Shown here: positions 1 through 64,000 of the stretch, piece by piece
Layout: each line of letters opens with the position of its first letter
How positions within the stretch are numbered: the stretch's first letter is position 1
Assembly (NCBI GenBank): GCA_016930555.1
Contig: JAFGGM010000051.1
Location: 4,715 to 68,714, forward strand
Length of the DNA stretch: 64,000 bases
From: Candidatus Bathyarchaeum sp.
GTDB taxonomy: Archaea; Thermoproteota; Bathyarchaeia; Bathyarchaeales; Bathyarchaeaceae
Reading direction: 5' to 3'
Made by a program: the position numbers and the translations under genes
Notes under the pieces: model-generated
The model's database searches: none
What the model saw: the letters and a program-made list of their open reading frames with translations, nothing else
Told to the model about the DNA's origin: nothing

Positions 1-428
1 AGAAAGCCCTAAAGAAGCTAGAGGACCTGTTTCTTGAACTCACAAACATAAAAGCTGTTGAGTACGCGGATGAACTTCCGGAATTTGAGGCTAAGCAGTG
101 GGCAATAGCTTCTGAAGGTAAAGTGCAGGTTTTGCTTGAAAGAACTCGTGACGATGCCCTTGAGGGAGAAGGTCTTATGCGGGACCTAGCCCGCCGAGTG
201 CAAGCTCTCAGGAGAGACTTGGGATTTTCGCCCACTGACATAGTTGAGGCAGTTCATGTTGCGAAACTGGATGACAAAGATATGGAGCTTCTGAATCCTT
301 TCCTCACTGAAATGGAGGGGCTTGTGAGAGCCAAAACGGTTCAAGTTCACGGAGAAAGGGTTAAGGTTGATGCTGAATGGCATGAAAGCAAGCTAGACAA
401 AAAGAAAGTATACGTTGCTGTCTTGTAG
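1..428 (+). CDS. ileS: Isoleucyl-tRNA synthetase, C-terminal fragment (5' end outside window)
   Basis: Frame 3 is open from base 3 to the TAG at 426-428. The translation ...DDALEGEGLMRDLARRVQALRRDLGFSPTDIV... matches the conserved EG-x-x-RE-x-x-R-x-IQ-x-x-RK C-terminal segment of IleRS. Recognised from memory of the family. Confidence 0.6.
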   Translation, partial: KALKKLEDLFLELTNIKAVEYADELPEFEAKQWAIASEGKVQVLLERTRDDALEGEGLMRDLARRVQALRRDLGFSPTDIVEAVHVAKLDDKDMELLNPFLTEMEGLVRAKTVQVHGERVKVDAEWHESKLDKKKVYVAVL

Positions 429-533
429 AAACTAATCTAATTCATCACTCGATTCGGCTTCGGATGCCTAAACATATTAAGTTTTGTTGCTACCTAATTC
501 TATGAACAGAAATAAAGGGCAGTCTGAGGAGAT

Positions 534-1499
534 TTGGTAACCTTGGATGAAATCAAGTTTGGAGTGTTTCTTCCCTTTTACTCATTCAGAAACACGGAAA
601 GCGATTCACTATTCAATCGCATCTTGAGTATTACCCAAGAATGTGAAAGGCTAGGATACTATTCGGTTTTGTTGGATGACCATCTAATGTTCAACAACAT
701 GCCGATTCTTGAGTGCTGGACAACCCTCTCAGCCCTCTCTTCAGCAACTGAAAAGATACGACTAGGAACAATGGTAACCTGTAACGGCTTCAGAAACCCC
801 GCTTTGCTCGCCAAAATGGCTGCAACCGTAGACAACATCTCAGATGGAAGATTGGAGCTGGCGATTGGAGCAGGAGTCCAACAGAACGAGCACAACGCCT
901 ATGGATTCCCGTTTCCTTCAACAAAAGCTAGAATCGAAAAATTGAATGAGGCTGTGGAAATCATAAAAAAGCTGTGGACGCACGAAAAAGCAAGCTACTA
1001 CGGGAAACATCACACTATACTTGATGCTGTTTGTGAACCTAAGCCAGTGCAGAAGCCCCATCCTCCAATAACCATAGGTGGCGGAGGAGAAAAACTGACA
1101 ATGAAGGTGACCGCCCAACATGCTGACAGATACGACTGGGGATATCTTTCCACCATAGACACGTACAAGCACAAGTTGAAGGTTCTTGAAAACAACTGTG
1201 ACACAGTAGGCAGAAGCTTTGAAGACATCGAAAAGTCATGCTGGCCTGCAGGACAAATATTCATTGGAAAAGACAAAAAAGAGCTGAAAAAGAAAATGGT
1301 ACAATGGTTGCCAAAGGGTGTTTCTCTGGAAGATTTTATGAAAACAAGTTTCGTGGGCACTCCTGAAGACTTTATCAAACAATTGCAACAATATTTGAAC
1401 CTGAATGTAACACATTTTATGCTGTTTTTTGGTGATATTCCCGACATTGAAGGGGTCAGGGTCTTCGCTGAAAACGTAGTTCATCAAATCAATAATTAG
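534..1499 (+). CDS. LLM-class (luciferase-like) flavin/F420-dependent oxidoreductase
   Basis: 321 aa with a TTG start. The N-terminus (FGVFLP...LGYYSVLLDDHLM) and the length are typical of luciferase-like monooxygenase-family oxidoreductases. Confidence 0.7.
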   Translation: MVTLDEIKFGVFLPFYSFRNTESDSLFNRILSITQECERLGYYSVLLDDHLMFNNMPILECWTTLSALSSATEKIRLGTMVTCNGFRNPALLAKMAATVDNISDGRLELAIGAGVQQNEHNAYGFPFPSTKARIEKLNEAVEIIKKLWTHEKASYYGKHHTILDAVCEPKPVQKPHPPITIGGGGEKLTMKVTAQHADRYDWGYLSTIDTYKHKLKVLENNCDTVGRSFEDIEKSCWPAGQIFIGKDKKELKKKMVQWLPKGVSLEDFMKTSFVGTPEDFIKQLQQYLNLNVTHFMLFFGDIPDIEGVRVFAENVVHQINN

Positions 1500-1557
1500 A
1501 TTTCTGAAAACAGTTCACGCCATCATGTGGCTTCGAATGTTGTATAAAAAAGGTGAA

Positions 1558-2742
1558 TCACATTGGAACCACGGACAGAATGAAGACAGCAAGGAGAACG
1601 ATGGCGCCAATTTTTCTACTGGTTGTGATTTTTGAAACATCGTCTAGGGGACCTGGATGCTTAGCTGCAGAGAAGAAGAGGGCTAGGACAGCCATTGTCC
1701 ACCATCCAATTAGGACTAACAAAACGATTCCTGCGTATGAAATAGTTTGGTGTGCCTTATTCCCCATTAAGCTACGGGCAACGTGACCTCCATCAAACAT
1801 TCCTGAAGGAACCAAGTTAAGCATAGTCACGACCATACCAACCCAGCCAGCGAAGACTATAGGATTTGGTGATAACGTGACACCTGCTGGAGCACTAGGC
1901 GGGAACAAGAAAATTATGAAACGGTACATTAAAGGGTACACTCCGCCTAATTCTGTACCTATTACTGTTGGATCTTGTACAACTTGGAAAGGTAACTGTA
2001 TCCCCAATATCATGACTATTACAGCTATTATGAAACCTGTTATTGGTCCTGTGAAGCCTATGTCGAAAAGGGCGTCCCTATTTGGCGGAATAGCTTTCTG
2101 TCGGATAACGGCTCCAAATGTGCCAATACCTAAAGGCGGTGGAGGGCTTGGAATAAAATACGGATACGTGGCGTCCACATCATGTTTGTCTGCAAGTAGT
2201 TTGTGTCCCATCTCATGAGAACCGAGTATAGCCATGATCGCACCCGTAAACAGCAAGGCACCAAGTATGTCTGTATCTGACAGGATGTATCCTGATAAGA
2301 AAACAGTTCCTAGCGTTGCAAAAAACAGCACGACATTTATTATGTTCCGGTTGGGTTTTACGGGCGGTTTTGCCACAACTCGGAGTACAAACTTTTTGTT
2401 TTCCTTTCTGAGAAGGGGAATAAACTTTATAGGTTCCAACTGTTGCACAAGCCTCAGGAAAGCTTTCTTCGTGTCTTCTGTGTGTCGTAAATAAAATGTT
2501 GGGATATCGTGGTCAACGAAGCTTTCTTCTACATCAAATTCTGAATCAACCATGATTTGAATTTGTTCAAAAGTTGGCAAATAATCAGGGTCATCGACGT
2601 AATCGTCCGCAGATGCACAGCACATGTTGACCTCGTATTGAAGCCGATTAGAGGTATTAGAATGTTGTGTAAAATAGTTACCAGTCCCCCGCGAATAGGT
2701 AAATTCATTGAATTCAGCCATGATTTTGATGGACACATACAT
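1558..2742 (-). CDS. Site-2 protease family (peptidase M50) membrane metalloprotease
   Basis: 394 aa with an HExxH motif (GSHEMGHKL) embedded in several hydrophobic segments. The start may instead be the internal MAEFNEF at 2721. Confidence 0.7.
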   Translation of the reverse strand: MYVSIKIMAEFNEFTYSRGTGNYFTQHSNTSNRLQYEVNMCCASADDYVDDPDYLPTFEQIQIMVDSEFDVEESFVDHDIPTFYLRHTEDTKKAFLRLVQQLEPIKFIPLLRKENKKFVLRVVAKPPVKPNRNIINVVLFFATLGTVFLSGYILSDTDILGALLFTGAIMAILGSHEMGHKLLADKHDVDATYPYFIPSPPPPLGIGTFGAVIRQKAIPPNRDALFDIGFTGPITGFIIAVIVMILGIQLPFQVVQDPTVIGTELGGVYPLMYRFIIFLFPPSAPAGVTLSPNPIVFAGWVGMVVTMLNLVPSGMFDGGHVARSLMGNKAHQTISYAGIVLLVLIGWWTMAVLALFFSAAKHPGPLDDVSKITTSRKIGAIVLLAVFILSVVPM

Positions 2743-2976
2743 AAAACATGATGTTGCTTGATTGGGACTGAAGGATTAGATTTCGTTAGAATACTAGTTC
2801 TGTGTGCCAAATATTTTCGGGTTTCAGAATGATTGGATGCTTCATGGATAAATGTTATTAGATGATGAACGATAACGTTCTTTTGTGAGCTGAATTCAGA
2901 CTTGAAGAGCAACACTACAGGGCGCTAGATATATTAACTTGATTGTAGGGCATAAACGTTCGACAAAAAAAAGAAG

Positions 2977-4137
2977 ATGAGGAAGATGGAGCATAAAATT
3001 TCTGGTGTAGAATACATTGAATTAATCAGTGACAACCTACTAAAAATGACAAAAAAAGACCTACTTCCATTATACGAAGACCTGAAAGCTGCAGATTGTA
3101 TCGTTTGTGGTGGTTCGGGCAGATCTCTTCATTCACTGAACATTGCCATGAGCCAAATAGCTATGATGAAAGACCCAAAAGTAATCATCACCAGAGAGGA
3201 TGTTGGTTTTCCTGGAAGAGGAATGTATGACGCAGCTTCAAAAATCGAAAAGCGCCACAAAAAAATTGTTCTTCTTATCAATTCTGGAAGTGGCGAATCC
3301 GACGATCCGATACACCTTGCTGAAGAGCTGGAAAAATATTTGAAAGAAACAGGCAGCACCCACTTCACTATGGGATTGCTAACCTCAAACTCAAACTCTT
3401 CACTTGCAAAGATTGCTCAAAGGCACGGACATGTGATTACGGTTGCGGGGAGAACCAAGCAGCAAATTCCTTCATCGGATGCTTACAGTGAGACAGGAAT
3501 AATGGGTGACCTCTTTGAGCTTGGAAGCCTATTTTTGTTGCAGATGATTACTGAAGCAATAGCTGAAGATAGCCCCGTGGATAGGGTTCTGGAGCTTGTA
3601 GCTGAGGAAGCACCTGTTTTGAGGGAACTCACTGAGAAAGCGATTCATTCTAAATCTATTCATGCTGCTTTAAATATTCTTGAAAGACGCAGTGACATAT
3701 TTCTGGGTGGAAGAGGAACTGCCGAGGAGGTAGCTAAGATGACTGCTGTTCGTTTATTTCACATCAAAAAGTCTCTGGGCGATGACGTCTATATTGCTCG
3801 TGGAGTAAACACGCCTCATCCTAGGGCTGGAGACCTTGAGATTCTTGTTTCTTACTCGGGGAGAACCAAGCCTGTTGTTGGCTGGTGTAACAGATTTAAG
3901 GGTTTAGGCGGAACTGTTCTTTCAATTATTGGGCGTGATGGCACAAATCTTGACATACATTCTGATTTGAAGATACTTCTTGAGGAGACAGTTGAACCTG
4001 GTAAACCAAGAAGATTCTACATGAGAGCAGCTTATGTGCTAAGTTGCCTACCTATTCTGTTGACGGCAAGACTAAGGGAAAAAGGGCTTCTTCTGCCAGA
4101 ATACATACTCAAATGGTATCACTCTGTAATTGAGTGA
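2977..4137 (+). CDS. Tandem SIS-domain sugar-phosphate isomerase-like protein
   Basis: 386 aa with two SIS-like halves. Half 1 has CGGSGRS...LINSGSGESDD and half 2 has LGGRGTAEEVAKMTAVRLFH...LVSYSGRTKP. Each resembles the G-x-GRS / S-G-S-G-E-T pattern of 6-phospho-3-hexuloisomerase-type SIS domains. Confidence 0.5.
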   Translation: MRKMEHKISGVEYIELISDNLLKMTKKDLLPLYEDLKAADCIVCGGSGRSLHSLNIAMSQIAMMKDPKVIITREDVGFPGRGMYDAASKIEKRHKKIVLLINSGSGESDDPIHLAEELEKYLKETGSTHFTMGLLTSNSNSSLAKIAQRHGHVITVAGRTKQQIPSSDAYSETGIMGDLFELGSLFLLQMITEAIAEDSPVDRVLELVAEEAPVLRELTEKAIHSKSIHAALNILERRSDIFLGGRGTAEEVAKMTAVRLFHIKKSLGDDVYIARGVNTPHPRAGDLEILVSYSGRTKPVVGWCNRFKGLGGTVLSIIGRDGTNLDIHSDLKILLEETVEPGKPRRFYMRAAYVLSCLPILLTARLREKGLLLPEYILKWYHSVIE

Positions 4138-4181
4138 ATCCAAGAATTCACAGCCCGGAAAGAATGTTTCACTTAGACTGC

Positions 4182-5840
4182 TTAGAGTTTCTTTAGCACA
4201 CTTCCTTTATGTGCAGACTGGACAAGCTGAGAATAGCGCGCCAAATATCCCGTTTTTACGTTAGGCTCTTTTGTAGTCCAAGATTTTGCTCGCTTAGCCA
4301 GTTCTTCATCGCTCAGCTTAACGCCCAATTTTCTTTTTGGAACATCAATTTCTATTATGTCACCTTCTTCAAGTAGACCTATGGGTCCGCCGACAGCAGC
4401 CTCAGGAGCTACATGTCCGATGCATGGTCCTCTGGTTGCTCCCGAAAACCTTCCGTCAGTAATCAGGGCAACAGATTCGCTTAGCCCCATTCCCGCGATG
4501 GTTGCTGTGGGTGAAAGCATTTCCCGCATTCCTGGTCCGCCCTTTGGTCCTTCGTAACGGACAACCACGACGTCGCCTTTCTGAATTTTCTTGTTCATTA
4601 TAGCCTTCATCGCATCCTCTTCAGAGTCGAAGATTTTAGCTGGACCTTCATGAAGCATCATGTTGTCTGATATGCCCGCAGCTTTCACCACAGAGCCGTC
4701 AGGCGCCAGATTTCCTGTCAAAATTGCTATGCCACCTTCTTTATGAACAGGATTATCCAGTGGACGAATAACTTCGGGGTTAAGAACAACAGCGGATGCA
4801 ATGTTTTCTTTAACTGTTTTTCCTGTTACTGTAGCAGCGTTCAGATTAAGGGTATTCTCTAGTTGCTTCATGACTGCGGGTATTCCTCCCGCCTCATCCA
4901 ACTCTTTCATGTCGTATGGTCCACTGGGAATCATACTACAAATGTGGGAAACTCGTCTACTCAACTTGTCAAAGGTAGACAGGGGCAAGTCAACCCCTGC
5001 CTCGTTTGCAATGGCAGTAACATGTAACACAGTGTTCGTAGAGCCGCCGAGAGCCATATCCACCATAATTGCATTCTCAAAGGATCCAGGCGATAATATG
5101 TCTCTGGGCTTTAAATCTTCCTTTACCAATCCGACAACTCTCTCTCCTGTTGCTTTGGCGACTCTCAACCGCTCAGCGCTGACAGCAGGAGGCGTAGCAC
5201 ATCCAGGCAACGACATTCCTAATGCCTCTGTTACGCATGCCATAGTGTTGGCAGTAAACATGCCATTGCATGATCCACACCCTGGGCAGGCAACATCTTC
5301 AAGACACTTCAATTCTTCTTCACTCATTTTGCCTGCAGCAACTTTTCCTATAGCCTCAAACATCGAGTCTGTTCCAACTTTCTTTCCTTTGTAGAAGCCT
5401 GAAAGCATTGGACCGCCAGTAACCATTATTGCTGGGATGTTGAGTCTAGCAGCTGCCATAAGCATGCCGGGAGTTATTTTGTCGCAGGTTGTTATCAGAA
5501 CAATTCCGTCAAATCTGTGAGCTTGAACCATAACCTCAACAGAGTCAGCAATTAATTCCCGAGACGGCAAAGAATATCGCATGCCATTGTGACCCATGGC
5601 TATGCCGTCGCAGATGCCTATTGTGTTGAATTCGAAGGGAACACCTCCAGCGCTGACCACTCCCGTTTTCACGGCATCGGCTACCTGATTCAGGTGAATG
5701 TGTCCGGGAATGATGTTTGTGTAACTGTTTACTACGCCAATGAATGGTTTTTTTAGGTCGGTGTCTGAGACTCCAAGAGCCTTTAACAGGGCACGGTGAG
5801 GAGCCCTCTCAATTCCAACTTTTACTGCATCGCTTCTCAA
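4182..5840 (-). CDS. ilvD: Dihydroxy-acid dehydratase
   Basis: 552 aa with full-length IlvD/Edd-family similarity (MRSD..., [24 protein letters not shown] motifs). Confidence 0.95.
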
Positions 5841-5993
5841 ATTTTATTCCTCTATGAGTGTTTAATAGATAGATGGCAGCTTTTCTGTTAAGTGTTTTGA
5901 CCCAATAAAGAATGTGATTGTACCTTTCGCTAGATATCTCAGACTCGTTTAGGTTAGCTTTGGAACCTTTTAAAGAAAAAGCGAGCATACATT

Positions 5994-6887
5994 TTGTTGT
6001 GTGTAAGTTTGCTTTCTGATAAAATTAGCGAAATCAAGTTAGACAGGACTAGTGGAGCTAGTCAGATTGCCCGAAAAGCTTTAGGGGTCCTCAGATTATT
6101 TGCCCAAACCAGCAAACATAAGAACTGCAGAAGGTTTAAAGAAGACTTCATTGAATTAGGCAGAAAACTTTTTGAAACAAGACCCAACATGGCACCTGTA
6201 CAAAATTTGGTGGCACAAATCGCCTACGAAGTAGACACAATAGACGAGCAGAGTCAAGTTTCTGTTCGAAAGTTTGTAGCATCTAGAATAAACAAAATGT
6301 ACAAAGAATCAGAAGTTGCCGTAAAAAAATGTGCTGAATGGGGCGCCACCATAATCGGTGATGCTGATTGTTTAGCAAGTTGCAGTGACAGTTCCACAGT
6401 TTGCGAAACATTTAGGGTAGCAAAACAGGCAGGAAAGACCTTCAAAGTTTTTGTTTCGGAGTCAAGAAGCGACGATGGCAGATTCCATTATGGCGAAATT
6501 ATGGCAGAATTCCTAAGGTCATTAGATGTTCGTGCAGAAGTTTTTCCTGACAACGAAATCCGCAATTATGTCTCAGATGCAGAATGTGTTTTGGTGGGGG
6601 CGGATAGCGTGCTTTGTGATCTGTCTGTCATAAACGGGAAGCCAACTGCTCAAGTTGCGGCTGTTGCAAAGGAATGTGGGATACCATTCTATTCTGTCTG
6701 TGAGACATCAAAGGCGAATACTCTGAGTTATCTGGGCAAAAAGGTCGAGTTGAACGAAGGCTTTGATATTACCCCGGCAAATCTGATAACCGGATTGGTA
6801 ACCGAAAGAGGACTCCTGGATGCCAACGCAATTATTGAGATTATGAAAAGCAATTCAAAGTATTTCAAAATCTTCGAAGTTACGTAA
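5994..6887 (+). CDS. eIF-2B alpha/beta/delta family protein (possible ribose-1,5-bisphosphate or MTR-1-P isomerase-like)
   Basis: 297 aa. The pattern ...CSDSSTVCETFRVAKQAGKTFKVFVSESRSDDGR...VLVGADSV...INGKPTAQVAAVAKECGIPFYSVCETSK is typical of the IF-2B family Rossmann-like domain. Confidence 0.6.
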   Translation: MLCVSLLSDKISEIKLDRTSGASQIARKALGVLRLFAQTSKHKNCRRFKEDFIELGRKLFETRPNMAPVQNLVAQIAYEVDTIDEQSQVSVRKFVASRINKMYKESEVAVKKCAEWGATIIGDADCLASCSDSSTVCETFRVAKQAGKTFKVFVSESRSDDGRFHYGEIMAEFLRSLDVRAEVFPDNEIRNYVSDAECVLVGADSVLCDLSVINGKPTAQVAAVAKECGIPFYSVCETSKANTLSYLGKKVELNEGFDITPANLITGLVTERGLLDANAIIEIMKSNSKYFKIFEVT

Positions 6888-7657
6888 TGGCGAAAGCTGT
6901 TTATATCATTTTTTTGCATTATGTAAAAAACGTAACCGTAGTAATCAGAGTATTTTCTGAACATCTCAATTTCTGTTTCTTCATAGGCTATAACCTTCAA
7001 TGCTTCTTGATCATCTTTGAATCTGGTTTTCAATGAAGGGAGTTTTGTCTCTATCGGCGTAAAGTAATTGCCCCACCAACTTATTGAGGGAAGAACAAAA
7101 GAGTCAACTAACCTGTATCTGCTGTTTTGGATAATCTCAATATTTCCTTCTATCGTTTTAATGACTGGATACATCTGTTTCATGTAATCTTTTGCTTCTT
7201 GAGGGGCACCATCTTTTAGCCATGACAGTTCCGAAACAACAACATACCCCTTTGGAGTCAGCAACCGCCTCCATTCTCGCAACCCTTTCTCAAAACCGAT
7301 AATGAAGATTGCTCCCTCAGACCAAATAACATCAAAGCTATCATCTTCAAATTTTAGGTTGCGCATATCTCCATTTACTATCTTGATTCTATGGTTGGCA
7401 CCCTCTTTTTTTATTGACTCTTCAAGTTGCTCCAAGAATGGCTTATGAAAATCAAAAGCAACAATTTGTCCATCAGACAGCTTTGCCAACTCAACTGTCT
7501 GCATTCCTGGACCGCAACCAACATCTAGTATACGCGGATTTTTTGGCAAATCCTTGAGCAGTTTGTAGGCTTTTCCTGTTGACATGTTATCTCCTGGGCC
7601 TTGTCTGGAGAGCCCATTATGTATTGTCCAAAAGAATTCAGGTAATTTTTCGCTCAT
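6728..7657 (-). CDS. Class I SAM-dependent methyltransferase (3' end doubtful)
   Basis: SAM-binding motif ILDVGCGPGMQT. The family-like part ends near ...YVFYIMQKN (about 250 aa). The last 59 codons run antisense through the 3' end of the neighbouring gene (see findings). Confidence 0.8.
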   Translation of the reverse strand: MSEKLPEFFWTIHNGLSRQGPGDNMSTGKAYKLLKDLPKNPRILDVGCGPGMQTVELAKLSDGQIVAFDFHKPFLEQLEESIKKEGANHRIKIVNGDMRNLKFEDDSFDVIWSEGAIFIIGFEKGLREWRRLLTPKGYVVVSELSWLKDGAPQEAKDYMKQMYPVIKTIEGNIEIIQNSRYRLVDSFVLPSISWWGNYFTPIETKLPSLKTRFKDDQEALKVIAYEETEIEMFRKYSDYYGYVFYIMQKNDINSFRHYVTSKILKYFELLFIISIIALASRSPLSVTNPVIRFAGVISKPSFNSTFLPR

Positions 7658-7784
7658 TTTAGTGTCACTTAAATTGATACAAGATATTAGATTACACAGA
7701 AAAACATTTATATTTACGGTAAAGTTGTTGTGGTAAAACGAGGAATGAATCGTGAGGGATCATTGGGTTTTCGAGGAGTATAAA

Positions 7785-9321
7785 ATGGGGGATCGCTTTA
7801 TCCACTAGCTTCCCCAAAGCGATAAAATTTTTTGACACCACCCTCAGAGACGGCGAACAGACTCCTGGAGTCTCTTTAACTCCTGAAAAAAAGCTTAGAA
7901 TTGCCGAGAGCCTAGATGTGCTCGGAGTCAACGCCATAGAGGCTGGTTTTGCTGCAGCTTCTGAGGGTGAACTAGAAGCAATAAAACTAATTGCAGATGC
8001 AGGACTCAAGGTGCAAGTCTACAGCATGGCTCGAGGAGTAACGAACGATATAGATGCTGTGTTGAAAACTGGAGCCATAGGAGTGCATCTGGTTATTCCT
8101 TCTTCAGATTTACATCTGAAATACAAATTGAAAAAGACACGAGAAGACATTCTGAAAATCACAGAAGACACAACCCAATACGCTAAGGACCATGGCTTAA
8201 AAGTTGAGCTTTCAGCTGAGGACGCTACAAGAAGCGACCTAGACTTTCTCACCCAAATGTTCAAGGCAGGAGTTGCTGCAGGCGCAGATAGGCTATGCCC
8301 ATGCGACACTGTAGGAGTTCTGATACCTGAAAGAACCATTGAACTATTTTCTGAACTGAAAAAAAGAATCAGTAATGTGCCCCTAAGCGTCCACTGCCAT
8401 GACGACTTTGGTTTAGCCGTGGCTAACTCCATAATTGCCCTAAAATCTGGTGCTGATCAGACACACGTTACGATGAATGGGTTAGGCGAGCGTGCTGGAA
8501 ATGCTTCCTTGGAGGAGCTGGCGGTTGTCCTCAAAGCACAATATAAAGTGAATTTGGCGATTAAAACTGAGCTGCTGTATGAGACATCTCTTCTGGTTTC
8601 GCGGATAACCGATTTTCCGTTACAGCCTAACAAGGCAATCGTAGGCGAGAACGCCTTTGTTCATGAGTCAGGGATGCACACACATGGGATATTATCTAAT
8701 CCCGCAACTTATGAGCCCTTCAATCCTGATATAATTGGGCGCACAAGACGGATTGCTTCAGGTAAACACTCGGGTTCAACTGGAATCAGGGCATCGTTGA
8801 TGGAGATGGGATTTGACCCCAATGATGAGCAGCTTAAAGAAATCTTTCAACGAGTGAAAAGTATAGGAGACAAAGGCAAGCGTGTAGCTGACGCTGACCT
8901 TCAGGCAATCGCTGAATTAATTATGGGTTTGCCTGCGATTCGTCCAATAAAACTTGAAGAAATTACAGTCGTAACAGGCAGCAGAGTTACTTCAACGGCT
9001 TCTGTGAGGCTAAACCTTAATGGTAAGATGCTTACAGAAGCGGCTACGGGAGTAGGTCCAGTGGACGCTGCCATCAGCGCCATAAAAAAGGCGGTTGGAA
9101 TTGTTGAGCCGATACAACTGGATAATTATTCTGTCAAGGCCATCACTGGAGGCACTAACGCTGTGACTGAGGTAGCTGTGAGCATAAGCAAAGGCGACCG
9201 AAAAGCTACAGCCATCGGTGTTAACGAGGACATCGTCATAGCAAGCGTTGAGGCAATGCTCAGCGGCATGAACGTACTGATGACAAATCATAATAACAAA
9301 GAATTTAAGGAGAAATCTTGA
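7785..9321 (+). CDS. 2-isopropylmalate synthase / (R)-citramalate synthase with C-terminal LeuA-type regulatory domain; start disrupted by a frame problem
   Basis: The conserved FDTTLRDGEQTPGVSLT motif is encoded at 7831-7881 in frame 1, upstream of the tracked GVG start at 7918. The catalytic TIM-barrel motifs and a C-terminal allosteric-type domain are present. The only nearby ATG (7785) is in another frame. Confidence 0.85.
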
Positions 9322-11030
9322 AAATGGCAAAAATGACTGGAGCACAAGCTCTCATAGAATCTCTGAAACGCGAAAAAGTAGACGTGATGTTTGGTATATC
9401 TGGAGGAGCTCTTCTGCCCATCCATGATGTCCTTTGTGACTGTAATGAAATTAGGCATATCCTTGCTCGACACGAACAGGGTGCAGCCCACATGGCAGAT
9501 GGATACGCTAGGGCGCTTGGTCGAGCGGGAGTATGCATGGCTACTTCAGGTCCTGGAGCCACAAACATTGTCACGGGATTGGCCAACGCCTACCTAGACT
9601 CTTCGCCAGTTGTTGCATTGACTGGGCAGGTTAACACTTACTCCGAAAACACAGCTTATATGATTGGTCGTGACGCATTCCAAGAAGCTGACATAATCGG
9701 AATAACAACACCAATAACAAAGTATAATTGTCAAGTTAAGAGCCCAGCAGAGATTCCCACTGCAGTAAAGACAACATTCCACATTGCCACAACAGGCAGA
9801 CCTGGACCAGCTTTGATCGACTTCCCGAAAGACACTCAAACGAAAAAAGCTGAAATGGTGTTTCCGGACAATGTGCAGATTAGGGGCTACAAACCCAACA
9901 CTGAACCCCACCCAATTCAGGTTAAGCGGGCTGTAAAGATGCTCCTCAAGGCAGAGCGCCCAATGATACTTGCAGGCGGAGGAGTAATCCTTTCGAATGC
10001 CTCGCCTGAGTTGCTGCAACTTGCTGAACTTTTGATGATGCCAGTGGCAACAACGTTCATGGGAAAGAGCTGTTTCCCCGAAAATCATCCTCTGTCTATG
10101 GGTAATATTGGGATGCACGGGACCATGTTGGCAAACAAGATGATTTTGGAAGCGGATGTTCTGCTGGCTGTTGGGACAAGATTTCAGGATAGAAGCACAG
10201 GAACATTGGATGGCTTCTGTCCAAACGCCAAAATTATTCACATTGACATTGATGCTGCGGAGATAGGAAAGAACGTTCCTGTTGAAGTGCCGATTGTAGC
10301 TGACGCAAAACCGACCTTGAGGCTTATTCATCAACAGCTAGTTCATAAAATCAAGAAGCGCGAGAGTACCGTATGGAGCAAAAAAGTCAAGGAAGCTAAA
10401 GAAACATTTCTGAGTGAAATGGACTTTGGTAAGGCTGAGGTAACTTCTCCGAAGCTGCTGAAGGAACTTCGTAAGCTTCTTCCAAACAAAGCGGTCATAG
10501 CCACTGAGGTGGGACAGAATCAGATGTGGGCGGCTCTCCATTTCCAGACAATCAAACCTCGAACATGGATCAGTTCTGGCGGCTTAGGGACAATGGGTTT
10601 CGGTTTTCCTGCTTCTATAGGAGCAAAAGTGGCGTGTCCTTCATGCCCAGTTGTTGACATAGCTGGAGATGGAAGTTTCAGAATGACTGAGCAGGAGTTG
10701 GGTACCTCAGTGACAGAAGACATACCCGTAATAGTGGTTATCTTGAATAATTCAATGCTGGGCATGGTCGCTCAGTGGCAGCGCCTATTCTACAAGAGTA
10801 GATATGCCGCTGTGAAGTTGGGATCAGTCCCCGATTTCGTTAAGCTGGCTCAAGCCTACGGCGCTGAGGGAGTTCGTGCAGCCTCTTTGAGTGAGTTCTC
10901 TGATGCAACGAAAAAAGCTTTAAAGACTGAGGTAACAACGGTCATTGATGTTCCAATCTCACCAGAGGATGATGTGTTTCCGATGCTTCCACCGGGTAAA
11001 GGTCTAAAAGATACTGTTGCGGGGTTGTAA
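9318..11030 (+). CDS. ilvB: Acetolactate synthase large (catalytic) subunit, ThDP-dependent
   Basis: 570 aa with full-length AHAS similarity (GISGGALLPIHD..., GLGTMGFGFPASIGAK, GDGSF). The likely ATG is at 9324 or 9333. It overlaps the stop of the upstream gene. Confidence 0.95.
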   Translation: MKMAKMTGAQALIESLKREKVDVMFGISGGALLPIHDVLCDCNEIRHILARHEQGAAHMADGYARALGRAGVCMATSGPGATNIVTGLANAYLDSSPVVALTGQVNTYSENTAYMIGRDAFQEADIIGITTPITKYNCQVKSPAEIPTAVKTTFHIATTGRPGPALIDFPKDTQTKKAEMVFPDNVQIRGYKPNTEPHPIQVKRAVKMLLKAERPMILAGGGVILSNASPELLQLAELLMMPVATTFMGKSCFPENHPLSMGNIGMHGTMLANKMILEADVLLAVGTRFQDRSTGTLDGFCPNAKIIHIDIDAAEIGKNVPVEVPIVADAKPTLRLIHQQLVHKIKKRESTVWSKKVKEAKETFLSEMDFGKAEVTSPKLLKELRKLLPNKAVIATEVGQNQMWAALHFQTIKPRTWISSGGLGTMGFGFPASIGAKVACPSCPVVDIAGDGSFRMTEQELGTSVTEDIPVIVVILNNSMLGMVAQWQRLFYKSRYAAVKLGSVPDFVKLAQAYGAEGVRAASLSEFSDATKKALKTEVTTVIDVPISPEDDVFPMLPPGKGLKDTVAGL

Positions 11031-11033
11031 ACC

Positions 11034-11546
11034 ATGGCACAAGAACACACTCACATAATCTCAACTATTGTAGAAAATAAGCCAGGCGTCCTTTATACCG
11101 TTTCGAACCTGTTTAGACGAAGAAGCTTCAACATAGACAACATTTCTGTTGGACCAACAGAAGATGCTGAGTCAGCCCGAATGACAATAATGGTCAAAGG
11201 AGATGACAGAACAATCGAACAAGTTGTCAAGCAGTTGAACAAACTGATAGACGTTCTCAAAGTAACTCGCTTAGACCCAGAAAACATTGTGACAAGGGAA
11301 CTGGCGCTAATCAAAGTCAACGCCTTAAACACTAAGGCTCGTTCAGACATCATTAACTACGCTGACATCTTCAGGGCTCGGGTGGTCGACGTTTCGCCTG
11401 AGTCGTTGATGATGGAGATCACTGGAACTCCTGACAAAATCGATGCGTTCATTGGTTTGATGAAGCCTTTCGGAGTGAAAGAGGTAGCCAGAACAGGGAT
11501 AACTGCTCTCTCCAGAGGAGCCAAATCAATCAAAGTTGATGAATAA
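11034..11546 (+). CDS. ilvN: Acetolactate synthase small (regulatory) subunit, ACT domain
   Basis: 170 aa. HIISTIVENKPGVLYTVSNLFRRRSFNIDNISVGPTED is typical of AHAS small subunits. It lies directly after ilvB. Confidence 0.9.
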   Translation: MAQEHTHIISTIVENKPGVLYTVSNLFRRRSFNIDNISVGPTEDAESARMTIMVKGDDRTIEQVVKQLNKLIDVLKVTRLDPENIVTRELALIKVNALNTKARSDIINYADIFRARVVDVSPESLMMEITGTPDKIDAFIGLMKPFGVKEVARTGITALSRGAKSIKVDE

Positions 11547-11600
11547 AAAGCTTGACAAAAAGAATTTATTGCTTAATTCAATCTACGTAAATCTGTGTGA

Positions 11601-12662
11601 GTGGAAAATATGGTTAAACTAGACTTTGGTGGCGTAAAAGAGACTGTAACAACAAGGAAAGAGTTTCCTGTAGAAAAAGCAAAAGATATCCTGAAGAAAG
11701 AAATAATTGCTGTCCTAGGATATGGTATTCAAGGACGCGCTCAGTCATTGAACATGAGAGACAACGGACTTTGTGTTATCATTGGACAAGACAAAAGGTT
11801 CACAAAAAACTGGGAACAAGCCCTAGAAGATGGCTGGGTTCCAGGTAAGACCCTTTTCTCTGTTGAGGAAGCTGCAAAAAAAGGAACCATCAAACTGTAT
11901 CTGCTGACTGATGCTGCACAGAAAGCATTGTGGCCAGTAATCAAGCCAACCTTCAAAGAGGGCGACGCACTATACTTTTCCCATGGGTTTTCAATAGTTT
12001 ATGGTGACCTCACGGGTGTGGTTCCTCCAGAAAATATTGACGTAATTTTGGTTGCGCCAAAAGGTTCTGGAACTTCAGTGAGACGAAATTTTGTTGCGGG
12101 TAGCGGAATAAACAGCAGTTTTGCTGTTCATCAAGATTTCACAGGCAGAGCAGAAGACAGAGTGAAAGCTATTGGAATCGCCATTGGTTCAGGTTACTTG
12201 TTTCCAACCACCTTCGAGAAGGAAGTTTACAGTGATTTGACTGGAGAACGGGGAGTATTGATGGGAGCCCTTGCGGGCATAATGGAAGCCCAGTATAACT
12301 GCTTACGTGAGAAGGGTCATAGCCCCAGTGAAGCTTTCAATGAAACTGTTGAGGAGCTTACTCAGAGCTTGATCAGGCTTGTCGATCAGAACGGAATGGA
12401 CTGGATGTACAACAACTGCAGTGAGACCGCAAGAATCGGTGCCCTCAGATGGAAAGAAAGGTTCAGGGATTGTGTGAAGCCTCTCTTTGATTCATTGTAT
12501 GAGCTGGTTGCTTCAGGAGAAGAAGTGAAGATTGTCCTTGAAAAGAGCACAGAACCTGGTTATGCGAAAAAGTTGGCTGACGAGCTAGCTGCCATGGGGA
12601 ACTCTGAGATGTGGAAGGCAGGCAAAACAGTACGGTCACTTAGACCTGACAGCAAGTGTTAA
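11601..12662 (+). CDS. ilvC: Ketol-acid reductoisomerase
   Basis: 353 aa with the GYGIQGRAQSLNMRDNG NADPH-binding motif of class I KARI. The probable ATG is at 11610. Confidence 0.95.
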   Translation: MENMVKLDFGGVKETVTTRKEFPVEKAKDILKKEIIAVLGYGIQGRAQSLNMRDNGLCVIIGQDKRFTKNWEQALEDGWVPGKTLFSVEEAAKKGTIKLYLLTDAAQKALWPVIKPTFKEGDALYFSHGFSIVYGDLTGVVPPENIDVILVAPKGSGTSVRRNFVAGSGINSSFAVHQDFTGRAEDRVKAIGIAIGSGYLFPTTFEKEVYSDLTGERGVLMGALAGIMEAQYNCLREKGHSPSEAFNETVEELTQSLIRLVDQNGMDWMYNNCSETARIGALRWKERFRDCVKPLFDSLYELVASGEEVKIVLEKSTEPGYAKKLADELAAMGNSEMWKAGKTVRSLRPDSKC

Positions 12663-12681
12663 GTAAGCTAGTTTTTAGTTT

Positions 12682-12710
12682 GCGGGACTCGTAAAATCCC
12701 GCCTTTTTTG
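12682..12710 (+). terminator. Hairpin plus T-run after ilvC
   Basis: GCGGGA (12682-12687), a 9-nt loop, TCCCGC (12697-12702), then C-TTTTTT (12704-12709), about 20 nt after the ilvC stop. Confidence 0.5.
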
Positions 12711-12845
12711 TGTTCTTTGGCTTTTTTAGACGATTTTTTTCTCTATTTTTTGTATACAATATTTCATTTATCGTAATATGCCATTCTGTAGAGGATGCTA
12801 TTTATAGAAAAATTGTGGTTTCGTTCTAGTGTAAGGTGTGCTTAG

Positions 12846-13082
12846 ATGAGAAGTTCCTTTGAGATTATCGCTGAAATTTTAAATACCGCAAAGAATGGAG
12901 CAAAAAAGACGCGTATTATGTATTCTTGTGGTCTCAGCTACAGGTTTGTTGAAAAATATTTGGAGCTGTTGCTGGATACGGGTCTTCTGCAAACGGGAAA
13001 CTCTTATCATACAACCGATAAGGGCATGGGATTTCTCAACAAGTATCAAACTTTAGAGCTTCTGCTGAACACACGACAGTAA
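12846..13082 (+). CDS. Small winged-helix DNA-binding protein
   Basis: 78 aa. EIIAEILNTAKNGAKKTRIMYSCGLSYRFVEKYLELLLDTGLL matches the small archaeal wHTH family. A TTTATA element at 12801-12806 and AGGTG at 12834-12838 precede the ATG. Confidence 0.6.
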   Translation: MRSSFEIIAEILNTAKNGAKKTRIMYSCGLSYRFVEKYLELLLDTGLLQTGNSYHTTDKGMGFLNKYQTLELLLNTRQ

Positions 13083-13289
13083 CTCCACAAACTTCTTATG
13101 TTTCTAATCTGCTCAAGTCAAGCAGTAGTAATTGTTGGTTCTTGCAAACCTGAAAAGAATACTGTTTCAACATTCTGCTGCTTTTAGGCTCCTAATATGT
13201 CCCATTTTTGTGTGTCTGTGAGGGTCGTGTATTATGTTTTTTGTGCACAAAATATACAGTTTATGGCGTCGTAATATTTAATACATTGG

Positions 13290-14480
13290 TTGAGGATAAC
13301 CACAAAGAGAATGATTAAAGGCATGCATTCACCAACCAGACAAAAGAAGATTTTCGTAATCTCCCTCACTATTTCGTTACTGCTTCTTCTATCAAACAGT
13401 TGCTATGCAGGAACATATAGCCATCGCTATAGCCTCCTAAACAACCCAGACGACTCCACAGCCTACCGCTTAACGGTCTCTGTAACTGGAACACTTTATA
13501 ACTACTACGTTAGCCAAGACCACAATCTCTACAGCTACGACTTCGCTAAGTTCGTGACTCCCCATGCTGTGCAACCAATAGCAGATGACTTGTGGAGCAT
13601 CTATAGCAGCCAAGAAGACTTTACCAACGGTGTCCTCATGATAATGCACCAGATTCCTTACGTGGAAAGTAGTCCTCAGAAGTTTCCGGTAGAAATCCTT
13701 GCGGAAAATGAAGGAGACTGTGATCTTTTCTCGCTGACGGCGGCGTCTATAATGAAGGCGGGGGGACTTGACGTTGTTTTGCTTCTTATGGAAAACTATG
13801 ATCATATGATGCTTGGGGTTCATCTTCCAGACGCGCCAGAGGATGCTCGGACTCAGGTCTTTTATTATGAACACGAAGGAAAGAAATACTATGTGGCGGA
13901 GACTACTGGAGAAAACTGGGAAACAGGATGGCGCGTTGGCGAGTGCCATGAGAGCCTTCAAAGTGCAGCAGCAAAAATTTACGATATAGACGATTGCGAA
14001 ACGACATCTATAGGGCAGGTTTCATCCAGTTACATGATGCCCGATTCCGCGGAAATCAACATGATGCTCTCCACAAACTTTGCTCTTTCTCAAAAAGCAG
14101 TTGAAATAATGGGGACGCTTTCTCCGTCTTTATCTGGAAGAACAGTTACGCTGTACGTGAGTACGTTAAGCTCGTCTTTGAGTATTTTGGCAAAGGTTGA
14201 AACAGACAGCTACGGGGCCTACTCTTACACATGGAGTTCTCCGCCCAGCGGCGTACATACTCTTAGAGCCAACTGGTCAGGAGACGAAGATTACAACGGC
14301 GCAGATAGTAGCACATCTAGACTTGTAGTCATAGCTTCTGAGTACTTGATAATGGGTGGTCTTCTGGTTTTCTTCTTGGTGATTCTTCTTGTAGTGACGT
14401 TGGTAACTCGAAGCGGAAAATCGGATATTCCAGAAGCCTTCCAAGAATGGGAAGTCACAGATTACGGTCAAGAATTTTGA
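13290..14480 (+). CDS. Exported, C-terminally membrane-anchored protein with transglutaminase-like cysteine-protease core
   Basis: There is a signal-like N-terminus (KKIFVISLTISLLLLLSNSCYA), with the likely ATG at 13311. EGDCDLFSLTAASIMKAGGLDVVLLL...DHMMLGVH...YYVAETTG resembles the Cys-His-Asp core. A beta-rich repeat-like region and a C-terminal TM helix (LIMGGLLVFFLVILLVVTLV) follow. Confidence 0.45.
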   Translation: MRITTKRMIKGMHSPTRQKKIFVISLTISLLLLLSNSCYAGTYSHRYSLLNNPDDSTAYRLTVSVTGTLYNYYVSQDHNLYSYDFAKFVTPHAVQPIADDLWSIYSSQEDFTNGVLMIMHQIPYVESSPQKFPVEILAENEGDCDLFSLTAASIMKAGGLDVVLLLMENYDHMMLGVHLPDAPEDARTQVFYYEHEGKKYYVAETTGENWETGWRVGECHESLQSAAAKIYDIDDCETTSIGQVSSSYMMPDSAEINMMLSTNFALSQKAVEIMGTLSPSLSGRTVTLYVSTLSSSLSILAKVETDSYGAYSYTWSSPPSGVHTLRANWSGDEDYNGADSSTSRLVVIASEYLIMGGLLVFFLVILLVVTLVTRSGKSDIPEAFQEWEVTDYGQEF

Positions 14481-14532
14481 AAAACTTATCTGACAAAAAA
14501 GCATACATTCTCCAAGCTACGGGGACACAGCC

Positions 14533-15195
14533 ATGAACCTGAAAATCGATTCAGAACTTAAAACCGCTTTTCCGGACCTAACTGTTCTTACACTCTACAT
14601 CAGCGGTGTACAGATTCAGAAACGGGACACTGACCTGGAAAAATTCAAGATTGCGGTAACACAGCAGATTAGGAACGAATATGACCTATACACCGTAAAG
14701 GATCATCCAACATTCAGGGCTTATCGAGACTTTTTCTGGAGCATAAAAATTGACCCCACTAAAATACGTCCAGCAGCAGAGGCACTGATTCGAAGAATTC
14801 TCGCAGGAAAAACTCTCCCATGCATAAACACTCTTGTTGATGCCTACAACCTAGCCTCCATAAAAACCAGAATCGCTCTCGCAACATTTGATGCAGACAA
14901 ACTAGACGGAGAGCTTCTGATGAGGTTTGCAGAAGAGGGGGAGCACTTTAGTGGAATTGGTATGGAGAAAACGTTGATGTTGAGGGGGGGAGAGATTGTG
15001 GTTTCCGACAAAGAGAAGCTTGTGGCAGTCTACCCTTACAGGGACGCTGGCAACACAAAAGTAACTGAGAAAACAAAAAATATTACGGTGGTGGTTTGTG
15101 GGGTTCCAGGCGTCAATAAACAAGAGTTGGAAAAGGCTTCTGATGTTGCATTGGAGTATGTAACACGTTTTTGCGGTGGAACAAAAGGAGTTTAG
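14533..15195 (+). CDS. B3/B4 (PheRS-beta-like tRNA-binding) domain protein
   Basis: 220 aa. PAAEALIRRILAGKTLPCINTLVDAYNLASIKTRIALATFDADKL resembles stand-alone B3_4-domain proteins. Confidence 0.6.
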   Translation: MNLKIDSELKTAFPDLTVLTLYISGVQIQKRDTDLEKFKIAVTQQIRNEYDLYTVKDHPTFRAYRDFFWSIKIDPTKIRPAAEALIRRILAGKTLPCINTLVDAYNLASIKTRIALATFDADKLDGELLMRFAEEGEHFSGIGMEKTLMLRGGEIVVSDKEKLVAVYPYRDAGNTKVTEKTKNITVVVCGVPGVNKQELEKASDVALEYVTRFCGGTKGV

Positions 15196-15298
15196 TTCCT
15201 CCCGATGCATTGGATTTGGGCTCAGGAGCTTGTTAAGTAAAACATTTATAGTATCGAGGTGTGTAGTATCTTCATCCAGTTCCAGGTTATAGAGACTT

Positions 15299-15646
15299 AT
15301 GAGTGAAGAAACGAAGCCAGAAACCGAAGAAGCCCAAACAGAAGAAATAAAGAAATTATTGATTGACGATCCATCTGATTTTAAATTTCATGCAGCCTAC
15401 ATGGCATATTCTGAGACTTGGGATAAATTATCTTCTCCAGAAATAAAAAAAGAATTGAATGAAATGCTGATGTCCTTATCTAAGGATGAGATGAGCTACT
15501 CCAACTTCTACAGAACCTTAGATGAGTACAGAAGGCAAGGTTCTAAACATTTTGAATTCTCTAGGGAACGTATAGAAACCCAAAGAAAAAGAGACTGGAG
15601 ACAGAAACAAACTCGAAGCCAAAGAAACCAAAGACACAGACACTAA
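15299..15646 (+). CDS. Hypothetical small protein with acidic N-terminus and basic tail
   Basis: A 115-aa ORF in an otherwise empty interval. No family was recognised. Confidence 0.3.
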   Translation: MSEETKPETEEAQTEEIKKLLIDDPSDFKFHAAYMAYSETWDKLSSPEIKKELNEMLMSLSKDEMSYSNFYRTLDEYRRQGSKHFEFSRERIETQRKRDWRQKQTRSQRNQRHRH

Positions 15647-15662
15647 GTTTTCAGTCTAGGGT

Positions 15663-16667
15663 TTATAGGGCATCGATTATTGCGTCTGTGACCTCTTTGG
15701 TGGACGAAGAGCCTCCAAGGTCCGGGGTCAAAACTTTTCCTTCCTTTAGCACAGATACGATGGCATTTTCTATGCGTTCAGCCCAACTGTTTTCGCCTAG
15801 GTAATCCAGCATCATCTTGGATGCCATAATCGCCGCCATAGGGTTTGCGATATTCTTTCCTGCAAGCCGTGGAGCAGAACCGTGAACAGGCTCAAAGAGG
15901 GCGTAATCGGCTCCTATGTTGGCGCTTGGAGCCAGTCCCAATCCTCCAACTATGCCAGCTGATTCGTCTGACAGGATGTCTCCGAAAAGGTTTGAGGTTA
16001 CAATCACGTCAAAGATGTTGGGCTTCAGAATAAGGCGCATTGCTGTAACATCAACGAAAGCTTCTTCCACTTCCACATCTGGGAAATCTTCTGCAACTTT
16101 GTGGGCAACCTCAAGAAAGAGACCGTCTGATACCCGTAGCACATTCGCTTTGGTAACCACAGTCACTTTCTTGCGCCGCTTCATAGCCAACTCAAAGGCA
16201 AATCGTGTAATCCGCTCAGTTGCCTTACGCGATATTACTCTGATGGTGTATGCAGAATCAGGCAACTTGAATTCCCATCCGCTGTACATTCCTTCAGTGT
16301 TTTCCCGTACAATCACCAAATCAACATCTTTCATGCCTTTCTGGGTTGGATAGCTTTTTGCGGGTCTAACATTAGCATATAAGCCTAGGGAGCGCCTCAA
16401 CATTATAATCGCGCTCTTGTAGCCTGGAACACCCACAGGAGTTGTTGTTGCTCCAAAGAGGCAAGCTTGAGTCTCACGTACGCCAGCCAAAACATCGTCA
16501 GGAACTGGAGTGCCAGTTTGTTGCCACACTTCAAAGCCGATTTCAAAGTATCTGCAATCAAAATTCAGGTCTGTGCTTTCCAGTAACCTGATAGCTTCAG
16601 GAACAACTTCGCCGCCGATTCCAGGACCCGGAATAACAGCCAACTTATACGTTGTCATATCCATCAC
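15663..16667 (-). CDS. leuB: 3-isopropylmalate dehydrogenase (or homoisocitrate dehydrogenase; specificity unresolved)
   Basis: 334 aa of the beta-decarboxylating dehydrogenase family (VIPGPGIGGEV..., NLFGDILSDE..GGLGLAPSANIG). It is the last gene of the hcs-leuC-leuD-leuB array. Confidence 0.85.
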   Translation of the reverse strand: MMDMTTYKLAVIPGPGIGGEVVPEAIRLLESTDLNFDCRYFEIGFEVWQQTGTPVPDDVLAGVRETQACLFGATTTPVGVPGYKSAIIMLRRSLGLYANVRPAKSYPTQKGMKDVDLVIVRENTEGMYSGWEFKLPDSAYTIRVISRKATERITRFAFELAMKRRKKVTVVTKANVLRVSDGLFLEVAHKVAEDFPDVEVEEAFVDVTAMRLILKPNIFDVIVTSNLFGDILSDESAGIVGGLGLAPSANIGADYALFEPVHGSAPRLAGKNIANPMAAIMASKMMLDYLGENSWAERIENAIVSVLKEGKVLTPDLGGSSSTKEVTDAIIDAL

Positions 16668-17130
16668 TTCTCAGAAACTCTACTAAGCCACCCCTATCAA
16701 CAATCTTCTGCATAAAGGGTGGTAACGGTTTCACCTTAAGAACTAACCCTTTAGTTTTGTCGCGAATCTCGCCAGTTTTGAAGTCTATCTCAACTGCGTC
16801 GCCGTCATCAATCTTCTCAGTATCTTCGCAAACAAAGAGGGGCAATCCAATGTTTATGGCGTTTCTGAAGAATATTCGAGCAAAGGATTTTGCTACTACA
16901 GCGCCTACGCCAGCAGCCTTTATCGCAACAGGAGAATGCTCCCGCGACGAGCCACAGCCAAAGTTGTTTCCCGCAACAATCACATCACCCTCCTTGACTT
17001 GTTTCACAAACTCTGGTCGGTACTCTATGAATGCTATTTCGCTCAGCCGTTTCTTGTCCGTTGTTACGGTGTATCGTCCAGGCGTGATAATGTCAGTATT
17101 TATGTCGTCACCAAACTTCCATGCTCTCAC
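16645..17130 (-). CDS. leuD: 3-isopropylmalate dehydratase small subunit (or homoaconitase small subunit)
   Basis: 161 aa, archaeal-type LeuD/HacB (FGDDINTDIITPGRY..., GNNFGCGSSREH). Confidence 0.85.
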   Translation of the reverse strand: MRAWKFGDDINTDIITPGRYTVTTDKKRLSEIAFIEYRPEFVKQVKEGDVIVAGNNFGCGSSREHSPVAIKAAGVGAVVAKSFARIFFRNAINIGLPLFVCEDTEKIDDGDAVEIDFKTGEIRDKTKGLVLKVKPLPPFMQKIVDRGGLVEFLRSDGYDNV

Positions 17131-18374
17131 ATGTAATCCCTCGGATCAGCAATCTTCCCTGTCAATGCTGACGCGGCAACCGTTGCCGGAGAAGCCAAAA
17201 TAATGTCTGCTTTCGGGTCGCCCATTCTTCCTGTGAAGTTACGGTTCATGCTAGAAACACAAGTCTCTCCCTCACAGAGCACTCCTTCGTGTCTGCCGAT
17301 GCAAGGACCACAACTGGCATTGCAGACTGTTGCTCCTGCTTTAACCAGAGCCTCCAAGTAACCTTCCTCTAGTGCTGCAAAGTAGATGTCCTCTGATGCA
17401 GGGGAGACTATGAGTCTGACGTTTCGAGCAATCTTCTTTCCTTTTAGTATTTTTGTGGCAACCTCGATGTCTTCTAGCCGCCCATTTGTGCATGTTCCCA
17501 GAAAGGCTTGATCTATTTTTCTCCCCTCAACTGCAGAAACAGGTTTCACATTATCTACTGATGCAGGAAGCGCAACCTGAGGCTCAAGTTCTCCAACCTC
17601 TATTTCATACTCGTCCTTGTATGATGCTTCCTTGTCGCTTCTGAAAATCTTTCCAGTTCGTCCGCCAAGAAAATCAAGCGTTTTTTGGTCAGCCTCGATT
17701 ATGCCGTTTTTTCCACCCATCTCAATAGCCATGTTACACAAAGTCAAACGAGAAGAGACCGTTGCGTTATCGACGTAGTCTCCAGTGAACTCGCAGGCTT
17801 TGTAGAGTGCTCCGTCAGCTCCAACATCACCAATAATGCTTAAGATAACGTCCTTAGCATAGACGCCTTTCCGTGTCTGGCCAGTTAGATTAAATTTCAG
17901 GCTTTCAGGAACCTTAAACCAGCATTTTCCCGTAGCCATGGAACCCCCAATGTCAGTTGACCCCAAACCAGTAGTGAAGGCTCCTAAGGCTCCTTCAGTG
18001 CATGTGTGAGAGTCAGCTCCAACAACTACGTCTCCAGGAGAAACAAACTTTTCAACCAAGAGCTGATGACAGACTCCATTTGTGAAGAATCCTGAAAGTT
18101 GTTGGTCAGCAACAAATTTTCTTGATTTCTGGTGTAGGGTTGCTCCTGCCACGGTGGGTGCAGGAAAGAAGTGGTCAAATACAATTATGACTTTGTCTTT
18201 GTTGAAGACTTTGTCAGTGATGCTGTAGAATGCTTCGATTGCCAGAGGGGCTGTGGAGTCGTGTGCCATAACATAGTTTACGTCGGCGATCGCAAAATCT
18301 CCAGCAGCCACTTCATTCTGATGGGACGCATGAGCTAAGATTTTTTCAGTTATTGTAGAAGCCATAAGCCTCAA
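17127..18374 (-). CDS. leuC: 3-isopropylmalate dehydratase large subunit (or homoaconitase large subunit)
   Basis: 415 aa of the aconitase family with cluster-ligand regions (GADSHTCT, GTCTNGR, CGPCIG). It has 4-nt overlaps with both neighbours. Confidence 0.85.
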   Translation of the reverse strand: MRLMASTITEKILAHASHQNEVAAGDFAIADVNYVMAHDSTAPLAIEAFYSITDKVFNKDKVIIVFDHFFPAPTVAGATLHQKSRKFVADQQLSGFFTNGVCHQLLVEKFVSPGDVVVGADSHTCTEGALGAFTTGLGSTDIGGSMATGKCWFKVPESLKFNLTGQTRKGVYAKDVILSIIGDVGADGALYKACEFTGDYVDNATVSSRLTLCNMAIEMGGKNGIIEADQKTLDFLGGRTGKIFRSDKEASYKDEYEIEVGELEPQVALPASVDNVKPVSAVEGRKIDQAFLGTCTNGRLEDIEVATKILKGKKIARNVRLIVSPASEDIYFAALEEGYLEALVKAGATVCNASCGPCIGRHEGVLCEGETCVSSMNRNFTGRMGDPKADIILASPATVAASALTGKIADPRDYM

Positions 18375-19612
18375 CGCTTCTCAGTTTCTGCTATCATTTC
18401 TTTAACTTCATCAGGAGTATAGGAGCTTCGTCTTGCTCCACTGGAATATGCTGCCTTTATTTTCTCAAGAACCTTCTTTGCAGTATCTTCGGAAATGCCG
18501 ATTTTGAGTTCTTTTTCTGCAACATACATGATTCCGTGTCTTCCACTCAGTTCATCTATGTACACTCTTCGTTTCTGCCCTACCAGTCTTGGTGGATAAA
18601 ACTCGTATGTTTGCGGGTTAATGAGAACACCGTGCTGGTGTATGCCTGAGCTGTGAACTGTCACGTTTTCTCCAGTTATTGGCTTGTGAGGAGGCATCTT
18701 TACTCCAGAAAGCTCCTCAACAAGTTTTGACAGAGAATTTAGTTGACTCATCTCAAAGGGGCTAGTGCCGTAGATTATATGTAGTGCAGGAATAAGTTCC
18801 TCTGTTACTGTTATTCCCGCTCTTTCGCCGATGCCATTCACACTTGTTGACACCGTTGAAGCGCCAGCATCTATTGCCGCCAAAGAGTTAGCCAAAGCCA
18901 ATCCGAGGTCGTTATGGCAGTGAACCTCAATGGGTATATCTACGACACTTCCGATTTCTTTCACCAGAAACGCCATACCGTTAGGACCTGTACAGCCCAA
19001 AGTGTCAACAACTCGCGCTCGGTCTGCTCCTGCATCTTCAGCGGTTTTGTAGGCTTTCTTCAGGAACTCCAAGTCGTTTTCTCTGGTTGTATCCTCTGCA
19101 CTGTAAATGACAAACAATCCATAGCTTTCCGCGTAGCTAACCATCTCTTCCAACCGTTCAAGGTATGTTTCTTGGGTCATGCCACCAAACTTGTGTTTGC
19201 GGTGGTAAGGAGATATAGATAGAGATACAACTATGCCGTCAGCACCTACATCCGCAACAGCATCAATATCCTCTTTCTTTGCCCTTGCAAAAGCTGAAAG
19301 CTGAGCGTCAAGGTTCATGTTAAGAATTGATTTAATGCAGTTTCTCTGCTTTTCTGAAGCAGCTGGAAATCCTGCTTCTATCTGCTGTATTCCAACTTCA
19401 TCCAATTTCTTGGCTATTTCCAGCTTGTTTTCTAGGCTAAAGATTACGCCTGGAGTCTGTTCGCCCTCTCGTAGTGTGCTGTCGTGGACAATGTAATTGT
19501 CTAGCTTAGGGGCTTTGAAGTTTACGAAGTTGTAGGGGCTTGGGAGAATTCCCTCTCTTTCCAGTCTTTTCAGTAATTTTTGCCCCTGTTCTTCAAGATA
19601 TTCTTCTTCCAA
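18371..19612 (-). CDS. Homocitrate synthase / isopropylmalate-synthase-family enzyme without the long LeuA regulatory domain
   Basis: 413 aa with HDSTLREGEQTPGV, HCHNDLGLALANSLAA and the HxH region. It is placed next to the Lrp and lysW cluster, consistent with the first step of the alpha-aminoadipate route. Confidence 0.75.
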   Translation of the reverse strand: MEEEYLEEQGQKLLKRLEREGILPSPYNFVNFKAPKLDNYIVHDSTLREGEQTPGVIFSLENKLEIAKKLDEVGIQQIEAGFPAASEKQRNCIKSILNMNLDAQLSAFARAKKEDIDAVADVGADGIVVSLSISPYHRKHKFGGMTQETYLERLEEMVSYAESYGLFVIYSAEDTTRENDLEFLKKAYKTAEDAGADRARVVDTLGCTGPNGMAFLVKEIGSVVDIPIEVHCHNDLGLALANSLAAIDAGASTVSTSVNGIGERAGITVTEELIPALHIIYGTSPFEMSQLNSLSKLVEELSGVKMPPHKPITGENVTVHSSGIHQHGVLINPQTYEFYPPRLVGQKRRVYIDELSGRHGIMYVAEKELKIGISEDTAKKVLEKIKAAYSSGARRSSYTPDEVKEMIAETEKR

Positions 19613-19777
19613 TCTGGTAAGCCGTCCTTTTCACACTATTTTGCCGAATCAAGTTTCCGAAGAATACAAAACGCACAAATATATATACTTTATGTAAAAT
19701 TGTCGCCGTTAGAATACGAAAAGCTTACCCCCAATTCCGAAACCGTAACTACTTATTAATCAATCAAGCTTGACGTT

Positions 19778-20206
19778 TTACCAGCTGCGCAATATGATCA
19801 TAGTGTTCGTGTCTGAGACTCCCCCCAGGCGCCGTATCTTCTCGAGGCACTCGTTAACCTCTGTGATGTTAAAGCCCGATATTATGGCTGCAATGTCATA
19901 TTCGCCAGTAATCTCATATACTGTTTCAACATTCGGAAGCTGCTTCAGTGCCTTGGAAACGTCAGAAGTAGGTAAAGATGGATTGACTGAAAGCAAAGCG
20001 ATTGCCTCTGCTCCTTCTGCAAGTCCAACCTTGACTGTGAAGCGTCGTATTGCTCCATCATCAACAAGGGCTTTGATTCTTTTCCGTACTGCGCCTTCAG
20101 ACAAGTCAATTCTTTTTCCTATGTTGCTATAGGTGGCTCTGCCATCATGTTTCAGAATTTCGATTATTGCCTTGTCAATGTCATCCATGTTCTTCACTTC
20201 TGACAT
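19778..20206 (-). CDS. Lrp/AsnC-family transcriptional regulator (LysM-like by position)
   Basis: MSEVKNMDDIDKAIIEILKHDGRATYSNIGKRIDLSEGAVRKRIKALVDDGAI... gives an HTH plus RAM domain. The tracked ORF (to 20383) was trimmed to the ATG at 20204-20206 because the extension has no family similarity. Confidence 0.85.
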   Translation of the reverse strand: MSEVKNMDDIDKAIIEILKHDGRATYSNIGKRIDLSEGAVRKRIKALVDDGAIRRFTVKVGLAEGAEAIALLSVNPSLPTSDVSKALKQLPNVETVYEITGEYDIAAIISGFNITEVNECLEKIRRLGGVSDTNTMIILRSW

Positions 20207-20226
20207 AATATCTATACGGAAAAATT

Positions 20227-20268
20227 TAACGATTTCTGAACAAAAGACGGTAAGTTTGTAACGATTTC
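20227..20268. promoter_or_regulatory. Exact 10-nt direct repeat TAACGATTTC x2 in the lrp/lysW divergent intergenic region
   Basis: TAACGATTTC occurs at 20227-20236 and 20259-20268, a 32-bp register. A related CGGATTTCG lies near 20339. Confidence 0.35.
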
Positions 20269-20396
20269 CGCATGAGGGTTCACCTTTTCTTACTAGAAAG
20301 CGGAATAACAGTTTGGACATCACAAGTAACCATCCTACGGATTTCGTATAATAAGTTGGAAAACGTGCAAAACTGCATGTCATTAATCCGAAATTC

Positions 20397-20405
20397 TTAT
20401 AAATA
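20397..20405 (+). promoter_or_regulatory. TATA-like box upstream of lysW
   Basis: TTATAAATA lies about 46 nt upstream of the TTG start at 20451. An AGAGGTG Shine-Dalgarno-like element is at 20438-20444. Confidence 0.4.
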
Positions 20406-20450
20406 GCAACATTTTCTATAATGGCTCACTTAACCAAAGAGGTGTAGGTA

Positions 20451-20627
20451 TTGAAGAAAGCCAAATGCCCCGATTGCGACGCGGAAATAGAAGTCCAAGA
20501 CGATGTCATGAAAGGCGAGATTCTCAGCTGCCCCAGTTGCGGTCTTGAACTGGAAGTGACATGTAACAAAGGAGACTCCGTGGAGCTAAAAGAATTAGGG
20601 ATTGAAGGAGAAGACTGGGGAGAATAG
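20451..20627 (+). CDS. lysW: Alpha-aminoadipate/glutamate carrier protein LysW
   Basis: This ORF is not in the track because it is 58 aa. The translation is (M)KKAKCPDCDAEIEVQDDVMKGEILSCPSCGLELEVTCNKGDSVELKELGIEGEDWGE. It has a CxxC...CxxC zinc ribbon and the diagnostic C-terminal EDWGE tail. A stop lies 2 codons upstream, and an SD-like element precedes the start. Confidence 0.85.
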   Translation: MKKAKCPDCDAEIEVQDDVMKGEILSCPSCGLELEVTCNKGDSVELKELGIEGEDWGE

Positions 20628-20736
20628 GTTCCCCACAAATTTTCTTTTTACAGTTTCACATACGAAACAAAAAAGAAACAGACCGATAAACACTTATGGA
20701 TTATAGACTGTTTGAAGCGAGGAAGTAAAAACAGAG

Positions 20737-21921
20737 ATGAGCATTGGAATTTTATTTGAGAGCTCCGAAACAGACGAAAAAGGCATTAACATGACTGCTG
20801 AGCAGATGGGAATAGACCTAGTTTACATCCCCTTCCGCAAAGTTGCAGTTCGCCTAGACGAACATGGCTACAGCATTCGAACCAAAGCAAAGGACTATAC
20901 TAAAGTCATCAAAGACATCAAAGTAGTGCTAAACCGGGCACAAAGCAAGAACCGAAGACTCTTCGCAGCTAATGTTCTGGAAGCCTTCGGCAAACATGTG
21001 ATAAACCCACAGTGCGTAGAATATGCATGCTTCAGCAAACTGAGAACCTTACTCCACTTCTGGCAAGCAGGACTCCCAACTCCTGAGACAGTTTATGTTC
21101 CGGTTGATTCCACCGAAAAAACCTTGGATGGAAGGGAAATCCATAACGAAGGAGACATAGCAGACCTGTTTTTGATGGAACTGAACCATCAGAATATTGT
21201 AGTCAAACCTGACGCTGGAACTCATGGAAAGGGCGTTCAGTTAGCCAAAGAACGCAACGAGTTGTTGCCAATTCTGAGGGACATTCAGCCTTCAATAATC
21301 AATCCTGTTGGGGTCCTCGCTCAGAAGCTCGTCCAGAAATGGTTCTACGACCTCAGAATAATAGTTACTAAAGAGGATAGAAAGGCGCCATACTGCTACC
21401 CCACAGCCCTAGCTCGGGCAGGATTCAAAGATTTCAGGACAAACACATTCCTGGGCAACATGGTAGTTGGCGTGAATTTGCCAAGTCACATCAGAGAGGT
21501 AGCAGCCAAATGCGGCAAAGCTATGGGAGGAGACAGCAAAGCCTACCTTTTAGCTTTCGATGCAATGGTTGGCGTGAACGGAAATAAGGATGTTGAAGAT
21601 GAGCATCTGATGGAAGAATTTGAAAAACTTGAGCCCTCCTTTGATGCTGTAAAGAAGGTGAAAGGAGATAAGACCAAAAGAACGTCCTTCCCTGCATGGA
21701 ACAGGAAGCTGGAGGCGGCTTTTGAAAACTACAAGAGCCAAGAACCCTATCTGTACATAAAGGATGTTATTGAAGACAGTATGGAAAAGAACAAGCATAA
21801 TATAGTGTTCCATGAGGCCAATGCTTGCCCCGAATTCTGGGAACAAACCCGTTTAGCTGCTGGGATAAACATAGCAGAAGCACTGCTAAAGGGAGCTCAG
21901 AGTATAATAAATAACGAATAA
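20737..21921 (+). CDS. lysX: RimK/LysX-type ATP-grasp ligase, atypically long (putative LysW ligase)
   Basis: The N-terminus (IGILFESSETDEKGINMTAEQMGIDLVYIPFRKV) and RAQSKNRRLFAANVLEAFGKHVINP...KLRTLLHFWQAGLPTPET follow the LysX/RimK pattern. It is 394 aa against about 280 aa for characterised LysX. It occupies the position between lysW and lysY. Confidence 0.6.
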   Translation: MSIGILFESSETDEKGINMTAEQMGIDLVYIPFRKVAVRLDEHGYSIRTKAKDYTKVIKDIKVVLNRAQSKNRRLFAANVLEAFGKHVINPQCVEYACFSKLRTLLHFWQAGLPTPETVYVPVDSTEKTLDGREIHNEGDIADLFLMELNHQNIVVKPDAGTHGKGVQLAKERNELLPILRDIQPSIINPVGVLAQKLVQKWFYDLRIIVTKEDRKAPYCYPTALARAGFKDFRTNTFLGNMVVGVNLPSHIREVAAKCGKAMGGDSKAYLLAFDAMVGVNGNKDVEDEHLMEEFEKLEPSFDAVKKVKGDKTKRTSFPAWNRKLEAAFENYKSQEPYLYIKDVIEDSMEKNKHNIVFHEANACPEFWEQTRLAAGINIAEALLKGAQSIINNE

Positions 21922-21936
21922 AGGAGAAATAAAAAA

Positions 21937-22989
21937 ATGCGAGTTGGAGTAATTGGTGGATCAGGATACGTAGGCTCAGAACTATTACGACTGCTACTTC
22001 CCCACCCAAAAATAGAATTAACAATAGTGACTTCCCGTCAAAACGCAGGCGAATTCGTTTTCACGGTTCATCCTAACCTCAGAGGAGCCACTCAACTGAA
22101 ATTCACGCCCCCCAACATCTCCCAAGTAACAGAGAATTGCGACTTGGTGTTCGCTGCGATGCCCCACGGCAAATCATTGGAACTAGTTCCACAACTGCTT
22201 GAAACGGGAGTAAAGGTCATCGACATGAGCGCAGATTACCGCCTCAATAACCCAGTTGATTACGACAAATGGTACAGATGGAAACACACTCATCCAGAAC
22301 TGCTAGAAGAAGCAGTTTACGGTTGCCCTGAGCTTCACCGCCAAGAAATCAAAGACGCCAAGCTAGTAGCGTGTCCAGGATGCATGTCCACAGCCACGAT
22401 TCTGGGATTGGCGCCTCTCGTGAAGGAAGGCGTAATCGAAAAGAACAGGATAGTAGCTGACGTTAAGATCGGCTCCTCGGGTGCAGGACAAAAGCCCACT
22501 GTTACATCTCATCATCCTGAAAGGGCAGGTGGCGTGCGACCATACAAGGTAGCAGACCACAGGCATGTAGCAGAAGTTGAACAGGAACTCAATCTGTTAA
22601 CAGAAGAAAAAGTTACAGTAGCTTTTACACCCCATGCAGTAAACATGATTCGGGGCATTCTTTCAACAATTCACGCTTACCTCAAAACGCCAGTGACAGA
22701 CAAAAACGTGTGGAAGTTCTATCGCTCTATGTATCAAAATGAATATTTCATACGTTTTGTCAAGTTCAAGAAGGGACCTTACCAGTTGCCAAACCCCAAA
22801 ATTACGATGGGAACAAACTATGTTGACATCGGCTTCGAAGTAGACCCGCGCACACGAAGAATTATCGTCTTCTCAGCCATCGACAACCTCATGAGGGGCG
22901 CATCTGGTCAAGGAGTGCAATGCATGAACCTTATGATTGGCATAAACGAAAAAACTGGCATAGACCAACAAGGTTTCCATCCGATGTGA
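21937..22989 (+). CDS. lysY: [LysW]-aminoadipyl-phosphate / N-acetyl-gamma-glutamyl-phosphate reductase
   Basis: 350 aa of the ArgC family (MRVGVIGGSGYVGSELLRLL, the active-site region ACPGCMSTA). Confidence 0.9.
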   Translation: MRVGVIGGSGYVGSELLRLLLPHPKIELTIVTSRQNAGEFVFTVHPNLRGATQLKFTPPNISQVTENCDLVFAAMPHGKSLELVPQLLETGVKVIDMSADYRLNNPVDYDKWYRWKHTHPELLEEAVYGCPELHRQEIKDAKLVACPGCMSTATILGLAPLVKEGVIEKNRIVADVKIGSSGAGQKPTVTSHHPERAGGVRPYKVADHRHVAEVEQELNLLTEEKVTVAFTPHAVNMIRGILSTIHAYLKTPVTDKNVWKFYRSMYQNEYFIRFVKFKKGPYQLPNPKITMGTNYVDIGFEVDPRTRRIIVFSAIDNLMRGASGQGVQCMNLMIGINEKTGIDQQGFHPM

Positions 22990-22995
22990 TAAAAA

Positions 22996-23802
22996 ATGTT
23001 GATCGTAGTTAAGGTTGGCGGAAGCATTCTTGAAGAGGTGCCAGCTGAACTGGTAACCGACATAAAGAACGTACTTTCTGAGCACGAACTCGTATTGGTT
23101 CATGGAGGAGGAAAAGGCGTCACAGAAATAGCCTCTAAGCTTGGCAAAGAGCAACAGTTCGTTTTTTCGCCAACAGGTTTTCGCAGCCGATACACAGACA
23201 AAGAGACTATGGAAATCTTCACGATGGTGATGGCAGGCAAAATCAACAAAAAAATAGTTATAGCCCTAATGAAACAAAAGATACCAATCGTTGGGCTTTC
23301 AGGCTTAGATGGATTGCTTGTGCAAGCAACAAGAAAGAAGCGCATAATCATAGTTGATGAGCGGGGCAGAAAGCGCGTGATTGACGGCGGCTACACAGGA
23401 AAGGTTAGCCAAATCAACGTTTCCTTGCTTCAACTCCTACTCGAGAATGGTTTTGTGCCATTAGTCTCTCCGATTGCAGCAAGTGAAGAGCAGGAACCCC
23501 TTAATGTTGACGCTGACCGCACAGCAGCCAATATCGCTGGAGCCTTGAAAGCAGATATGCTGGTTCTGTTGACTGACGTTGAAGGACTGAAGTTGAACGA
23601 TAAGGTGGTCTCGAAACTCTCTATCGATGATGTTGAGGACAAGCTGAAGAAGATTGGGGGCGGCATGATAACCAAAGTTTACGCTGCCCATGAAGCATTA
23701 AATCAGGGCGTTAGCGAGGTGGTAATCTGTTCTGGCGTCCGAAAGAATCCGATTTCTAACGCTTTGAAGCATGAAGGTGGTACGGTGATAAGCCGTGAAT
23801 GA
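22996..23802 (+). CDS. lysZ: [LysW]-aminoadipate kinase / acetylglutamate kinase family
   Basis: 268 aa amino-acid kinase fold (VVKVGGS..., VLVHGGG, NVDADRTAANIA). Confidence 0.9.
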   Translation: MLIVVKVGGSILEEVPAELVTDIKNVLSEHELVLVHGGGKGVTEIASKLGKEQQFVFSPTGFRSRYTDKETMEIFTMVMAGKINKKIVIALMKQKIPIVGLSGLDGLLVQATRKKRIIIVDERGRKRVIDGGYTGKVSQINVSLLQLLLENGFVPLVSPIAASEEQEPLNVDADRTAANIAGALKADMLVLLTDVEGLKLNDKVVSKLSIDDVEDKLKKIGGGMITKVYAAHEALNQGVSEVVICSGVRKNPISNALKHEGGTVISRE

Positions 23803-24979
23803 AAAAAAAGTAATCGATATCGAAGATAAAATTATGGCAAACACCTTCGCCAAAAGAAACCTTGTGTTAACAAGGGGCAAAGGAGCCACAGTTTGGGACA
23901 TCAACGGAAACGAATACATTGATTGCACAGGCAGCTATGGAGTTGCTGTTGTTGGTCACTGTCACCCAAAAGTTGTGAAAGCAGTTCAAAAGCAAGTGGA
24001 AAGTCTTATTGCCTGTCACGCCTCCTTCTACAACGACATACGTTCAGAGCTTCTCCAAAAATTAATTAACTTAGCTCCAAAGGGACTCGACAAAGTTTTT
24101 CTTTCTAGCAGCGGCGCCGAGGCAGTTGAGTGCGCCATAAAATTGGCTAGAAAAGCTTCAGGCAAAACCGAAATAATCGCCATGATAGGAGCCTTTCACG
24201 GCAAAACCATGGGCGCTCTTTCTGCAACATGGAAAAAGAAGTATCGGGCGCCTTTCATGCCCTTGGTTCCAGGATTCAAGCATGTTCCTGCAAACAATCT
24301 TGAAAAGATAAGGGAAGTAATCACTGACAACACTGCCGCAGTAGTTGTTGAACCAGTCAGGGGAGAGGGCGGAATCCTTGTCAATTCAGACGACTTTCTT
24401 CCGGGACTACGAGAACTCTGTGACGAAAAAGGCGTGTTACTAATTTTCGATGAAGTACAAACGGGTTTTGGTCGCACAGGCAAAGTTTTCGCATGTGAAC
24501 ACTGGAACGTAGTTCCCGATATCATGTGTCTTGCCAAGTCTGTTGCTGGCGGAATTCCCATGGGCGCAACCTTTGCCAAAGAGGAAATTATGTCTGCCTT
24601 CAACAAGGGAGAGCACTCAAGCACATTCAGCGGTAACCCATTAGTTTGTGCTGCGGCTTCTGCAGCCATAGATGTGCTTGTTGAAGAGAAACTTCCAGAA
24701 AGGGCAGCAACTCTTGGGCAATACTTCAAGAGCAAGCTGGAAACCTTAGCTGAGAAATACAAGATTGTCAGAGAGGTCCGAGGTTTGGGTCTTATGATTG
24801 GGATGGAGATGCGATTTGACGTTTATAATATACTGCTTGGATGCATGGAGAGGGGGGTTCTTGTTTTGGATGCTGGAAGAAACGTTGTCCGGTTTCTGCC
24901 GCCCTTAGTCATCGAGGAACAGCAGATCGACAGAGTCATTGAAGTACTGGATGAAGTATTGGCAGGGGAGAACAAATGA
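23795..24979 (+). CDS. lysJ: [LysW]-aminoadipate semialdehyde / acetylornithine aminotransferase
   Basis: 394 aa class III PLP aminotransferase (LIFDEVQTGFGRTGK, with the PLP lysine in the LAKSVAGG region). Confidence 0.9.
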   Translation: MNEKKVIDIEDKIMANTFAKRNLVLTRGKGATVWDINGNEYIDCTGSYGVAVVGHCHPKVVKAVQKQVESLIACHASFYNDIRSELLQKLINLAPKGLDKVFLSSSGAEAVECAIKLARKASGKTEIIAMIGAFHGKTMGALSATWKKKYRAPFMPLVPGFKHVPANNLEKIREVITDNTAAVVVEPVRGEGGILVNSDDFLPGLRELCDEKGVLLIFDEVQTGFGRTGKVFACEHWNVVPDIMCLAKSVAGGIPMGATFAKEEIMSAFNKGEHSSTFSGNPLVCAAASAAIDVLVEEKLPERAATLGQYFKSKLETLAEKYKIVREVRGLGLMIGMEMRFDVYNILLGCMERGVLVLDAGRNVVRFLPPLVIEEQQIDRVIEVLDEVLAGENK

Positions 24980-26118
24980 GTAACGACTACGCCGTTGACC
25001 TGCTTACACGCATGACAAAAATTTACAGCCCCTCAGGCAACGAAGAGAAGATTTCCTTGTTCTTGGCTGACGAAATGACGAAACTGGGTTTCATAGTTCA
25101 CAGGGATGAAGTAGGAAACGTTATCGGCGAAATAGGTGAAGGCTCTCCAGTTGTTCTTTTGTGTGGGCACATGGACACTGTTGAAGGGAAGATTCCTGTC
25201 AGGGTTGAGGACGGACAACTGTATGGCAGAGGCTCCGTGGACGCAAAAGGTCCGTTAGCCGCCATGATTGTAGCTGCCTCCACCTTTGTCAAGAACGGTT
25301 TTCCAGGAAAGATTCTGGTTGTTGGCGTCGTAGATGAGGAAAAGGGGGGCACAGGAATCCAGCATTTTGTTGAAGAAGGCATTCAGCCAGATTACGCCAT
25401 TTTCGGTGAGCCAAGCGGTTTAGAAAAGATTGTCTTCGGCTACAAGGGCATCGTAACTGTGAAGGTATCTGTTAAGACACCCTCAGGTCATTCTGCTGCA
25501 CCATGGCTCTTCGATAATGCAATTGAGAAAGCTATGGAGTTTTGGAGACAGATTAACAAGCTTCATTTGCGGGAAGAGAAACTGAAGAGCCGTTTCTACT
25601 CAATTACATCTTGCTTAACGGGAATAAAGGGCGGAAACCATTCTGCCTCTTTTATTCCCTCAGAGTGCGAGATTATTGTTCAGTTAAGAATTCCACCTCA
25701 GCTAACACCAGATGTCGTGTTTGAGGAAGTAAAGCGGAAGATTGACCGCTACAAAGCAACTAACCCTAAGGTTCAAGTATCGGTGGAGATGGTGGATGTG
25801 GCTAAAGCCTTCGAAGCTGACCGCAGGTCCGTTATTGTCAGGGCTTTGGCTTGGGGCATCAGAAAGACCACACTGAATTATGCATCTTTTTCGCGGAAAA
25901 CGGGTACAGGAGACATGAATGTTCTTGGTAATGCCCTGAAGATTCCGGTGGTTACGTATGGACCCGGAGACTCTCGGCTAGACCACACACCCAACGAACA
26001 CATAGACATCCAAGAATACCTAGAAAGCATCGAAGTTCTGAAGAAGGCTCTCCATAAGCTGCCTGACTTCGTTGAGAAACAGGAAAAAAGACAACAAAGA
26101 GACTGCAACAATAATTAG
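24976..26118 (+). CDS. lysK: [LysW]-lysine hydrolase / acetylornithine deacetylase (M20 family)
   Basis: 380 aa with M20 motifs (LLCGHMDTV, GRGSVDAKG, DEEKGG). It has a 4-nt overlap with lysJ. Confidence 0.85.
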   Translation: MSNDYAVDLLTRMTKIYSPSGNEEKISLFLADEMTKLGFIVHRDEVGNVIGEIGEGSPVVLLCGHMDTVEGKIPVRVEDGQLYGRGSVDAKGPLAAMIVAASTFVKNGFPGKILVVGVVDEEKGGTGIQHFVEEGIQPDYAIFGEPSGLEKIVFGYKGIVTVKVSVKTPSGHSAAPWLFDNAIEKAMEFWRQINKLHLREEKLKSRFYSITSCLTGIKGGNHSASFIPSECEIIVQLRIPPQLTPDVVFEEVKRKIDRYKATNPKVQVSVEMVDVAKAFEADRRSVIVRALAWGIRKTTLNYASFSRKTGTGDMNVLGNALKIPVVTYGPGDSRLDHTPNEHIDIQEYLESIEVLKKALHKLPDFVEKQEKRQQRDCNNN

Positions 26119-26556
26119 TTATGTTGATAGCTTACTTTTTCTCCATTTCAATCCTTCAGCCAAAAAAACAACAGCCGACACGATGGTTACTATTGTCAAG
26201 AGCCAAAATGACCCTTCAACTGACGAATTAGCCAATAAGTGAAGCAGTAAAATAGCAATTTCTATGGCTAAAACAACCAAAAAAATGACCCCAAAAAGGA
26301 TAAACCGAGCGAGAAGATGTTTTCCAAGCCACACGTATCCCTTGATTCCAACTTTTTCTTTAACAATATAGTTACCATATTCGTCTTTGCTCACCAAATT
26401 CATGTCCATAAGTTTCTGAAGATTCCGGTAAGCAACGCTTGGGCTGGTTAATTCTGCTCCCCTCATCACTTCTCTGGGACCAACAGGTTTCCCAGTTTTG
26501 ATCAGGTAAATGTATGTTCGAATTGCTGTAGCAGTTAGTTCATCTTCAGCTTCCAT
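26119..26556 (-). CDS. Membrane-anchored winged-helix protein
   Basis: From the ATG at 26554-26556: a wHTH-like N-terminus (IRTYIYLIKTGKPVGPREVMRGAELTSPSVAYRNLQKLMDMNLVSKDE), followed by two hydrophobic helices. The tracked upstream extension was removed. Confidence 0.5.
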   Translation of the reverse strand: MEAEDELTATAIRTYIYLIKTGKPVGPREVMRGAELTSPSVAYRNLQKLMDMNLVSKDEYGNYIVKEKVGIKGYVWLGKHLLARFILFGVIFLVVLAIEIAILLLHLLANSSVEGSFWLLTIVTIVSAVVFLAEGLKWRKSKLST

Positions 26557-26683
26557 GTTCCATTGACCAGCTCTGTTTGAGAGATAGAATATAGTCAAGT
26601 CAGCTTTTAAGTAAATTTCGTGCCTGCACAACAAAATCACGTTTTTATATAACTTCATCATTGATGTATTTTGGGCGGATTTC

Positions 26684-26911
26684 ATGGGGTTAGTTTACGT
26701 TTTGATGAACACAGAGCCGAGTCAAATGGAAAGCGTTCTAAAAGAAATTAAAGAAATCAAGGGCGTAGTAGAGGCGTATATGGTTTATGGAACTTACGAC
26801 ATCTGCGCAAAAGTCGGTGCTGAAAAACCCCAAGAACTCAAGGGAATAGTCCAGAAAATCAGAAGCAAAAACAATGTTCTAAACACTCTAACATTGATGG
26901 TTGTTCAGTAA
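26684..26911 (+). CDS. Stand-alone Lrp/AsnC ligand-binding (RAM) domain protein
   Basis: 75 aa. VYVLMNTEPSQMESVLKEIKEIKGVVEAYMVYGTYDICAKV... matches the RAM-domain beta-alpha-beta-beta-alpha-beta pattern. Confidence 0.6.
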   Translation: MGLVYVLMNTEPSQMESVLKEIKEIKGVVEAYMVYGTYDICAKVGAEKPQELKGIVQKIRSKNNVLNTLTLMVVQ

Positions 26912-26949
26912 CAGAGCACTCACAGAAAGAGGGACAGAACACCCGCTTT

Positions 26950-27393
26950 TTAGATGCCATATTTTGTTCTAATGTGAGTTTGGATGAGATAGAGCACAGT
27001 TGCGAGACTGTATGGAATCTCCACTATAGCAGCTGTTTTAATGATGCCCAGAAAAGTTAGCATATCAAGGACTGTTAGAGAATCTGCGATTATGACAAAC
27101 AATGCGACAGCTACGGTTCCAATCCACCCTAAACTTTTACCTTTCCAAAGTAGATAAGTAAAAAGGAGCGTCAATATCCCGTAAATGAGTGTGTAAAAAC
27201 TGAAGACTGAAGGAAAATTTGATGAAGCAGCCACTGAAATGAAAGTTCCTAACACCAGCACTAAACCAAAAAAGGTGTGAGTCAATCCGTTAATAACCTG
27301 AATAGCCGTTAGAACACCAATGCCCAAAAAACGTCCCCTAAAAGTAACAACCCTATCAGGTTTTTTCATAATAAAACATGTACAAAAAGTCAC
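26950..27393 (-). CDS. Hypothetical integral membrane protein (about 4 TM)
   Basis: The ORF is uniformly hydrophobic with helix-length segments. The likely start is MKKPDRV at 27369. No family was recognised. Confidence 0.4.
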   Translation of the reverse strand: MTFCTCFIMKKPDRVVTFRGRFLGIGVLTAIQVINGLTHTFFGLVLVLGTFISVAASSNFPSVFSFYTLIYGILTLLFTYLLWKGKSLGWIGTVAVALFVIIADSLTVLDMLTFLGIIKTAAIVEIPYSLATVLYLIQTHIRTKYGI

Positions 27394-27469
27394 TAAATAA
27401 ACATATGATAGAAAACAGAAAAGAAAAAATGGAAAAGGGGAGACTGCCAGCTTTTGCAGCCTAACTGGA

Positions 27470-28675
27470 TTATTGGTAGCTTTGCCACTTGCTTTCCAGT
27501 GCTGGGTCCTGAATAGTTTTCATCAAGTAGTCAGCAAATTCTGCTCCAGTAGCGCCATCTGATCTTCCTGTTGTTATCACCTTTTTCTCGTACTGTCCAC
27601 AGACGTCAAGAGCCATCTCAAGTTTCTTTGCTTCAGCAGCAAATCCGATGTGTTTCAGGAGCATGACTGTTGCTCTCAGGATGCTGGCGGGGTCAGCGTA
27701 TTCGGCTCTTCCTTCCTCAACCATTCTTGGAGCTGAGCCATGGATAGCCTCAAACATTGCGTATCTTTTGCCGATGTTTGCGCTTCCAGCTGTGCCGACT
27801 CCTCCTTGGAATTCAGCCGCTTCGTCAGTAATTATGTCTCCATAAAGGTTTGGCAATACTACAACCTTGAATTGGGTTCGTCGCTTCGGGTCCACAAGCT
27901 TTGCAGTCATGATGTCAACAAACCAGTCATCCCATTCAACACCAGGATAAAGTTTGGCCACCTGCTCTGCCACGCTGAGGAATTTTCCGTCAGTTGTTTT
28001 CACTACATTCGCTTTGGTTACAACAGTTACCTTGTTGATGTTGTTTTTCTTGGCGTAATCAAAGGCCATCTCGGCAATTCTTTCGGAACCCTGTGTGGTT
28101 GTTACTTTGAAGTCAACAGCAAGATCGTCAGTGACATTCACTCCCTTGCCCCCAAGTACGTATGCGCCTTCTGTGTTCTCCCTGAAGAATATCCAATCGA
28201 TTCCTTCTTCAGGAACCTTTACAGGTCTCACGTTCGCAAACAGGTCAAGAATCCGCCGCATAGCAACGTTTGCACTCTCGATGTTAGGCCATTTGTCGCC
28301 CTTCTTCGGAGTGTATGTTGGACCCTTGAGTAGAACATGGCACGTTTTTATTTCTGCTAGAACGTCGTCAGGTATCGTCTTCATGACCTTGGCTCTGTTC
28401 TCGATGGTCAAGCCCTCAATGACTTTCATTTGGACTTTCCCATTGGCTACCTCTTTTTTCAGCAGAAATTCTAGAACCCTCTGGGCTTCCTTAGTGATGA
28501 ATGGACCAATACCGTCTCCGCCAACAATTCCGATTACTATCGGCTTCAGTTTGGCGTAGTCCAGCCAGTTTTCTGCCTGTTTCATTTGTTCGACTCTTTC
28601 AAGCTGTTCTTCAAGCAGCTTACCAAAATGTTCCTTTGCCGCTTTAATTTCTTTATTCATTTCCATTTCCTCCAA
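27470..28675 (-). CDS. icd: Isocitrate dehydrogenase (isocitrate/isopropylmalate dehydrogenase family)
   Basis: 401 aa with GGDGIGPFITKEA, NLYGDIITDEAAEFQGGVGTAGSANIG and HGSAPRMVEEGRAEYADP. It is adjacent to aclA. It has a charged helical N-terminal stretch of about 45 aa, and an alternative start is possible. Confidence 0.8.
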   Translation of the reverse strand: MEEMEMNKEIKAAKEHFGKLLEEQLERVEQMKQAENWLDYAKLKPIVIGIVGGDGIGPFITKEAQRVLEFLLKKEVANGKVQMKVIEGLTIENRAKVMKTIPDDVLAEIKTCHVLLKGPTYTPKKGDKWPNIESANVAMRRILDLFANVRPVKVPEEGIDWIFFRENTEGAYVLGGKGVNVTDDLAVDFKVTTTQGSERIAEMAFDYAKKNNINKVTVVTKANVVKTTDGKFLSVAEQVAKLYPGVEWDDWFVDIMTAKLVDPKRRTQFKVVVLPNLYGDIITDEAAEFQGGVGTAGSANIGKRYAMFEAIHGSAPRMVEEGRAEYADPASILRATVMLLKHIGFAAEAKKLEMALDVCGQYEKKVITTGRSDGATGAEFADYLMKTIQDPALESKWQSYQ

Positions 28676-28680
28676 TTTTT

Positions 28681-30531
28681 TTATTTTATTTCTTCCTTTT
28701 TAGGAGAAGCATAAAGAATGTCATTCCATGGATGTCTGTACAGGTTTTCCTTAAGACGCTTTTGATCTAGGATGTGCCCCATGAATCCGATGCTGCGCCC
28801 AAGCACGAAGAGCCCATTTAGGGCTCCAGTTTCGATGATGTCACTGATTTCCTGTTTTGAGAAACCTAAACTGTTAAGCATATCAACGAAAAGAATTCCT
28901 ACACAGCCATCAACATTCAATATTAGGTTGTCCCTTTTTGCTGTGGTCACTTTCTCAACAGCTAGGGCGTAATCGAGGTAATCGGTTTTCGGAAAATTTT
29001 CTCTAGCATACTTTTTGAGAAGCTCCACACGCTTGTCTGGGTTAATCACTGACTTGACACGATGACCAATTCCAGGAATCAGTATGTCCATGGCCTTCAT
29101 ATCATCAACCATCTCTTTGGGCTCCTTGGCTTCATCATGGAACTTCTTGAACCAGTACGCTGCTCCGTCAATGGCGCCTCCGAAACGTGGACCAATCGTC
29201 AACAAACCGCTAACCAACGAGGATATGAGATCCTTTCCGGCTCTCGCAGAGATTATGGCATTGTGAGCGCCTGACACTGCAGGACCATGATCAGCCACTA
29301 TCTGCAAAACTAGCTCAATGAAGCCTGTTCCCCATTTCGGGAGTTCTTTCTTGAACCACAGAAGCCCGATAACTCCGCCGATTCCGTAGCCATTTTCTAC
29401 AACTTCAGTTAGAGGCACACCCGCATACATGGGTTGGTCTCCTCGCTCGTCAGTGATTGTACTGACAAAATGCGTTGGTATCCTCACCATTCCTTCAGTT
29501 ATAGCAGTGCTTAAGTCCATGGGAGTTTTCTTGGGCTCCCTATCTGGTTTAGGCTTAACTTTTCCTTCTTTCACCAGCTTGTCAAAAGTTTCTTTGATTT
29601 TTTTGCCCAAATCATCGAAGGAATCTGGGACGACTGCTCCTGCTTCTTTCAAAGCTTTATTTTTTGCGTCAGCTGTTTCCAAGTCAGTTCTTGCCTTTGC
29701 TCCCGCATGACCAAACTGTACTCCAGCTGAGAACATTTTGGAGCATGTTCCGATGCACCATGCAACAAGTGACTTAGTGATTTTTCCAGTTTTCAGGGCG
29801 TTTACGATGTCATATTCATCTCTGCCTCCGACTTCGCCGAGGAGAACAATCATGGCTGCATCTGGGTCCTGTTGGAATCTCATTACGTGGTCTATGAAGG
29901 TACTACCTGGATAGAGGTCTCCGCCGATGGCTATTCCTTCGTAGACGCCGTCGCTGTTTCTGGAAACGATGTTATTCAGTTCGTTAAGCAGTCCACCTGA
30001 CTTCGAAACAAAGGCAACGCTTCCTGGGCGATGCAACCGAGACGCTATTATGTTGTCGATCATGCCACCAGTGTTTCCTATCTTGAAGGCTCCGCCCTTG
30101 ATTGCGCCAACTGTTGCGGGACCGATTATCCATTTTCCCTTCTGTCTTGCAATAGCAGCAAGTTCTCTTGTGTATCTTTCAGGGATTCCTTCGGCAATGA
30201 TTGCGACTGTGCGGATGCTATCGATTTCGAGGGCTTCTCTTGTTCGGGGGTAAGCTGACCTGAAGGATGCGAAGTTGACCATCACATCAGCTTGAGGATG
30301 CTTTTCTGCTGCTTCCTTGATGCTTGTGTATATTGGAAGAATGATTTCTTCAGGTCCCCAGAAGCATTTGTGGTATCCGTCTCTTGTCGGGTCAACAATT
30401 GCTACGATGCTGGGGTTTTTTCTTTCGCATGCATAGTCGAAGTCAAGCATGCGTTGGATAGCCCTTTGCTGGTATCCAAAGATGATAGCTTGGGTGTTCT
30501 TATCAAACAGTTTATAGTTGCTCATTTTCAC
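28681..30531 (-). CDS. aclA: ATP-citrate lyase alpha (large) subunit
   Basis: 616 aa. A CoA-binding/ligase portion carries the phosphohistidine loop [10 protein letters not shown], fused to a citrate-synthase-like C-terminal domain. It has a 4-nt overlap with aclB. Confidence 0.9.
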
Positions 30532-31811
30532 GCACCTGCATTTCCTTTAAGTGCCATCGAAACTATCGAGGTCATGTGGGCTTCTGGTCCAAACACTTCA
30601 ATTGGAACGCCTAAGATTTTGCCGAGGTCTTTCATGTTTTTCAGTCCTTCTTGATAGTTTGGTCCGCCTCTGCGAACGTAAATTCTGACCTTGTTGTCGA
30701 TGAGTTGCTGCTTGTATTCTTTTAGTGCTTTTATTATGCCCGTGAAGGTCTTGGCTACGTCAGTGAAGTTTGCGATGCCGCCTCCGATAATCAGGATTTT
30801 TCCTTTCGGATTCTTTTCTCGTGTCATGAGGTCAAGTATTGTTTTTGTGTACTGGTATGTCTCGTCAGTGGAGGGGTTGCCGCTGTATTCTCCGTAATTG
30901 GCTAACTCATCTTTGAAGCCTAAGTCAAAAACGGTGTCTGTGTAAACGACGCTGGCGCCGCCGCCCGCAACTAATGTCCACACTCTGCCGCTTGGGTTAA
31001 TTACAGTTAGTTTCAGGGAGGCGCCACTTTTTTCATCCAAATCCTTCACGAATTTTTCTTCTTTGGTAAGTCTTCTTCCGAAGGGTGCTGGAAACTCGAT
31101 GTTACCCCATTTGTTGCCGCAAACGAACTGGGCTGTGTCGTCGAGACGAGCAACAGTGTCTAGAGGTATGAAGGCTTCTTTGGTCATTGCTATGGGATTA
31201 ATTTCGAGATACGCATAACCAAAGTCTACGTAAAACTTGAACAAGCCTTTAATGAACTCGGCGACCATTGCTTTTTCTTCTTCAGGAACTTCTTTGGGCA
31301 GTTTTTCGGCTATTTTGATGTTGTTGATGCTAGAAAGAATTGGAACTTGTATGGTTACAACAGTGTCCCAAACGGACTCTATGTCTACTCCTCCGTGCGC
31401 CGAGAAGTAGATAGCGTCGCCTTCCCTGTTGGATGTTATGGCAACATAGTATTCCTTGTTTTTATCATGGGGAATAAAGGGTTCAATAAGAAAATGTGTA
31501 AGCTTGTCTGTTACTTTTCCTATCGTAACGTCCTTGTTCATCCGTTTATTCAACCACTTCTTTGCTTCATCAAATGTGGAATTAAGAAGTATGAGGTTGT
31601 TTTTTCCTCTTTTTCCAATCAGTTGATCAGGCTTGACAACCAATTTCTCTTGTTTCAGCCAAGGATTCTGTTTGGCAAGCTCATTCATGTCTGTTTTTGG
31701 GTCAACCAAAACTATTTTTCCGTCGTACTTTGCAAGGTTTGGTAAATATTCTGTCCAATAGTTTGCCATCATCTTTTTTCCATGAAATTCACGAATTCCT
31801 CTTTGAGCCAA
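30528..31811 (-). CDS. aclB: ATP-citrate lyase beta (small) subunit, ATP-grasp
   Basis: 427 aa. The N-terminus [15 protein letters not shown]...[14 protein letters not shown] and the succinyl-CoA-synthetase-beta-like architecture are typical of AclB. Confidence 0.9.
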
Positions 31812-31843
31812 TTTTTTGTCTCCTTCAATTAATTTTCAGTCTG

Positions 31844-33778
31844 TCACTTGTTTTTGATGTAAGAAAGCATTCCACCTGCAAGGAGAATATTCTTCTGTCG
31901 TTCGGACAGTTCATAGTTTACTTCAAACTGTTTTCCTTTTGTAAGATTTTTCACAATCAGCGGCTTGTTCTCTGACAGCACTTTTCTGATATCTGGAATC
32001 TCCAGTTCGTCTCCAGAGTCTATCTGGTCATAATCTGATTCTGTTTTGAAGGTTAAGGGGATGATTCCGAAGTTGATCAGGTTTGCTGAGTGAATTCTCT
32101 CAAAGGATTTGGCAATAACCGCCTTTACGCCTAGAAACATTGGACAAAGGGCTGCATGCTCCCGTGAAGAGCCTTGACCGTAGCTTAGTCCGCCTACGAT
32201 AATGTTGTGTTTTCCGCTGTCCCTGATTTCTGACGCTCGCTTGTAGAAGGTGTCATCCACTATCTCAAACACGAACTCAGAATACTTGGGCACATTAGAC
32301 CTGTACTTCATTCTGCTTCCTGCGGGGATGATGTGGTCGGTGGTGATTTTGTCGCCCACCTTGATGGTGACGACCCCAGAGATGTCCGCAGACATAGGCG
32401 GATTAGATGGTGGATCTCCAATGTTTGGACCACGGTATATTTTAACCGCGTCTGGAGTTTCTGAAGGCAACAATATCATGCTGTCGTCGATATAGAATTT
32501 TGCAGGCATCTCCACTACGGGATAGTCCATTCCAAGGTCTCGTGGGTCAATCATTTTGCCTGTTAGAAGGGACGCAGCGGCTGTTTCAGGGCTTGTTAAG
32601 TACAGGTTTGCAGTCTTTGTTCCAGAACGTCCAAAGAAGTTTCTGTTGGAGGTGCGTATTGACACTGCCTCTGTTTGAGGCGACTGGCTGTTTCCGATGC
32701 AGAATCCGCAGACTGGCTCTGTGATTCTGGCGCCAGTGGAATAAAGGTCTGCCAGGGCGCCTTCTTTTGCTAGGTTCTCGATTACCTGTTTTGAGCCTGG
32801 AGAAATAACAAAGCTGACTGAGGGGTGAACCTTTTTGCCCTTCAGGATTTTTGCTACAGTCATTAGGTCCTTGTAAGAAGAGTTTGTGCAGCTTCCTATA
32901 CACACTTGATTAACTTTCATCCCGCTGAGTTCTTTCACTGTTTTGATGTTGCCAGGGCTGTGGGGGTAGGCTGCTAGCGGAACTATTTCGCTCAAGTCGA
33001 TGTCGACCACCCAGTCGTATTCGGCGTCGGGGTCGGCTTTGACTTCAGTCCAGTCTCGTTCTCTGCCCTGAGCCTTCAGGAACTGTTTTGTGGTTTCGTC
33101 AGATGGAAACACGGAAGTTGTGACTCCACATTCTGCCCCCATGTTCGTGATGGTTGCCCGCTCAGGAACAGAAAGGGTTTTGGCTCCCTCGCCTCCATAC
33201 TCAAAGATGGCACCGACGTTGCCTTTTGTGGTGAAAATCTCCAAAACCTTCAGAACCACATCTTTTGCGGAGACCCAAGGTTTCAGTTTTCCCTTCAAAT
33301 TTATTTTTGTGACTTTTGGACACGTAAGATAGAAGGGTTCGCCTCCCATAGCAACAGCGATGTCTAATCCTCCAGCTCCAATGGCAATCATGCCCAGTCC
33401 GCCAGCGGTTGGAGTGTGACTGTCAGAGCCTAAAAGCGTCTTTCCAGGTTTTCCGAACCGTTCAAGATGAACTTGATGGCAGATGCCGTTTCCTGCCCTG
33501 GACAACAGGATGCCATACTTGGCTGCGACTGATTGCAGATAACGATGGTCGTCTGCGTTCTCGAAGCCCACTTGGATTGTGTTGTGGTCTATGTAGCTTA
33601 CAGAAAGCTCGGTTTTGACTTTTGACAGCCCCATTGCCTCAAACTGGAGGTAGGCCATGGTTCCGGTTGCATCCTGCGTCAAAGTCTGGTCAATTTTTAT
33701 GGCAATTTCTTTGCCGGGTTCAAAGTTTCCTTCTACTAGGTGCTTTTCGATTATCTTCTGGGTTATACTTTTACCCAT
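31844..33778 (-). CDS. acn: Aconitate hydratase (short, about 640-aa fused-domain type)
   Basis: 644 aa with aconitase-family cluster motifs (GSDSHT, IGSCTNSSYKDL, the CGFCIG region). The swivel domain is fused at the C-terminus. Confidence 0.85.
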   Translation of the reverse strand: MGKSITQKIIEKHLVEGNFEPGKEIAIKIDQTLTQDATGTMAYLQFEAMGLSKVKTELSVSYIDHNTIQVGFENADDHRYLQSVAAKYGILLSRAGNGICHQVHLERFGKPGKTLLGSDSHTPTAGGLGMIAIGAGGLDIAVAMGGEPFYLTCPKVTKINLKGKLKPWVSAKDVVLKVLEIFTTKGNVGAIFEYGGEGAKTLSVPERATITNMGAECGVTTSVFPSDETTKQFLKAQGRERDWTEVKADPDAEYDWVVDIDLSEIVPLAAYPHSPGNIKTVKELSGMKVNQVCIGSCTNSSYKDLMTVAKILKGKKVHPSVSFVISPGSKQVIENLAKEGALADLYSTGARITEPVCGFCIGNSQSPQTEAVSIRTSNRNFFGRSGTKTANLYLTSPETAAASLLTGKMIDPRDLGMDYPVVEMPAKFYIDDSMILLPSETPDAVKIYRGPNIGDPPSNPPMSADISGVVTIKVGDKITTDHIIPAGSRMKYRSNVPKYSEFVFEIVDDTFYKRASEIRDSGKHNIIVGGLSYGQGSSREHAALCPMFLGVKAVIAKSFERIHSANLINFGIIPLTFKTESDYDQIDSGDELEIPDIRKVLSENKPLIVKNLTKGKQFEVNYELSERQKNILLAGGMLSYIKNK

Positions 33779-34013
33779 GCATTTCCTCTCCTTTCCAACA
33801 TTTTCGGGTGATTTTACGTGAATCCACGCAAGCCTAAAAACCTCTTATCTTCATCTTATTTCTAATATAAAACATTAACGAATACCCACATCTAGGGCAC
33901 TTTTTTTGGGTTCAACCGTCTGTGTTAGAAAAATAGAAGCTTAGAACAGCAGTTAGACGCCGAAAGAATGAAGTAAAGTGTTTTATTTTGGGCTTAACGT
34001 CAGATAGAATGGT

Positions 34014-34853
34014 GTGTTTGTATTGAGGATTGCTTTTCAGGGAGAGCTTGGTGCCTACAGCGAGATGGCAGTTTACAGTTTTTTCGGCGAGTCAGTATTG
34101 GTTAAGCCATGCGAAAGCTTTGATGAAGTCTTCGAAAGCGTCAAAACAGGTACTGTAGACTATGGCGTCGTTCCCATCGAAAACTCCATTGAAGGCAGCG
34201 TAAACCGCACCTACGACCTGTTTCTAGAATATGATTTGAAGGTCTGCGGCGAAATAATCATCAGAATAAGCCACTGTCTCATAGCCCACCAAGGCACCAA
34301 AATAGACCAAATCAAAACAGTTTACAGTCACCCCCAAGCCTTGGCACAGTGCAGAAAGTTTCTGGAACAATACAAACTGAAGGCAATTAGCACCTTCGAT
34401 ACTGCAGGCAGCGTAAAGATGATTAAAGAAGAAAAGATGATGGACGCAGCTGCCATAGCCAGCGAAAGAGCCGCCAAAATCTACGACATGACCATACTGG
34501 AGAAGGAAATAGAGGACAGCAAAAACAATTCCACACGATTCTTTGTGTTGGACAAGAAGGATTCGCAGTACTCTGGAGAAGATAAAACATCAATAATCTT
34601 TGGAGCAAAATCGGTGCCCGGGGCACTGTACAAGATATTGAAGGAGTTTGCTGACAGGAATATAAACTTGACAAAAATTGAGTCTAGACCTACCAAGAGC
34701 ACTCCATGGGAATACCATTTCTATCTAGACTTTGAGGGGCACAGAACGGACATAAAAAGCCAGCAAGCTCTAGAAAGCATCACCGACAAAACAGTGTTCG
34801 TTAAAATCCTTGGCTCCTACAAGGCAGCAAACAAATCCAACTGTAAGCTCTAG
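34014..34853 (+). CDS. pheA: Prephenate dehydratase (PDT plus ACT domain)
   Basis: 279 aa with IAFQGELGAYSE, the TRF motif (NNSTRFFVL) and ESRP (LTKIESRPTK). Confidence 0.9.
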   Translation: MFVLRIAFQGELGAYSEMAVYSFFGESVLVKPCESFDEVFESVKTGTVDYGVVPIENSIEGSVNRTYDLFLEYDLKVCGEIIIRISHCLIAHQGTKIDQIKTVYSHPQALAQCRKFLEQYKLKAISTFDTAGSVKMIKEEKMMDAAAIASERAAKIYDMTILEKEIEDSKNNSTRFFVLDKKDSQYSGEDKTSIIFGAKSVPGALYKILKEFADRNINLTKIESRPTKSTPWEYHFYLDFEGHRTDIKSQQALESITDKTVFVKILGSYKAANKSNCKL

Positions 34854-35719
34854 GAATCATCAAGCAGACGATACATAAGGCCATAGTATTTCTCGTAGTC
34901 AGGGTCAACTTCCCGAAGCCGCTTCTTAACCTTCTCCATCTTACGTCTGAAACCAGCGCAGTCTTTCTTTTTAACCAGCTTGAGCCACTCTTCAACCTTA
35001 TCCAGAAACAGGCCTTCAATCTTCTCCATCTCAGGCAGGCTCATGTGAAGATTCGAATAGAAACCCGGCTCCTCAGCAGCGACAGCCCCAGCCAAAGTCA
35101 ACAACATCTGATAGGTTGCGCCGCCCACCTTTTTTGCCTCAGCATAATCCTGATTATCTAGCAGAGCGTCGCCTGCAACCAAACCAACAAAGTGGGGGAA
35201 ACCTAAAACAAGCGACATCAACGTATCATGTTTTCTAGGTGCCATCACCGTCACTTTCGCACCTCGCGCCTTCAGCCAGTCTTTAAACTCCTCAGCGAAA
35301 CGTTTCTCTTCTTCTTGGACGGGGGTTAAAACAAAGTTTTGTCCTTCAAGGCTTTTAGCTCCTGGACCAAAAACAGGGTGAGTGCCCAAGATGACGCCCT
35401 TCGTGACGTATTTGTGTAGCATATTCACGGGGATTTCTTTGATTGAGCTGATGTCCATGACGGTCTGACCTGTTTTGATGTGGGAGCTGACCTCCTTCAG
35501 GGCAGGTTCCAAGCCATCTAAAGACACACACAATAGTATCCAGTCAGCGCCTTCCACAGCTTTAGAATTAGTGTCTGCTAATTCAACGCCTAACTCGTTT
35601 CGTAGGGCTTCTGCTTTTTTTCGGGTTCGGCTGGAAACAACTACAGAATAGCCTTCATCCTTGAAGAATCGTGCGAACCATCGACCCATCTTTCCTGCGC
35701 CAATAATTGCTACCCTCAA
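34850..35719 (-). CDS. tyrA: Prephenate dehydrogenase
   Basis: 289 aa with the MRVAIIGAGKMGRWFARFF Rossmann motif and a HPVFGP-type region (GTHPVFGPG). Confidence 0.85.
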   Translation of the reverse strand: MRVAIIGAGKMGRWFARFFKDEGYSVVVSSRTRKKAEALRNELGVELADTNSKAVEGADWILLCVSLDGLEPALKEVSSHIKTGQTVMDISSIKEIPVNMLHKYVTKGVILGTHPVFGPGAKSLEGQNFVLTPVQEEEKRFAEEFKDWLKARGAKVTVMAPRKHDTLMSLVLGFPHFVGLVAGDALLDNQDYAEAKKVGGATYQMLLTLAGAVAAEEPGFYSNLHMSLPEMEKIEGLFLDKVEEWLKLVKKKDCAGFRRKMEKVKKRLREVDPDYEKYYGLMYRLLDDS

Positions 35720-36789
35720 GGCAGAGCCTCACAAAGCGTCTCCAAACCTTCCCTAATCTTTTCTTCATTCACAGTCAAAGCTATTCTGAAGTATTCACGA
35801 TAATCTCCGAAAGCGGTTCCAGGAGCTATAGCAACTCCGCTGTCCAGCAGGTCCAAGGCGAAACGTTCAGAATCCAAGCCATCAACTTTTGGAAACAGAT
35901 AAAATGGTGCATCAGGACGGGAAAAATTCATCTTTGCTTTGGAAAGAACTTTGGTTGCGGCGTCTGCCCTTAGCCTGAACTGGTCTCTGACCGCATCCTC
36001 AATCTTTTTCTTAGTTTCGAGCCCCTTCAGGGCTCCGTATTGGATAAAGGCGGGAACACAGGTTGTAGTTATCTGGTTCAGCTTAATCATCTTCTGTGCC
36101 AACTCCTTCTCAACAATGGCATAACCAATTCTCCAGCCTGTCATCGCAAAAATTTTAGAGAAACCGCTTATCAGTATCTGGTCATCGCCGAAATCGAGGA
36201 TACTCTTAGCTTTGACGAAGCTTATATCCGCGTAGACCTCATCAGACATGACAGTTATTCCTCTGCTTTTTGCGATTTGGACAATCTCGCTGAAGGTTTT
36301 CTCATCAATAACTTTGCTTGTTGGATTGCCGGGACTATTAAGAATCAGTAGTCTCGTTTTTTCATCGATTAGGTTCTCCAGTTTTTCAACATCAATCTTC
36401 CAGTTAGACTCAAGGTCTCCCTTCAGAAAACGTAGCTCAGCTCCAACCCTCTTCGCAGCTAAGTCGTAGCTGGTCCAGTGAGGAGAAGGAACAACAACGT
36501 TTTCGCCCTTGTTCAGTAACAGAAACATCAAAGAAAAAACGGCCCATTTTGAGCCGGTGGTTATCACCACATTATCCACTGAAACATCATGGATGCTCGC
36601 CAACTCTTCCCGTAGCACCTTCTCGCCAGCAGCAGAAGAATATTTTGTCTTTCCCTGTTTCATGGCGTCATAGGCTGCTTCAATTATTTCGGGTGGCGTT
36701 GGCATATCTGGGTCTCCCAGATTAAATTTGATCATTTTCTTTCCTTGGTTCTCAAGTTGTATCGCTTTTTCGCTTATTTCATACAGCAT
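35716..36789 (-). CDS. Class I/II PLP aminotransferase (aspartate/aromatic type)
   Basis: 357 aa with the SGFSKIFAMTGWRIGY PLP-lysine motif. It lies inside the aromatic amino-acid array. Confidence 0.85.
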   Translation of the reverse strand: MLYEISEKAIQLENQGKKMIKFNLGDPDMPTPPEIIEAAYDAMKQGKTKYSSAAGEKVLREELASIHDVSVDNVVITTGSKWAVFSLMFLLLNKGENVVVPSPHWTSYDLAAKRVGAELRFLKGDLESNWKIDVEKLENLIDEKTRLLILNSPGNPTSKVIDEKTFSEIVQIAKSRGITVMSDEVYADISFVKAKSILDFGDDQILISGFSKIFAMTGWRIGYAIVEKELAQKMIKLNQITTTCVPAFIQYGALKGLETKKKIEDAVRDQFRLRADAATKVLSKAKMNFSRPDAPFYLFPKVDGLDSERFALDLLDSGVAIAPGTAFGDYREYFRIALTVNEEKIREGLETLCEALP

Positions 36790-36863
36790 TTTCCTAAACC
36801 CCGAGGAACCACCAAATTGAATAGTTGTTCATCATGAATGACATGGCAATGCTTTAAGTATTC

Positions 36864-37139
36864 TTATTCTGCGCCTTGAACAGAGACGCTCAAATCAATT
36901 ATCTGTTTGAAAATGGCTTCAACTTTTTGGGGATCAAGTCCAGCTTCTAACGCTTTTGCCATGATGTGCACGTAAACTGCATCTTCTCTCCGAAGATCCT
37001 TTACAGCTAGTCCAGTTTCTTTTTTGATTTTGCCGATACTTTTACAGAGTTCTATCCTATCCTTTAGAAGGATAACAAGATTTTCATCGATTGCGTCAAT
37101 CTTCTTCCTTAACCCCATAATACTCTCCAACAGCTTCAA
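36864..37139 (-). CDS. Chorismate mutase (AroQ class)
   Basis: 91 aa. LRKKIDAIDENLVILLKDRIELCKSIGKIKKETGLAVKDLRRE is the all-helical CM type 2 signature. The start may be the internal ATG at 37118. Confidence 0.75.
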   Translation of the reverse strand: MKLLESIMGLRKKIDAIDENLVILLKDRIELCKSIGKIKKETGLAVKDLRREDAVYVHIMAKALEAGLDPQKVEAIFKQIIDLSVSVQGAE

Positions 37140-38241
37140 CTCCTAAAACTTTAGGTATAAATCCACCACGAATCAGTTGATCAACCAGAACTATGGCAAC
37201 CGAGGCCTCAACAGCAGGCACAGCTTTGGGCACCACACAGGGGTCATGCCTGCCTTGCACCTTGATTGTTGTGTCCTCCATCTTCGACAAGTCCACAGTT
37301 TGTTGCTCTTTAGAAATCGATGGAGTAGGCTTCACTGCCACTCTAACCACAAGAGGTGTCCCAGAAGATAAGCCCCCTAAGACGCCGCCAGCGTTATTGT
37401 TCAGCATTTCGACTTCTTCGTTACATATTCTGTAAGGGTCATTGTTTTCTGAGCCCTTCATTTTTGCAGCTGCGAATCCTACGCCGAATTCAACACCCTT
37501 AACGGCGGGAACATCAAAGAGTGCCTTCCCAATTTCTGCATCTAAAGAATCAAAAAGGGGTTCACCGACCCCAACTGGAAGACCAAAGGCGACGCACTCA
37601 ACGGTTCCGCCCAAACTGTCCCCCTCTTTTTTTGCCTTCAAAATCGCTTCTACCATTTTCTTTGCCAATTGGGGGTCTGGGCATCTCACAGAGTTCGCAT
37701 AAATGTTTTCTCTAACCTCGCTAAGAGACAGATTTGCCTCCAGTTCGATGTCTTCGACGGCGGTTGTGTACGCCAGAACTTCAACATTGAAGACGTCTAG
37801 CAGTTTTTTGGCGATGGCACCAGCGATTATGAAAGCTACAGTGATTCTACCTGAGAATCTTCCCCCTCCACGGTAATCACTGAATCCCAAATACTTGACT
37901 GTTACAGGGTAATCAGCGTGTCCAGGTCTAGGCGTATACTTTATTGAATCATAGTCGCCAGAAACAACCTCTCTATTCCACACCAAAGCGCAGATTGGAG
38001 CACCAGTGGTGAAGCCATCAAAAGTTCCTGACAAAATTTCTACAACATCTTTTTCTCTTCGGGCAGAAACAATTTCCTTGTTAGCAGGCAACCTTTTGTC
38101 CAGTTCCATCTGGATGTCTTCTTCTGCGAAGGGAAGACCTGCTGGACACCCGTCTATGACTGCTCCGACGCATCTACCATGGCTTTCGCCGAAGCAGGTT
38201 ACTACGAATTCCTTTCCTATCGAGTTAGATCCCAATAACAT
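37096..38241 (-). CDS. aroC: Chorismate synthase
   Basis: 381 aa with FGESHG, GRSSARET-like and GRHDPCV motifs. Confidence 0.95.
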   Translation of the reverse strand: MLLGSNSIGKEFVVTCFGESHGRCVGAVIDGCPAGLPFAEEDIQMELDKRLPANKEIVSARREKDVVEILSGTFDGFTTGAPICALVWNREVVSGDYDSIKYTPRPGHADYPVTVKYLGFSDYRGGGRFSGRITVAFIIAGAIAKKLLDVFNVEVLAYTTAVEDIELEANLSLSEVRENIYANSVRCPDPQLAKKMVEAILKAKKEGDSLGGTVECVAFGLPVGVGEPLFDSLDAEIGKALFDVPAVKGVEFGVGFAAAKMKGSENNDPYRICNEEVEMLNNNAGGVLGGLSSGTPLVVRVAVKPTPSISKEQQTVDLSKMEDTTIKVQGRHDPCVVPKAVPAVEASVAIVLVDQLIRGGFIPKVLGVEAVGEYYGVKEED

Positions 38242-39499
38242 TCACTCCTAACACACGCAAGTCCTTGAAGAACTGCGGGTATGATTTATTTATACATTCA
38301 ACGTTTTGAATTTTTGTCTCTCCCTTAGCTCCAAGAGCTGCTACGGCACATGCCATGGCGATTCTGTGGTCATTGTGGGGATCAATGGTTGTTCCATGTA
38401 AGTTGCATCCCCCGTTTATTGTTAAGCCATCCTCGTTTACTGTGACGTCAGCGCCCATATTCTGTAGTTCTGTGCTTATCGAATCGAGCCTGTCTGATTC
38501 TTTGTACCTGAGCCTCTTGGCATTAAATATTTCCGAACACCCTTCAGCGTAGCATGCAAGAACTGCGCAGACAGGAACCAAATCTGGGATGTCTTTGGCG
38601 TCGATGTTAACTCCTGCAAGTGTTTTTCCTGTGACCTCAACAGAGTTGTCTCCTATCGTAACTGATGTGCCCATCTTTTCAAGTATGTCAACTATTGCTT
38701 TGTCGCCTTGAAAGGTTTGATACTCAAGACCTTTCACCTTTACCCGTGATGAGGTAACTGCTGCAGCTGCCAAAAGAAAGGCAGCAGACGAAAAATCGCC
38801 CGGAACAGTATGATCACATGGACGGTAGTTCTGGTTTGCGGGAATCTTCAGCTGCGAAAAATCATGATCCACCGAAGTTTCGATGCCATGCTTACCGAGG
38901 ATTTCAAGGGTCATCTCAACGTAGTCCTTGGACTCCAGTTGGGTTGTGACATTGATTTCTGTGTTTTCTTTCGCTTTTGGACAAGCAAACAGTAACCCAG
39001 AGATAAATTGGGAGCTTACGTCGCCCCTTATCGAAGTTTTTCCGCCCCTGATTCCTCCGCCACCAACACAGACAGACGAACCTCGTGCAATAGCAATTTC
39101 TGCTCCCAGTTCTTTGAGGCTTTCAAGAAGAGGCGCCACTGGTCTCCGTTCAAAGGATGCTTCAAAAAGAAACTTTGATTGGCCGGCTGCAAGAGTTGCA
39201 ACTGGAATCATGAAACGAAGAGTTGACCCAGATTCTCTGCAGTCTATGGGTTGGCTTGGCGTTCGAGGGCGTTCTGTTCCTTGGATTATCCTGCAGTTTT
39301 TTTTGAGTTCTGTTGTTGCTCCAAAGGCTTCTACTGCCTCCAGAGTCGCCTGAGTGTCATCTGAGACCAGAGGATTGCGTATTCGTGAAGTGCCGTTAGA
39401 CAATGATGCGGTTATAAGCATACGGTGGGTGTAAGCTTTGGATGAAGGAGCCGAAACCACGCCTTCAAGACGTTCAGTGTTCCTGACTATTACATCCAT
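38225..39499 (-). CDS. aroA: 3-phosphoshikimate 1-carboxyvinyltransferase (EPSP synthase)
   Basis: From the ATG at 39497-39499 (MDVIVRNTERLEGVVSAPSSKAYTHRMLI...). This start abuts the shikimate kinase stop at 39504, so the tracked 26-codon extension was removed. Confidence 0.9.
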   Translation of the reverse strand: MDVIVRNTERLEGVVSAPSSKAYTHRMLITASLSNGTSRIRNPLVSDDTQATLEAVEAFGATTELKKNCRIIQGTERPRTPSQPIDCRESGSTLRFMIPVATLAAGQSKFLFEASFERRPVAPLLESLKELGAEIAIARGSSVCVGGGGIRGGKTSIRGDVSSQFISGLLFACPKAKENTEINVTTQLESKDYVEMTLEILGKHGIETSVDHDFSQLKIPANQNYRPCDHTVPGDFSSAAFLLAAAAVTSSRVKVKGLEYQTFQGDKAIVDILEKMGTSVTIGDNSVEVTGKTLAGVNIDAKDIPDLVPVCAVLACYAEGCSEIFNAKRLRYKESDRLDSISTELQNMGADVTVNEDGLTINGGCNLHGTTIDPHNDHRIAMACAVAALGAKGETKIQNVECINKSYPQFFKDLRVLGVNVIGI

Positions 39500-39503
39500 C
39501 TTT

Positions 39504-40376
39504 TTAGTCCACAACCTTAGCTTTCTCTTTATTGATGTGAGCCTCAAGGATTTCTCCCTCACGGCTCCGCCAAACATCCTTTATAAGGTCGATTTTGTCT
39601 TCTGGAAGGATAGCTGTCACTGCGGGTCCAGTTCCAGACAAGCCAGAAGCATAGGCTCCTGCGGTGATGGCTTCTACAGATGGCGACAAATCGTAGCCTA
39701 GGGCTAATGAGTAGATTAATCCGTTCATTGTTAGGGCTGCCCAGTAGTTGCCGCTTAATGCTTCGTTGTAGGCGATTTTGACGATGGGAGCTATTTCCTT
39801 CATCCGCTGCACGTCTGTTTCTGCTGTGTAGGTTTTTTTGGTTGGAACATAGAACAGGACTGCAGGTGCTTCAGGCAACTCGAAACGTTTGACGATTCTC
39901 CGCTCCAAGTTATCCGTGATTACAACTCCGCCAAAAAATGAGGCACAAGCATCGTCAAAGGCTCCAGTTATGGTAACTTTTGCCTCCAATGCCCCGTCAA
40001 TACCAAGCTTCACCACATCAACGTCATCCAAGTTGCGTTCCAGTGCCGCAGTAGTTGCCAAGGCTATGGCATTCGCTGCTGCACTGCTACTTTTCATTCC
40101 CCTTGCCACAGGAATGTTTGATTGGGTTTCAACTTTGGCACCATACTTTTTTTCTAGACCGAAACGTTTGAGAACGCTCATGACAGTCTTTTGTGCCAGA
40201 AGAGGGTTCTCTGAGGAATCTGAAAGAATCTTAACGTGTACTACTCCGGGGTCTTCGTTGATGGAGACGGTAGCTTTTGTCCACAGGTCTACTCCTATGG
40301 CTGCTCCTTTGCCTGTAGCTATGGCATTGATTATTGTGGCTGCGCCATGAGTTATTGCCTCAGCTTTTCCCCTCAA
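39504..40376 (-). CDS. aroK: Archaeal-type shikimate kinase (GHMP kinase family)
   Basis: 290 aa. GAATIINAIATGKGAAIGVDL and GMKSSSAAANA (GHMP motif) are as in the archaeal non-AroK shikimate kinase family. Confidence 0.85.
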   Translation of the reverse strand: MRGKAEAITHGAATIINAIATGKGAAIGVDLWTKATVSINEDPGVVHVKILSDSSENPLLAQKTVMSVLKRFGLEKKYGAKVETQSNIPVARGMKSSSAAANAIALATTAALERNLDDVDVVKLGIDGALEAKVTITGAFDDACASFFGGVVITDNLERRIVKRFELPEAPAVLFYVPTKKTYTAETDVQRMKEIAPIVKIAYNEALSGNYWAALTMNGLIYSLALGYDLSPSVEAITAGAYASGLSGTGPAVTAILPEDKIDLIKDVWRSREGEILEAHINKEKAKVVD

Positions 40377-41242
40377 GGACGGACACCCTGTTCAGCCAGT
40401 TTACTCAAGGCAACTTTCTTCATGACATCAACTGGAGCCGGACAGTTAGTCCAGATTTCGAAAGCAAAAGCCCCTTGATACAGCAGCATCTCTAGACCCG
40501 AAACCACCTTAGCACCCACAATCTTTGCGTCTTTCAGGAACTTTGTTTCTAATGGATTATAGATGATGTCCATCACACACAAGCCAGAATGCAACAAATC
40601 TGCGGGAACGGGGCTTGCGTTAACGTCTGGGCTCATGCCAACAGATGTGGCGTTAACAAGAACGTCAGTGTTTCCCAGTTCTTCTTTCAGGACCTCAACT
40701 GATAGGGTTCTGCCAGTTACTTTGGTGCCAAATGTTTTGTTTAACAGTTCAGCTAGCTGTTTTGCCTTCTCTTCAGTTCTGTTGAGGATAACAAGTTCGT
40801 CTGTTTCTTGGGTTGCCTGAAAGGCTATGGCTTTTGCTGCGCCACCTGCACCTAGGAGAAGCATCTTCTTTTCTTCTGAGTCTATACGGTTTTCTTTGAG
40901 GGCAATCATAACGCCTTTGCCGTCTGTGTTGTATCCGAACAGTCTTCCCCGCTCGTTTAGGATTGTATTCACTGCGCCAATAGCCTTCGCTGTAGAATCA
41001 GTTTCATCCAAATATTGTATGATGGCATGTTTGTGGGGCATAGTAACATTTAATCCTAAGAGACCCAAACTTTTTGCACCCAAAATCGCATCTTCTAACC
41101 CCTCTGTTTTTACGGAGAAAGCCACGTAAACAATGTTTAGTCCCAATTCTTTGAAGGCTGCGTTATGCATTACAGGACTTAAAGAGTGGTCTACTGGGTC
41201 GCCGATGACGGCACAAACCTTGGTTTTTCCGTTGATTTTCAT
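40373..41242 (-). CDS. aroE: Shikimate dehydrogenase
   Basis: From the ATG at 41240-41242 (MKINGKTKVCAVIGDPVDHSLSPVMHNAAF...), directly after the aroD stop at 41245. The tracked extension was removed. Confidence 0.9.
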   Translation of the reverse strand: MKINGKTKVCAVIGDPVDHSLSPVMHNAAFKELGLNIVYVAFSVKTEGLEDAILGAKSLGLLGLNVTMPHKHAIIQYLDETDSTAKAIGAVNTILNERGRLFGYNTDGKGVMIALKENRIDSEEKKMLLLGAGGAAKAIAFQATQETDELVILNRTEEKAKQLAELLNKTFGTKVTGRTLSVEVLKEELGNTDVLVNATSVGMSPDVNASPVPADLLHSGLCVMDIIYNPLETKFLKDAKIVGAKVVSGLEMLLYQGAFAFEIWTNCPAPVDVMKKVALSKLAEQGVRP

Positions 41243-41244
41243 TG

Positions 41245-41925
41245 TTATTGCCCCATCAGCTGGTACGCCTTTTTCATTTCCTGAATAGTTAATTGCCCTT
41301 TTGCTGTTTTTCTTTTTTCGCCAATAGAAGCAAAGGTAAAGAAGGCTCCGAAGATAGGAGACAAGAAACGTGAAGGTACGCCGAGGTCTCCCATAGCAAA
41401 ACAAACAATTTTACATTTTTTGAAAACCTTGGAAACTAGATCTATGACTGTCGAGTTATCTTCAACGGATTTAGCGGTGGTTATAATTTTGCAGACATCA
41501 GCACCCAAAGCCACCTCCTCATCAACAACCTTTTCCAGTTGCGAGAGGGAAGGAGTTCGCTCGAAATCATGGAATGATATGATGACTTTTGCTCCAGCCT
41601 CACGCAGACTTCTGATTAATTTTTCCTGATTAGGTGTGCCCAAATCTACATCTACATATGTGAAGCCACTTTTTGCGGCATTCAACAAGATTTTTTGGCG
41701 CTCAGTTTCGTTTCCTGAAAAATTGCCGAGGTTTTTCTGTGATTTGTTTGTTGCTATCAGGGGCGTCTTGGTGTAGCGTGTAATTTCGGGGATACGGTCA
41801 TGGTTTTTGAGACTGTCTAATCTTATTTCAATGAGGTCTGCATCTTGAGCTTCAGCGTGTTTTATCAAACAGAATGCTTCTTCAACTGTTTTTGGAGGTA
41901 CTGCAACGCAGACTCTGACTGTCAA
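41245..41925 (-). CDS. aroD: 3-dehydroquinate dehydratase, type I
   Basis: 226 aa with a TIM-barrel type I DHQase pattern (DLIEIRLD..., IISFHDF, a catalytic-Lys-region CFAMG-like motif). Confidence 0.85.
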   Translation of the reverse strand: MTVRVCVAVPPKTVEEAFCLIKHAEAQDADLIEIRLDSLKNHDRIPEITRYTKTPLIATNKSQKNLGNFSGNETERQKILLNAAKSGFTYVDVDLGTPNQEKLIRSLREAGAKVIISFHDFERTPSLSQLEKVVDEEVALGADVCKIITTAKSVEDNSTVIDLVSKVFKKCKIVCFAMGDLGVPSRFLSPIFGAFFTFASIGEKRKTAKGQLTIQEMKKAYQLMGQ

Positions 41926-42992
41926 CGTTCTATCACAGCTTCTTCTTTCACCAATGTTCCGAAATGCCTGCCTCCCTCTTCCACACGAGCCAATATCTTA
42001 TCTCCCTTCTGCAGGTTCGTGACTGCTTTGGAGCCTTCGGGAGTCACAACGCGTATGGTTTCGGCATTCTGAGCAATCAGCTTCAAAGTTAGGCCACCAC
42101 AATCCGCTTCAATAAGCAGCATAGGTCTCCACTCAATTTTCGACCGTGCAACATTCGTCAGCCTGACTCTTCCTTCGCGGTCAACCACTAGAACTTCTTC
42201 TCCAGCCTTCAACTCCGACAAGTATCTAGTTCTTGTTGGAGAAGTCAAGGCATACAAAGAAAGGGGACCAGCATTCACCCTGAAGGGACGAGTCTCTACA
42301 TATGGGCTTTCATGAACTTCAGCCTGAACCAAAAAAAGACCAGAGGACTGGCAACCCAAAAGCATACCCTCTCCAGGCTTCATAAGATCGCACGTGTCAA
42401 TGCAGGCTCGGGCGCCAGTACCAATCTCCTTCACGCAAGTAACTTCAACAGCAACCAATGCAAGGGTAAAATGGCGCTTCTTGGCAATCTCTACTGTCCT
42501 CTTTAGTTCTTCTGCGTCTGCTGTTTTCAGTAATACTCCGTCTGAGCCAAGCTCCAACGTTTCTAGGGCAACTTTTGCCTCTTTTGTGCTGGAGACTTCT
42601 GCGATAAGTTTGGTTTTATCTCTGGTTTTGGCGATGAGGTTCTCTAGGGGAATTATTTTCCAGTCCGGAGTACCGACAATGATATAGTCGGAGTTGAGTC
42701 CAACCGCTTCTATTGCTGTTTCTTCATCCTTTTTTCCCGTGATAACGATTTTTACAGCCGTGGTTTTGCCCTTAACCTTTAATGTTTTAAGTTTCTCTGG
42801 GTCAAGGGTTGAAAGAACAACTATGTCTGCTTCTTCTGATGTTGAGGCAGCATTTACTCCAGCTTTCTTGGCTTTCTCCAAATCTTCGGGACCAACAAGC
42901 ACGGCATTGCAGGTCCTAGCTGCAGACTTTAGCAACTTGGTTTTCTGGGATTCCGAAAGAGAAGCTTCTATTTCAAGCCAGAGTTCCTTCAT
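41922..42992 (-). CDS. 3-dehydroquinate synthase II (archaeal, ADH-dependent)
   Basis: 356 aa. GARACIDTCDLMKPGEGMLLGCQSSGLFLVQAEVHESPYVETRPFRVNAGP matches the archaeal DHQ synthase II family. Confidence 0.85.
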   Translation of the reverse strand: MKELWLEIEASLSESQKTKLLKSAARTCNAVLVGPEDLEKAKKAGVNAASTSEEADIVVLSTLDPEKLKTLKVKGKTTAVKIVITGKKDEETAIEAVGLNSDYIIVGTPDWKIIPLENLIAKTRDKTKLIAEVSSTKEAKVALETLELGSDGVLLKTADAEELKRTVEIAKKRHFTLALVAVEVTCVKEIGTGARACIDTCDLMKPGEGMLLGCQSSGLFLVQAEVHESPYVETRPFRVNAGPLSLYALTSPTRTRYLSELKAGEEVLVVDREGRVRLTNVARSKIEWRPMLLIEADCGGLTLKLIAQNAETIRVVTPEGSKAVTNLQKGDKILARVEEGGRHFGTLVKEEAVIER

Positions 42993-43789
42993 CGGGATTC
43001 ACCAAGAATCTTCATGGCTTCAGAGACCGACGCGTTGTCATGGACAATGGCTGATAAGGCTTTAACCATCTTTGTAGGGTCCTTATGCTGAAATACGTTC
43101 CGTCCGATAGAAAGTCCTGCACCCCCAGCAGTTATGGAATTTTTTACCATCTGCAGAACATCACGTGGAGTCTCAGCTATTGGTCCACCCGCGATAATGA
43201 CTGGAACGGGGCAGCTATCGATGACCTGTTTGAAGGATTCGGTGTCGCCAGTGTAGTTTGTTTTAATTACGTTGGCACCCAACTCTGCACCTAAGCGAGC
43301 TGCATGAGCCACCACATCCACAGCATGGGGATCTTTGATATTTGGTCCTCGAGGATACATCATAGCCAACAAGGGCATCCCAAAATCGTCACATTCGCAG
43401 GCTACTTTTCCCATGGTTGACAGCATCTCAGTTTCATGTTCAGCACCAACATTAACGTGAACCGACACAGCATCAGCGCCCAATCTAACAGCATCGGCTA
43501 CAGAACCTATTTGCACTTTATAGTTTGGATTAGGACAACGTAGGGTGATTCCAGACAGATGAACGATTAATCCAGCGTTTCCAGTGTCAACGGTTTTGGC
43601 GATGCCTCTATTGATTACAACTGCATCAGCGTCACCATCTAGCAACTTGTTGATTATCTCTTGCATGTTTACTAGTCCCTTGACTGGCCCAATAGTTACG
43701 CCGTGGTCCATCGGAACAATCACTGTTTTTTTGTCACTTCGGAAGATTCGTCTCAGTCGCCTAGTTTTACCTGATTCCAAAACTTTCAT
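42989..43789 (-). CDS. 2-amino-3,7-dideoxy-D-threo-hept-6-ulosonate (ADH) synthase, DhnA-type class I aldolase
   Basis: 266 aa. GKTRRLRRIFRSDKKTVIVPMDHGVTIGPVKGL and the Schiff-base Lys region (NVIKTNYTG) are typical of the family. Confidence 0.85.
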   Translation of the reverse strand: MKVLESGKTRRLRRIFRSDKKTVIVPMDHGVTIGPVKGLVNMQEIINKLLDGDADAVVINRGIAKTVDTGNAGLIVHLSGITLRCPNPNYKVQIGSVADAVRLGADAVSVHVNVGAEHETEMLSTMGKVACECDDFGMPLLAMMYPRGPNIKDPHAVDVVAHAARLGAELGANVIKTNYTGDTESFKQVIDSCPVPVIIAGGPIAETPRDVLQMVKNSITAGGAGLSIGRNVFQHKDPTKMVKALSAIVHDNASVSEAMKILGESR

Positions 43790-43795
43790 TCTCCT

Positions 43796-44833
43796 TTAGA
43801 TGAATTTCTTTACCTTCAAGTATTCTGCGTTAAGGATGCCACATCCAGCAGCTCCACGTATAGTATTATGCCCTAAAGCAATAAATTTGACTCCATCGAA
43901 CACAGAGTCTCTACGGATTCTGCCCACCACAGTGCTCATGCCCTTGCCTTCCATCCTGTCCAATCGTGTTTGGGGACGATTATTCTCCGACGTAACAACA
44001 ACGGGCTTTTCTGGGGCAGACGGAAGCTTAAGCTCTTGAGGTTCGCCTACCCAATTTTCCATAGCCTCAGCTACAGCAGCTGGATCCGCATACTTCTTTG
44101 TTTCAACGAAAACAGCTTCCAAGTGCCCATCAATTGTTGGAACTCTGTGGCAGCTTGAGGAAACCTTGAAGTCTGCTGGCTTAGAGGCTGTTCCTAGAAT
44201 CTTCTGTGTTTCAGACTCCATTTTGGGCTCTTCTCCTCCAATGTAGGGAATAACGTTGTCAATAATGTCCAAGGAAGCTACGCCTGGGTATCCCGCGCCC
44301 GATATGGCCTGCATCGTAGACACTACAACACTTTTGATGCCGAACATATCATAGATTGGTTTCAGCGGCAAAGTTAGAACGGTTGTACTGCAGTTAGGAT
44401 TTGTGACAATGGCGCCCTCCCATTTTCTGTTTCTGCGCTGCTCTTCAATTAGGCTGATGTGGCTGCAGTTTATTTCAGGGTTTAACATAGGAACGTCAGG
44501 GTCCATCCTGTGGGCTGACGCATTACTGACTATCACGTAACCTGCAGCAGCAAAATCTTCTTCCATCTTTCCAGCAACATCTGATGGCAGCGCCGAGAAT
44601 ATTATGTCAACATCTTTGACTGCTTTCGGTGATATGTCTACAACATCCATTGGAGCGACAGCTTCTGGAATCGCTGTTGTTTGTCGCCATCTGGAGGCTT
44701 CACCATATGTTCTTCCTGTGCTTCTTTCGGATGCTGCAACAGTTGTAACTTCGAACCAGGGATGCCCCTCAAGTAGTTGGACGAAGATTTGTCCGACATT
44801 GCCTGTTGCTCCTAACACAGCTGCTTTCAACAT
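43796..44833 (-). CDS. asd: Aspartate-semialdehyde dehydrogenase
   Basis: 345 aa with AAVLGATGNVGQ and the active-site NPNCSTT region. Confidence 0.9.
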   Translation of the reverse strand: MLKAAVLGATGNVGQIFVQLLEGHPWFEVTTVAASERSTGRTYGEASRWRQTTAIPEAVAPMDVVDISPKAVKDVDIIFSALPSDVAGKMEEDFAAAGYVIVSNASAHRMDPDVPMLNPEINCSHISLIEEQRRNRKWEGAIVTNPNCSTTVLTLPLKPIYDMFGIKSVVVSTMQAISGAGYPGVASLDIIDNVIPYIGGEEPKMESETQKILGTASKPADFKVSSSCHRVPTIDGHLEAVFVETKKYADPAAVAEAMENWVGEPQELKLPSAPEKPVVVTSENNRPQTRLDRMEGKGMSTVVGRIRRDSVFDGVKFIALGHNTIRGAAGCGILNAEYLKVKKFI

Positions 44834-44835
44834 TT

Positions 44836-46104
44836 TTAGTCACCATTCAATGCTTCTTTAACTAATTTTAGAGCCTTCTCTTTTTCTTCCCAGTCAACAA
44901 ATAAAAGAATACTGGAAGTGATTGTGATAAGTCCAAAAATATTTATACAGTTCACTCGTAGTGCCTCGGAGATTCTTCCTGTGAGACCTGGCGTCTTTTC
45001 TAATCCAACACCTTTGATTTTGAGGAAAGCTAACTGTTTTCGGACAGACATAGCCAAAGTTTCCACATGACTCAATATCACGTTATGCACTTCCTCCAGA
45101 AGCACCTTGGAATCAGAGTTCTCTGAGGCATAAAGAATCAAAGAATCATAATTCAGGGACAAGCCCAGCAGCTTTGCATGTTTTTTCACCGTTTCAGCAA
45201 GCTGTTTTATGACATCGGGATTCTCTGACACTCCTATCCCTACGACAGTGATGGACATTCCAGAAGATGGATATTCTAGCTCTACATCCAAGTCTGCTGA
45301 GAGGGAGCCCGTGATCAACGTTCCTTCCGCATTTAGGTTGCCGTGACTATGTTTGATTACTCTGACTTTCACTGAGTCATCTTTGTATCGTAGCGCCTTC
45401 CTGTGAATGAATTTTGTTCCCGAATCGGCTAATCCAACTAAACTGTTCACGTCAATTTCTTGAAGCCGTTCAGGAGCGGCTATCACCTTGGGGTCTGCTG
45501 ACATAATTCCTTCAGCGTCCGTAACAAGAATAAGCTCATCAACGTCTAGAGCCTTCGCTAGGATAAATGCAGTTGTATCACTTCCCCCTCTTCCCAACGT
45601 CGTTACTCGGTTATCTTTTGTTTTACCCACGAAACCAGCAATCACGGGAATAATGCCCTTCTCTACGAGAGGAAGAACATTCTGTATAGCCCGTTCGTAG
45701 CAGACATCCAAGATGGGGTTAGCATCAGAAAACGAGTTATCTGTTATGATGGGCCATTCCGCGTCATGCGGATCAACGTAACGGGAATCCACTCCCTGCG
45801 CCTTTAGTGCCGCAGCGATTATTCTGATGCTTGTTCTTTCGCCCATGGCCAGAATCTCATCTAAGTCTGTCTTGTGTAACTTGCCATTGGAGCTGTTCTT
45901 TGCAGCATGAAAAAGTGTGTCGGTTGTTTTTCCCATAGCCGAAACGATGACCGCTATTTGGGTTCCCTTCTTTGCTTCTTCAGCAACTGCTGTAACTGCC
46001 CTCAATATCCGTTCGTGGTCTCCGAGGCTGGAGCCACCAAATTTAACCACAAGTCTTCTGCGATTTTTTTCAACGTTTTCTTTCATATCAACTAAACCCT
46101 CCAA
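44836..46104 (-). CDS. Aspartate kinase with C-terminal ACT domains
   Basis: 422 aa with LVVKFGGSSLG and GRGGSDTTA motifs. The probable ATG is at 46086. Confidence 0.85.
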   Translation of the reverse strand: MEGLVDMKENVEKNRRRLVVKFGGSSLGDHERILRAVTAVAEEAKKGTQIAVIVSAMGKTTDTLFHAAKNSSNGKLHKTDLDEILAMGERTSIRIIAAALKAQGVDSRYVDPHDAEWPIITDNSFSDANPILDVCYERAIQNVLPLVEKGIIPVIAGFVGKTKDNRVTTLGRGGSDTTAFILAKALDVDELILVTDAEGIMSADPKVIAAPERLQEIDVNSLVGLADSGTKFIHRKALRYKDDSVKVRVIKHSHGNLNAEGTLITGSLSADLDVELEYPSSGMSITVVGIGVSENPDVIKQLAETVKKHAKLLGLSLNYDSLILYASENSDSKVLLEEVHNVILSHVETLAMSVRKQLAFLKIKGVGLEKTPGLTGRISEALRVNCINIFGLITITSSILLFVDWEEKEKALKLVKEALNGD

Positions 46105-46333
46105 GAAGCCCAGAAAGCTAAAGACGCTAAAGTTCAGCTAACTGGGCTTACTTATAGTAAAAATAGCCAAAGCTATAGAACTGCCAAAAAGTGTTCCATT
46201 TAGTCGTCGATTGGCTATTCAAAGACCCAGTTTCCTTACCAAAAAGAAGGAACCCTGTTTCTTATATAAAAAAATATCGTATGCAAAGAATGTAGCAGGA
46301 AGACGGCTCTTAAGTACGCCTTGATTGTGATTC

Positions 46334-47686
46334 TTAAGTTTTAGGCAAATTTTTGAGGTAGTCTTTTGCTTCGTTGATGCTTTGGAAACCGTATTTGATT
46401 TCGGGGAAACTTTGCCTCAGTTTGATGATGTCTTTCTTCACGTCAGTAGAATTCCGTTTACCCTTTATTACTTCTAAGATGAGAGAACAAAGAGTTTCTA
46501 TGTCGTTGGGTTTGAAGCCTCTGCGGGTCACATCTTGGAAACCGATTCTTAGACCTGATGGGTCTCCACGATTGTGCTGATTGTCGTAGGGTAGAAGGTT
46601 CTTATTCAAAATTATGTTGGCGTCCTCAAGGTCGGAAGCAAGTTTTTGTCCTCCACCATAATCTCTGACATCAACAACAATCTGATGGGACATCGTAAAC
46701 CCATTCTTTCTGCCTAAGACTTCAATGCCATTCTCAAAGAGGCACTTACCTGCAGTTTGCGCATTCCTAATCGTCTGCTTAGCCAAATCTTTACCATACA
46801 GTTTTAGTTCCAAAGCAGCTAAACCCAAAGCAGGAAGCCTTCCAAGGTGAGAATTAGAGGTAGTCATAGGAAAAACTGCCTTCTGCACCTTCTTGATTGC
46901 CTTCTTCATCCGTTCATCTTCACAGTTAGCGAGGATAACGCCGCCTTGAGGTCCTGGAAAAGTTTTGTGGGTAGATGCAGTTATGAAGTCTACTCCATCT
47001 CCAAATGGGTCCTGAAATTCTCCGCCTGCAATCAAGCCCAGCACATGAGCTGCATCATAAACTATGTAGGCTCCTGTTTCTTTAGCAACCTTCACTAATT
47101 CTTTGACGGGATGGGGAAACTGGAAGACACTGCCTCCGAAAGTAACTATGCCTGGTCTAGTTCCCTCAATTATGGTTGCAGACTTTTCCGCATCAATGTT
47201 GAGTTCGTTCACATTGTAAGCATGATTGACAGTTTCTAACCCCAAGACTTTGCCTGCTAAGCCAGAGTAGTCATGAGTGATGTGCGCTCCAGCACTGAGA
47301 GGTAGAACTACCATTCGATTGTTTTTTGTTGCTGACGAGAGTCCCTTGAATGTTGCGAGGTTTGCATGGGTTCCTGAAACAAGCCTAACGTCAGTCCAGT
47401 TGCATCCGACCAGTTCTTTCATCAGGTCTGCTGTGTAGTTTTCGATTTTGGTCATGTATTTTTGTCCTTGATAGTGCCTTGCTTTAACGTGTCCATTAAG
47501 GTCGTTTTCGCCTTCAGCATATCTGGACTCCAAGTCATGTGTTTGGCTGAGCATTTCCTCTACTGCAGGAGATTTGAGTCCCTCACTTGCAATCAGGTTT
47601 ATGCACTCTTTTCCTCGGTATCGTTCATGAGCTTCGCTGGCGGTAATCAACCCAAGAGCTAACTTAAAGAATTCTTTTTCAACCAT
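46334..47686 (-). CDS. glyA: Serine hydroxymethyltransferase
   Basis: 450 aa. The PLP-lysine motif is ASTHKTFPGPQGG, and the INLIASEG N-terminal motif is present. Confidence 0.9.
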   Translation of the reverse strand: MVEKEFFKLALGLITASEAHERYRGKECINLIASEGLKSPAVEEMLSQTHDLESRYAEGENDLNGHVKARHYQGQKYMTKIENYTADLMKELVGCNWTDVRLVSGTHANLATFKGLSSATKNNRMVVLPLSAGAHITHDYSGLAGKVLGLETVNHAYNVNELNIDAEKSATIIEGTRPGIVTFGGSVFQFPHPVKELVKVAKETGAYIVYDAAHVLGLIAGGEFQDPFGDGVDFITASTHKTFPGPQGGVILANCEDERMKKAIKKVQKAVFPMTTSNSHLGRLPALGLAALELKLYGKDLAKQTIRNAQTAGKCLFENGIEVLGRKNGFTMSHQIVVDVRDYGGGQKLASDLEDANIILNKNLLPYDNQHNRGDPSGLRIGFQDVTRRGFKPNDIETLCSLILEVIKGKRNSTDVKKDIIKLRQSFPEIKYGFQSINEAKDYLKNLPKT

Positions 47687-47893
47687 TAGTCTTCCTCTCA
47701 GAAACTTATGGGCATATTGTTGGTTTTGAGCATTACGTCACTTATTTATATTTTCTTCACGGCGAGGTAACTTGTTAGTTGCTTTGAGGGACTCTTCTTG
47801 GTTAGCCATGAAACCTGTGACATTATCAGCAGTCAATATTTTGATTTCATAAAGCTTTTTTTATTTTTGATACTGATTTAATTTGTGGAAACA

Positions 47894-48040
47894 ATGAGCA
47901 AAAGGAAATTACATTACGGAGTACGCCTAACTACGGACCAACTAAAATACTTGAAAACTGTGGGCAAACCTTCCGAGTGGATACGGCAAGCAGTAGACGA
48001 AAAAAAAAGACGCGAAGAAATTAACCGCAGATCAAAATAA
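47894..48040 (+). CDS. Small ribbon-helix-helix (CopG/Arc-like) protein, unlisted 48-aa ORF
   Basis: MSKRKLHYGVRLTTDQLKYLKTVGKPSEWIRQAVDEKKRREEINRRSK. The basic beta-strand segment (GVRLT) followed by helix-turn-helix-length helices is the usual RHH layout. It is too short for the track. Confidence 0.4.
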   Translation: MSKRKLHYGVRLTTDQLKYLKTVGKPSEWIRQAVDEKKRREEINRRSK

Positions 48041-48260
48041 GCAAGCAAAAAAATCAGCAACCATATAATCCACGACAACAATCCCCAAAAGCAGATAAAA
48101 TAATATCGTTTTTCAGAACATAAGCTTAACATTTTGTGAAATAAATATAGGCAACTTTGCTCTCACCTACCGCAAACTAACTATTAAGAATAAACATGTA
48201 TAAAAAGTCAAAAAATTTCTGTCGGAAAAATTCTTTTTGAAAAGCTTTTTCCTCAAGAAA

Positions 48261-48300
48261 GTGTCGGATTCATTAAACATGATGGTTTTTAGTCCGACAC
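48261..48300. promoter_or_regulatory. Perfect 8-bp inverted repeat abutting the fae-hps TATA box (candidate operator)
   Basis: GTGTCGGA (48261-48268) and TCCGACAC (48293-48300) are separated by 24 nt. A third half-site, TGTCGGA, is at 48220-48226. The TATA-like TTTTTATAT starts at 48302. Confidence 0.4.
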
Positions 48301-48301
48301 A

Positions 48302-48310
48302 TTTTTATAT
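48302..48310 (+). promoter_or_regulatory. TATA-like box for the long form of fae-hps
   Basis: TTTTTATAT lies about 40 nt upstream of the ATG at 48346, inside an AT-rich 300-bp intergenic region. Confidence 0.4.
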
Positions 48311-48345
48311 GTGATCTGTGAAATGCTCTCATCGAGAGTGATAAT

Positions 48346-49794
48346 ATGTCGGAATATGGCGGTAAAAAACCAGAAACAAAAGAAGAATTCATCAGATTGC
48401 TGGCGACAGCCAAGAAAGAGGAAAGAAAACTAAGAAGGACACAAGGGAGTAGGTCATCAAAACCGACAATTAAGGGTACTGCCGAGATTTTAGGAATTCA
48501 CCGTGATACCCTTTATCAGTGGATGAGAGAGTTTGATGTTGACTTTTCAGAAGTCAATGAAAGAAAACTAGTTTTTGAAGAAGCCATCAAACCCAAAGAG
48601 CACACATATCTGATTGGTGAGGCGCTAATTGGTGACGGAAACGAAATTGCTCACATCGATTTGTTGATTGGAGACAAAACAGGACCCATCGGGCAAGCCT
48701 TCGCTAATGGCTTATCAAACTTATCTGCCGGGCACACACCCCTTCTTGCAGTTATAAGACCAAATCTGCCACCAAAACCTCACACACTTCTGGTGCCGAA
48801 GGTTACTGTGAAAAATATGGAGCAGACAGGAAAAATTTTTGGTCCTGCTCAGGCGGCAGTAGCAAAGGCGGTTGCTGATGCTGTAGAGGAAGGAATTATT
48901 CCAGAGAATAAGGTTGACGATTGGGTGATCATATGCAGCGTCTTCATTCATCCTCAAGCTAAGGATTACCGCAGCATCTACCACTACAATTATGGAGCCA
49001 CAAAACTGGCGCTACAGAGAGCGTTAGACAATTATCCATCACTACAGAAGATAATGTATGATAAGGACAGGGCAAAGCATCCGATAATGGGCTTCAAAGT
49101 CCCTAGATTATGGAGACCTCCTTACCTTCAGATAGCTCTAGACAATCCTAACTTGGAAGGCGTCAAGAAAATCATAGGTGGACTACCAGAAAGTGACAGG
49201 ATCATACTTGAGGTCGGCACACCCTTGCTTAAGAAGTACGGCGTGAACGTCATTCGCGACATACGAAAAGTATCAAAAGACATGTTCATCGTAGCAGACC
49301 TAAAGACGCTGGACGTTGGAAAAGTCGAGGTTGACATGGCCTATGAGGAAACAGCAGATGCTGTAGTAGTCGCAGGTTTAGCAACCTCAGAAACCATTGA
49401 TAAATTCATCAAAGAGGCAAAAAGGCTGGGCATCTACGCAGTAATGGATCTGATGAACGTTGACGATCCTGTTGCAAAGCTTAAGTCACTTCAGAAATTG
49501 CCCGACGTAGCAATTCTGCACAGAGCCATAGATGCTGAGAAGACAGGCAAGACACGATGGGAACTAATCAAAGAGATGAGGCAAACATTTCAAGGTCATA
49601 AGTTTTTGATAGCAGTTGCTGGCGGAATAACTCCTGATACTGCGCCTGAAGCGTTGGCAAACGGAGCAGACATCATTATTGTGGGACGATATATAACACA
49701 ATCTAAGGATGTGGAACGGGCAACTAGAGAATTCCTGAAGAGCACACGAGAAATGGCAGAAGACATAGATCTTTTCAGAGTCCACGTGGAATAA
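48346..49794 (+). CDS. fae-hps: Formaldehyde-activating enzyme / 3-hexulose-6-phosphate synthase fusion with an extra N-terminal HTH segment
   Basis: The Fae core is [27 protein letters not shown]...[13 protein letters not shown]. The Hps/OMPDC-like half is [14 protein letters not shown]...[10 protein letters not shown]...[10 protein letters not shown]...IIIVGRYIT. Residues about 40-65 ([23 protein letters not shown]) form a classic HTH. Confidence 0.85.
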
Positions 49795-49839
49795 AAGGGA
49801 ACGAAATCCCTTTTTCTCTTCTCCATTTTTTGTTTGTTT

Positions 49840-50218
49840 TTAGCTTTTTTTGGCTATCGCGTCGATTTCCAATCGCACTCCCTCTATGAGACCAGCCTGC
49901 AATGTGGTTCGTGCGGGCGGATTTTGTCAAAATATTTGCTTTAAACCATGTTGAAGTTCTGGAAGTCTTTGAGGTCACTGAGGAACACAGAAGTTTTGAT
50001 AACGTCAGTTAAGTTTAGGTCAACGCTTTTGAGGATGTTCTTTAAGTTCTGTAGCATCTGACGGGTCTGTGCCTCAATTCTCCATCGACAATTTTTTTGG
50101 ATTTTGGGTCAATGAAAATTTGTCCAGAAATGAAGAGGAAGTCGTCATTGATTACTGCCTGCGAGTACTAACCTACAGGTTTGGGAGCTTTTTGCGTGAA
50201 ACCGATTCTTTTGATCAA
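49840..50218 (-). pseudogene. RidA/YjgF (L-PSP endoribonuclease family) pseudogene
   Basis: Stitched translation: (M)IKRIGFTQKAPKPVG*YSQAVINDDFLFISGQIFIDPKSKKIVDGE/(I)EAQTRQMLQNLKNILKSVDLNLTDVIKTSVFLSDLKDFQNFNMV*SKYFDK/(N)PPARTTLQAGLIEGVRLEIDAIAKKS*. The in-frame TAG is at 50168-50170 and the TAA at 49941-49943. One-nt deletions lie near 50078 and 49923. Confidence 0.75.
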
Positions 50219-50359
50219 TCAAATCAGTCCTCGTTAAGTTTTCGGTTGAAAGATAGTATATTGTTCGGAAATTGGTGGAAGCGAGTTGCTTAGTTTAAAA
50301 AATAAACAGATGTTTTAAATTTGGGAAACCATATTAACAAAAAAGGTTGGTGAAATAGT

Positions 50360-50776
50360 ATGCCTACAATTAAAGTAAGAGCAAAATTGATTGAAAACGT
50401 CCAATCAATAGCCGATAACACAAGAGGACATAGTATAGTTTTGGATTTGGGAGCAGCAAAAGGTGGAGACAATACTGGGCCATCAGCATTGGAGCTGGCG
50501 ATCATGTCTCTAGCTGACTGTGCTGTAACAATATTTGCTGACGTTGCCAAAAAAAGCAATATTGAAATTAGCGCAATGGAAGTTATTGCTGAGGCAGACA
50601 AGCCCGAGGACTCGCCCAAATTAAATGGTGTTACCATTAAAGTCACTGTTAAATCTAAAGAAAGAGAACAGAAACTCAACGCTGTCTGGAGGAGAACTGA
50701 AGCTAACTGTCCTGTCGTATCTATCTTCCAAGATAATATACCTATAAAAGTCGAGTTCGAAACAGTCGCTGAATAG
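50360..50776 (+). CDS. OsmC/Ohr-family peroxiredoxin-like protein
   Basis: 138 aa. GPSALELAIMSLADCAVTIF...TEANCPVVSIF carries the two conserved Cys regions of OsmC. Confidence 0.8.
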   Translation: MPTIKVRAKLIENVQSIADNTRGHSIVLDLGAAKGGDNTGPSALELAIMSLADCAVTIFADVAKKSNIEISAMEVIAEADKPEDSPKLNGVTIKVTVKSKEREQKLNAVWRRTEANCPVVSIFQDNIPIKVEFETVAE

Positions 50777-50791
50777 TTCTCTTTATTCAGC
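50768..50791 (+). terminator. Hairpin spanning the OsmC stop codon
   Basis: GCTGAATA (50768-50775), an 8-nt loop, then TATTCAGC (50784-50791). A second weak hairpin, GACCA-T6-TGGTC, lies at 50811-50826. Confidence 0.35.
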
Positions 50792-51106
50792 GAATATCTA
50801 TCAATATTTCGACCATTTTTTTGGTCATGTTACTTCGAAGAAGTTGATTGAGTAAAAGTGGCCACTTTATCTGCAGAACCCAGTTGAATGTTGTGAGTAT
50901 TTGGAGAAAATTCGTTACCAAAGAATCTTCCAAGATGTTCTTGATCAATGTTAGGAAACAGCAAAGAAATTTTGAGGGCTCAATGGAAAACTTGCAGCAT
51001 ATTCTACATGTAGAAGAGTCTCTGGAGAGGTTAATGGCTGAAATGATCTAGCAGAAAAGTTTTTAGCTGCAACGAAACGTGTCAATGACTAAAGATAGGG
51101 TTTATT

Positions 51107-51931
51107 ATGAAATTCGTTGATGCTCACATTCATCTTGCAGACAGCAGATATTTCCAGAATCTTGAAGAAGTTGTGGCAGGCGCAAAAGAATCAAATGTTT
51201 TTGTTTTAGTCGCCAATTCCACGGACCTAGAGTCAAGTCGTCAAAGCCTTGAGTTAGCAGATAGGCATCCTGACTACGTGTATGCTGCATTGGGAATACA
51301 CCCGTGGAACACAAAACAGCTAAAACCAAACGAGGTGCAGGACACTATTAACCTAATTTTTGAGAATGCAGAAAACAGGCAAAGAATGGTTGCTGTTGGG
51401 GAGATAGGATTAGATTCCAGTTATTCCAGAAGCGGAGAACCCACAGAAATTCAGATGCAAGTCTTCCATGAGATGCTTTCTGTTGCTGAGAAAACGTCTT
51501 TACCTGTGATAATCCATTCCCGAGGTACCACCACCCAAATCGTGAGCATGCTCCCATCATATAAAATCGAAAAAGTTTTATTGCATTGGTTCAGCCAACC
51601 TCACAGCTTAATTGAGACAATAGTCGACCGTGGCTACTACATCACTGAGGGTCCGCCGTCAGTGTTTGCAAACGGCATCCGAGAAGTCATCCGTCGTATG
51701 CCCTTAACCAGGATTATGACAGAAACGGATGGTCCTGTCCGATTCAGGGGACCATTTAAAGATAAGCTGACCACGCCTTCCTTTATTCCCGCTGTGGTTG
51801 AAGCAATAGCTGAGTTAAAAGGACAAGAGAAAAGTGTGGTTGCAGACCAGATTTTCCATAATTTTGTTAACTTTTTTGGCGTAGAAGGCGTAAGGGATAA
51901 AAGGCATGATGAGGGGACAATTCAGGACTAA
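51107..51931 (+). CDS. tatD: TatD-family metal-dependent hydrolase
   Basis: 274 aa with MKFVDAHIHL, GEIGLD and the IHSR motif typical of TatD. Confidence 0.85.
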   Translation: MKFVDAHIHLADSRYFQNLEEVVAGAKESNVFVLVANSTDLESSRQSLELADRHPDYVYAALGIHPWNTKQLKPNEVQDTINLIFENAENRQRMVAVGEIGLDSSYSRSGEPTEIQMQVFHEMLSVAEKTSLPVIIHSRGTTTQIVSMLPSYKIEKVLLHWFSQPHSLIETIVDRGYYITEGPPSVFANGIREVIRRMPLTRIMTETDGPVRFRGPFKDKLTTPSFIPAVVEAIAELKGQEKSVVADQIFHNFVNFFGVEGVRDKRHDEGTIQD

Positions 51932-51961
51932 AATAATGAAGCTCTGACTGGAGGACGAAGT

Positions 51962-52180
51962 TTGGGAAAAGTACGCACTGAACAAGTGAAGAGGATAGCC
52001 CGAGAGCTACTTGACAGGTATCCAAGTAAATTTTCTGCGGATTTTGAAAAGAACAAAAAGCTTGTGAATGATTACACAAACATTTCTTCAATAAAACTCA
52101 GGAATAAAGTAGCTGGTTACACTGCTCGATTGGCAGCTGCAATGTATGGTCCTGAAGTTCAAGAATCTGAAGAAGAATAG
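51962..52180 (+). CDS. rps17e: 30S ribosomal protein S17e
   Basis: (M)GKVRTEQVKRIARELLDRYPSKFSADFEKNKKLV...KLRNKVAGY. It has a TTG start preceded by GGAGG at 51950-51954. Confidence 0.9.
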   Translation: MGKVRTEQVKRIARELLDRYPSKFSADFEKNKKLVNDYTNISSIKLRNKVAGYTARLAAAMYGPEVQESEEE

Positions 52181-52289
52181 ACAATTGTCAAGAAGATACA
52201 CTCGGTTCTATCTTCCAAGTTCTGTAAAAAATTTTTAACAACCTGCATATTCCATAGATAAAGGAGCAAGTGTAAAGAGGGAAAACTGA

Positions 52290-52664
52290 TTGCTAACAAT
52301 GGATGGATATCGAAAAGGCTGGGCTAACCGTTACCTCAGAGAGGCAAGGGCAGAGTTGATTGCCGCTAAAAAAACTCCTTACATGGCAGCGGGTTTCATC
52401 ATTGAAGCCTTGACTAAAGCCCAGGCAGCCATCTATTACAGCCTCGGAGACCCAGCGTTTATCGTGCCAATAGTCCATGAAACCTTCCGCACCGGACAGC
52501 ATGTTAATGAGCCAATTTTGAATTTTCTTGTCGAGATCGAAAAAACTCTTCAACATTTAGCTCAAGAACCTAATACGGACAATGAAAAGACTATGAAGCA
52601 AGTGAATGACATAATCGAGTTCACGTCTGAGATAGTCAAGCTTTTCGGAGGCGAAAGCTCATAA
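52290..52664 (+). CDS. Hypothetical helical protein (HEPN-like four-helix bundle?)
   Basis: 124 aa, predicted all-helical (ANRYLREARAELIAAKK...). It has only an R-x3-H (RTGQH), not the canonical HEPN R-x4-6-H, so the assignment is weak. Confidence 0.3.
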   Translation: MLTMDGYRKGWANRYLREARAELIAAKKTPYMAAGFIIEALTKAQAAIYYSLGDPAFIVPIVHETFRTGQHVNEPILNFLVEIEKTLQHLAQEPNTDNEKTMKQVNDIIEFTSEIVKLFGGESS

Positions 52665-52683
52665 TTTACGAGAGAACAGAACG

Positions 52684-52977
52684 ATGTCTGTCACTGTAGA
52701 AATTAGGTTCATGGGAATATTCCAGCAGCTTTCTGGAAAAAAAAGTTTAAAGTTGAAGTTGATGGAGCCAGCAACCGTCAGAAAACTGGTTATCAAACTT
52801 ACTGAAACATTTTCCTCCGAGTTCAAACGTGTTCTTATTGATTCACAGCTTAATGACGCCAGACCAAATGCTCTGATCCTTGTTGGAGGAAAAGAAATCA
52901 ATGTGCTACAGGGACTTGAAACGAAAATCAAAGACTCTGAAGAAATTGTTTTTCTTCCAATGGTTCATGGCGGTTGA
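52684..52977 (+). CDS. MoaD/ThiS-family ubiquitin-like protein (SAMP-like) ending in Gly-Gly
   Basis: 97 aa. The C-terminus ...DSEEIVFLPMVHGG* and the LILVGGKEI pattern are typical of MoaD/SAMP beta-grasp proteins. Confidence 0.75.
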   Translation: MSVTVEIRFMGIFQQLSGKKSLKLKLMEPATVRKLVIKLTETFSSEFKRVLIDSQLNDARPNALILVGGKEINVLQGLETKIKDSEEIVFLPMVHGG

Positions 52978-53491
52978 CTCACTTAATTGTTCCAAATTTT
53001 ACTCATTTTTTCCCTCGTTAGCCCATATTAAGATGTAAACATGAAAACTTGACACAAAAACAGTTCATCTCATTTATATGCTTAATAAAGGTTCTCACAT
53101 GTAACATTAAATTATATTGTAGGGTACCAAAAAGCTTGTCAAATTAACCCCTCTTCCCTTGAGCAGATGTTAATCCTTTTTTTGATAATGCATATAGACC
53201 AGCAACCCATTATTGCGTCATTGCCCGAATTGGGGAGCACGCTTGGATAGACCGACATGGCACGGTCAACTGTTCAGCAGTTGGCTATGGCTTGTCTCAC
53301 GCGATCATATCAACTGAGGCTGGTTGTGGTTGGCAACTGGATGGCTGATTATGCTTAGTTAATCTGCCTGGGCTTTGACCCTTTTCGGGTATTTCCATTT
53401 TAGGCAAAACTAACTTATGTAAAGGTTAGACGCTGGAACGTAGCTAAAGCTAACCGACTTGACCACGATCTAAAAACTGGAAGTGTGTTGT

Positions 53492-53989
53492 TTACTTTGC
53501 AGAAATTGGCAGTTTTCTTGACATGAGGTAAGCGTTTTCGCCGTCCGCATAGTAGTTTCTGAGGGTTCGCGACTTTTCAAACCCCAATTTCTTGTAAAGT
53601 CCTAAAGCAGCCAGATTGCTTGTTCTGACTTCCAGGTAGCATTCTTTTGCGTTGTAGTTTGTCATTGCTTGGGTAGCTTCCAACATCAGTGAGTAGCCAA
53701 TTCCTTTCTGCTGATGTTTAGGCAAGACAGCTAGTGATATGACGTGGCCCTTCTTTGTTACTCCTAACAATTTGAAATTAGGAACTCCAGTTTCTATGCG
53801 ACTCATGATGTAGCCTACTAGTTCTTTGTTAATTTCGGCAACGATGAAGGCTTGGGGGTACCGTTTGTAAAGGTTCATGAAAAAAAGTGGTGTGTAGTTT
53901 TCGGGAAGACAGTCTCTGTTTATTCGAATTACTTCTTCTAAATCAGATGGCTTAAACGGTCTGAATCTGTATTTAATTTCCAAAACCAT
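53492..53989 (-). CDS. rimI: GNAT N-acetyltransferase (RimI / archaeal Ard1-type)
   Basis: 165 aa with the acetyl-CoA-binding motif LAVLPKHQQKGIGYSLM. Confidence 0.8.
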   Translation of the reverse strand: MVLEIKYRFRPFKPSDLEEVIRINRDCLPENYTPLFFMNLYKRYPQAFIVAEINKELVGYIMSRIETGVPNFKLLGVTKKGHVISLAVLPKHQQKGIGYSLMLEATQAMTNYNAKECYLEVRTSNLAALGLYKKLGFEKSRTLRNYYADGENAYLMSRKLPISAK

Positions 53990-54322
53990 ACTAAACCACG
54001 TCTTCTCTTTGCCTCTGTTTAACTAGAGCTTGAATGCATAAGTAAACAAAAGTAAATATACTTTTTCGTAAAGCAAGGGAATGCTAAACCGATGGAAAAG
54101 ATAACCTGATTGATTAACAAAAGAGCTATTGAAGTATATTTAATCCACTAAATGATCAGAGTTTCTGTTTAATCCTTAAACTGATAAAAATGGGTTTACT
54201 TTCACTCATCTCTCCCCCCTTCATAGTCATACGTTACTCCACATACCTTAAAACCGCTCACAGCGAAATCGATGTCAAACAACTAACATTATAACTCAAC
54301 AATTAGAAAGGTGATAGATTAA

Positions 54323-55273
54323 ATGGAAGATAATGATTTGAAAAATCTCCCCGGTGTGGGACCAGCCACAGCCAACAAACTCAAAAACTCTGGATTCACA
54401 ACCCCCGAAGCAATCTCTGTAACACCACCCAAAGAAATATCCGAAAAAACAGGAATCGGATTCAACACTGTCCTAAACATCGTAAAAGCCGCCAGAGAAA
54501 AACTGGGTGTTGACTTCATAACCGCAGAAGATCTATGGAAAAAAAGGCAGGACATGCTCAGATGCTCAATAGGGTCCAACAACCTGAATGAGCTTATGGG
54601 TGGCGGAATCGAAACCCAAGCCATGACCGAACTCGTAGGCGAGTATGGAGTAGGGAAAACCCAGATCTGTTTATCCCTTTGCGTTAGGGTCCAGTTGCAA
54701 ACAGAAGAGGGAGGACTAGATGGTACCGCAGTTTATATCGATACCGAAGGGACATTCATCCCAGAACGAGTTTACCAAATAGCTGAATCTCTCGGACTTG
54801 ACCCTCACAAAACCCTAGGCAACATTTTTCTAGCCAGAGCATACAATACTAGCCACCAGGAACTACTGACAGATCATCTCTACAAGTTTTGTCCAGAAAA
54901 CAACGTGAAATTGGTTGTCGTTGATTCGATGATTGGGCACTTTAGAGGCGAATATGTGGGAAGAGAAAATCTTTCAGAACGCCAGCAGAAACTGAACAGC
55001 CAACTCCACAAACTCCTTAGGCTAACAGAAGCATACAATCTGTCAGTTGTAATCACAAATCAGGTTCAGGCTAATCCCACAGCATTTTTTGGAGATCCCA
55101 ACAGACCAGCAGGTGGAAACGTTATGGCACATGCATCCACCCACCGCGTCTACCTCAGGAAAGGAGGAAAAGGAACCAGAATCGCTACAGTCATAGACTC
55201 TCCATATCTTCCCGAAGAAAAAGTGCGATTCAAGATCACAGAAAAAGGCGTTGAAGATGCAGAAGAAGATTGA
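54323..55273 (+). CDS. radA: DNA repair and recombination protein RadA
   Basis: 316 aa with an N-terminal HhH (LPGVGPATANKL), Walker A (GEYGVGKTQ) and Walker B (LVVVDS). A GGTGAT SD-like element lies upstream. Confidence 0.95.
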   Translation: MEDNDLKNLPGVGPATANKLKNSGFTTPEAISVTPPKEISEKTGIGFNTVLNIVKAAREKLGVDFITAEDLWKKRQDMLRCSIGSNNLNELMGGGIETQAMTELVGEYGVGKTQICLSLCVRVQLQTEEGGLDGTAVYIDTEGTFIPERVYQIAESLGLDPHKTLGNIFLARAYNTSHQELLTDHLYKFCPENNVKLVVVDSMIGHFRGEYVGRENLSERQQKLNSQLHKLLRLTEAYNLSVVITNQVQANPTAFFGDPNRPAGGNVMAHASTHRVYLRKGGKGTRIATVIDSPYLPEEKVRFKITEKGVEDAEED

Positions 55274-55274
55274 T

Positions 55275-55682
55275 CTAGTCGATTTGTAAAGTCGCCTCTT
55301 CGACTGAATTATCCAATAACTGGTATGCAGCTAGTTCGCTATCAGTTAAAGATAGAATTAACCAGAGGGTGTTCCCCCATAATCTCATGCCTTCGAGGTC
55401 AGTGGACGAAGGAGCAGCGGGTGCAGGATGCGAATGAAATACACCAATAAACTCTAGGTCTTCTTTCATTGCTTCAGTGAAGGCGGCAGCAACCTTTTCA
55501 GGGTCTATCTGAAATTTTATTGGAGATTCAAGCTTATTTTTGGCAAAATCAATTTTTTTTACAACAGCTTGGTCTTGATGAAGTTTTCCAAAGATCAAGG
55601 CACAAGCTTCAATGGGCTGTACTTTCTCTGCTTCTTGATTCAATAAACTAACATGCCGGCGCTGTAACCGTAAAATCAACAA
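55275..55682 (-). CDS. JAB1/MPN/Mov34 (JAMM) metalloprotease
   Basis: 135 aa with a JAMM-like motif (FHSHPAPAAPSSTD) and an upstream Glu (PIEACALIFG). Confidence 0.75.
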   Translation of the reverse strand: MLILRLQRRHVSLLNQEAEKVQPIEACALIFGKLHQDQAVVKKIDFAKNKLESPIKFQIDPEKVAAAFTEAMKEDLEFIGVFHSHPAPAAPSSTDLEGMRLWGNTLWLILSLTDSELAAYQLLDNSVEEATLQID

Positions 55683-55980
55683 ACTTCACTCCATTTTCAA
55701 TATAGTATTATGCCTGACGTTGTTTTAGCTTTTTTTGGGGGAGTGATAACTTTGGATGTGTAAGTTTTTGTGGTGGCTGACTCCTTGTTTTGTTACCTCT
55801 TCCTGCAGAATGCTGTCCCATTCTTGTCTGATTTTAAAAGTTCGAGTAATGGTCTTTTTTCGGTTATCAAAACCACTGGCTTTTCTCACGTTTGAAAACA
55901 GCTCTATTACTCCCCAAAAATAACTAATGCTCGACTTTAGAATAATACTTAGTTATTTGTTTAGAAATTTTACTGCCAGC

Positions 55981-56517
55981 CTATTTTTCGCGGGCATGCT
56001 TTACGATGTGACCTGTTTCGGTAAGAATAAGTTTTGTCATGACAAGTTTGACTGCCTGCGGGGAACCAGGAATACAGAAGACAGCTTGTCCTTGGTCTGT
56101 GACTCCAGCTAAAGCTCTAGTCATGATGGCTGCTGAACCAATCTCGTCATAGCTCAGTTTCCTGAATAATTCTCCAAAACCAGGCAACGTCTTTATCATC
56201 ATTGGTCGTACAGTTTCAATGGTCACATCTGTTATGCTGACTCCAGTTCCCCCACACACTATAATTGCATCCACATTCTCTGAGCCTATGGCATTACCCA
56301 CATATTTTCCGATCAAAACTCGGTCATCAGGCAAAATCTCCCTAGAATCCACACAATAACCAGCAGCTTCTATAAGCTCAACAATCAAGTCCCCTGAAGG
56401 GTCAGAAACAGACCGCTGTTCCTTAAGCTTCTGGTAACGGGATGAACTGGAAACAAAAACAGCAAAATTGAGTTTCATGGGCGCCTTAGACTTGTGTTCG
56501 CGAGACGATTCTCTCAT
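55981..56517 (-). CDS. moaB: Molybdenum cofactor biosynthesis protein B (MoaB/MogA family)
   Basis: 178 aa with the CGGTGVSITD-type motif (IIVCGGTGVSITDVT). Confidence 0.85.
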   Translation of the reverse strand: MRESSREHKSKAPMKLNFAVFVSSSSRYQKLKEQRSVSDPSGDLIVELIEAAGYCVDSREILPDDRVLIGKYVGNAIGSENVDAIIVCGGTGVSITDVTIETVRPMMIKTLPGFGELFRKLSYDEIGSAAIMTRALAGVTDQGQAVFCIPGSPQAVKLVMTKLILTETGHIVKHAREK

Positions 56518-56519
56518 GC

Positions 56520-56957
56520 CTATTTCTCCTTCACTTTGTGAACTACATGTAGGTTTTGTATGCTTGTGCCAGGATATTGACCATTAGCATCTTTTTCGTA
56601 CTGTTTTGTCATGTCCCAAACGGTCAACAGTGCTGTAGCCGCGGCAGCGAGAGCCTCCATCTCCACGCCAGTCTGTGCTCGGGTTTTGATTGTTGCTTCA
56701 GCCTCCACCATGAAGTTATCAACTATCTGCAGTTCAACTGTTACGCTGGTTAAGGGCAGGGGGTGACAGAGAGGAATCATAGAACTTGTGTTCTTTGCTG
56801 CCAAAATTCCAGCGACTTTTGCAATCTCGAAGGGGTCACCTTTCTCGATTTTTCTGTTTTTGATTAGCCTAAGTGTTTCAGATTTGAGTTTGATTGTTCC
56901 TTTGGCTTTGGCTTCCCTGTAAACTTCTGGCTTCTCGGTCACATCAACCATTGACAT
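56520..56957 (-). CDS. moaC: Cyclic pyranopterin monophosphate synthase accessory protein MoaC
   Basis: 145 aa with MVDVTEKPEVYREA..., IPLCHPLPL and GVEMEALAAA motifs. Confidence 0.9.
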   Translation of the reverse strand: MSMVDVTEKPEVYREAKAKGTIKLKSETLRLIKNRKIEKGDPFEIAKVAGILAAKNTSSMIPLCHPLPLTSVTVELQIVDNFMVEAEATIKTRAQTGVEMEALAAAATALLTVWDMTKQYEKDANGQYPGTSIQNLHVVHKVKEK

Positions 56958-56993
56958 TAAACGTTCACCTTACAGATTATTTATTATCTAGAC

Positions 56994-57260
56994 TTATTTT
57001 GTTTCTTCCCAGAACTCTATCAACTGCTTAATCATTCTTGCTCTGGGGTTTTCTTCGTTATAGCGAAAGATACGGATTCGTCCAAAGGTCTTGTGGCGCA
57101 CAAGCTTATTGTTTTCCAGAATCTGCAGGTGCTGATTTGTGGTAGCATAGTTTAGTCCAGCTCGTCTAGCAACCTCTGAAATGTTTAGCTCTCCGATTTC
57201 AGCTAAGATTCTGAGAATTCTCACGCGCCCTTTAGAAGATAAAACATCCTCAATCGACAC
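56994..57260 (-). CDS. ArsR-type winged-helix transcriptional regulator
   Basis: 88 aa. RVRILRILAEIGELNISEVARRAGLNYATTNQHLQILENNKLV. Confidence 0.7.
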   Translation of the reverse strand: MSIEDVLSSKGRVRILRILAEIGELNISEVARRAGLNYATTNQHLQILENNKLVRHKTFGRIRIFRYNEENPRARMIKQLIEFWEETK

Positions 57261-57264
57261 TGCC

Positions 57265-58449
57265 TCACCGCCAGTCCTGCGACAAAAGTTTGCTCATTTC
57301 CTGCTCCAAGTCAGAGGCTGGAATCCTTGGCAAGCTGATGAGGGTAGTTTTTCCCCGTTGTCCAACTCCAGAAACCATCGTTTCAATTATTCCTGATGTA
57401 GAAAGTGCTTTGACGTATTTCCAGATTTGAGTGTGACCCCGCTGCTTTTCACCATATTCTTCACAGGCTAGAGCATAAGCTTCTTCTGCGTCGCCCATGG
57501 ACATGTAAGCGGAATCTGTTTGCTTGAAATGACGTGCAACACCAAGAAGAAACAGTTTTTCGTGTAAACTAAACTCAGGAATCATGTCCCTCCGCACAAC
57601 AGGATAAACGCTGACAACCGCGTTTCTGACGCACTCAGGCAAAACTTCCCTCATCTCCGAAGCATCAGCATACTTGCCCGCCCGCCACAGAAGTTCAATC
57701 GCGTAACGGGCATTTCCGCTCTCAGACTTTCCCAACTCAGCGATGAGATTCATTGTCTGGTGGGGCACTGTGCCATCCCTGAAGGCAAGATTTACCCTGT
57801 TATCAAGAATATCTTCAAGCTGGGATTCTGAGTACTCCCGTAGCTGAATTATGTTACGTTGGAGAGTGCTTCTTGTGCTTGGGTCCAGTTTTTCTAGATG
57901 TCCTGGTTGGCGGAGGATGCAAATTAGGGAGAGTCGTTTTGGGGTATTTATTCGGTCTTCTTGGATTCGGGAAAGATTGTAAAGGGGGTCTGAACCCTCA
58001 TTCTGGACAAGAGACTCCAGTTCATCCAATGTTAAAATCAGGTACGCATCTTTTTCGTCAAGAATCTGCATAAGGGCTTGCAGCAATTCCTCTGCGGAGT
58101 AGCCGCGTCTCGGAAAGTTGGGGATAAATTTCATGATTGTTCGTTGAAGAATCATGAACAGGTTGCCTTTGCATTCTCGGCAGTTGATGTGGATGTAATT
58201 GAGGTTTATGTTGCGTTGTTTTGCTTCTCTTGTTATGTTTAAGCCGAAGTGTTGTGAGAGAACAGTTTTGCCTGCTCCGATGTGCCCCATAATCAGGGCG
58301 CGTTGGGTCATTTTTCCTGGACTTTCAACTGCGAAGCGGAAAAACTGGTTCAGTAGATTGAGTTGGAGTTTTCTGTGGAGTAGATGCTGGGGGACATAGT
58401 TTATGTCGAGTTTGCTTTCGTCCTTGAAGACGCTGGTGTACCGTGGCAT
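57265..58449 (-). CDS. cdc6: Orc1/Cdc6 replication initiation protein
   Basis: 394 aa with an AAA+ Walker A (GHIGAGKT), Walker B (ILTLDELE) and a C-terminal winged helix. Confidence 0.9.
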   Translation of the reverse strand: MPRYTSVFKDESKLDINYVPQHLLHRKLQLNLLNQFFRFAVESPGKMTQRALIMGHIGAGKTVLSQHFGLNITREAKQRNINLNYIHINCRECKGNLFMILQRTIMKFIPNFPRRGYSAEELLQALMQILDEKDAYLILTLDELESLVQNEGSDPLYNLSRIQEDRINTPKRLSLICILRQPGHLEKLDPSTRSTLQRNIIQLREYSESQLEDILDNRVNLAFRDGTVPHQTMNLIAELGKSESGNARYAIELLWRAGKYADASEMREVLPECVRNAVVSVYPVVRRDMIPEFSLHEKLFLLGVARHFKQTDSAYMSMGDAEEAYALACEEYGEKQRGHTQIWKYVKALSTSGIIETMVSGVGQRGKTTLISLPRIPASDLEQEMSKLLSQDWR

Positions 58450-58612
58450 AATTTAGTCCCTCAAAGTGTTGAATAGGGATGTAATGGTTTGTGTCTCTTA
58501 AAAAGTATGTTGAGGTACCAGAAAAGTGAAACAAGACAGTGTGAGGTCTGTAAAGTTATAACATAGAAGGGCTATTGTGTTGGTTAGTCTATGATGTGCA
58601 GAGAGAAATAAA

Positions 58613-59836
58613 ATGAACCACAACAAGCTACTGTTCAGTCTAACGCTCATCATAATCATAGTTTCACCCCTTTTCGTGGCAATGTGGAACCAAAGCAGCC
58701 TCGAGCAGAGTTCAGAACCATTATTCTTTGTAGGAGTAGAATATGCCATAGATAACTACAGTATTGAGGGCTGCAAAGAACTGGTTGATAGGGTGAAGAA
58801 TTTCACGAACTTTTTTGTCATCGACACTGTGGGGATAACATATGACATATACAAGCTCAATGAGGTTTGTGACTACGTCTACGAGTCAGGACTGCATTTC
58901 ATGGTATTCTTCCTTCCATTGCATGAAGAATATGTGGTTTCCACAGACGATGGAGAGCAGCGATTACATGTCATGCGATACAATTACTATCCTCACCTGT
59001 GGATTGCGGACGCCAAAGAAACATATGGTGGCAAGTTTTTGGGAGCATATGCCATGGACGAGCCGGGAGGACACCAGCTGGACGGTGGCGATGATTCCCG
59101 ACTAGTTACAAGCGCAGAAACTCAGGCGGAAGCCGCTGACACATACGTGACGGGTCTTCATGCTCACCTAAACTATTACCTTTACGCTCGGGAATGCACA
59201 GGCATATCAGTGTTAACCTCAGATTATGGGCTCTACTGGTTCGACTACAAGGCGGGATACGATAAGGTCTTAGCGGAGTTTGCTTGGAACCACAGCCGAC
59301 CACTACATGTTGGGCTTTGCAGGGGAGCTGCCACAGTTCAGGACAGAGAGTGGGGTGCAATGCTGACATGGACATATGTTGATAAAGAACCCTACCTTGT
59401 TGAAGGTCCTGAACTTTATGAAGACCTTGTTCTAGCGTATCATAATGGAGCAAAATATGCTGTGATTTTTGATCATCCAGATACGGACTACTCAGATTAT
59501 GGAATATTGGCAGAAAAATATGGCCATTTCACTGCTTTAGAGCAGTTCTGGGACTACGTGACCAGCAACCCAGACAAACATGGAACAACGGAAGCGGATG
59601 TGGTTTATGTTCTTCCAGAAAACTTTGGTTTCGGTTTCCGCGACGACAGCGATAAGATTTGGGGGCTGTGGAGTGCGGACTCGGATGAGCGGACAGCAAA
59701 GATTTGGAGCGACGTCAATATGCTTCTTGATGAGAATGGTTTCCGATTGGACATCGTCTACAGTGATCCAGAATTTGACAACAGCTTGCAGCTAAATTAT
59801 GATAGAATCCTTTTCTGGAACCAAACAATACCCTAA
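58613..59836 (+). CDS. Hypothetical exported/membrane-anchored protein
   Basis: 407 aa with an N-terminal hydrophobic anchor (LLFSLTLIIIIVSPLFVAMW). It is rich in aromatic residues, and a YAMDEPGG segment is faintly reminiscent of glycoside-hydrolase-like TIM barrels. No family was assigned. Confidence 0.4.
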   Translation: MNHNKLLFSLTLIIIIVSPLFVAMWNQSSLEQSSEPLFFVGVEYAIDNYSIEGCKELVDRVKNFTNFFVIDTVGITYDIYKLNEVCDYVYESGLHFMVFFLPLHEEYVVSTDDGEQRLHVMRYNYYPHLWIADAKETYGGKFLGAYAMDEPGGHQLDGGDDSRLVTSAETQAEAADTYVTGLHAHLNYYLYARECTGISVLTSDYGLYWFDYKAGYDKVLAEFAWNHSRPLHVGLCRGAATVQDREWGAMLTWTYVDKEPYLVEGPELYEDLVLAYHNGAKYAVIFDHPDTDYSDYGILAEKYGHFTALEQFWDYVTSNPDKHGTTEADVVYVLPENFGFGFRDDSDKIWGLWSADSDERTAKIWSDVNMLLDENGFRLDIVYSDPEFDNSLQLNYDRILFWNQTIP

Positions 59837-59865
59837 AATATGGTTCAGGAACGGGTAGCTCCATT

Positions 59866-60354
59866 ATGATTATGGACCTTAATCTTCTTTCAGGACAGGG
59901 AACTTACACGCTGTTGTTACATGTCCAAAAGCAAGTTACAGTTACCATAGGAAGTTTGGGGAAGCAACGATTTCCTGTGGGATACTACAGCTACACTGGC
60001 TCAGCTATGGGGAAGAGAGCAAGTCTCAAGAATCGGATAGCTAGGCACCTGAGGAAAGAAAAGCGATGTTTCTGGCACATAGATTACCTTCTGGATAACG
60101 AGAACGTGTCTGTGGAGGCTGTTGTAACAGCTGAAACTAGCCAGAAGGTGGAGTGTGAAATAAACCAGCATACAAAAACCATGATGGATGCGAAGATTCA
60201 AGCTAAAGGTTTCGGATCCTCTGATTGCCAAAGGAACTGTAGAAGTCATCTGCTGTTTTTTCCTGATGCGGAAAATGTAGACTTGTTGGTTCAGAACCTT
60301 GTTACAGGTTTTAGGTCAATGTCGGGCGTTCTTGCGGTTCATGTGATTCGGTAA
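59866..60354 (+). CDS. DUF123 / GIY-YIG-like nuclease-superfamily protein
   Basis: 162 aa. YYSYTGSAMGKRASLKNRIARHLRKEKRCFWHIDYLL matches the conserved DUF123 core (Y-x-G-S-A...R-x-x-RH...HWHIDYL). Confidence 0.6.
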   Translation: MIMDLNLLSGQGTYTLLLHVQKQVTVTIGSLGKQRFPVGYYSYTGSAMGKRASLKNRIARHLRKEKRCFWHIDYLLDNENVSVEAVVTAETSQKVECEINQHTKTMMDAKIQAKGFGSSDCQRNCRSHLLFFPDAENVDLLVQNLVTGFRSMSGVLAVHVIR

Positions 60355-60368
60355 AGAGTTTTGGTGAC

Positions 60369-60974
60369 TCAGTCATCATCTTTTGGTTTTTTAGGCACTA
60401 GCAGTAGAGTCAGGAATATGCCTGCAAGGAATCCTCCTACATGGGCAGTATGGGCGACGCTTTCTACTGCTCCGGAGGTTACGTAGGCTGTTTCTGATAT
60501 GATTGTTATGAAAACGAACATGAGGGCGGGCATGGGTATGGGAATGAAGCCAAGAAATTTGATGAGCCATCTGAAGGGAAAAAGTATGGCAAAGGAGGCT
60601 AAGACTCCAAAGATTGCTCCAGAGGCTCCTATGGTGGGTATGGCGGGTGTAATGGTTAGGTAAGTGTGGAATATGCCTGCGATAACGCCGAAGGCTAGAT
60701 ACAGCACAAAGAAGCGGGCGCTGCCTATTTTTCGTTCTACTGAGTCGCCACTTACCAGCAGAAAGAACATGTTCATTGCAAGGTGGATGATGTCGGCGTG
60801 GAAGAACATAGATGTGATGAGGGATAGGAGGTTTACTCCGCTCATGATTTGTTCTGGGATTAGTCCGTAATCGAGTATTAACTGATTGTAGGCTTCAGGG
60901 TTGGTTAGGCTCTGGAGAAAAATGAAGATGTTGATGCCGATGATGATGTAAGTTACAACAGCAACCTTAGCCAA
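60369..60974 (-). CDS. Rhomboid-family intramembrane serine protease
   Basis: 201 aa and multi-TM, with FFHADIIHLAMNM and the catalytic GASGAIFG motif plus a downstream His (AHVGG). Confidence 0.85.
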   Translation of the reverse strand: MAKVAVVTYIIIGINIFIFLQSLTNPEAYNQLILDYGLIPEQIMSGVNLLSLITSMFFHADIIHLAMNMFFLLVSGDSVERKIGSARFFVLYLAFGVIAGIFHTYLTITPAIPTIGASGAIFGVLASFAILFPFRWLIKFLGFIPIPMPALMFVFITIISETAYVTSGAVESVAHTAHVGGFLAGIFLTLLLVPKKPKDDD

Positions 60975-61135
60975 AATCGATTCTCCCGTGAACAGTTAGA
61001 CCTTCAATATTATCTGTGAAACATAAAATCTTTACTTTAAACGGAAAGTCGAATTCTTTGGCTGATAACCGTTAATTAGGACAGAAACTAAAACAGTTCA
61101 GGTTAATAGCGAAACAAGCCGTTTATGTTTGGGAA

Positions 61136-62227
61136 GTGAAGAAAATGTCAGAAACAGCCCTGATTTACTCACACAGTTACCTACACCACAAAACTGGACA
61201 CCGCCATCCCGAGTCACCTTCCCGCCTCAGAGTAATAATGAGAGAACTGAACAAGAATGGAATCCTTGAAAACGAAAGATGCATGATTGTCAAACCAGAA
61301 CCCATAAGCATCAAAGACCTGCAACTAGTCCATAAGAGGGACTACATTCAGCAAATCAATCATATATGCAACTGTGGTGGCGGATTACTGGACAAAGAAG
61401 ACACTGTAGTTTCTGCACGAAGTTATGAAGTAGCTCGTTTAGCTGCTGGAGGAGCATTGAAGGCGGCGGATATGGTTATGCAAGGAAAAGTCAGAAATGC
61501 CTTCGCCTTTGTTAGACCCCCAGGACATCATGCTGGACCAGACTATCCTATGGGCTTCTGTATCTTCAATAATGTTGCATTAGCTGCAGCTTATCTGCAA
61601 AAACGGTTTGGTCTGGAACGAGTTTTAATTCTGGACATAGATGCCCATCATGGGAACGGGACACAGGACATCTTCTACAGAAGCAACAAGGTACTTTATG
61701 TCAGTCTTCATGAGGACCCTATCGAGTTTCCTTTAACAGGGTTCGTTGACGAAGTCGGCGAAGACAAGGGGCAGGGATACAGTGTGAACATTCCACTACC
61801 TTATGGCACAGGCGACAAAATCTACCTCCGAGCCTTCAATGAGATTGCGGCACCCATCATCAACCAATACAAACCCCAGTTCATTCTGGTTTCCACAGGA
61901 TTTGACAATCATTACGCAGACCCAGTAGGAAACATGTCCCTGTCAGCTTATAGCTACACCAAAATCTTTGACCATATTTTAGAGTCGGCAGAAAAGTTTT
62001 GTCAAGGAAAAGTTGTGGCAGTTCTGGAGGGTGGATACGGCATGAGGTTTCTTGGAACGATGACATATGCAGTTACTGCAAAAATGGCTAAAATTCCCTA
62101 CAGCTTCAGAGATAAGCATCAAGGGACAAGTGTCAAGGTCAGGAGAAAAGGAGAAAAAACAATAAACAAAGTAAAAAAGATTCAATCATACTTCTGGAAT
62201 ATAAACTCGCAAAAAATGTCAAGCTAG
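61136..62227 (+). CDS. Histone deacetylase-family enzyme (AcuC / acetylpolyamine amidohydrolase-like)
   Basis: 363 aa with RPPGHHA, DIDAHHGNGTQ and EGGY motifs. The probable ATG is at 61145. Confidence 0.85.
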   Translation: MKKMSETALIYSHSYLHHKTGHRHPESPSRLRVIMRELNKNGILENERCMIVKPEPISIKDLQLVHKRDYIQQINHICNCGGGLLDKEDTVVSARSYEVARLAAGGALKAADMVMQGKVRNAFAFVRPPGHHAGPDYPMGFCIFNNVALAAAYLQKRFGLERVLILDIDAHHGNGTQDIFYRSNKVLYVSLHEDPIEFPLTGFVDEVGEDKGQGYSVNIPLPYGTGDKIYLRAFNEIAAPIINQYKPQFILVSTGFDNHYADPVGNMSLSAYSYTKIFDHILESAEKFCQGKVVAVLEGGYGMRFLGTMTYAVTAKMAKIPYSFRDKHQGTSVKVRRKGEKTINKVKKIQSYFWNINSQKMSS

Positions 62228-62297
62228 CGCTCATATTAGGAGCCTATTGGTAGAAGATTATTGAAAACAGTATTTTTCAAAAATTAGAGAAAAGGTT

Positions 62298-62329
62298 GGG
62301 GAAATCTGGTTGTTTCCCCCGAAAGGGGA
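62298..62329. terminator. Two mutually exclusive hairpins between the convergent HDAC-family and ferredoxin genes
   Basis: GGGGAAA (62298-62304) pairs with TTTCCCC (62313-62319). The same C-run can instead pair as TCCCC (62315-62319) with GGGGA (62325-62329). Confidence 0.35.
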
Positions 62330-62350
62330 TTGCCAAAAGTTGTGTCGAGT

Positions 62351-62533
62351 TTACTCGATGACTTCAATGGCGCCTTCTGGGCACTCCATCTCGCATGCAC
62401 GACAAACAAGACAGTCGTCAACGTTTACTGGAACAGACTTACCGTCTTTCATTTCGTAAACGCCAACAGGACAGGTGTCAACACATGTTTCGCATCCAGT
62501 GCATTTTTCTGCATCGACTTTGATTTCAACCAT
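62351..62533 (-). CDS. 2x[4Fe-4S] ferredoxin
   Basis: 60 aa with two cluster motifs, CTGCETCVDTCP and CLVCRACEMECP. Confidence 0.85.
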   Translation of the reverse strand: MVEIKVDAEKCTGCETCVDTCPVGVYEMKDGKSVPVNVDDCLVCRACEMECPEGAIEVIE

Positions 62534-62606
62534 TATCTAATCAACTCCGTTTTTAGAATTTAACCAAAACTAAGCAATACAATAAAAACGTTTTGTAAAA
62601 AAGGAA

Positions 62607-64000
62607 CTATTCACGGAGCCTCAATAAAACTCTGTCAATTGTTGTTTTAGCTGCTTCAATTCTGCCTTGATACTCCTCAAGAAGCTTTCCATAGGCACCC
62701 TTAGAGACTTCTCCCCGCTTGTACCGTGCCTTCACCCGCTGCATGTCCCGTTCTGCGCCTTCAAGATTTGTTTCAGCAACTTCAATCTGCCTCATCATAT
62801 TTGCATATTTAGAACCAGCACCACGAATCTTCTCGCGAAGAGTGACTAGAGTTCTGGTTACTGTAGCAAGGCGTGAGTCTAGCATTTTCTTTCTGACTTT
62901 GTATCTGCGTCGTGGAATCTTTCCTTTCCGTAACCGTTCTTCCAGAGATTCAAGTTCTTCCCGAATTGTGGCTTTTTCTTCGTATGACTCAATGAAGCTT
63001 TTGAGTTCTGTTGAAGGAACCTGACTTGTTGAAACAGAAAGCGTTTGTGGGGCAACTCGGAAGAAGAGAAATGCTGACGCGACAATAGCGATGATTCCCA
63101 TCCAGATGGTTGGGTAAAATGAAGCCCAGAACACATCATATTTATAATCTATTTCAAAGTTGAGGTCATCGGAAGGCTCCACATCAGATAAACTGAAGGA
63201 CAAGCCGTCGTCCGTGCTTACTGGATCCAAAGGAGTAGATGACTGGAATTTGGCGCCAGTAGGAAGAACAATGTCGACAGTTAACGTTCCGATTGTTGAG
63301 TTGAATTCCTCAAAGAGGGAAAACTGGAAAGTGAAATCAACTCCATTCGCTTGACTAACGTAACTGTCCCATGGAAGATAGTAACCTATATACAGTTTCA
63401 ATGTTTCATTTGTATCTACACTGTACCGGAGAGTCACATTCAGCAAATTGGTTCCCTCTGTCGTTTCAAGGGTTCCCATTTCATCCCGAACAGAAAAGTC
63501 GTAGGCATTGTCTGGGAAACCAAGTTCGATGTATTCTATCCAGAATCCAACGTTTTCTATTAGATAATCGTTGGTGATGTAGATGTTTCCATTTTGTTTC
63601 AGAGTTATCGTTCGTTCTACCTTAACAATGTTAGTAATAATTGTTGGACGCTGGAATTCGACGTATGTGTAGGAAGTTGGCAATGTGATAGTGTTAAGTG
63701 TACCGAGGGTTCTGTTAGATTCATCGTAAAGGAGGACTTCAGCAAGTGTTGTAGGGCTGACAGATGCCGCATAGATTTCTGCGCCTAGCATATCAACATA
63801 TACCACATGAATTCCTTCAGTTAGATATGTGGCATTTACTACTGCGCCACTGAGAATATTATATGATGCATCATACAGTCCACCGAGGTCAACAGTGTAT
63901 GTTCCTGCTGAGGTTACATTAACCTCCACACCAAAACGAAGATAATTAAACAGACCATCATCATCAGTATCCACACCCTCATCAGTGACTGTGCCTGTAA
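62607..64000 (-). CDS. Hypothetical single-pass membrane protein with cytoplasmic coiled-coil tail (N-terminus outside window)
   Basis: The frame stays open to base 64000. A beta-rich Asn/Thr/Tyr-rich ectodomain is followed by a TM helix (IWMGIIAIVASAFLFF) and then a highly charged heptad-like tail of about 150 aa. Confidence 0.45.
   Translation of the reverse strand, partial: TGTVTDEGVDTDDDGLFNYLRFGVEVNVTSAGTYTVDLGGLYDASYNILSGAVVNATYLTEGIHVVYVDMLGAEIYAASVSPTTLAEVLLYDESNRTLGTLNTITLPTSYTYVEFQRPTIITNIVKVERTITLKQNGNIYITNDYLIENVGFWIEYIELGFPDNAYDFSVRDEMGTLETTEGTNLLNVTLRYSVDTNETLKLYIGYYLPWDSYVSQANGVDFTFQFSLFEEFNSTIGTLTVDIVLPTGAKFQSSTPLDPVSTDDGLSFSLSDVEPSDDLNFEIDYKYDVFWASFYPTIWMGIIAIVASAFLFFRVAPQTLSVSTSQVPSTELKSFIESYEEKATIREELESLEERLRKGKIPRRRYKVRKKMLDSRLATVTRTLVTLREKIRGAGSKYANMMRQIEVAETNLEGAERDMQRVKARYKRGEVSKGAYGKLLEEYQGRIEAAKTTIDRVLLRLRE

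What the first reader, a model, noticed from the sequence alone, without database searches (positions are those of the whole stretch)
20737..21921. LysX-like ATP-grasp is about 110 aa longer than classical LysX, with a large insertion between the metal-ligand motifs
The N-terminal half aligns by eye with LysX/RimK. Between the Asp of LLAFDAM and the Glu/Asn of VFHEANACPEF there are 84 residues, where RimK/LysX-type enzymes have roughly a dozen (family architecture recalled from memory). The insert (NGNKDVEDEHLMEEFEKLEPSFDAVKKVKGDKTKRTSFPAWNRKLEAAFENYKSQEPYLYIKDVIEDSMEKNKHN) is charged and predicted helical. This is the face that must recognise the acidic LysW tail. The insert could therefore alter carrier or substrate choice (aminoadipate or glutamate), or add a regulatory element.
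Basis: partly seen in the sequence, partly recalled or inferred. Interest (0 to 1): 0.55.

Follow-up and report, generated by a model that had tools for sequence, protein, structure and literature searches.

The report
LysX-type ligase with helical insert
This gene is very probably the enzyme that starts carrier-protein-based lysine synthesis in a Bathyarchaeia archaeon, and it belongs to an undescribed archaeal branch of that enzyme family that carries a built-in three-helix bundle, which makes standard annotation models miss it.

Summary
ORF 20737-21921 encodes a 394-aa ATP-grasp protein. Its Mg-ligand Asp275 and Glu360/Asn362 are 84 residues apart, against 11-12 in solved LysX/ArgX (273-282 aa). 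A high-confidence AlphaFold model (pLDDT 91) has a LysX/ArgX-like core (TM 0.86-0.90 to 3VPD, 3VPB and 5K2M). A three-helix bundle (residues 288-351) replaces the turn of the hairpin that carries the metal ligands. No solved structure or Pfam family matches the insert.

The insert is under purifying selection as strong as the core. It marks a monophyletic "long" branch, with relatives in 175 GTDB species genomes. The 80 best are nearly all labelled Bathyarchaeia/Bathyarchaeota, and the gene sits in lysW-X-Y-Z-J-K order there. Asgard archaea have long forms in an X-lysZ-carrier arrangement. Other long subclades lie beside methanofuran or glycosyltransferase genes with no carrier.

So the gene is most likely the cluster's LysW ligase, although it fails the curated LysX model (85 against 276 bits). 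Because carrier-less subclades share the insert, it is an inherited subdomain and not a LysW-specific device. The residues known to set aminoadipate or glutamate choice lie outside it and read I-L-T-QT, closest to an engineered dual-specificity variant. Where the insert sits relative to LysW could not be tested. I rate this a new variant of a known kind, of moderate interest.

The parts
20737..21921 (+). Long LysX-type ATP-grasp ligase, 394 aa plus stop codon
   Evidence: ORF and translation. Pfam RimK domain scores 35.9 bits against a cut-off of 21. Foldseek gives TM 0.86-0.90 (normalised by target) to LysX 3VPD, ArgX 3VPB and LysX/ArgX 5K2M.
21562..21813 (+).
   Evidence: Solved LysX/ArgX have 11-12 residues here.
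21574..21801 (+). Inserted subdomain proper (residues 280-355). It is a three-helix bundle: H1 288-309 (21598-21663), H2 318-333 (21688-21735), H3 336-351 (21742-21789). A basic H1-H2 segment (VKKVKGDKTKR) lies between acidic helices.
   Evidence: AlphaFold model mc471991a8238, block pLDDT 91-98 across the helices. Charge profile and conservation. dN/dS. No Pfam or PDB sequence match.
21559..21561 (+). Asp275, Mg ligand on strand 270-279
   Evidence: Invariant in all long and short forms aligned.
21814..21822 (+). Glu360-Ala-Asn362, Mg ligands on strand 356-362
   Evidence: E360 and N362 are invariant across the three long subclades in A6. They align with E249/N251 of T. thermophilus LysX.
21205..21231 (+). 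ATP-binding Lys157 and the glycine-rich loop GTHGK (GSWGR in classical LysX)
   Evidence: Alignment. K157, G161 and G164 are invariant.
21349..21363 (+). The D205-L-R207 motif and Ile209, which aligns with specificity position Phe182 of T. thermophilus LysX
   Evidence: Motif definition from PMC12998189.
21409..21447 (+). Leu225 (aligned with Ile192 of T. thermophilus LysX) and the T-N-T237 loop (Thr237 aligned with Thr203)
   Evidence: Residues 236-239 are the only low-confidence loop in the model.
21844..21849 (+). Gln370-Thr371, aligned with specificity pair Asn258-Ser259 of T. thermophilus LysX. A one-residue insertion precedes it, and T371 is invariant in the long branch.
21100..21144 (+). 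Secondary 15-residue insertion (residues 122-136) at the junction of the N and central domains, predicted as short strands
20451..20627 (+). lysW, the amino-group carrier protein: 58 aa, zinc ribbon, C-terminal EDWGE
   Evidence: Pfam Zn_ribbon_LysW E=8e-15. NCBIfam carrier_LysW_Arch 72.6 bits against a cut-off of 75. The tail is EDWGE in 75 of 77 related loci.
21937..22989 (+). lysY/argC-type reductase
   Evidence: TIGR01850 443 bits.
22996..23802 (+). lysZ, [LysW]-aminoadipate/[LysW]-glutamate kinase
   Evidence: NF010662 308 bits against a cut-off of 194.
23795..24979 (+). lysJ/argD-type aminotransferase
   Evidence: TIGR00707 458 bits.
24976..26118 (+). lysK, [LysW]-lysine hydrolase type
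   Evidence: NF003367 356 bits against a cut-off of 363; TIGR01902 285 bits against 163.
19778..20383 (-). LysM-type Lrp/AsnC regulator, transcribed divergently. The family model covers residues 66-201, so the real start is probably Met66 at nt 20188.
   Evidence: NF040947 166.8 bits against a cut-off of 180.
15663..19612 (-). Upstream half of the aminoadipate pathway: homocitrate synthase (18371-19612), homoaconitase large (17127-18374) and small (16645-17130) subunits, and homoisocitrate dehydrogenase (15663-16667)
   Evidence: Homocitrate synthase: NCBIfam match for the 18371-19612 product. Homoaconitase subunits and dehydrogenase: assigned by eye from the ORF translations, not scanned against any family model. 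The set is co-located with the lys genes in related loci.

Best explanation
The gene encodes the ATP-grasp ligase of a complete LysW-dependent aminoadipate lysine cluster in a Bathyarchaeia archaeon. It fills the role LysX has in Thermus and Sulfolobus.

Mechanism, inferred from the family: ATP activates the gamma-carboxyl of the C-terminal Glu of LysW (tail EDWGE) as an acyl phosphate. The alpha-amino group of alpha-aminoadipate, and possibly also glutamate, then attacks it.

The core keeps every catalytic element: Lys157, the glycine-rich loop, Asp205-x-Arg207, the TNT loop, and Mg ligands Asp275, Glu360 and Asn362. It superposes on solved LysX/ArgX.

The protein belongs to a separate, monophyletic 'long' branch of the RimK/LysX family. 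In this branch the tight turn of the beta-hairpin that carries the Mg ligands is replaced by a rigid three-helix bundle packed on the C-terminal domain. Four smaller insertions are also present. The bundle was present in the ancestor of the branch, before its members ended up in different gene neighbourhoods.

I therefore read the bundle as an inherited structural subdomain that adds a protein-contact surface, for self-association or for docking an acidic partner on its conserved basic H1-H2 segment. I do not read it as the determinant of amino-acid choice.

What is shown: fold, motifs, synteny, clade and selection. What is inferred: the chemistry, the substrate range and the role of the bundle.
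For: Cluster and synteny:
- The window holds lysM | lysW-X-Y-Z-J-K, with homocitrate synthase, homoaconitase and homoisocitrate dehydrogenase upstream.
- The lysW-X-Y-Z-J-K order recurs in the large majority of the 80 best GTDB species-genome loci; the exceptions are mostly loci cut short by a contig end, and 4 of the 80 show no lysY hit and have the carrier on the opposite strand.
- No other RimK-type ORF is present in the window.

Fold and catalytic residues:
- Model pLDDT is 91.2 and pTM 0.91.
- Foldseek TM (normalised by target) is 0.86-0.90 with rmsd 2.6-2.9 A to LysX 3VPD, ArgX 3VPB and LysX/ArgX 5K2M. RimK scores 0.71-0.81.
- Catalytic residues are invariant.

Clade:
- Only 97 cluster representatives out of 1.84 billion reach E<1e-3. 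All the full-length long-form representatives that were aligned carry the insert.
- The long branch is monophyletic in 98.5% of 200 neighbour-joining bootstraps on 269 shared columns.
- Asgard long forms are followed by a LysZ-type kinase (203 bits against a cut-off of 194) and a LysW-like carrier.

Constraint on the insert:
- Invariant positions across 74 species.
- dN/dS 0.04-0.17 for the insert against 0.06-0.12 for the core.

Insert not tied to LysW:
- Long subclades beside mfnD/F/E-like genes or beside glycosyltransferases lack a carrier gene within the flanks examined.

Specificity residues lie outside the insert:
- I209, L225, T237, Q370-T371, compared with the motif defined in PMC12998189.
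Against: - The protein fails the curated LysX equivalog model: TIGR02144 gives 84.9 bits against a cut-off of 275.6. It also fails the rimK_fam cut-off, 91.6 against 143.4.
- It shares only 16-19% identity with solved LysX/ArgX in the structural alignments. Functional equivalence therefore rests on context and fold, not on close homology.
- No whole genome was searched, so a classical short LysX/ArgX elsewhere in the same organism is not excluded.
- The position of the bundle relative to the LysW-binding surface was not computed.
- The many invariant charged surface residues in the Bathyarchaeia subclade (K306, K309, K314, K333, E326) suggest a specific interface, and that interface could be LysW.
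Confidence: 0.7

Rival explanations
1. The helical insert would be a carrier-recognition module: its basic H1-H2 segment would dock the acidic globular domain of LysW, giving a mode of carrier recognition different from classical ArgX/LysX and possibly changing carrier or substrate choice.
For: - LysW is strongly acidic, with net charge about -10.
- Residues 301-325 of the insert carry net +6 and include invariant lysines.
- Two long subclades (Bathyarchaeia A and Asgard) are encoded next to carriers.
- The high pTM implies that the bundle is held rigidly against the core.
Against: - The insert is also present in long subclades with no carrier gene nearby. Its sequence is only 9-23% identical between subclades.
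- LysW here is canonical, with the EDWGE tail and a near-threshold family score. Nothing about the carrier calls for a new reader.
- Topology, as my inference and recalled ATP-grasp structures: the hairpin tip lies at the adenine end of the sheet, opposite the amino-acid pocket.
- The specificity residues lie outside the insert.
Confidence: 0.25
2. The protein would not be the LysW ligase. It would be a paralogous RimK-like ligase with another substrate, for example cofactor polyglutamylation, and the true LysX would be encoded elsewhere.
For: - It scores far below the LysX model cut-off.
- A sister subclade sits beside methanofuran-type genes. RimK homologues are known to polyglutamylate methylofuran (PMC8141765).
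- Another subclade sits beside glycosyltransferases.
Against: - The gene sits immediately downstream of lysW and upstream of lysY-Z-J-K, and it holds that position in the large majority of the 80 best Bathyarchaeia species genomes examined.
- No other RimK-type ORF is in the window, and each of the 80 loci shows only one LysX-type hit.
- Asgard homologues are likewise paired with a LysZ-type kinase and a carrier.
- The fold is closer to LysX/ArgX than to RimK.
Confidence: 0.07
3. The insert would be an allosteric or regulatory element, for example for lysine or arginine feedback or for control of lid closure over ATP.
For: - The insert emerges next to the residues expected to line the adenine pocket (Met277, Phe358/His359). 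This is my inference and from recalled structures of D-Ala-D-Ala ligase and biotin carboxylase.
- It is conserved under purifying selection.
Against: - It shows no similarity to any known ligand-binding domain.
- The cluster already has a LysM regulator, and feedback control in this pathway usually acts on homocitrate synthase (established knowledge).
- A three-helix bundle of about 65 residues has no obvious pocket.
Confidence: 0.08
4. The extra length would be an artefact: a frameshift, a fusion, a mis-assembly or low-complexity filler.
For: None found.
Against: - The same length and register occur in 1640 database proteins and in 175 species genomes.
- dN/dS is well below 1.
- The structure of the insert is predicted with high confidence.
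Confidence: 0.01

Closest known systems
LysX of Thermus thermophilus (PDB 1UC8, 1UC9, 3VPD), the alpha-aminoadipate-LysW ligase
   Same: - The three-domain ATP-grasp fold matches: TM 0.87-0.90 (normalised by target), rmsd 2.7-3.8 A.
- All catalytic motifs are present.
- The gene lies next to lysW and the lysY/Z/J/K genes.
- Specificity positions 2 to 5 are conservatively similar: L/I, T/T and QT/NS.
   Different: - It is 114 residues longer than the 280-aa 1UC8/1UC9 chains.
- A 75-residue three-helix bundle replaces the hairpin turn between the Mg ligands, and there are four smaller insertions.
- Identity is only 16-19% in the structural alignments.
- GSWGR becomes GTHGK, and specificity position 1 is Ile instead of Phe.
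- It fails TIGR02144, 85 bits against a cut-off of 276.
Bifunctional LysX/ArgX of Thermococcus kodakarensis (PDB 5K2M)
   Same: - There is a single ligase in a single lysW-X-Y-Z-J-K-type cluster.
- The kinase matches the model for the dual [LysW]-aminoadipate/[LysW]-glutamate type.
- Structural match: TM 0.88-0.89.
   Different: - The motif here is I-L-T-QT, against Y-I-T-NA.
- The helical insert is absent from 5K2M.
- Dual specificity here is only a hypothesis.
ArgX of Sulfurisphaera tokodaii (PDB 3VPB, 3VPC), the glutamate-LysW ligase
   Same: - Fold match: TM 0.86-0.89.
- Ile occupies specificity position 1.
- Both use a LysW-type carrier.
   Different: - The ArgX motif is I-Y-V-GF, whereas here it is I-L-T-QT.
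- ArgX has no insert.
- Sulfolobales-type systems have two short ligases. A Thermoproteota MAG with two short carrier-ligase pairs was seen.
RimK, MptN, CofF and MyfB: alpha-L-glutamate ligases of the same Pfam family (PF08443)
   Same: The Pfam RimK domain is above its threshold and the fold is the same. Some long-branch relatives sit in cofactor-type neighbourhoods.
   Different: - Structural similarity is lower, TM 0.71-0.81.
- Scores fall far below the MptN and CofF cut-offs.
- The genomic context here is a lysine cluster with a carrier protein.

Membership tests
ATP-grasp superfamily, RimK family (Pfam PF08443) | Family HMM score above the curated threshold | tested here: met
   PF08443 scores 35.9 bits against a cut-off of 21. 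The match covers residues 147-264 only, because the insert interrupts the domain.
ATP-grasp superfamily, RimK family (Pfam PF08443) | Three-domain ATP-grasp fold with a Lys, a glycine-rich loop, D-x-R, and Asp/Glu/Asn Mg ligands | tested here: met
   The model has pLDDT 91. TM is 0.86-0.90 to LysX/ArgX. K157, G161, G164, D205, R207, N236, D275, E360 and N362 are invariant.
LysX, alpha-aminoadipate-LysW ligase (NCBIfam TIGR02144 equivalog) | Equivalog HMM score above the cut-off | tested here: not met
   84.9 bits against a cut-off of 275.6. Only residues 3-267 match.
LysX, alpha-aminoadipate-LysW ligase (NCBIfam TIGR02144 equivalog) | Encoded beside lysW and the lysY/Z/J/K genes of the aminoadipate pathway | tested here: met
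   Seen in the window. The same order recurs in the large majority of the 80 best related species genomes.
LysX, alpha-aminoadipate-LysW ligase (NCBIfam TIGR02144 equivalog) | Substrate signature F-I-T-NS (T. thermophilus LysX positions 182, 192, 203, 258-259; PMC12998189) | tested here: inconclusive
   The window has I209-L225-T237-Q370T371. Positions 2 to 5 are conservative substitutions. Position 1 is the ArgX-type Ile, and the engineered F182I LysX is dual-specific. The mapping rests on a sequence alignment.
LysX, alpha-aminoadipate-LysW ligase (NCBIfam TIGR02144 equivalog) | ATP-dependent ligation of aminoadipate to the C-terminal Glu of LysW | not testable with these tools
   This needs an enzyme assay.
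ArgX, glutamate-LysW ligase | Signature I-Y-V-GF | tested here: not met
   Only position 1 matches.
Bifunctional LysX/ArgX (Thermococcus type) | Signature Y-I-T-NA, and a single ligase serving both the Lys and Arg branches | tested here: inconclusive
   The motif differs at positions 1, 4 and 5. One ligase per cluster and a dual-type LysZ model match are consistent with this type. The rest of the genome was not examined.
RimK (S6 glutamate ligase), MptN, CofF | Family-specific HMM cut-offs | tested here: not met
   rimK_fam scores 91.6 against 143.4, MptN 46 against 350, and CofF 20.5 against 300.

The most novel reading that the evidence does not exclude
The long branch would be an old, separately evolved lineage of carrier-protein ligases in Bathyarchaeia and Asgard archaea. 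Its three-helix arm would dock the globular domain of the amino-group carrier, which is a recognition mode different from the solved ArgX-LysW and LysX/ArgX-LysW complexes. The single Bathyarchaeia enzyme would load both aminoadipate and glutamate, feeding lysine and arginine synthesis from one cluster.
Probability: 0.2. Interest if true: 0.6.

Novelty: new variant of a known kind. Interest (0 to 1): 0.4.

Why it matters
1. Annotation. These proteins fall far below the curated LysX model. Several NCBI-sourced MAG entries name them 'hypothetical protein' or 'ATP-grasp domain-containing protein'. Automated pathway reconstruction can therefore score the aminoadipate lysine pathway as incomplete in Bathyarchaeia and Asgard archaea, which biases claims of auxotrophy.

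2. Enzyme architecture. A folded domain inserted at the tip of the hairpin that carries the Mg ligands has no counterpart among the solved structures searched here. It offers a natural test of how much that hairpin can tolerate.

3. Evolution. The same long scaffold appears in lysine clusters, in Asgard ligase-kinase-carrier clusters, and beside methanofuran and glycosyltransferase genes. It is therefore a useful case of one ligase lineage being recruited to different acceptors, and it bears on how the carrier-protein Lys/Arg pathways diversified in archaea.

Tried and rejected
- A search for a second LysX/RimK-type gene in the window found none.
- Sequence searches with the insert alone, as a profile against PDB chains and as single sequences against Pfam, gave only noise at E>0.01.
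- The first AlphaFold run used 31 close homologues and gave a poor model (pLDDT 66). A 77-sequence alignment spanning three subclades then gave pLDDT 91, and that model replaced the first.
- The search for related loci with the 18-sequence alignment failed because no stretch was conserved enough. A 7-sequence alignment worked.
- The paper on the T. kodakarensis LysX/ArgX-LysW structure (PMC5076833) is not held. PMC12998189 has no text on carrier-docking surfaces. The known LysW-contact residues could therefore not be mapped.
- Literature searches for LysW or LysX together with Bathyarchaeia, Asgard or Thaumarchaeota found no description of a long form.
- A Biopython bootstrap tree timed out and was replaced by a numpy neighbour-joining bootstrap.
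- The artefact explanation (frameshift or fusion) was rejected on conservation and dN/dS.
Full report
**The observation**

ORF 20737-21921 (+ strand, ATG to TAA) encodes a 394-aa protein. Pfam finds a RimK ATP-grasp domain only over residues 147-264 (35.9 bits against a cut-off of 21), plus a sub-threshold LysX pre-ATP-grasp match.

A direct sequence search of PDB chains finds ArgX (3VPB) and LysX (1UC8, 3VPD) only at E of about 1e-5, over residues 52-121. I rebuilt the sequences of T. thermophilus LysX, T. kodakarensis LysX/ArgX and S. tokodaii ArgX from HMMER alignments. I checked their numbering against the published F182, I192, T203, N258 and S259.

In a MAFFT alignment the Mg-ligand Asp275 and Glu360/Asn362 of the window protein are 84 residues apart. 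The solved enzymes have 11-12 residues there. Of about 110-116 extra residues, 75 lie in this hairpin. The rest form smaller insertions at residues 43/48-59, 122-136, 215-219 and 266-269.

**Structure**

An AlphaFold run on 31 close homologues gave a poor model (pLDDT 66). A run on 77 sequences spanning three subclades gave mean pLDDT 91.2 and pTM 0.91.

- Strands 270-279 and 356-362 carry Asp275 and Glu360/Asn362.
- Between them lie three helices: 288-309, 318-333 and 336-351, with block pLDDT of 91-98.
- Foldseek against the PDB ranks LysX 3VPD, ArgX 3VPB/3VPC and LysX/ArgX 5K2M first. TM normalised by target is 0.86-0.90 and rmsd is 2.6-2.9 A.
- RimK follows at 0.71-0.81.
- TM normalised by the query stays near 0.64, so no solved chain covers the extra parts.
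- The insert alone has no significant match in Pfam or among PDB sequences.

**Is the insert constrained?**

Across 74 Bathyarchaeia species (54-92% identical to the window protein) the insert keeps its length. It has invariant positions such as F302, K306, K309, K314, F318, W321, N322, L325, E326, Y338 and I345. It is somewhat more variable than the core: the mean majority fraction is 0.64 against 0.74.

Pairwise Nei-Gojobori estimates against close relatives give dN/dS of 0.04-0.17 for the insert and 0.06-0.12 for the core. The charge is segmented: -6 over residues 276-300, +6 over 301-325, and -3 over 326-359.

**Genomic context**

- lysW lies just upstream (20451-20627). It is a zinc-ribbon protein with the tail EDWGE.
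- lysY, lysZ, lysJ and lysK follow.
- A LysM-type regulator, homocitrate synthase, both homoaconitase subunits and homoisocitrate dehydrogenase lie upstream on the other strand. The homoaconitase and dehydrogenase assignments rest on reading the ORF translations and on co-location in related loci, not on a family-model scan.
- The kinase passes the model for the dual [LysW]-aminoadipate/[LysW]-glutamate kinase (308 bits against 194).
- No second RimK-type ORF exists in the 64 kb.

**Distribution**

- The big protein database holds 1640 relatives at E<=1e-3. The best 120 are mostly 387-413 aa, and where a source names the organism they come from Bathyarchaeota/Bathyarchaeia MAGs. Many are named only 'hypothetical protein' or by generic ATP-grasp terms.
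- An exhaustive HMMER scan of 1.84 billion cluster representatives returns just 97 hits. All the full-length long forms that were aligned (356-434 aa) carry an insert at the same place. Only the weakest hits are ordinary forms of 270-300 aa.
- A scan of one genome per GTDB species found relatives in 175 genomes. The 80 best are nearly all labelled Bathyarchaeia/Bathyarchaeota; three bins carry other labels. In the large majority of them the gene sits in lysW-X-Y-Z-J-K order, often with lysM and homocitrate synthase upstream. The exceptions are mostly loci cut short by a contig end, and 4 loci show no lysY hit and have the carrier on the opposite strand.
- Their LysW proteins end in EDWGE in 75 of 77 cases.

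**The wider long branch**

A profile of the distant long forms recovered three further groups.

- Asgard proteins of 382 aa (Hodarchaeota, Promethearchaeota, Thorarchaeota, Hermodarchaeota). They are followed by a LysZ-type kinase (203 bits against 194) and a 70-71-aa LysW-like zinc-ribbon protein ending EEDWRE or EEEWRE.
- A second Bathyarchaeia subclade of 372-386 aa. It is transcribed divergently from hisAF-related-mfnD-mfnF-mfnE-like genes and lies near homocitrate synthase and lysM. No carrier lies within 8 kb.
- A 415-434-aa group next to glycosyltransferases, also without a carrier.

On 269 shared columns, the long forms are monophyletic in 98.5% of 200 neighbour-joining bootstraps. The insert therefore arose once and was inherited by ligases that now sit in different neighbourhoods.

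For contrast, a Thermoproteota MAG carries two classical short carrier-ligase pairs in one Lys/Arg cluster.

**What the gene is**

Fold, catalytic residues and strictly conserved position next to lysW make this the cluster's LysW ligase. It works like LysX. It is not a member of the curated LysX equivalog: TIGR02144 gives 84.9 bits against 275.6. I therefore file it as a new long variant within the RimK/LysX family.

The residues that set aminoadipate versus glutamate choice are defined in PMC12998189:

- LysX: F-I-T-NS
- ArgX: I-Y-V-GF
- Bifunctional LysX/ArgX: Y-I-T-NA

In the window protein they map to I209-L225-T237-Q370T371, all outside the insert. This set is LysX-like at four positions. 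It has the ArgX-type Ile at the first position, and the engineered F182I LysX accepts both substrates in that paper. With a single ligase per cluster and a dual-type kinase, a bifunctional Lys/Arg role is plausible but untested.

**What the insert does**

This is inference. Carrier-less subclades share the bundle, and its sequence is only 9-23% identical between subclades. It is therefore unlikely to have arisen as a LysW reader.

The chain after Asn362 runs towards the specificity pair Q370-T371, which places the hairpin tip at the opposite end of the sheet. In D-Ala-D-Ala ligase and biotin carboxylase, as I recall their structures, the residues just after the Asp-type ligand and just before the Glu ligand line the adenine pocket. 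Here those residues would be Met277 and Phe358/His359. The bundle should therefore emerge beyond the adenine end of the nucleotide site, not at the amino-acid pocket.

The high pTM indicates that the bundle is packed rigidly on the C-terminal domain. The many invariant charged residues within the Bathyarchaeia subclade suggest an interface. I favour a protein-contact role: self-association, or docking of an acidic partner on the basic H1-H2 segment.

I could not compute the geometry relative to LysW.

**Novelty and verdict**

The literature held here does not describe a long LysX form in these lineages. The finding is real. It is a clade-defining variant of a known enzyme with an orphan helical subdomain. 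It matters mainly for annotation of lysine synthesis in Bathyarchaeia and Asgard archaea, and as a structural curiosity of the ATP-grasp fold. Interest 0.4.

Noticed in passing
L082 8001-9122, L085-L087 8001-9131 (proteins P0223, P0225): A second long-branch subclade in thermophilic Bathyarchaeia (372-386 aa) is transcribed divergently from a hisAF-related-mfnD-mfnF-mfnE-like operon. It lies near AdoMet-decarboxylase-like, homocitrate synthase and lysM genes, with no LysW within 8 kb. It could be a stand-alone LysX/ArgX, or a methanofuran glutamate ligase analogous to the RimK homologue MyfB (PMC8141765).
   Followed up: partly
L081 8001-10281; L083 8001-10344: In Asgard archaea (Hodarchaeota, Promethearchaeota) a 382-aa long ligase is followed by a LysZ-type kinase and a 70-71-aa zinc-ribbon carrier ending EEDWRE or EEEWRE instead of EDWGE. 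No lysY, lysJ or lysK lies in the flanks examined.
   Followed up: partly
L089 2383-3645; L090 2256-3518 (P0157): A 415-434-aa long-branch subclade has a still larger insert. It sits upstream of two glycosyltransferase genes and has no carrier gene, which suggests a different acceptor.
   Followed up: partly
L091 4616-12861: A Thermoproteota MAG has argG, a 39-aa carrier, a short ligase (286 aa), lysY, lysZ, lysJ, lysM and homocitrate synthase. A second carrier (55 aa), a second short ligase (290 aa) and lysK follow in the same run. That makes two classical carrier-ligase pairs, in contrast with the single long ligase of Bathyarchaeia.
   Followed up: no
window 19778-20383 (-): The listed LysM ORF is 201 aa, but the LysM family model covers only residues 66-201. 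The real start is probably Met66 (nt 20188), which leaves about 260 bp of divergent promoter region before lysW.
   Followed up: partly
window 27470-33778 (-): An isocitrate-dehydrogenase-like gene (27470-28675), both ATP-citrate-lyase subunits (28681-30531 and 30528-31811) and an aconitase (31844-33778) lie in a row next to the lysine cluster. This looks like a citrate-cleavage/TCA module. Only the 30528-31811 subunit and the aconitase were scanned against Pfam; the dehydrogenase and the other lyase subunit are assigned by eye from the translations.
   Followed up: partly
window 4182-12662 and 34014-43789: The window is dense in amino-acid biosynthesis genes. One stretch holds ilvD, a leuA-type synthase, ilvB and ilvC. 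Another holds a nearly complete archaeal-type shikimate/aromatic cluster: DeoC-family aldolase, DHQ synthase II, shikimate dehydrogenase, GHMP kinase, EPSP synthase, chorismate synthase, an aminotransferase, prephenate dehydrogenase and prephenate dehydratase.
   Followed up: partly
window 20451-20627 and 24976-26118: LysW (72.6 bits against a cut-off of 75) and LysK (356 against 363) both fall just under their curated NCBIfam cut-offs. The whole Bathyarchaeia cluster, not only the ligase, is therefore at risk of generic annotation.
   Followed up: no

Follow-up and report, generated by a model that had tools for sequence, protein, structure and literature searches.

A conserved acn-aclB-aclA-icd operon in Bathyarchaeia and the possible citrate-forming role of its ATP-citrate lyase

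The acetate-activating methanogen Methanothrix possesses a heteromeric ATP-citrate lyase (ACL). Structures of this enzyme from Methanothrix soehngenii (Methanosaeta concilii) have been solved (PDB 6HXI/6ZNW; Verschueren et al., 2019). In ANME-1 and ANME-2c, ACL, aconitase and isocitrate dehydrogenase (IDH) were interpreted as a path supplying 2-oxoglutarate for biosynthesis, with an ATP-producing ACL (Chadwick et al., 2022, PMC9012536). For Desulfobacter postgatei, which oxidizes acetate, ACL was reported to be ATP-yielding (Moller et al., 1987). In Clostridium acetobutylicum, the genes citA-citB-citC (CA_C0970-0972) encode Re-citrate synthase, aconitase and NADH-IDH; this oxidative TCA branch was proven biochemically (PMC4669385). 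The locus described here, located in a 64-kb stretch of DNA from a sediment archaeon (the window, meaning the whole stretch analysed), comprises genes for aconitase, both ACL subunits and IDH and is a solid find, yet one with precedents.

The operon and its enzymes

The four genes acn, aclB, aclA and icd are tightly packed on the minus strand and form one operon (Table 1). The co-directional, close spacing described in the first-pass annotation is borne out by a gap of 32 nt with an AGGAG-type Shine-Dalgarno sequence between acn and aclB, an overlap of the aclB stop and the aclA start (GTGA) and a gap of 5-20 nt between aclA and icd. What reads as a GGAGAGG Shine-Dalgarno sequence precedes the ATG of acn, and oligo-T tracts sit 35-60 nt past the icd stop codon. 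The two ORFs downstream of icd (26950-27393 and 26119-26685) are conserved in only one of the compared loci (L001).

Table 1. Positions of the operon genes, putative signals and neighbouring lysine genes in the window.
Feature	Position	Strand	Description	Basis
acn	33778..31844	-	short single-chain fused aconitase, first operon gene; 644 aa	Pfam Aconitase + Aconitase_C
aclB	31811..30528	-	ACL beta subunit (ATP-grasp + citrate-binding domain); 427 aa	
aclA	30531..28681	-	ACL alpha subunit (CoA-binding + phosphohistidine domains fused to citryl-CoA lyase domain); 616 aa	
icd	28660..27470 (likely start); longest ORF from 28675	-	IDH with conserved N-terminal helix	Pfam Iso_dh, 219 bits
Putative promoter	33779..34013	-	5' intergenic region shared with divergent pheA	sequence reading only
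TATA-like TTTATATT	33864-33871		putative promoter element in acn/pheA intergenic region	sequence reading only
Putative archaeal terminator/operon end	27411..27436	-	oligo-T tracts (TTTT, TTTTTT, TTTT, TTTT)	sequence reading
LysW/aminoadipate cluster	15663..26118	mixed	2-oxoglutarate-consuming, outside operon	Pfam + NCBIfam
Homocitrate-synthase-like gene, hacA, hacB, dehydrogenase	19612..15663	-		Pfam + NCBIfam
Lrp/AsnC regulator			within LysW/aminoadipate cluster	Pfam / NCBIfam
lysW	20451-20627	+	58 aa, two CxxC motifs, C-terminal EDWGE	
lysX-like, lysY, lysZ, lysJ, lysK	20737-26118	+		Pfam + NCBIfam

The identities proposed earlier hold for all four genes. Acn exceeds the cutoff of the NCBIfam model PRK07229 'aconitate hydratase' (955.6 bits, cutoff 612), has pig mitochondrial aconitase as its nearest solved structure (321 bits) and keeps the motifs IGSCTNSSY, CGFCIG and GSSREH. 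AclB, which from its TTG start begins with MAQRGIRE as the Methanothrix protein does, is 57.3% identical to the latter and features the Pfam domains Citrate_synth_N (ATP-grasp, 291.9 bits) and Citrate_bind (297.3 bits), with scores of 554 bits for 6HXI_A and 475 for the N-terminal half of human ACLY. AclA combines CoA_binding, Ligase_CoA and Citrate_synt domains and reaches 845 bits against 6HXI_B (61.3% identity to Methanothrix), 816 bits against human ACLY (59.5% identity) and 408 bits against 6HXJ_B of Chlorobium. All catalytic residues mapped from human ACLY are kept in AclA (H275=H760, E114=E599, H415=H900, H490/R491=H975/R976, D541=D1026). The GHAGA phosphohistidine loop noticed in the first reading is confirmed, its His275 corresponding to human His760. 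The C-terminal citryl-CoA lyase domain, whose residues were to be checked, retains the equivalents of H900, H975, R976 and D1026, so that AclA is a true subunit of a fused ACL and not part of a split citryl-CoA synthetase and lyase. In a neighbour-joining tree without support values, the ACL clade of the window groups with Chloroflexota and Thermoplasmatota, not with Methanothrix.

Icd reaches no NCBIfam equivalog cutoff (best PRK09222, 260 vs 509). Three PDB chains match it best, from query residue 48 onwards, and all were entered as isocitrate dehydrogenase (6m3s, 6ltf; 6lky as 'NAD-dependent'). The S-x-N-x-x-x-R motif ('ESANVAMRR') shows no variation in alignment A2. Translation most likely begins at the third Met (28660) and yields a protein of 396 aa, since GGAGG lies 8 nt upstream of this ATG, the gene in locus L004 contains an in-frame stop at codon 4 and public gene calls mostly have 396 aa. 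Therefore, the unusual charged N-terminal stretch, earlier put at about 45 aa, comprises about 40 aa; its helical character and strong conservation hold, with the N-terminal motif conserved in 14 loci, and the predicted helix marks an Icd subfamily.

Distribution and genomic neighbourhood

The attribution to an archaeal genome is supported by the closest loci, which belong to Bathyarchaeia, and by RadA, Cdc6/Orc1, DHQS-II and Fae-Hps in the window. An identical Icd is deposited as MBN1784897.1 'Candidatus Bathyarchaeum sp.', the source being a Bathyarchaeum-type MAG (Bathy-8). The four-gene order recurs in 10 loci with 74-95% protein identity, or in 14 if contig ends or assembly truncation removing acn or aclB are allowed for, and this recurrence excludes a chance arrangement. 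The operon is present in at least 13 Bathyarchaeia loci and also occurs in Thermoplasmatota, Chloroflexota, Acidimicrobiia and Caldisericales. Across phyla, acn-aclBA clusters carry four non-orthologous IDH types: that of the window, which this Bathyarchaeia clade shares with Chloroflexota (L014), a eukaryote-type NADP-IDH (PRK08299, 658 vs cutoff 335) in L016 with tblastn homologs in L015, L022 and L023, a prokaryotic NADP-IDH (TIGR00183, 584 vs 567) in L019 and a monomeric IDH (PF03971) in Thermoplasmatota (L018, L024), of which tblastn shows a homolog in L026. This variety argues for selection on the combination of ACL, aconitase and IDH as a unit and, together with the conserved synteny, supports well the dedicated module between citrate and 2-oxoglutarate that had been suggested before.

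A related arrangement is found in three Firmicutes lineages (L031, L037/38, L039/40), in which an operon contains an HMGL-like gene of 459-463 aa, an aconitase and an N-extended IDH; aconitase and IDH are adjacent in L033, too. The aconitase (L031) is 58% identical to Acn, and the IDH, at 54% identity, falls into the N-extended subfamily of the window Icd. According to the operon architecture and a weak NifV/IPMS similarity, the HMGL-like gene probably encodes a Re-citrate synthase. Given the four IDH types in acn-aclBA clusters and the aconitase/IDH pair behind a Re-citrate-synthase-like gene, ACL therefore appears in the slot of citrate synthase.

The window represents an amino-acid biosynthesis island with ilvD, leuA, ilvBNC, a complete LysW/aminoadipate lysine cluster and phe/tyr genes; asd, aspartate kinase, SHMT and all of the archaeal shikimate pathway are encoded there as well. 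The proposed link to an adjacent lysine pathway agrees with the presence of LysW, LysX-like, Y, Z, J and K and of a homocitrate-synthase/homoaconitase/dehydrogenase set within 12 kb. Lysine or aromatic genes directly adjoin the operon in L001, L008 (a homocitrate-synthase-like gene directly after icd), L021 and L027 (lysX-K genes directly upstream of acn in the same direction), i.e., besides the window in four loci from at most three genomes, L021 and L027 being one MAG, among the roughly 9-10 Bathyarchaeia loci whose flanks were usable. Other neighbours are an acetyl-CoA-forming ACS (AMP-forming) in L012, L007 and L024, an ACD (ADP-forming acetyl-CoA synthetase) with CofE in L004, a malate dehydrogenase in L009 and, nearby, succinyl-CoA-synthetase-like genes in L018. 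None of the 57 annotated window ORFs encodes OGOR, POR, fumarate reductase, succinyl-CoA synthetase, fumarase or citrate synthase.

Direction of flux and competing readings

As all three enzymes are reversible, the flux direction through ACL, aconitase and IDH is not readable from sequence alone, and we infer it from context. The citrate-forming direction, which the first-pass annotation had left out of consideration, is judged most likely. The main role of the operon would be anabolic, a reading to which we give an even chance: ACL, running in the ATP-yielding direction (acetyl-CoA + oxaloacetate + ADP + Pi -> citrate + CoA + ATP), would provide citrate for the conversion to isocitrate by aconitase and the decarboxylation to 2-oxoglutarate by IDH. 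This oxidative 'horseshoe' branch could feed glutamate and the neighbouring LysW/aminoadipate lysine (possibly arginine) pathway, with ACL in the place held by Re-citrate synthase in the homologous clostridial citA-citB-citC operon. If ACL forms citrate, one ATP is saved per citrate in an energy-starved organism. The host would be a Wood-Ljungdahl-type anaerobic archaeon (Bathyarchaeum, Bathy-8), and a complete archaeal Wood-Ljungdahl pathway as acetyl-CoA source is described for Bathyarchaeum tardum (PMC10477458). The operon covers exactly the three steps from acetyl-CoA and oxaloacetate to 2-oxoglutarate with no other cycle enzyme. This reading supposes that the source genome encodes no other citrate synthase; a canonical or Re-type one, or a complete reductive-branch enzyme set, may lie outside the window. 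The anabolic neighbourhood likewise supports a role in making 2-oxoglutarate, and the Methanothrix aclB-aclA genes, which adjoin an aconitase-family gene, count as precedent for a citrate-forming ACL.

The near-equilibrium ACL reaction and the reversibility of aconitase and IDH would suit a bidirectional segment without a single role, its direction set by how much acetyl-CoA, 2-oxoglutarate and reductant is available. Such a segment would also be consistent with the occurrence of the operon in the very different lifestyles of Bathyarchaeia, Thermoplasmatota, Chloroflexota, Acidimicrobiia and Caldisericales and with both ACS and ACD as operon neighbours. Although nothing in the sequence speaks against it, we consider this explanation unlikely, as the other readings are more specific and as it leaves the recurrent linkage to lysine and aromatic genes and the homology to the clostridial oxidative operon unexplained.

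Bathyarchaeia are commonly regarded as degraders of proteins and peptides, which speaks for a reductive half-pathway without a full cycle. Here, 2-oxoglutarate, e.g., from glutamate or peptide fermentation, would give isocitrate by reductive carboxylation and then citrate, which ACL would split into acetyl-CoA and oxaloacetate as eukaryotic cytosolic ACLY does, with acetyl-CoA serving lipids or ATP formation and oxaloacetate gluconeogenesis. Such an acetyl-CoA/oxaloacetate supply was already named as an alternative in the first reading; human ACLY, to which the ACL of the window clade shows about 60% identity, runs citrate-cleaving, and the ACD in L004 would fit the conversion of acetyl-CoA to acetate and ATP. 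Nevertheless, the half-pathway is improbable: each citrate would cost one ATP plus one NAD(P)H, though the Wood-Ljungdahl pathway already gives acetyl-CoA, and the operon neighbours are biosynthetic and consume 2-oxoglutarate. In addition, the AMP-forming ACS beside the operon in three loci fits better with an acetyl-CoA-consuming role, and no glutamate-catabolic genes are adjacent to the operon.

As its main reading, the first-pass annotation had offered CO2 fixation by a complete reductive TCA (rTCA) cycle, in which ACL would cleave citrate, aconitase and IDH would run reductively and OGOR would be encoded elsewhere in the genome. Several reports count for this cycle and against a purely anabolic role: 2-oxoacid:ferredoxin oxidoreductases are common in Bathyarchaeia, with korA/B/D-like ones listed in the supplement for B. 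tardum, homologs of all TCA enzymes were reported in Bathy-6 genomes (PMC11697101) and a complete rTCA gene set was reported for Thermoplasmatota MAGs (PMC9802188), while the Thermoplasmatota loci compared here, possibly from other MAGs, carry acn-aclBA-IDH operons. ACL is also the classical rTCA signature enzyme, and the malate dehydrogenase (L009) and succinyl-CoA-synthetase-like genes (L018) mentioned above would suit the cycle. The same ACL-keyed survey of 52,515 MAGs found just two new archaeal rTCA carriers, both Thermoplasmatota, and names Bathyarchaeia under another pathway only (PMC9802188); incomplete MAGs and the similarity thresholds make this evidence indirect. A role in rTCA CO2 fixation is doubtful, as no other rTCA-specific gene occurs among the annotated window ORFs or beside the operon in the related Bathyarchaeia loci examined, a complete Wood-Ljungdahl pathway is already present in the genus, B. 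tardum does not grow on H2/CO2 (PMC10477458), the aconitase/IDH pair is common to the clostridial oxidative-branch operon and the genomic context is amino-acid biosynthesis.

Comparison with known citrate-converting systems

The ACLs of the rTCA organisms Chlorobium, Nitrospira and Campylobacterota share enzyme family, domain structure and chemistry with that of the window; however, the Chlorobium enzyme is distant (AclA 408 and AclB 183 bits, against 845 and 554 for Methanothrix), and the window lacks the accompanying rTCA genes among its annotated ORFs. The Methanothrix ACL corresponds in its two-subunit AclB/AclA architecture, the GHAGA loop and the catalytic Asp (the D->A site in 6ZNW), and AclA of both resembles human ACLY (816 bits) far more than it does Chlorobium ACL (408 bits). 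In Methanothrix, a gene for a 419-aa aconitase-family large subunit comes after aclB-aclA and no IDH is adjacent, whereas in the window a 644-aa fused aconitase precedes aclB and IDH follows aclA. Desulfobacter postgatei provides a physiological precedent as a strict anaerobe with citrate-forming, ATP-yielding ACL; the likeness is one of physiology, with a complete oxidative cycle for energy there and a three-step biosynthetic branch proposed here. ANME-1 and ANME-2c are Wood-Ljungdahl-type anaerobic archaea with the same three enzymes, a likeness at the enzyme level, but they belong to another phylum, and the ANME proposal is itself a genomic inference.

The clostridial operon differs in its upstream HMGL-family Re-citrate synthase, whereas the window has a two-gene ACL between acn and icd, and the HMGL-like proteins of the window are merely 27-29% identical to the Firmicutes HMGL-like protein. 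Both operons run through the same three successive reactions and have a short PRK07229-type aconitase, the likeness to C. acetobutylicum resting on the architecture of its operon and the sequences compared being those of other Firmicutes loci. These Firmicutes operons of citA-citB-citC architecture share with the window both the related aconitase and the N-extended IDH subfamily.

Operon layout and identity of the four products

The genes acn, aclB, aclA and icd follow one another as long ORFs on the minus strand with gaps near nil (see table), and their coordinates and junctions agree with the first-pass annotation, which had described four co-directional, tightly spaced genes. The aclB gene starts with TTG and carries a Shine-Dalgarno-type AGGAG ahead of it, its stop overlaps the start of aclA, and a GGAGG lies 8 nt 5' of the icd ATG. 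All these gene junctions are operon-like. Moreover, a TATA-like TTTATATT about 90 nt 5' of acn and oligo-T tracts 3' of icd were read by eye as a putative promoter element and a putative terminator signal, respectively. Just 3' of icd and on the same strand, two further ORFs without a Pfam match are found. The 147-aa product resembles a multi-pass membrane protein, the 188-aa product is hydrophobic in its C-terminal half, and both are conserved in comparison locus L001 alone at the thresholds used (81-84% identity).

Features of the window and of three comparison loci, with gene sets of the island in listed order
Feature	Position	Strand	Length	Assignment or remark
ilvD, leuA, ilvB/N, ilvC				first block of the island
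homocitrate-synthase-like gene, hacA, hacB, dehydrogenase				after the ilv/leu block
Lrp/AsnC regulator				between the homocitrate-synthase-like set and lysW
lysW, lysX-like, lysY, lysZ, lysJ, lysK				before the ACL operon
LysW	20451-20627	plus	58 aa	carrier with two CxxC motifs and C-terminal EDWGE, upstream of the LysX-like gene
LysX-like	20737-21921	plus	394 aa	ATP-grasp protein, unusually long, divergent
ORF	26119-26685	minus	188 aa	no Pfam match
ORF	26950-27393	minus	147 aa	no Pfam match
icd	28675..27470	minus	401 aa as longest ORF	isocitrate/isopropylmalate dehydrogenase family (Pfam)
aclA	30531..28681	minus	616 aa	ACL alpha subunit; CoA_binding, Ligase_CoA, Citrate_synt (Pfam)
aclB	31811..30528	minus	427 aa	ACL beta subunit; Citrate_synth_N ATP-grasp and Citrate_bind domains (Pfam)
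acn	33778..31844	minus	644 aa	short single-chain aconitase (Pfam, NCBIfam)
pheA, tyrA, aminotransferase, chorismate mutase, complete archaeal shikimate pathway				after the ACL operon
Aromatic amino-acid cluster	34014-43789			complete, archaeal type
asd, aspartate kinase, SHMT				after the shikimate pathway genes
Minimum of cumulative GC skew	near 46-48 kb
Fae-Hps fusion	48346-49794
RadA	54323-55273
Cdc6/Orc1	57265-58449
Ribophorin_I-like protein	62607-63974	minus	455 aa	weak match, 38 bits (cutoff 25)
L035/L036, bacterial	1994-8751			P0134 with LysR regulator, two aconitase-family genes (656, 759 aa), two CitMHS-type transporters
L006 (CP070673.1)	9327-12664		~3.3 kb	truncated aclB, full aclA, truncated icd
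L041/L042, Methanothrix (3.6-Mb contig)	6736-11241			aclB-aclA, 419-aa split-type aconitase-family large subunit, PHP-domain protein

AclB features the ATP-grasp and the ACL-specific citrate-binding domain (PF24948, 291.9 bits, cutoff 83; PF16114, 297.3 bits; Pfam) and matches Methanothrix AclB over its full length (6HXI_A, 554 bits, 57.3% identity), with 475 bits to human ATP-citrate lyase (ACLY) and 183 bits to the Chlorobium enzyme. Likewise, AclA aligns over its full length to 6HXI_B from Methanothrix soehngenii (= Methanosaeta concilii; 845 bits, 61.3% identity) and to residues 490-1098 of ACLY (816 bits, 59.5% identity), and its 408 bits to the Chlorobium enzyme are far under both scores. 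The Methanothrix ACL is thus the nearest solved enzyme, whereas that of Chlorobium is much more distant. In a residue-by-residue alignment with ACLY, His275 of the AclA loop VQFGHAGAK corresponds to the human phosphohistidine His760, and Glu114 to Glu599. Both the CoA_binding and the Ligase_CoA domain are present, and the Citrate_synt (citryl-CoA lyase) domain covers residues 405-599, in which His415, His490, Arg491 and Asp541 align with His900, His975, Arg976 and Asp1026 of ACLY, Asp541 being the position changed to Ala in PDB 6ZNW. The functional roles of these four residues are presumably those given in the ACLY literature. The GHAGA phosphohistidine loop and the fused citrate-synthase-like domain previously noticed in AclA were confirmed in this way, and the citryl-CoA lyase catalytic residues of its C-terminal domain, on which the identification as ACL had been made to depend beforehand, are kept. 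Judged from these alignments, AclB and AclA are a true heteromeric ATP-citrate lyase (EC 2.3.3.8), and the location of the lyase domain on the same chain as the CoA-ligase domains of AclA excludes a split citryl-CoA synthetase/lyase. Further ACL-like proteins of 1004-1040 aa (P0392, P0397, P0451, P0452, P0458 and others), part of them on contigs of 50-100 kb, share 52-57% identity with Methanothrix AclA over 96-100% of its length. In size they would suit a fusion of AclB and AclA in a single chain, yet the Pfam domains recorded for them are of the AclA type only.

The acn product scores past the equivalog cutoff of PRK07229 (955.6 vs 612 bits; NCBIfam), with mitochondrial aconitase as nearest solved structure (321 bits). 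Aligned to the pig mitochondrial enzyme, it retains IGSCTNSSY, CGFCIG and GSSREH, the motifs of cluster ligation and catalysis. With three 4Fe-4S cysteine ligands, the catalytic serine and this score, it is assigned as aconitate hydratase, and its earlier description as a short fused-domain aconitase holds.

The icd product belongs to the Iso_dh family (PF00180, 219 bits; Pfam) and reaches no NCBIfam equivalog cutoff, the best model being NF006673 (259.9 vs 509). For its subfamily, there is no curated NCBIfam model and, among the PDB matches, no solved structure spanning the N-terminus. Three PDB chains that were deposited under the name isocitrate dehydrogenase, one with the label NAD-dependent, match best and are aligned only from residue 48. 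S129, N131 and R135 of the Ser-x-Asn-x-x-x-Arg motif (ESANVAMRR) are invariant in a 43-sequence alignment, and by E. coli S113/N115 we take the Ser-x-Asn motif to mark isocitrate-specific members. Featuring the Iso_dh fold, this isocitrate-recognising motif and conserved Arg, Tyr, Lys and Asp residues, the icd product is classified as isocitrate dehydrogenase (IDH). A derivation of NADP specificity from the Arg in its HGSAPRM loop (Asp in 6m3s and 6ltf) was dropped, the clostridial CitC of this operon type being NADH-dependent.

Translation of icd most likely begins at the ATG at 28660, which yields a product of 396 aa, because of the Shine-Dalgarno position, an in-frame stop at codon 4 in comparison locus L004, and the public gene calls, which are mostly 396 aa long. 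The protein record identical to the window Icd is MBN1784897.1 ('Candidatus Bathyarchaeum sp.'). With this start, the N-terminal extension comprises about 40 residues. Its motif EIxxAKEHFGKLLEEQLERVERMKKAEDWIDY is strongly conserved in 14 loci, and the extension is also found in relatives of 41-59% identity (P0122, P0124, P0125, P0129, P0135 and P0140), whereas more distant dehydrogenases lack it and start aligning at about residue 47, which characterizes it as a trait of the subfamily. AlphaFold, run on the 43-sequence alignment (mean pLDDT 70.1, pTM 0.72), predicted one long helix for residues 2-28 with a pLDDT of only about 60 there. Accordingly, the unusual N-terminal stretch of the first-pass annotation is real, conserved and predicted to be helical, but its length had to be corrected from about 45 aa with the shifted start. 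Besides, one relative from the representative library, P0122 (1272 aa), carries two tandem N-extended IDH-like domains with the helical motif ahead of each. N-terminal to both domains are about 430 unassigned residues that include a hydrophobic leader; several of its catalytic-loop residues appear altered.

Conservation of the operon and exchange of its isocitrate dehydrogenase

Among species-representative genomes, the closest loci are from Bathyarchaeia, the AclA of L001 being 95% identical. The order acn-aclB-aclA-icd is present in 10 loci with 74-95% protein identity, nine of the window clade and one of Chloroflexota (L014), and in four further loci it is interrupted by a contig end or assembly truncation. 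More remote clusters combine acn-aclBA with different IDHs. In Bathyarchaeota RBG_16_48_13 (L016), a eukaryote-type NADP-IDH lies between acn and aclB (PRK08299, 658 bits vs 335), and by tblastn, homologous sequences lie 5' of aclB in Anaerolineales (L015) and Acidimicrobiia (L022, L023). The cluster of Caldisericales L019 features a prokaryotic NADP-IDH (TIGR00183, 584 vs 567), and in Thermoplasmatota L018 and L024 a monomeric IDH follows aclA (PF03971, >1200 bits), with a tblastn homolog in L026. The occurrence of four non-orthologous IDHs at the same place in acn-aclBA clusters shows selection on the ACL-aconitase-IDH trio as a unit. The earlier proposal of a dedicated module linking citrate to 2-oxoglutarate is well supported by these four IDH types together with the conserved gene order.

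An AclA/AclB phylogeny had been suggested as a check on bacterial transfer. In a neighbour-joining tree of AclA without support values, the window clade has sequences of Chloroflexota and Thermoplasmatota as neighbours, and L016, the other Bathyarchaeon, is placed beside Methanothrix. The tree suggests lateral transfer of ACL among anaerobes of both domains. A separate case is locus L006 on the 5.1-Mb chromosome of 'Deltaproteobacteria bacterium bin73', where the aclA of an ACL fragment is 85.5% identical to the window AclA. With 41-43%, the GC content of the fragment is below that of its flanks (45-51%), where bacterial-type FAD/Fe-S oxidoreductases are encoded, and the fragment looks like an assembly chimera or a remnant of a recent archaeon-to-bacterium transfer.

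Genomic surroundings of the operon

The ACL operon sits inside an amino-acid biosynthesis island (Pfam/NCBIfam). The adjacent lysine pathway was recovered as formerly described, with lysW-K and the homocitrate-synthase-like/hacA/hacB/dehydrogenase set beside the operon. The association is found again in rearranged form at other loci, where lysX-K lie directly upstream of acn and co-directional (L027), pheA follows icd (L021, from the same MAG), and a homocitrate-synthase-like gene is found directly 3' of icd (L008). An AMP-forming acetyl-CoA synthetase neighbours the operon in L012, L007 and Thermoplasmatota L024, an ADP-forming one together with CofE in L004, and malate dehydrogenase in L009. 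These operon neighbours either supply acetyl-CoA/oxaloacetate or consume 2-oxoglutarate/glutamate.

Of the 57 window ORFs run against Pfam or NCBIfam (every ORF of 200 aa or more, and all but about ten of the short ones), four had no match. Neither 2-oxoglutarate nor pyruvate:ferredoxin oxidoreductase (OGOR, POR), fumarate reductase, succinyl-CoA synthetase, fumarase, malate dehydrogenase or citrate synthase was among these 57 annotated ORFs, and the examined Bathyarchaeia loci had no OGOR or POR in their flanks. The window holds no tRNA and no Rfam match.

Several further features of the window deserve mention. The LysX-like protein has weak Pfam scores (RimK 35.9 bits, LysX_preATP_grasp 26.8 bits) and no NCBIfam match at E<=1e-30. 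The aromatic amino-acid cluster encodes DeoC-family ADH synthase, DHQS-II, type I dehydroquinase, shikimate dehydrogenase and GHMP-type shikimate kinase for the early steps, and EPSP synthase, chorismate synthase, chorismate mutase, aminotransferase, prephenate dehydrogenase and prephenate dehydratase for the later ones. A replication origin may be located near 46000-58500, a region with the GC skew minimum, RadA and Cdc6/Orc1. The Ribophorin_I family, to which a 455-aa protein is weakly matched, is normally tied to the eukaryotic oligosaccharyltransferase complex.

Direction and role in comparison with known systems

A short fused aconitase beside an N-extended IDH is also encoded in Firmicutes. 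Three lineages, namely L031, L037/L038 (Anaerovoracaceae) and L039/L040, encode first an HMGL-like protein (459-463 aa), then the aconitase (640-647 aa) and then the IDH (384-398 aa); the pair of PRK07229-type aconitase and N-extended IDH also occurs in L033, and the two genes overlap in a bacterium of 59% GC. Compared with the L031 pair, identity is 58% for the window aconitase and 54% for the window IDH. The Firmicutes HMGL-like protein matches NifV and isopropylmalate synthase models weakly (~150 bits, far below cutoffs), which we take to be the pattern expected of a Re-citrate synthase. This order is the architecture of C. acetobutylicum CA_C0970-0972, an oxidative TCA branch operon with an NADH-dependent CitC (PMC4669385). 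No Re-citrate-synthase-like gene is found in the window, whose two HMGL proteins share 27-29% identity with the one of L031 and are part of the leucine (leuA) and lysine gene sets. The 413-aa one was rejected as Re-citrate synthase because of its 29% identity to the Firmicutes candidate and its position at the head of the homocitrate-synthase/hacA/hacB/dehydrogenase set beside lysW-K. Homologous protein P0134 (45% identity), a distant IDH relative without the full N-terminal helix, is encoded in another kind of cluster, together with two aconitase-family genes and citrate transporters, and was not taken as evidence; this bacterial L035/L036 cluster is probably one for tricarboxylate catabolism.

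Given an even chance of being right, our best reading is that the operon constitutes an oxidative 'horseshoe' branch making 2-oxoglutarate, for which we infer a citrate-forming, ATP-yielding direction of ACL. The enzyme would convert acetyl-CoA and oxaloacetate to citrate with a yield of ATP, aconitase and IDH would carry citrate onward to 2-oxoglutarate in the oxidative direction, and aclB-aclA would take the citrate-synthase position of the clostridial-type operon. The same role for ACL was already proposed for ANME archaea (PMC9012536). H2/CO2 does not support growth of Bathyarchaeum tardum, the cultivated Bathy-8 representative, whose archaeal Wood-Ljungdahl pathway is complete (PMC10477458).

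A complete rTCA cycle, in which ACL cleaves citrate for CO2 fixation, would fit the 2-oxoacid:ferredoxin oxidoreductases encoded by Bathyarchaeia (B. tardum is credited with generic korA/B/D-like genes), the Bathy-6 genomes reported with all TCA enzymes (PMC11697101) and the Thermoplasmatota MAGs reported with complete rTCA sets (PMC9802188). Nevertheless, it is unlikely, as the genomic context of the operon is anabolic, the Wood-Ljungdahl pathway is already present in the genus (PMC10477458), and a large ACL-keyed survey gave two archaeal MAGs only, both Thermoplasmatota, as new rTCA carriers (PMC9802188). A reductive half-pathway from 2-oxoglutarate to acetyl-CoA and oxaloacetate is held to be improbable, and a truly bidirectional ACL/aconitase/IDH segment likewise has a small chance of being correct.

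Beyond the citrate-forming role in the window, a broader proposal is made tentatively and is rated somewhat more probably wrong than right: in Wood-Ljungdahl-type anaerobes (Bathyarchaeia, ANME-1/2c, Methanothrix, Anaerolineae), ACL of the eukaryote-like clade may act as the physiological citrate synthase, one that conserves ATP, having displaced Re-citrate synthase in an ancestral citA-citB-citC-type operon, spread laterally and gained four IDH types. Were this true, aclAB would be an unreliable marker of rTCA carbon fixation in sediment metagenomes, and the conserved IDH N-terminal helix may serve the three-enzyme segment specifically, e.g., in assembly or regulation.

Bathyarchaeia are among the most abundant archaea of anoxic sediments. 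ACL homologs in Bathyarchaeota were previously noted in a survey preprint, and 35 hot-spring Bathyarchaeia MAGs featured neither ACL nor citrate synthase (PMC8407382). The solved structure of an archaeal enzyme from this ACL clade and the ANME proposal of the same role are already known, whereas our literature search found no description of the acn-aclB-aclA-icd operon in Bathyarchaeia, the clostridial citABC-type link or the four-fold IDH replacement. With this operon, the ACL clade nearest human ACLY gains a group of archaea that is well sampled. Small as it is, the operon clearly exemplifies non-orthologous replacement, affecting the citrate-forming enzyme and IDH alike. Many metagenome surveys count aclA/aclB as evidence of rTCA carbon fixation. 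If the biosynthetic citrate-forming role is true, such surveys overcount rTCA autotrophy, and each citrate formed would earn energy-limited anaerobes one ATP, an advantage that counts at the thermodynamic limit. A practical warning is that aclAB alone should not serve as an rTCA marker.

A precedent for the ATP-yielding direction is the ACL of Desulfobacter postgatei, which, as Moller et al. reportedly described in 1987, yields ATP during acetate oxidation. Methanothrix makes acetyl-CoA directly from acetate, and its aclB-aclA adjoins an aconitase-family gene, which is counted as a parallel for the proposed role. Still, this gene encodes a split-type subunit, and neither IDH nor fused aconitase adjoins aclB-aclA in Methanothrix L041/L042, whereas the window features both. 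With the clostridial citA-citB-citC operons, the window operon has the short fused aconitase beside the N-extended IDH in common, but it carries aclB-aclA instead of their HMGL-family Re-citrate synthase gene; it is thus not a member of this family, and we propose that it works like one.

Follow-up and report, generated by a model that had tools for sequence, protein, structure and literature searches.

A predicted helix-turn-helix domain on the Fae-Hps enzyme of Bathyarchaeia and a conserved motif array at its promoter suggest a self-regulating trigger enzyme

Introduction

Trigger enzymes, a concept credited to Commichau & Stulke (2008, as cited in PMC5397151), include bacterial proteins with fused DNA-binding domains: BirA, NadR and PutA (PMC5397151). 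An archaeal case is RbkR, a riboflavin kinase that carries a winged helix-turn-helix (HTH) domain at its N terminus. The sites of RbkR, which were predicted by comparative genomics, lie a few nucleotides upstream of promoter elements; autoregulation has been proposed in 36 genomes; and the substrate CTP modulates DNA binding (PMC5397151). Our search of the literature found no description of an HTH-Fae-Hps fusion.

In the reverse ribulose-monophosphate route, 3-hexulose-6-phosphate synthase (Hps) converts hexulose-6-phosphate to ribulose-5-phosphate and formaldehyde, and formaldehyde-activating enzyme (Fae) traps the released formaldehyde on tetrahydromethanopterin. The Fae-Hps step is the point at which this toxic product is handed on. 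Bathyarchaeia are among the most abundant archaea of anoxic sediments and are barely cultivated; to our knowledge, almost nothing is known of their gene regulation. Here, we describe a Bathyarchaeia gene in which a predicted HTH domain precedes the two enzyme domains, together with an array of short motifs at its promoter and in its first codons.

Results

A complete Fae-Hps enzyme preceded by 87 residues

The window is a 64-kb stretch of a Candidatus Bathyarchaeum sp. contig. Its open reading frame at 48346..49794 (+) encodes 482 residues and a stop codon, with an ATG start. Assignment of the whole gene as HTH-linker-Fae-Hps draws on the reading-frame listing, on domain matches, and on homologues that are 73-97% identical at 100% coverage. 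The Fae domain, residues 88-248 (48607..49089, +), matches PF08714 (243 bits, residues 90-248), TIGR03126 (264 bits), and the structure 1y5y (E 3.5e-46). The Hps domain, which has the OMP-decarboxylase fold and spans residues 259-482 (49120..49791, +), matches PF00215 (OMPdecase; 126 bits, residues 259-462), TIGR03128 (142 bits), and the Hps structures 9lj9 (E 2.3e-31), 3f4w and 3ajx. The Pfam and NCBIfam models cover both domains, in line with the initial annotation, which had described a complete Fae core and a complete Hps half.

The order of the domains, Fae and then Hps, is that expected of the bifunctional enzyme. The corresponding equivalog model, NF009833, scores 607 bits against a cut-off of 274, with model positions 2-390 of 392 aligned to residues 88-481. 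As this match begins at residue 88, 87 extra N-terminal residues remain, close to the approximately 85 first estimated. These residues are conserved, and the architecture is not the two-domain one without any other module.

The N-terminal extension is under purifying selection

The comparative sequence data indicate that the 87-residue extension is a real, translated protein segment under purifying selection. All of the best 120 database homologues (73-97% identical) cover it fully. It is in frame with Fae at 70 Bathyarchaeia genome loci (~70 species) and, among the fused loci found, is met only in Bathyarchaeia. The dN/dS ratio of the N-terminal domain is 0.089, with dS saturated over residues 2-67; the linker stands at 0.342 and the enzyme core at 0.044. 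Across 34 diverse sequences, 13 residues are invariant: P9, L19, S37, P40, T41, H52, R53, D54, T55, L56, Y57, W59 and F67. At H52, R53, D54, T55, L56 and Y57, synonymous codons nonetheless vary freely, with a relative codon entropy of 0.83-1.0. Retention of the extension in orthologues had been put forward as a check on its authenticity, and the species count, the dN/dS ratio, and the free synonymous change at invariant residues all bear it out. The linker, residues 68-87 (48547..48606, +), differs among orthologues in both sequence and length, and its residues 73-86 have a pLDDT below 50 in a full-length AlphaFold model.

Homologues of the extension were also sought apart from the enzyme. A word-based search with residues 1-86 returned 12 short proteins, all of them contig-truncated fragments of the same fusion, and no stand-alone homologue. 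An exhaustive profile search of 1.84 billion proteins likewise returned no close stand-alone relative and no other fusion partner; its matches were generic HTH proteins, apart from P0186, which was discarded as a low-complexity false positive.

Possible in-frame starts before the Fae core are the ATG of codon 1, a TTG at codon 18 (48397), and the ATG of codon 60 (48523). M60 had been taken as the sole alternative start; the TTG at codon 18 had been overlooked, and M60 is not the sole alternative. Several features favor a start at 48346. Start codons align across loci (ATG in 25, GTG in 39, TTG in 4), and a Shine-Dalgarno-like element, GAGAGTGAT (48334..48342, +), lies 3 nt before the start codon in the window. 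At least 50 of the 63 orthologous loci have a string of this kind in the 18 nt that precede the start. The TATA-like box that had been placed at 48302-48310, at promoter distance from 48346, is present as TTTTTATAT (48302..48310, +), 36 nt upstream of the start codon, and a TATA box is conserved ~40 nt upstream across loci. In 7 of the 63 orthologues, codon 60 is CTN or TTT and so not a start codon, and M60 therefore cannot be a general start.

Residues 1-67 are predicted to form a helix-turn-helix domain

The HTH segment named in the initial annotation is present in the ORF. AlphaFold2, run on a 34-sequence alignment, models residues 1-67 (48346..48546, +) with a pLDDT of 88. The predicted layout comprises: a disordered basic head (residues 1-11); a long helix (12-33); a basic loop; a helix (42-49); a turn; and a recognition helix (53-62). 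In this three-helix fold, the HTH consists of helices 2 and 3, and M60 lies within the predicted recognition helix, as had been claimed of the last helix. Assignment of residues 41-62 (48466..48531, +) as the HTH proper draws on the model helices, on sub-threshold Pfam HTH scores, and on matches to NtrC1 and NtrC4. The full-length model has a pLDDT of 66, which is too poor to judge how the HTH docks on the enzyme.

Every one of the top Foldseek neighbors in the PDB is an HTH domain that binds DNA (sigma region 4, Fis, NtrC, TetR and Rex), at E values of at least 0.3. The best PDB sequence matches are the Fis-type DNA-binding domains of NtrC1 and NtrC4, over profile positions 16-66. Among Pfam HTH models, none reaches its gathering score, and sub-threshold matches fall on residues 37-66: HTH_28 (21.8 bits; cut-off 25), HTH_Tnp_1 (20.2; 24.1), HTH_17 (20.1; 27), HTH_23 (19.7; 24.6) and HTH_8 (18.9; 22). 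The profile search described above gives matches at E ≤1e-3 on profile positions ~30-70. Proteins matched in this way bear above-threshold GP3_package, HTH_17, HTH_8 or HTH_29 domains that align on the HTH, which amounts to detectable homology to bona fide HTH proteins. The earlier description of a Fis/excisionase-style HTH is thus upheld by the predicted fold, by its structural and sequence neighbors, and by the profile search, and falls short on the Pfam scores. In sum, residues 1-67 are a predicted HTH domain, nearest to the DNA-binding domains of Fis/NtrC and sigma region 4.

The C-terminal DNA-binding domains of Fis and NtrC (HTH_8; PDB 1ety, 4l5e, 3e7l and 4fth) likewise consist of a long helix followed by a helix-turn-helix. 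The Bathyarchaeia core, G(I/V)HRDTLY.W..(E/D)F.V, resembles the Fis/NtrC pattern, for example NtrC1 LGIPLRTLYKRLKEYGI, with scores that are not significant (HTH_8 as above; PDB E 0.2-0.5). The Fis/NtrC domain is C-terminal and sits on an AAA+ activator, whereas the Bathyarchaeia domain is N-terminal and sits on an enzyme.

An array of TGTCGG(A) motifs surrounds the start of the gene

Five copies of a 6-7 bp motif, TGTCGG(A), occur at conserved positions, with orientations + + - + -. S1 (TGTCGGA, 48220..48226, +) is an exact match ~126 nt upstream of the start, with a copy at this position in 40 of 63 loci. S2 (TGTCGGA, 48262..48268, +) is found in 47 of 63. S3 (48293..48299, -), which reads TCCGACA on the + strand, stops 2-4 nt short of the TATA box, at the BRE position, and is present in 60 of 63. 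S4 (TGTCGGA, 48347..48353, +) overlaps the start codon (A-TG TCG GA-A, Met-Ser-Glu) and is present in 56 of 63. S5 (48463..48468, -) reads CCGACA on the + strand, forms codons P40-T41, and is present in 49 of 63. Modal spacings are 42 bp (S1-S2), 32 bp (S2-S3), 53 bp (S3-S4) and 116 bp (S4-S5), near whole helical turns, and both the position peaks and the spacings are tight across loci. S1 and S2 are absent from part of the deep lineages.

As judged from the compared loci, the array is conserved and specific to the fae-hps promoter, and it co-varies with a residue of the recognition helix. In the window, 4 of 9 TGTCGGA copies fall within 134 bp at this promoter, and S2 and S3 form an inverted repeat, GTGTCGGA-N24-TCCGACAC, the sole such inverted pair. 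Across the 70 loci, 174 of 319 motif copies fall between -220 and +15, a region that makes up 2.3% of the sequence. A TATA-like element follows S3 by 2-5 nt in 59 of 60 loci. When TCCGACA followed by a TATA box was sought in the window and in 708 kb of Bathyarchaeia loci (together ~770 kb), 58 of 59 matches were the fae-hps promoter itself; the remaining match lies ~80 nt upstream of the fae-hps start of locus L023, on the opposite strand. We also considered TCCGACA as a general promoter or BRE element and rejected it: each of the five remaining window copies stands alone inside an ORF, and no other promoter in the ~770 kb has the S3-TATA arrangement.

A metagenome scan with a clade-specific 17-mer as query was used as a regulon search. 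Among the matches listed, all 20 with S2 (and with S4 where the sequence reached it) were the fae-hps promoter, the other 100 were chance matches without S2 and S4, and no other promoter carried the composite site. Locus L044 has an additional motif cluster at -1.7 kb, as do L047 and L055 at -0.56 kb; these clusters lie inside coding sequence and are not interpretable.

A conserved ORF for a 51-aa product lies upstream of the gene (47885-48040) and is adjacent to it in 24 loci. Its product matched no family or structure in our searches. By eye, it has a ribbon-helix-helix look.

Motif copies inside the coding sequence are constrained as nucleotides

Within the coding sequence, the nucleotides of S4 and S5 are themselves under constraint. 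In 63 of 68 loci codon 2 is TCG, though the start codon before it varies, and residue 3 varies between G, E, D and V, yet 59 of 63 loci have G as the first base of its codon. Ranked by synonymous entropy, lowest first, among 254 conserved codons, S2 (the serine of codon 2) is 1st, P40 is 2nd and T41 is 5th. CCG accounts for 94% of P40 codons and ACA for 83% of T41 codons. Control codons vary freely: CCG makes up only 41% at P9, and the commonest codon of T45 and T55 accounts for 31-32%.

Recognition-helix residue 58 varies together with motif position 6

Residue 58 of the predicted recognition helix, Q58 in the window, is Q or E where motif position 6 is G, and R where it is T. The 35 loci with Q58 hold 87 TGTCGG and 3 TGTCGT copies; the 17 with E58 hold 46 and 0; and the 8 with R58 hold 4 and 18. 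At the locus level this association gives a Fisher p of 1.4e-8, a value to be read with the phylogenetic relatedness of the loci in mind, since the counts overstate the number of independent events. In the tree of the enzyme core, R58 with TGTCGT appears at at least three separate places, and an E58/TGTCGG pair is nested within one R58 group. Three further R58 contigs served as a prospective test, and all carry TGTCGT copies (4, 1 and 2), two of the three being mixed. The covariation is imperfect: R58 lineages usually retain a G-type S3, and one R58 locus, L065, has neither the TGTCGG nor the TGTCGT form.

Discussion

A phased motif array that co-varies with the HTH domain makes it most likely that the enzyme switches its own gene on or off. 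DNA-binding-type and catalytic domains share one polypeptide, a single ORF fused in frame at 70 loci. On this comparative evidence, we consider it probable that HTH-Fae-Hps is a self-regulating trigger enzyme that recognises TGTCGG(A) at its own promoter and, as part of the same reading, that the three-part HTH-linker-Fae-Hps protein is specific to Bathyarchaeia.

In the proposed mechanism, a Fis/NtrC-like HTH (residues 1-67) would be tethered via a flexible linker of ~20 residues to a normal Fae-Hps. The HTH domain would recognise the heptamer TGTCGG(A), five copies of which surround and invade the enzyme's own core promoter: inverted S3 would occupy the BRE position; S4, at the start codon, would lie at approximately +15 from the expected transcription start; and inverted S5 would fall in the HTH coding sequence. 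The spacings of 42, 32, 53 and 116 bp correspond to approximately 4, 3, 5 and 11 helical turns. This would place the five sites along a single face of the double helix, so that an oligomeric enzyme could hold several simultaneously. Fae crystals contain five chains per entry, and Hps-type barrels are dimers; the site orientations, + + - + -, are at odds with a simple symmetric oligomer. Occupancy of S3 and S4 would hinder TFB/TBP and RNA polymerase, and the most likely outcome would be negative autoregulation tuned by the ligand or the oligomeric state of the catalytic domains. Candidate effectors are formaldehyde, H4MPT species, and Ru5P/Hu6P. In this manner, the trigger enzyme would tie how much of it is made to the flux of formaldehyde and pentose. 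What we infer here is the physical binding, repression over activation, the effector, and the stoichiometry.

A more elaborate form of this mechanism, which we hold tentatively and judge somewhat short of even odds, is that oligomeric Fae-Hps wraps its own promoter. Several tethered HTHs of a single assembly would sit simultaneously on five helically phased half-sites, which extend over the BRE/TATA region, the start codon and the HTH's coding sequence, and transcription would be set by how much formaldehyde, H4MPT or pentose phosphate passes through the catalytic domains. As half-sites lie within the HTH coding sequence, part of the operator would be written in the codons of its own reader. 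If wrapping were true, archaeal C1/pentose metabolism would have its first trigger enzyme.

It is also conceivable, though we think it unlikely, that the HTH is real and that another transcription factor uses the TGTCGG array as its operator, be it the product of the 51-aa ORF or one whose gene lies elsewhere. The HTH on Fae-Hps may then have other DNA as its target, anchor the enzyme to the nucleoid, or make contacts with other proteins. The 51-aa ORF, just upstream and conserved in 24 loci, could itself specify a further regulator; the array, however, is present in nearly all of the ~70 lineages with the fused domain, and the ORF product matches no DNA-binding family. The sub-threshold HTH scores leave room for a non-canonical role, and the covariation at residue 58 has exceptions. 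Nevertheless, residue 58 follows motif position 6 in at least three separate parts of the tree, which would be unexpected were another protein reading the motif, and two motif copies within the HTH's own coding sequence travel with the HTH.

Far less probable is a role for the repeats as RNA, in which UGUCGG at the start would pair with CCGACA 116 nt downstream, or with an upstream copy if that is transcribed, and the alternative helices would gate translation initiation. The predicted minimum-free-energy fold of 48328-48480 does include an S4:S5 helix, but this fold is no stabler than shuffled sequence (z = -0.43), and the helix has only 6 bp, a loop of ~110 nt, and a non-complementary adjoining base. 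Were 48205-48365 transcribed, S2:S3 would form a 10-bp hairpin (z = -2.3); S1-S3, however, are probably outside the mRNA, because they lie upstream of a TATA box that is positionally conserved in 59 of 60 loci. The intergenic region contains several T5 tracts. Spacings of whole helical turns and a G-to-T change that tracks a protein residue are properties of DNA and protein. Finally, that the extension is an annotation artefact, with the true start at M60 and the upstream frame open by chance, as the 423-aa NCBI entries MBN1784916.1 and WNZ30459.1 in the same 90% clusters would have it, is already refuted by the comparative data: other entries, such as WGM88963.1, have 482 aa; residues 2-67 evolve at a dN/dS of 0.089 with saturated dS; the 13 invariant residues tolerate free synonymous variation; the start codons align behind a Shine-Dalgarno-like element; and position 60 is CTN or TTT in some orthologues.

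This has a practical consequence for annotation, as some public records begin the protein at M60, halving the predicted DNA-binding domain, and none annotates the extra domain. The trigger-enzyme reading offers a concrete and testable candidate regulator-operator pair, with a defined domain, a 6-7 bp motif, and five mapped positions. If a specificity code links residue 58 to motif position 6, it is already readable from natural variation, and a Q58R swap is predicted to alter motif specificity. The operator-like copies within the coding sequence can be recognised as the gene's most synonymously frozen codons. If true, the reading would extend the trigger-enzyme principle to archaeal C1/pentose metabolism.

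Comparison with described systems places the protein as follows. Canonical two-domain archaeal Fae-Hps (NF009833 / PRK13307, 392 positions) has the same Fae and Hps domains in the same order, and its model lacks the 87 N-terminal residues of the Bathyarchaeia protein. RbkR is, like the predicted Bathyarchaeia protein, a metabolic enzyme of archaea that bears a DNA-binding domain at the N terminus. Its riboflavin kinase is unrelated to Fae-Hps, however, and its domain is a winged HTH rather than a Fis/NtrC-like three-helix domain. RbkR uses palindromes of 16-20 bp and controls a multi-gene regulon, whereas Fae-Hps has five dispersed copies of 6-7 bp, two of them in the coding sequence, and its own promoter as the only candidate target so far.

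BirA, NadR and PutA have no sequence relationship to HTH-Fae-Hps, act at bacterial sigma-70 rather than archaeal TATA/BRE promoters, and belong to the metabolism of vitamins, of cofactors or of amino acids rather than to C1/pentose metabolism. Their function is experimentally proven, whereas a regulatory function of HTH-Fae-Hps is deduced. These bacterial enzymes share with HTH-Fae-Hps, as predicted, a covalent link between a DNA-binding domain and active catalytic domains, and in the bacterial cases the output depends on the metabolic state of the enzyme. PutA and NadR are, like HTH-Fae-Hps, three-part proteins that combine one DNA-binding domain with two catalytic domains.

A helix-turn-helix domain is fused to Fae-Hps

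The fae-hps gene (48346-49794, forward strand) encodes a 482-residue protein with a complete formaldehyde-activating enzyme domain (Fae, residues 90-248; Pfam, 243 bits) and a complete 3-hexulose-6-phosphate synthase domain of the OMP-decarboxylase fold (Hps, residues 259-462; Pfam, 126 bits). Residues 88-481 align end to end with the 392 positions of the NCBIfam bifunctional Fae/Hps equivalog (607 bits; cut-off 274). The first 87 residues are covered by no enzyme model, in agreement with the two complete halves and additional leading residues described in the initial annotation. In a separate observation, the Fae domain matches residues 129-286 of a 290-residue PDB chain named 'Avd' (8ub7_B and related entries; E = 1.8e-45; 45 chains in 9 entries), which is presumably Avd joined, naturally or by engineering, to a pentameric Fae.

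Orthologues were expected to carry the extension if it is genuine, and they do: query coverage is full in all 120 best database homologues (73-97% identical), which share the N-terminus MS(E/G)(Y/F)DGKKPET.... A profile of residues 1-70, searched against archaeal and bacterial genomes with one per species, recovers 70 loci, 63 of them full-length, and in 70 of 70 the domain runs in frame into Fae. In a comparison of eight orthologues of moderate divergence, residues 2-67 have a dN/dS of 0.089, the linker (residues 68-87) has 0.342 and the enzyme core 0.044, all at dS ~1.5. The invariant residues H52, R53, D54, T55, L56 and Y57 of the putative recognition helix have near-free synonymous codons (relative codon entropy 0.83-1.0). 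As judged from these sequence comparisons, the extension is real protein, and the reality of the fused helix-turn-helix (HTH) domain is close to certain. The 70 loci are labeled Bathyarchaeia, Bathyarchaeota or Thermoproteota in 69 cases and as a "Krumholzibacteriaceae" MAG in one. This last contig (L055, DATKLC010000060.1), filed under a 'Candidatus Krumholzibacteriaceae bacterium' MAG, carries a typical Bathyarchaeia HTH-fae-hps gene and promoter and is probably a binning error.

The start codon (ATG, GTG or TTG) occupies the same aligned position across loci, with the Shine-Dalgarno-like sequence GAGAGTGAT ahead of it in at least 50 of 63. The TATA-like box reported ahead of this start, TTTTTATAT, is present at 48302-48310. 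M60, the in-frame ATG at 48523, had been called the sole alternative start; this was incorrect, as an in-frame TTG also occurs at codon 18. Codon 60 is CTN or TTT in 7 of 63 orthologues, making initiation there impossible in those proteins. A spurious upstream start is refuted by the comparative data. NCBI entries within the same 90% clusters nevertheless disagree, giving either 482 residues (WGM88963.1, Ca. Bathyarchaeum tardum) or 423 (MBN1784916.1 and WNZ30459.1, which begin at M60). The M60 start in some PGAP records cuts the HTH recognition helix in half, and all entries compared are named for Fae/Hps only, the extra domain being named in none.

The HTH segment described in the initial annotation is present and attracts approximately ten Pfam HTH models, all under their gathering scores (HTH_28, 21.8 versus 25; HTH_17, 20.1 versus 27; HTH_8, 18.9 versus 22). 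AlphaFold2, using a 34-sequence alignment, models residues 1-70 with pLDDT 88: a long helix (12-33) follows a disordered head, and a basic loop connects it to a second helix (42-49), from which a three-residue turn leads to a third (53-62). In a low-confidence model of the full-length protein, the confidence of this domain is kept and residues 73-86 fall below pLDDT 50, which fits a flexible tether. No Foldseek match in the PDB reaches a significant E-value, which is unsurprising with a query of 70 residues, yet the top-ranking ones are without exception HTH modules that bind DNA (sigma region 4, Fis, NtrC, TetR and Rex). By sequence, the closest PDB matches are the Fis-type DNA-binding domains of NtrC1/NtrC4 (E 0.2-0.5, profile positions 16-66). 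When 1.84 billion representatives are searched exhaustively with HMMER, no close relative stands alone and no second fusion partner turns up; the matches are fragments of the same fusion and generic HTH proteins (the latter at E 1e-13 to 1e-3), which Pfam assigns to GP3_package terminase small subunits, tandem HTH_17 proteins and HTH_8/HTH_29 proteins. Taken in aggregate, the predicted fold and the PDB, HMMER and Pfam matches indicate that the extension belongs with HTH domains of the Fis / NtrC / small-terminase type and is private to the Fae-Hps fusion. Among the distant profile matches, P0187, P0190, P0191 and P0205 have an unusual architecture, in which 3-7 tandem HTH_17/HTH_23-type repeats of ~55-60 residues each make up nearly the whole protein.

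A conserved motif array surrounds the fae-hps start

Alignment of upstream regions across loci identifies a conserved heptamer, TGTCGG(A), with five copies (S1-S5) around the fae-hps start. S1 (48220-48226) and S2 (48262-48268) lie on the forward strand and are present in 40 and 47 of the 63 full-length loci, respectively. S3 (48293-48299; 60 of 63) is inverted and sits 2 nt ahead of the TATA box; S4 (48347-48353, forward; 56 of 63) overlaps the start codon; and S5 (48463-48468; 49 of 63) is an inverted 6-mer core formed by codons P40-T41. Modal spacings from S1 to S5 are 42, 32, 53 and 116 bp, or 4.0, 3.05, 5.05 and 11.05 turns of 10.5 bp. This integral-turn phasing suggests that one multivalent assembly may occupy several sites at once. 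Crystal entries of Fae contain five chains each (1y5y/1y60: 10 chains in 2 entries). Fae is a homopentamer, and barrels of the Hps type form dimers.

The array is concentrated at this promoter. Four of the nine exact heptamer copies in the window fall within 134 bp there, the other five being single and inside ORFs, and S2-S3 is the only such inverted pair within the 64 kb. Of the 319 exact copies in the 70 loci, 174 lie within -220 to +15, which is 2.3% of the sequence. In ~770 kb, TCCGACA followed by a TATA box occurs at the fae-hps promoter only, the exception being an opposite-strand copy in the same upstream region of one locus (L023). When metagenomes are scanned with the S3-plus-TATA 17-mer, 100 of the 120 matches listed are unrelated chance occurrences without S2 and S4, and all 20 listed matches with S2 are fae-hps promoters. 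The lineage with T58 (L049, L051) has lost most upstream copies and kept S4 and S5. Extra clusters of 2-3 TGTCGGA/TCCGACA copies occur 0.56-1.7 kb upstream of fae-hps, within neighbouring ORFs, in L044 (4325-4406; 301-aa ORF), L047 (5442-5515; macro-domain-like ORF) and L055 (5438-5495; apparently also macro-domain-like); these may be chance occurrences or additional binding sites.

The motif also extends into the coding sequence. Among 254 conserved, degenerate codon columns, synonymous entropy is lowest for Ser2 (TCG 95%), second lowest for P40 (CCG 94%) and fifth for T41 (ACA 83%). The control codons vary freely, with CCG making up only 41% at P9 and the commonest codon of T45 and T55 reaching 31-32%. 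Residue 3 varies between G, E, D and V, but 59 of 63 loci keep G as the first base of its codon. The frozen codons and this conserved base indicate that the coding sequence is constrained to spell the motif.

Residue 58 co-varies with the motif

Residue 58, at position 6 of the predicted recognition helix (HRDTLY-X-W), co-varies with position 6 of the motif in the upstream region. TGTCGG and TGTCGT copies number 87 and 3 in the 35 loci with Q58, 46 and 0 in the 17 with E58, and 4 and 18 in the 8 with R58. At least two T-type sites are found in 7 of 8 R58 loci versus 0 of 55 others (Fisher p = 1.4e-8, ignoring phylogeny). When the enzyme cores are arranged in a neighbour-joining tree, the combination of R58 and T-type sites occupies no fewer than three separate places: a group of L026/L030/L033 plus L027/L031, inside which the E58/G-type pair L039/L045 is nested; L041; and L067. 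Three further R58 contigs, used as a prospective check, have 4, 1 and 2 T-type sites, two contigs being mixed, and S3 is usually still G-type in R58 loci. The association is strong, yet there is no clean switch. In L065 (R58), TCCGGCA / CTGGCAGA replaces the usual copies at about -60 to -100 of the start.

A putative autoregulatory enzyme

These features suggest a mechanism in which the fused HTH would bind the TGTCGG array at its own promoter. S3 sits at the BRE position. With the TATA centre at ~48306, transcription would be expected to start ~26 nt downstream, placing S4 at about +15. Occupancy of these sites should hinder TFB/TBP and RNA polymerase, which would result in negative autoregulation. 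We consider it reasonably probable that the fused HTH both binds the array and controls expression of the gene that encodes it.

It is possible that another factor reads the array. One conserved 51-aa ORF (METMSKRKLHYGVRLTTDQLKYLKTVGKPSEWIRQAVDEKKRREEINRRSK; 47885-48040, forward strand), ~300 nt upstream of fae-hps, is found at the same position with 68-92% identity in 24 Bathyarchaeia loci and, by eye, may resemble a ribbon-helix-helix protein. However, this ORF has no match in Pfam, NCBIfam or PDB and matches no DNA-binding family; it is much rarer across loci than the array; and a separate factor leaves the residue 58 covariation unexplained. Action of the repeats by RNA pairing is very improbable: an S4:S5 helix is part of the predicted fold and, were their region transcribed, S2 and S3 would pair as a hairpin, but the fold with S4:S5 has z = -0.43, the conserved TATA box is downstream of S1-S3, and both phasing and covariation with a protein residue are traits of DNA and protein.

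Autoregulation by the fused HTH would act within a one-carbon pathway. In the established pathway, Hps converts hexulose-6-phosphate to formaldehyde and ribulose 5-phosphate, and Fae captures the formaldehyde on H4MPT. Divergently upstream, on the reverse strand, lie glyA, encoding serine hydroxymethyltransferase (46334-47686; syntenic in 22 loci), and an aspartate-kinase-like gene (44836-46104; syntenic in 19). The divergent glyA fits a methylene-H4MPT context; as serine hydroxymethyltransferase and Fae both feed the methylene-tetrahydropterin pool, its linkage to fae-hps may be functional.

Literature searches for the HTH-Fae-Hps fusion found no description of it. The protein matches the model of the canonical Fae/Hps family but departs from its two-domain architecture. 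Its putative mode of action resembles that of BirA, NadR, PutA and the archaeal RbkR, all of them trigger enzymes (PMC5397151); in each case the sequence is unrelated and the enzyme different. The operators of these four are one or two palindromes, whereas the putative fae-hps operator would be made up of short, scattered copies, two of which lie within the coding sequence.
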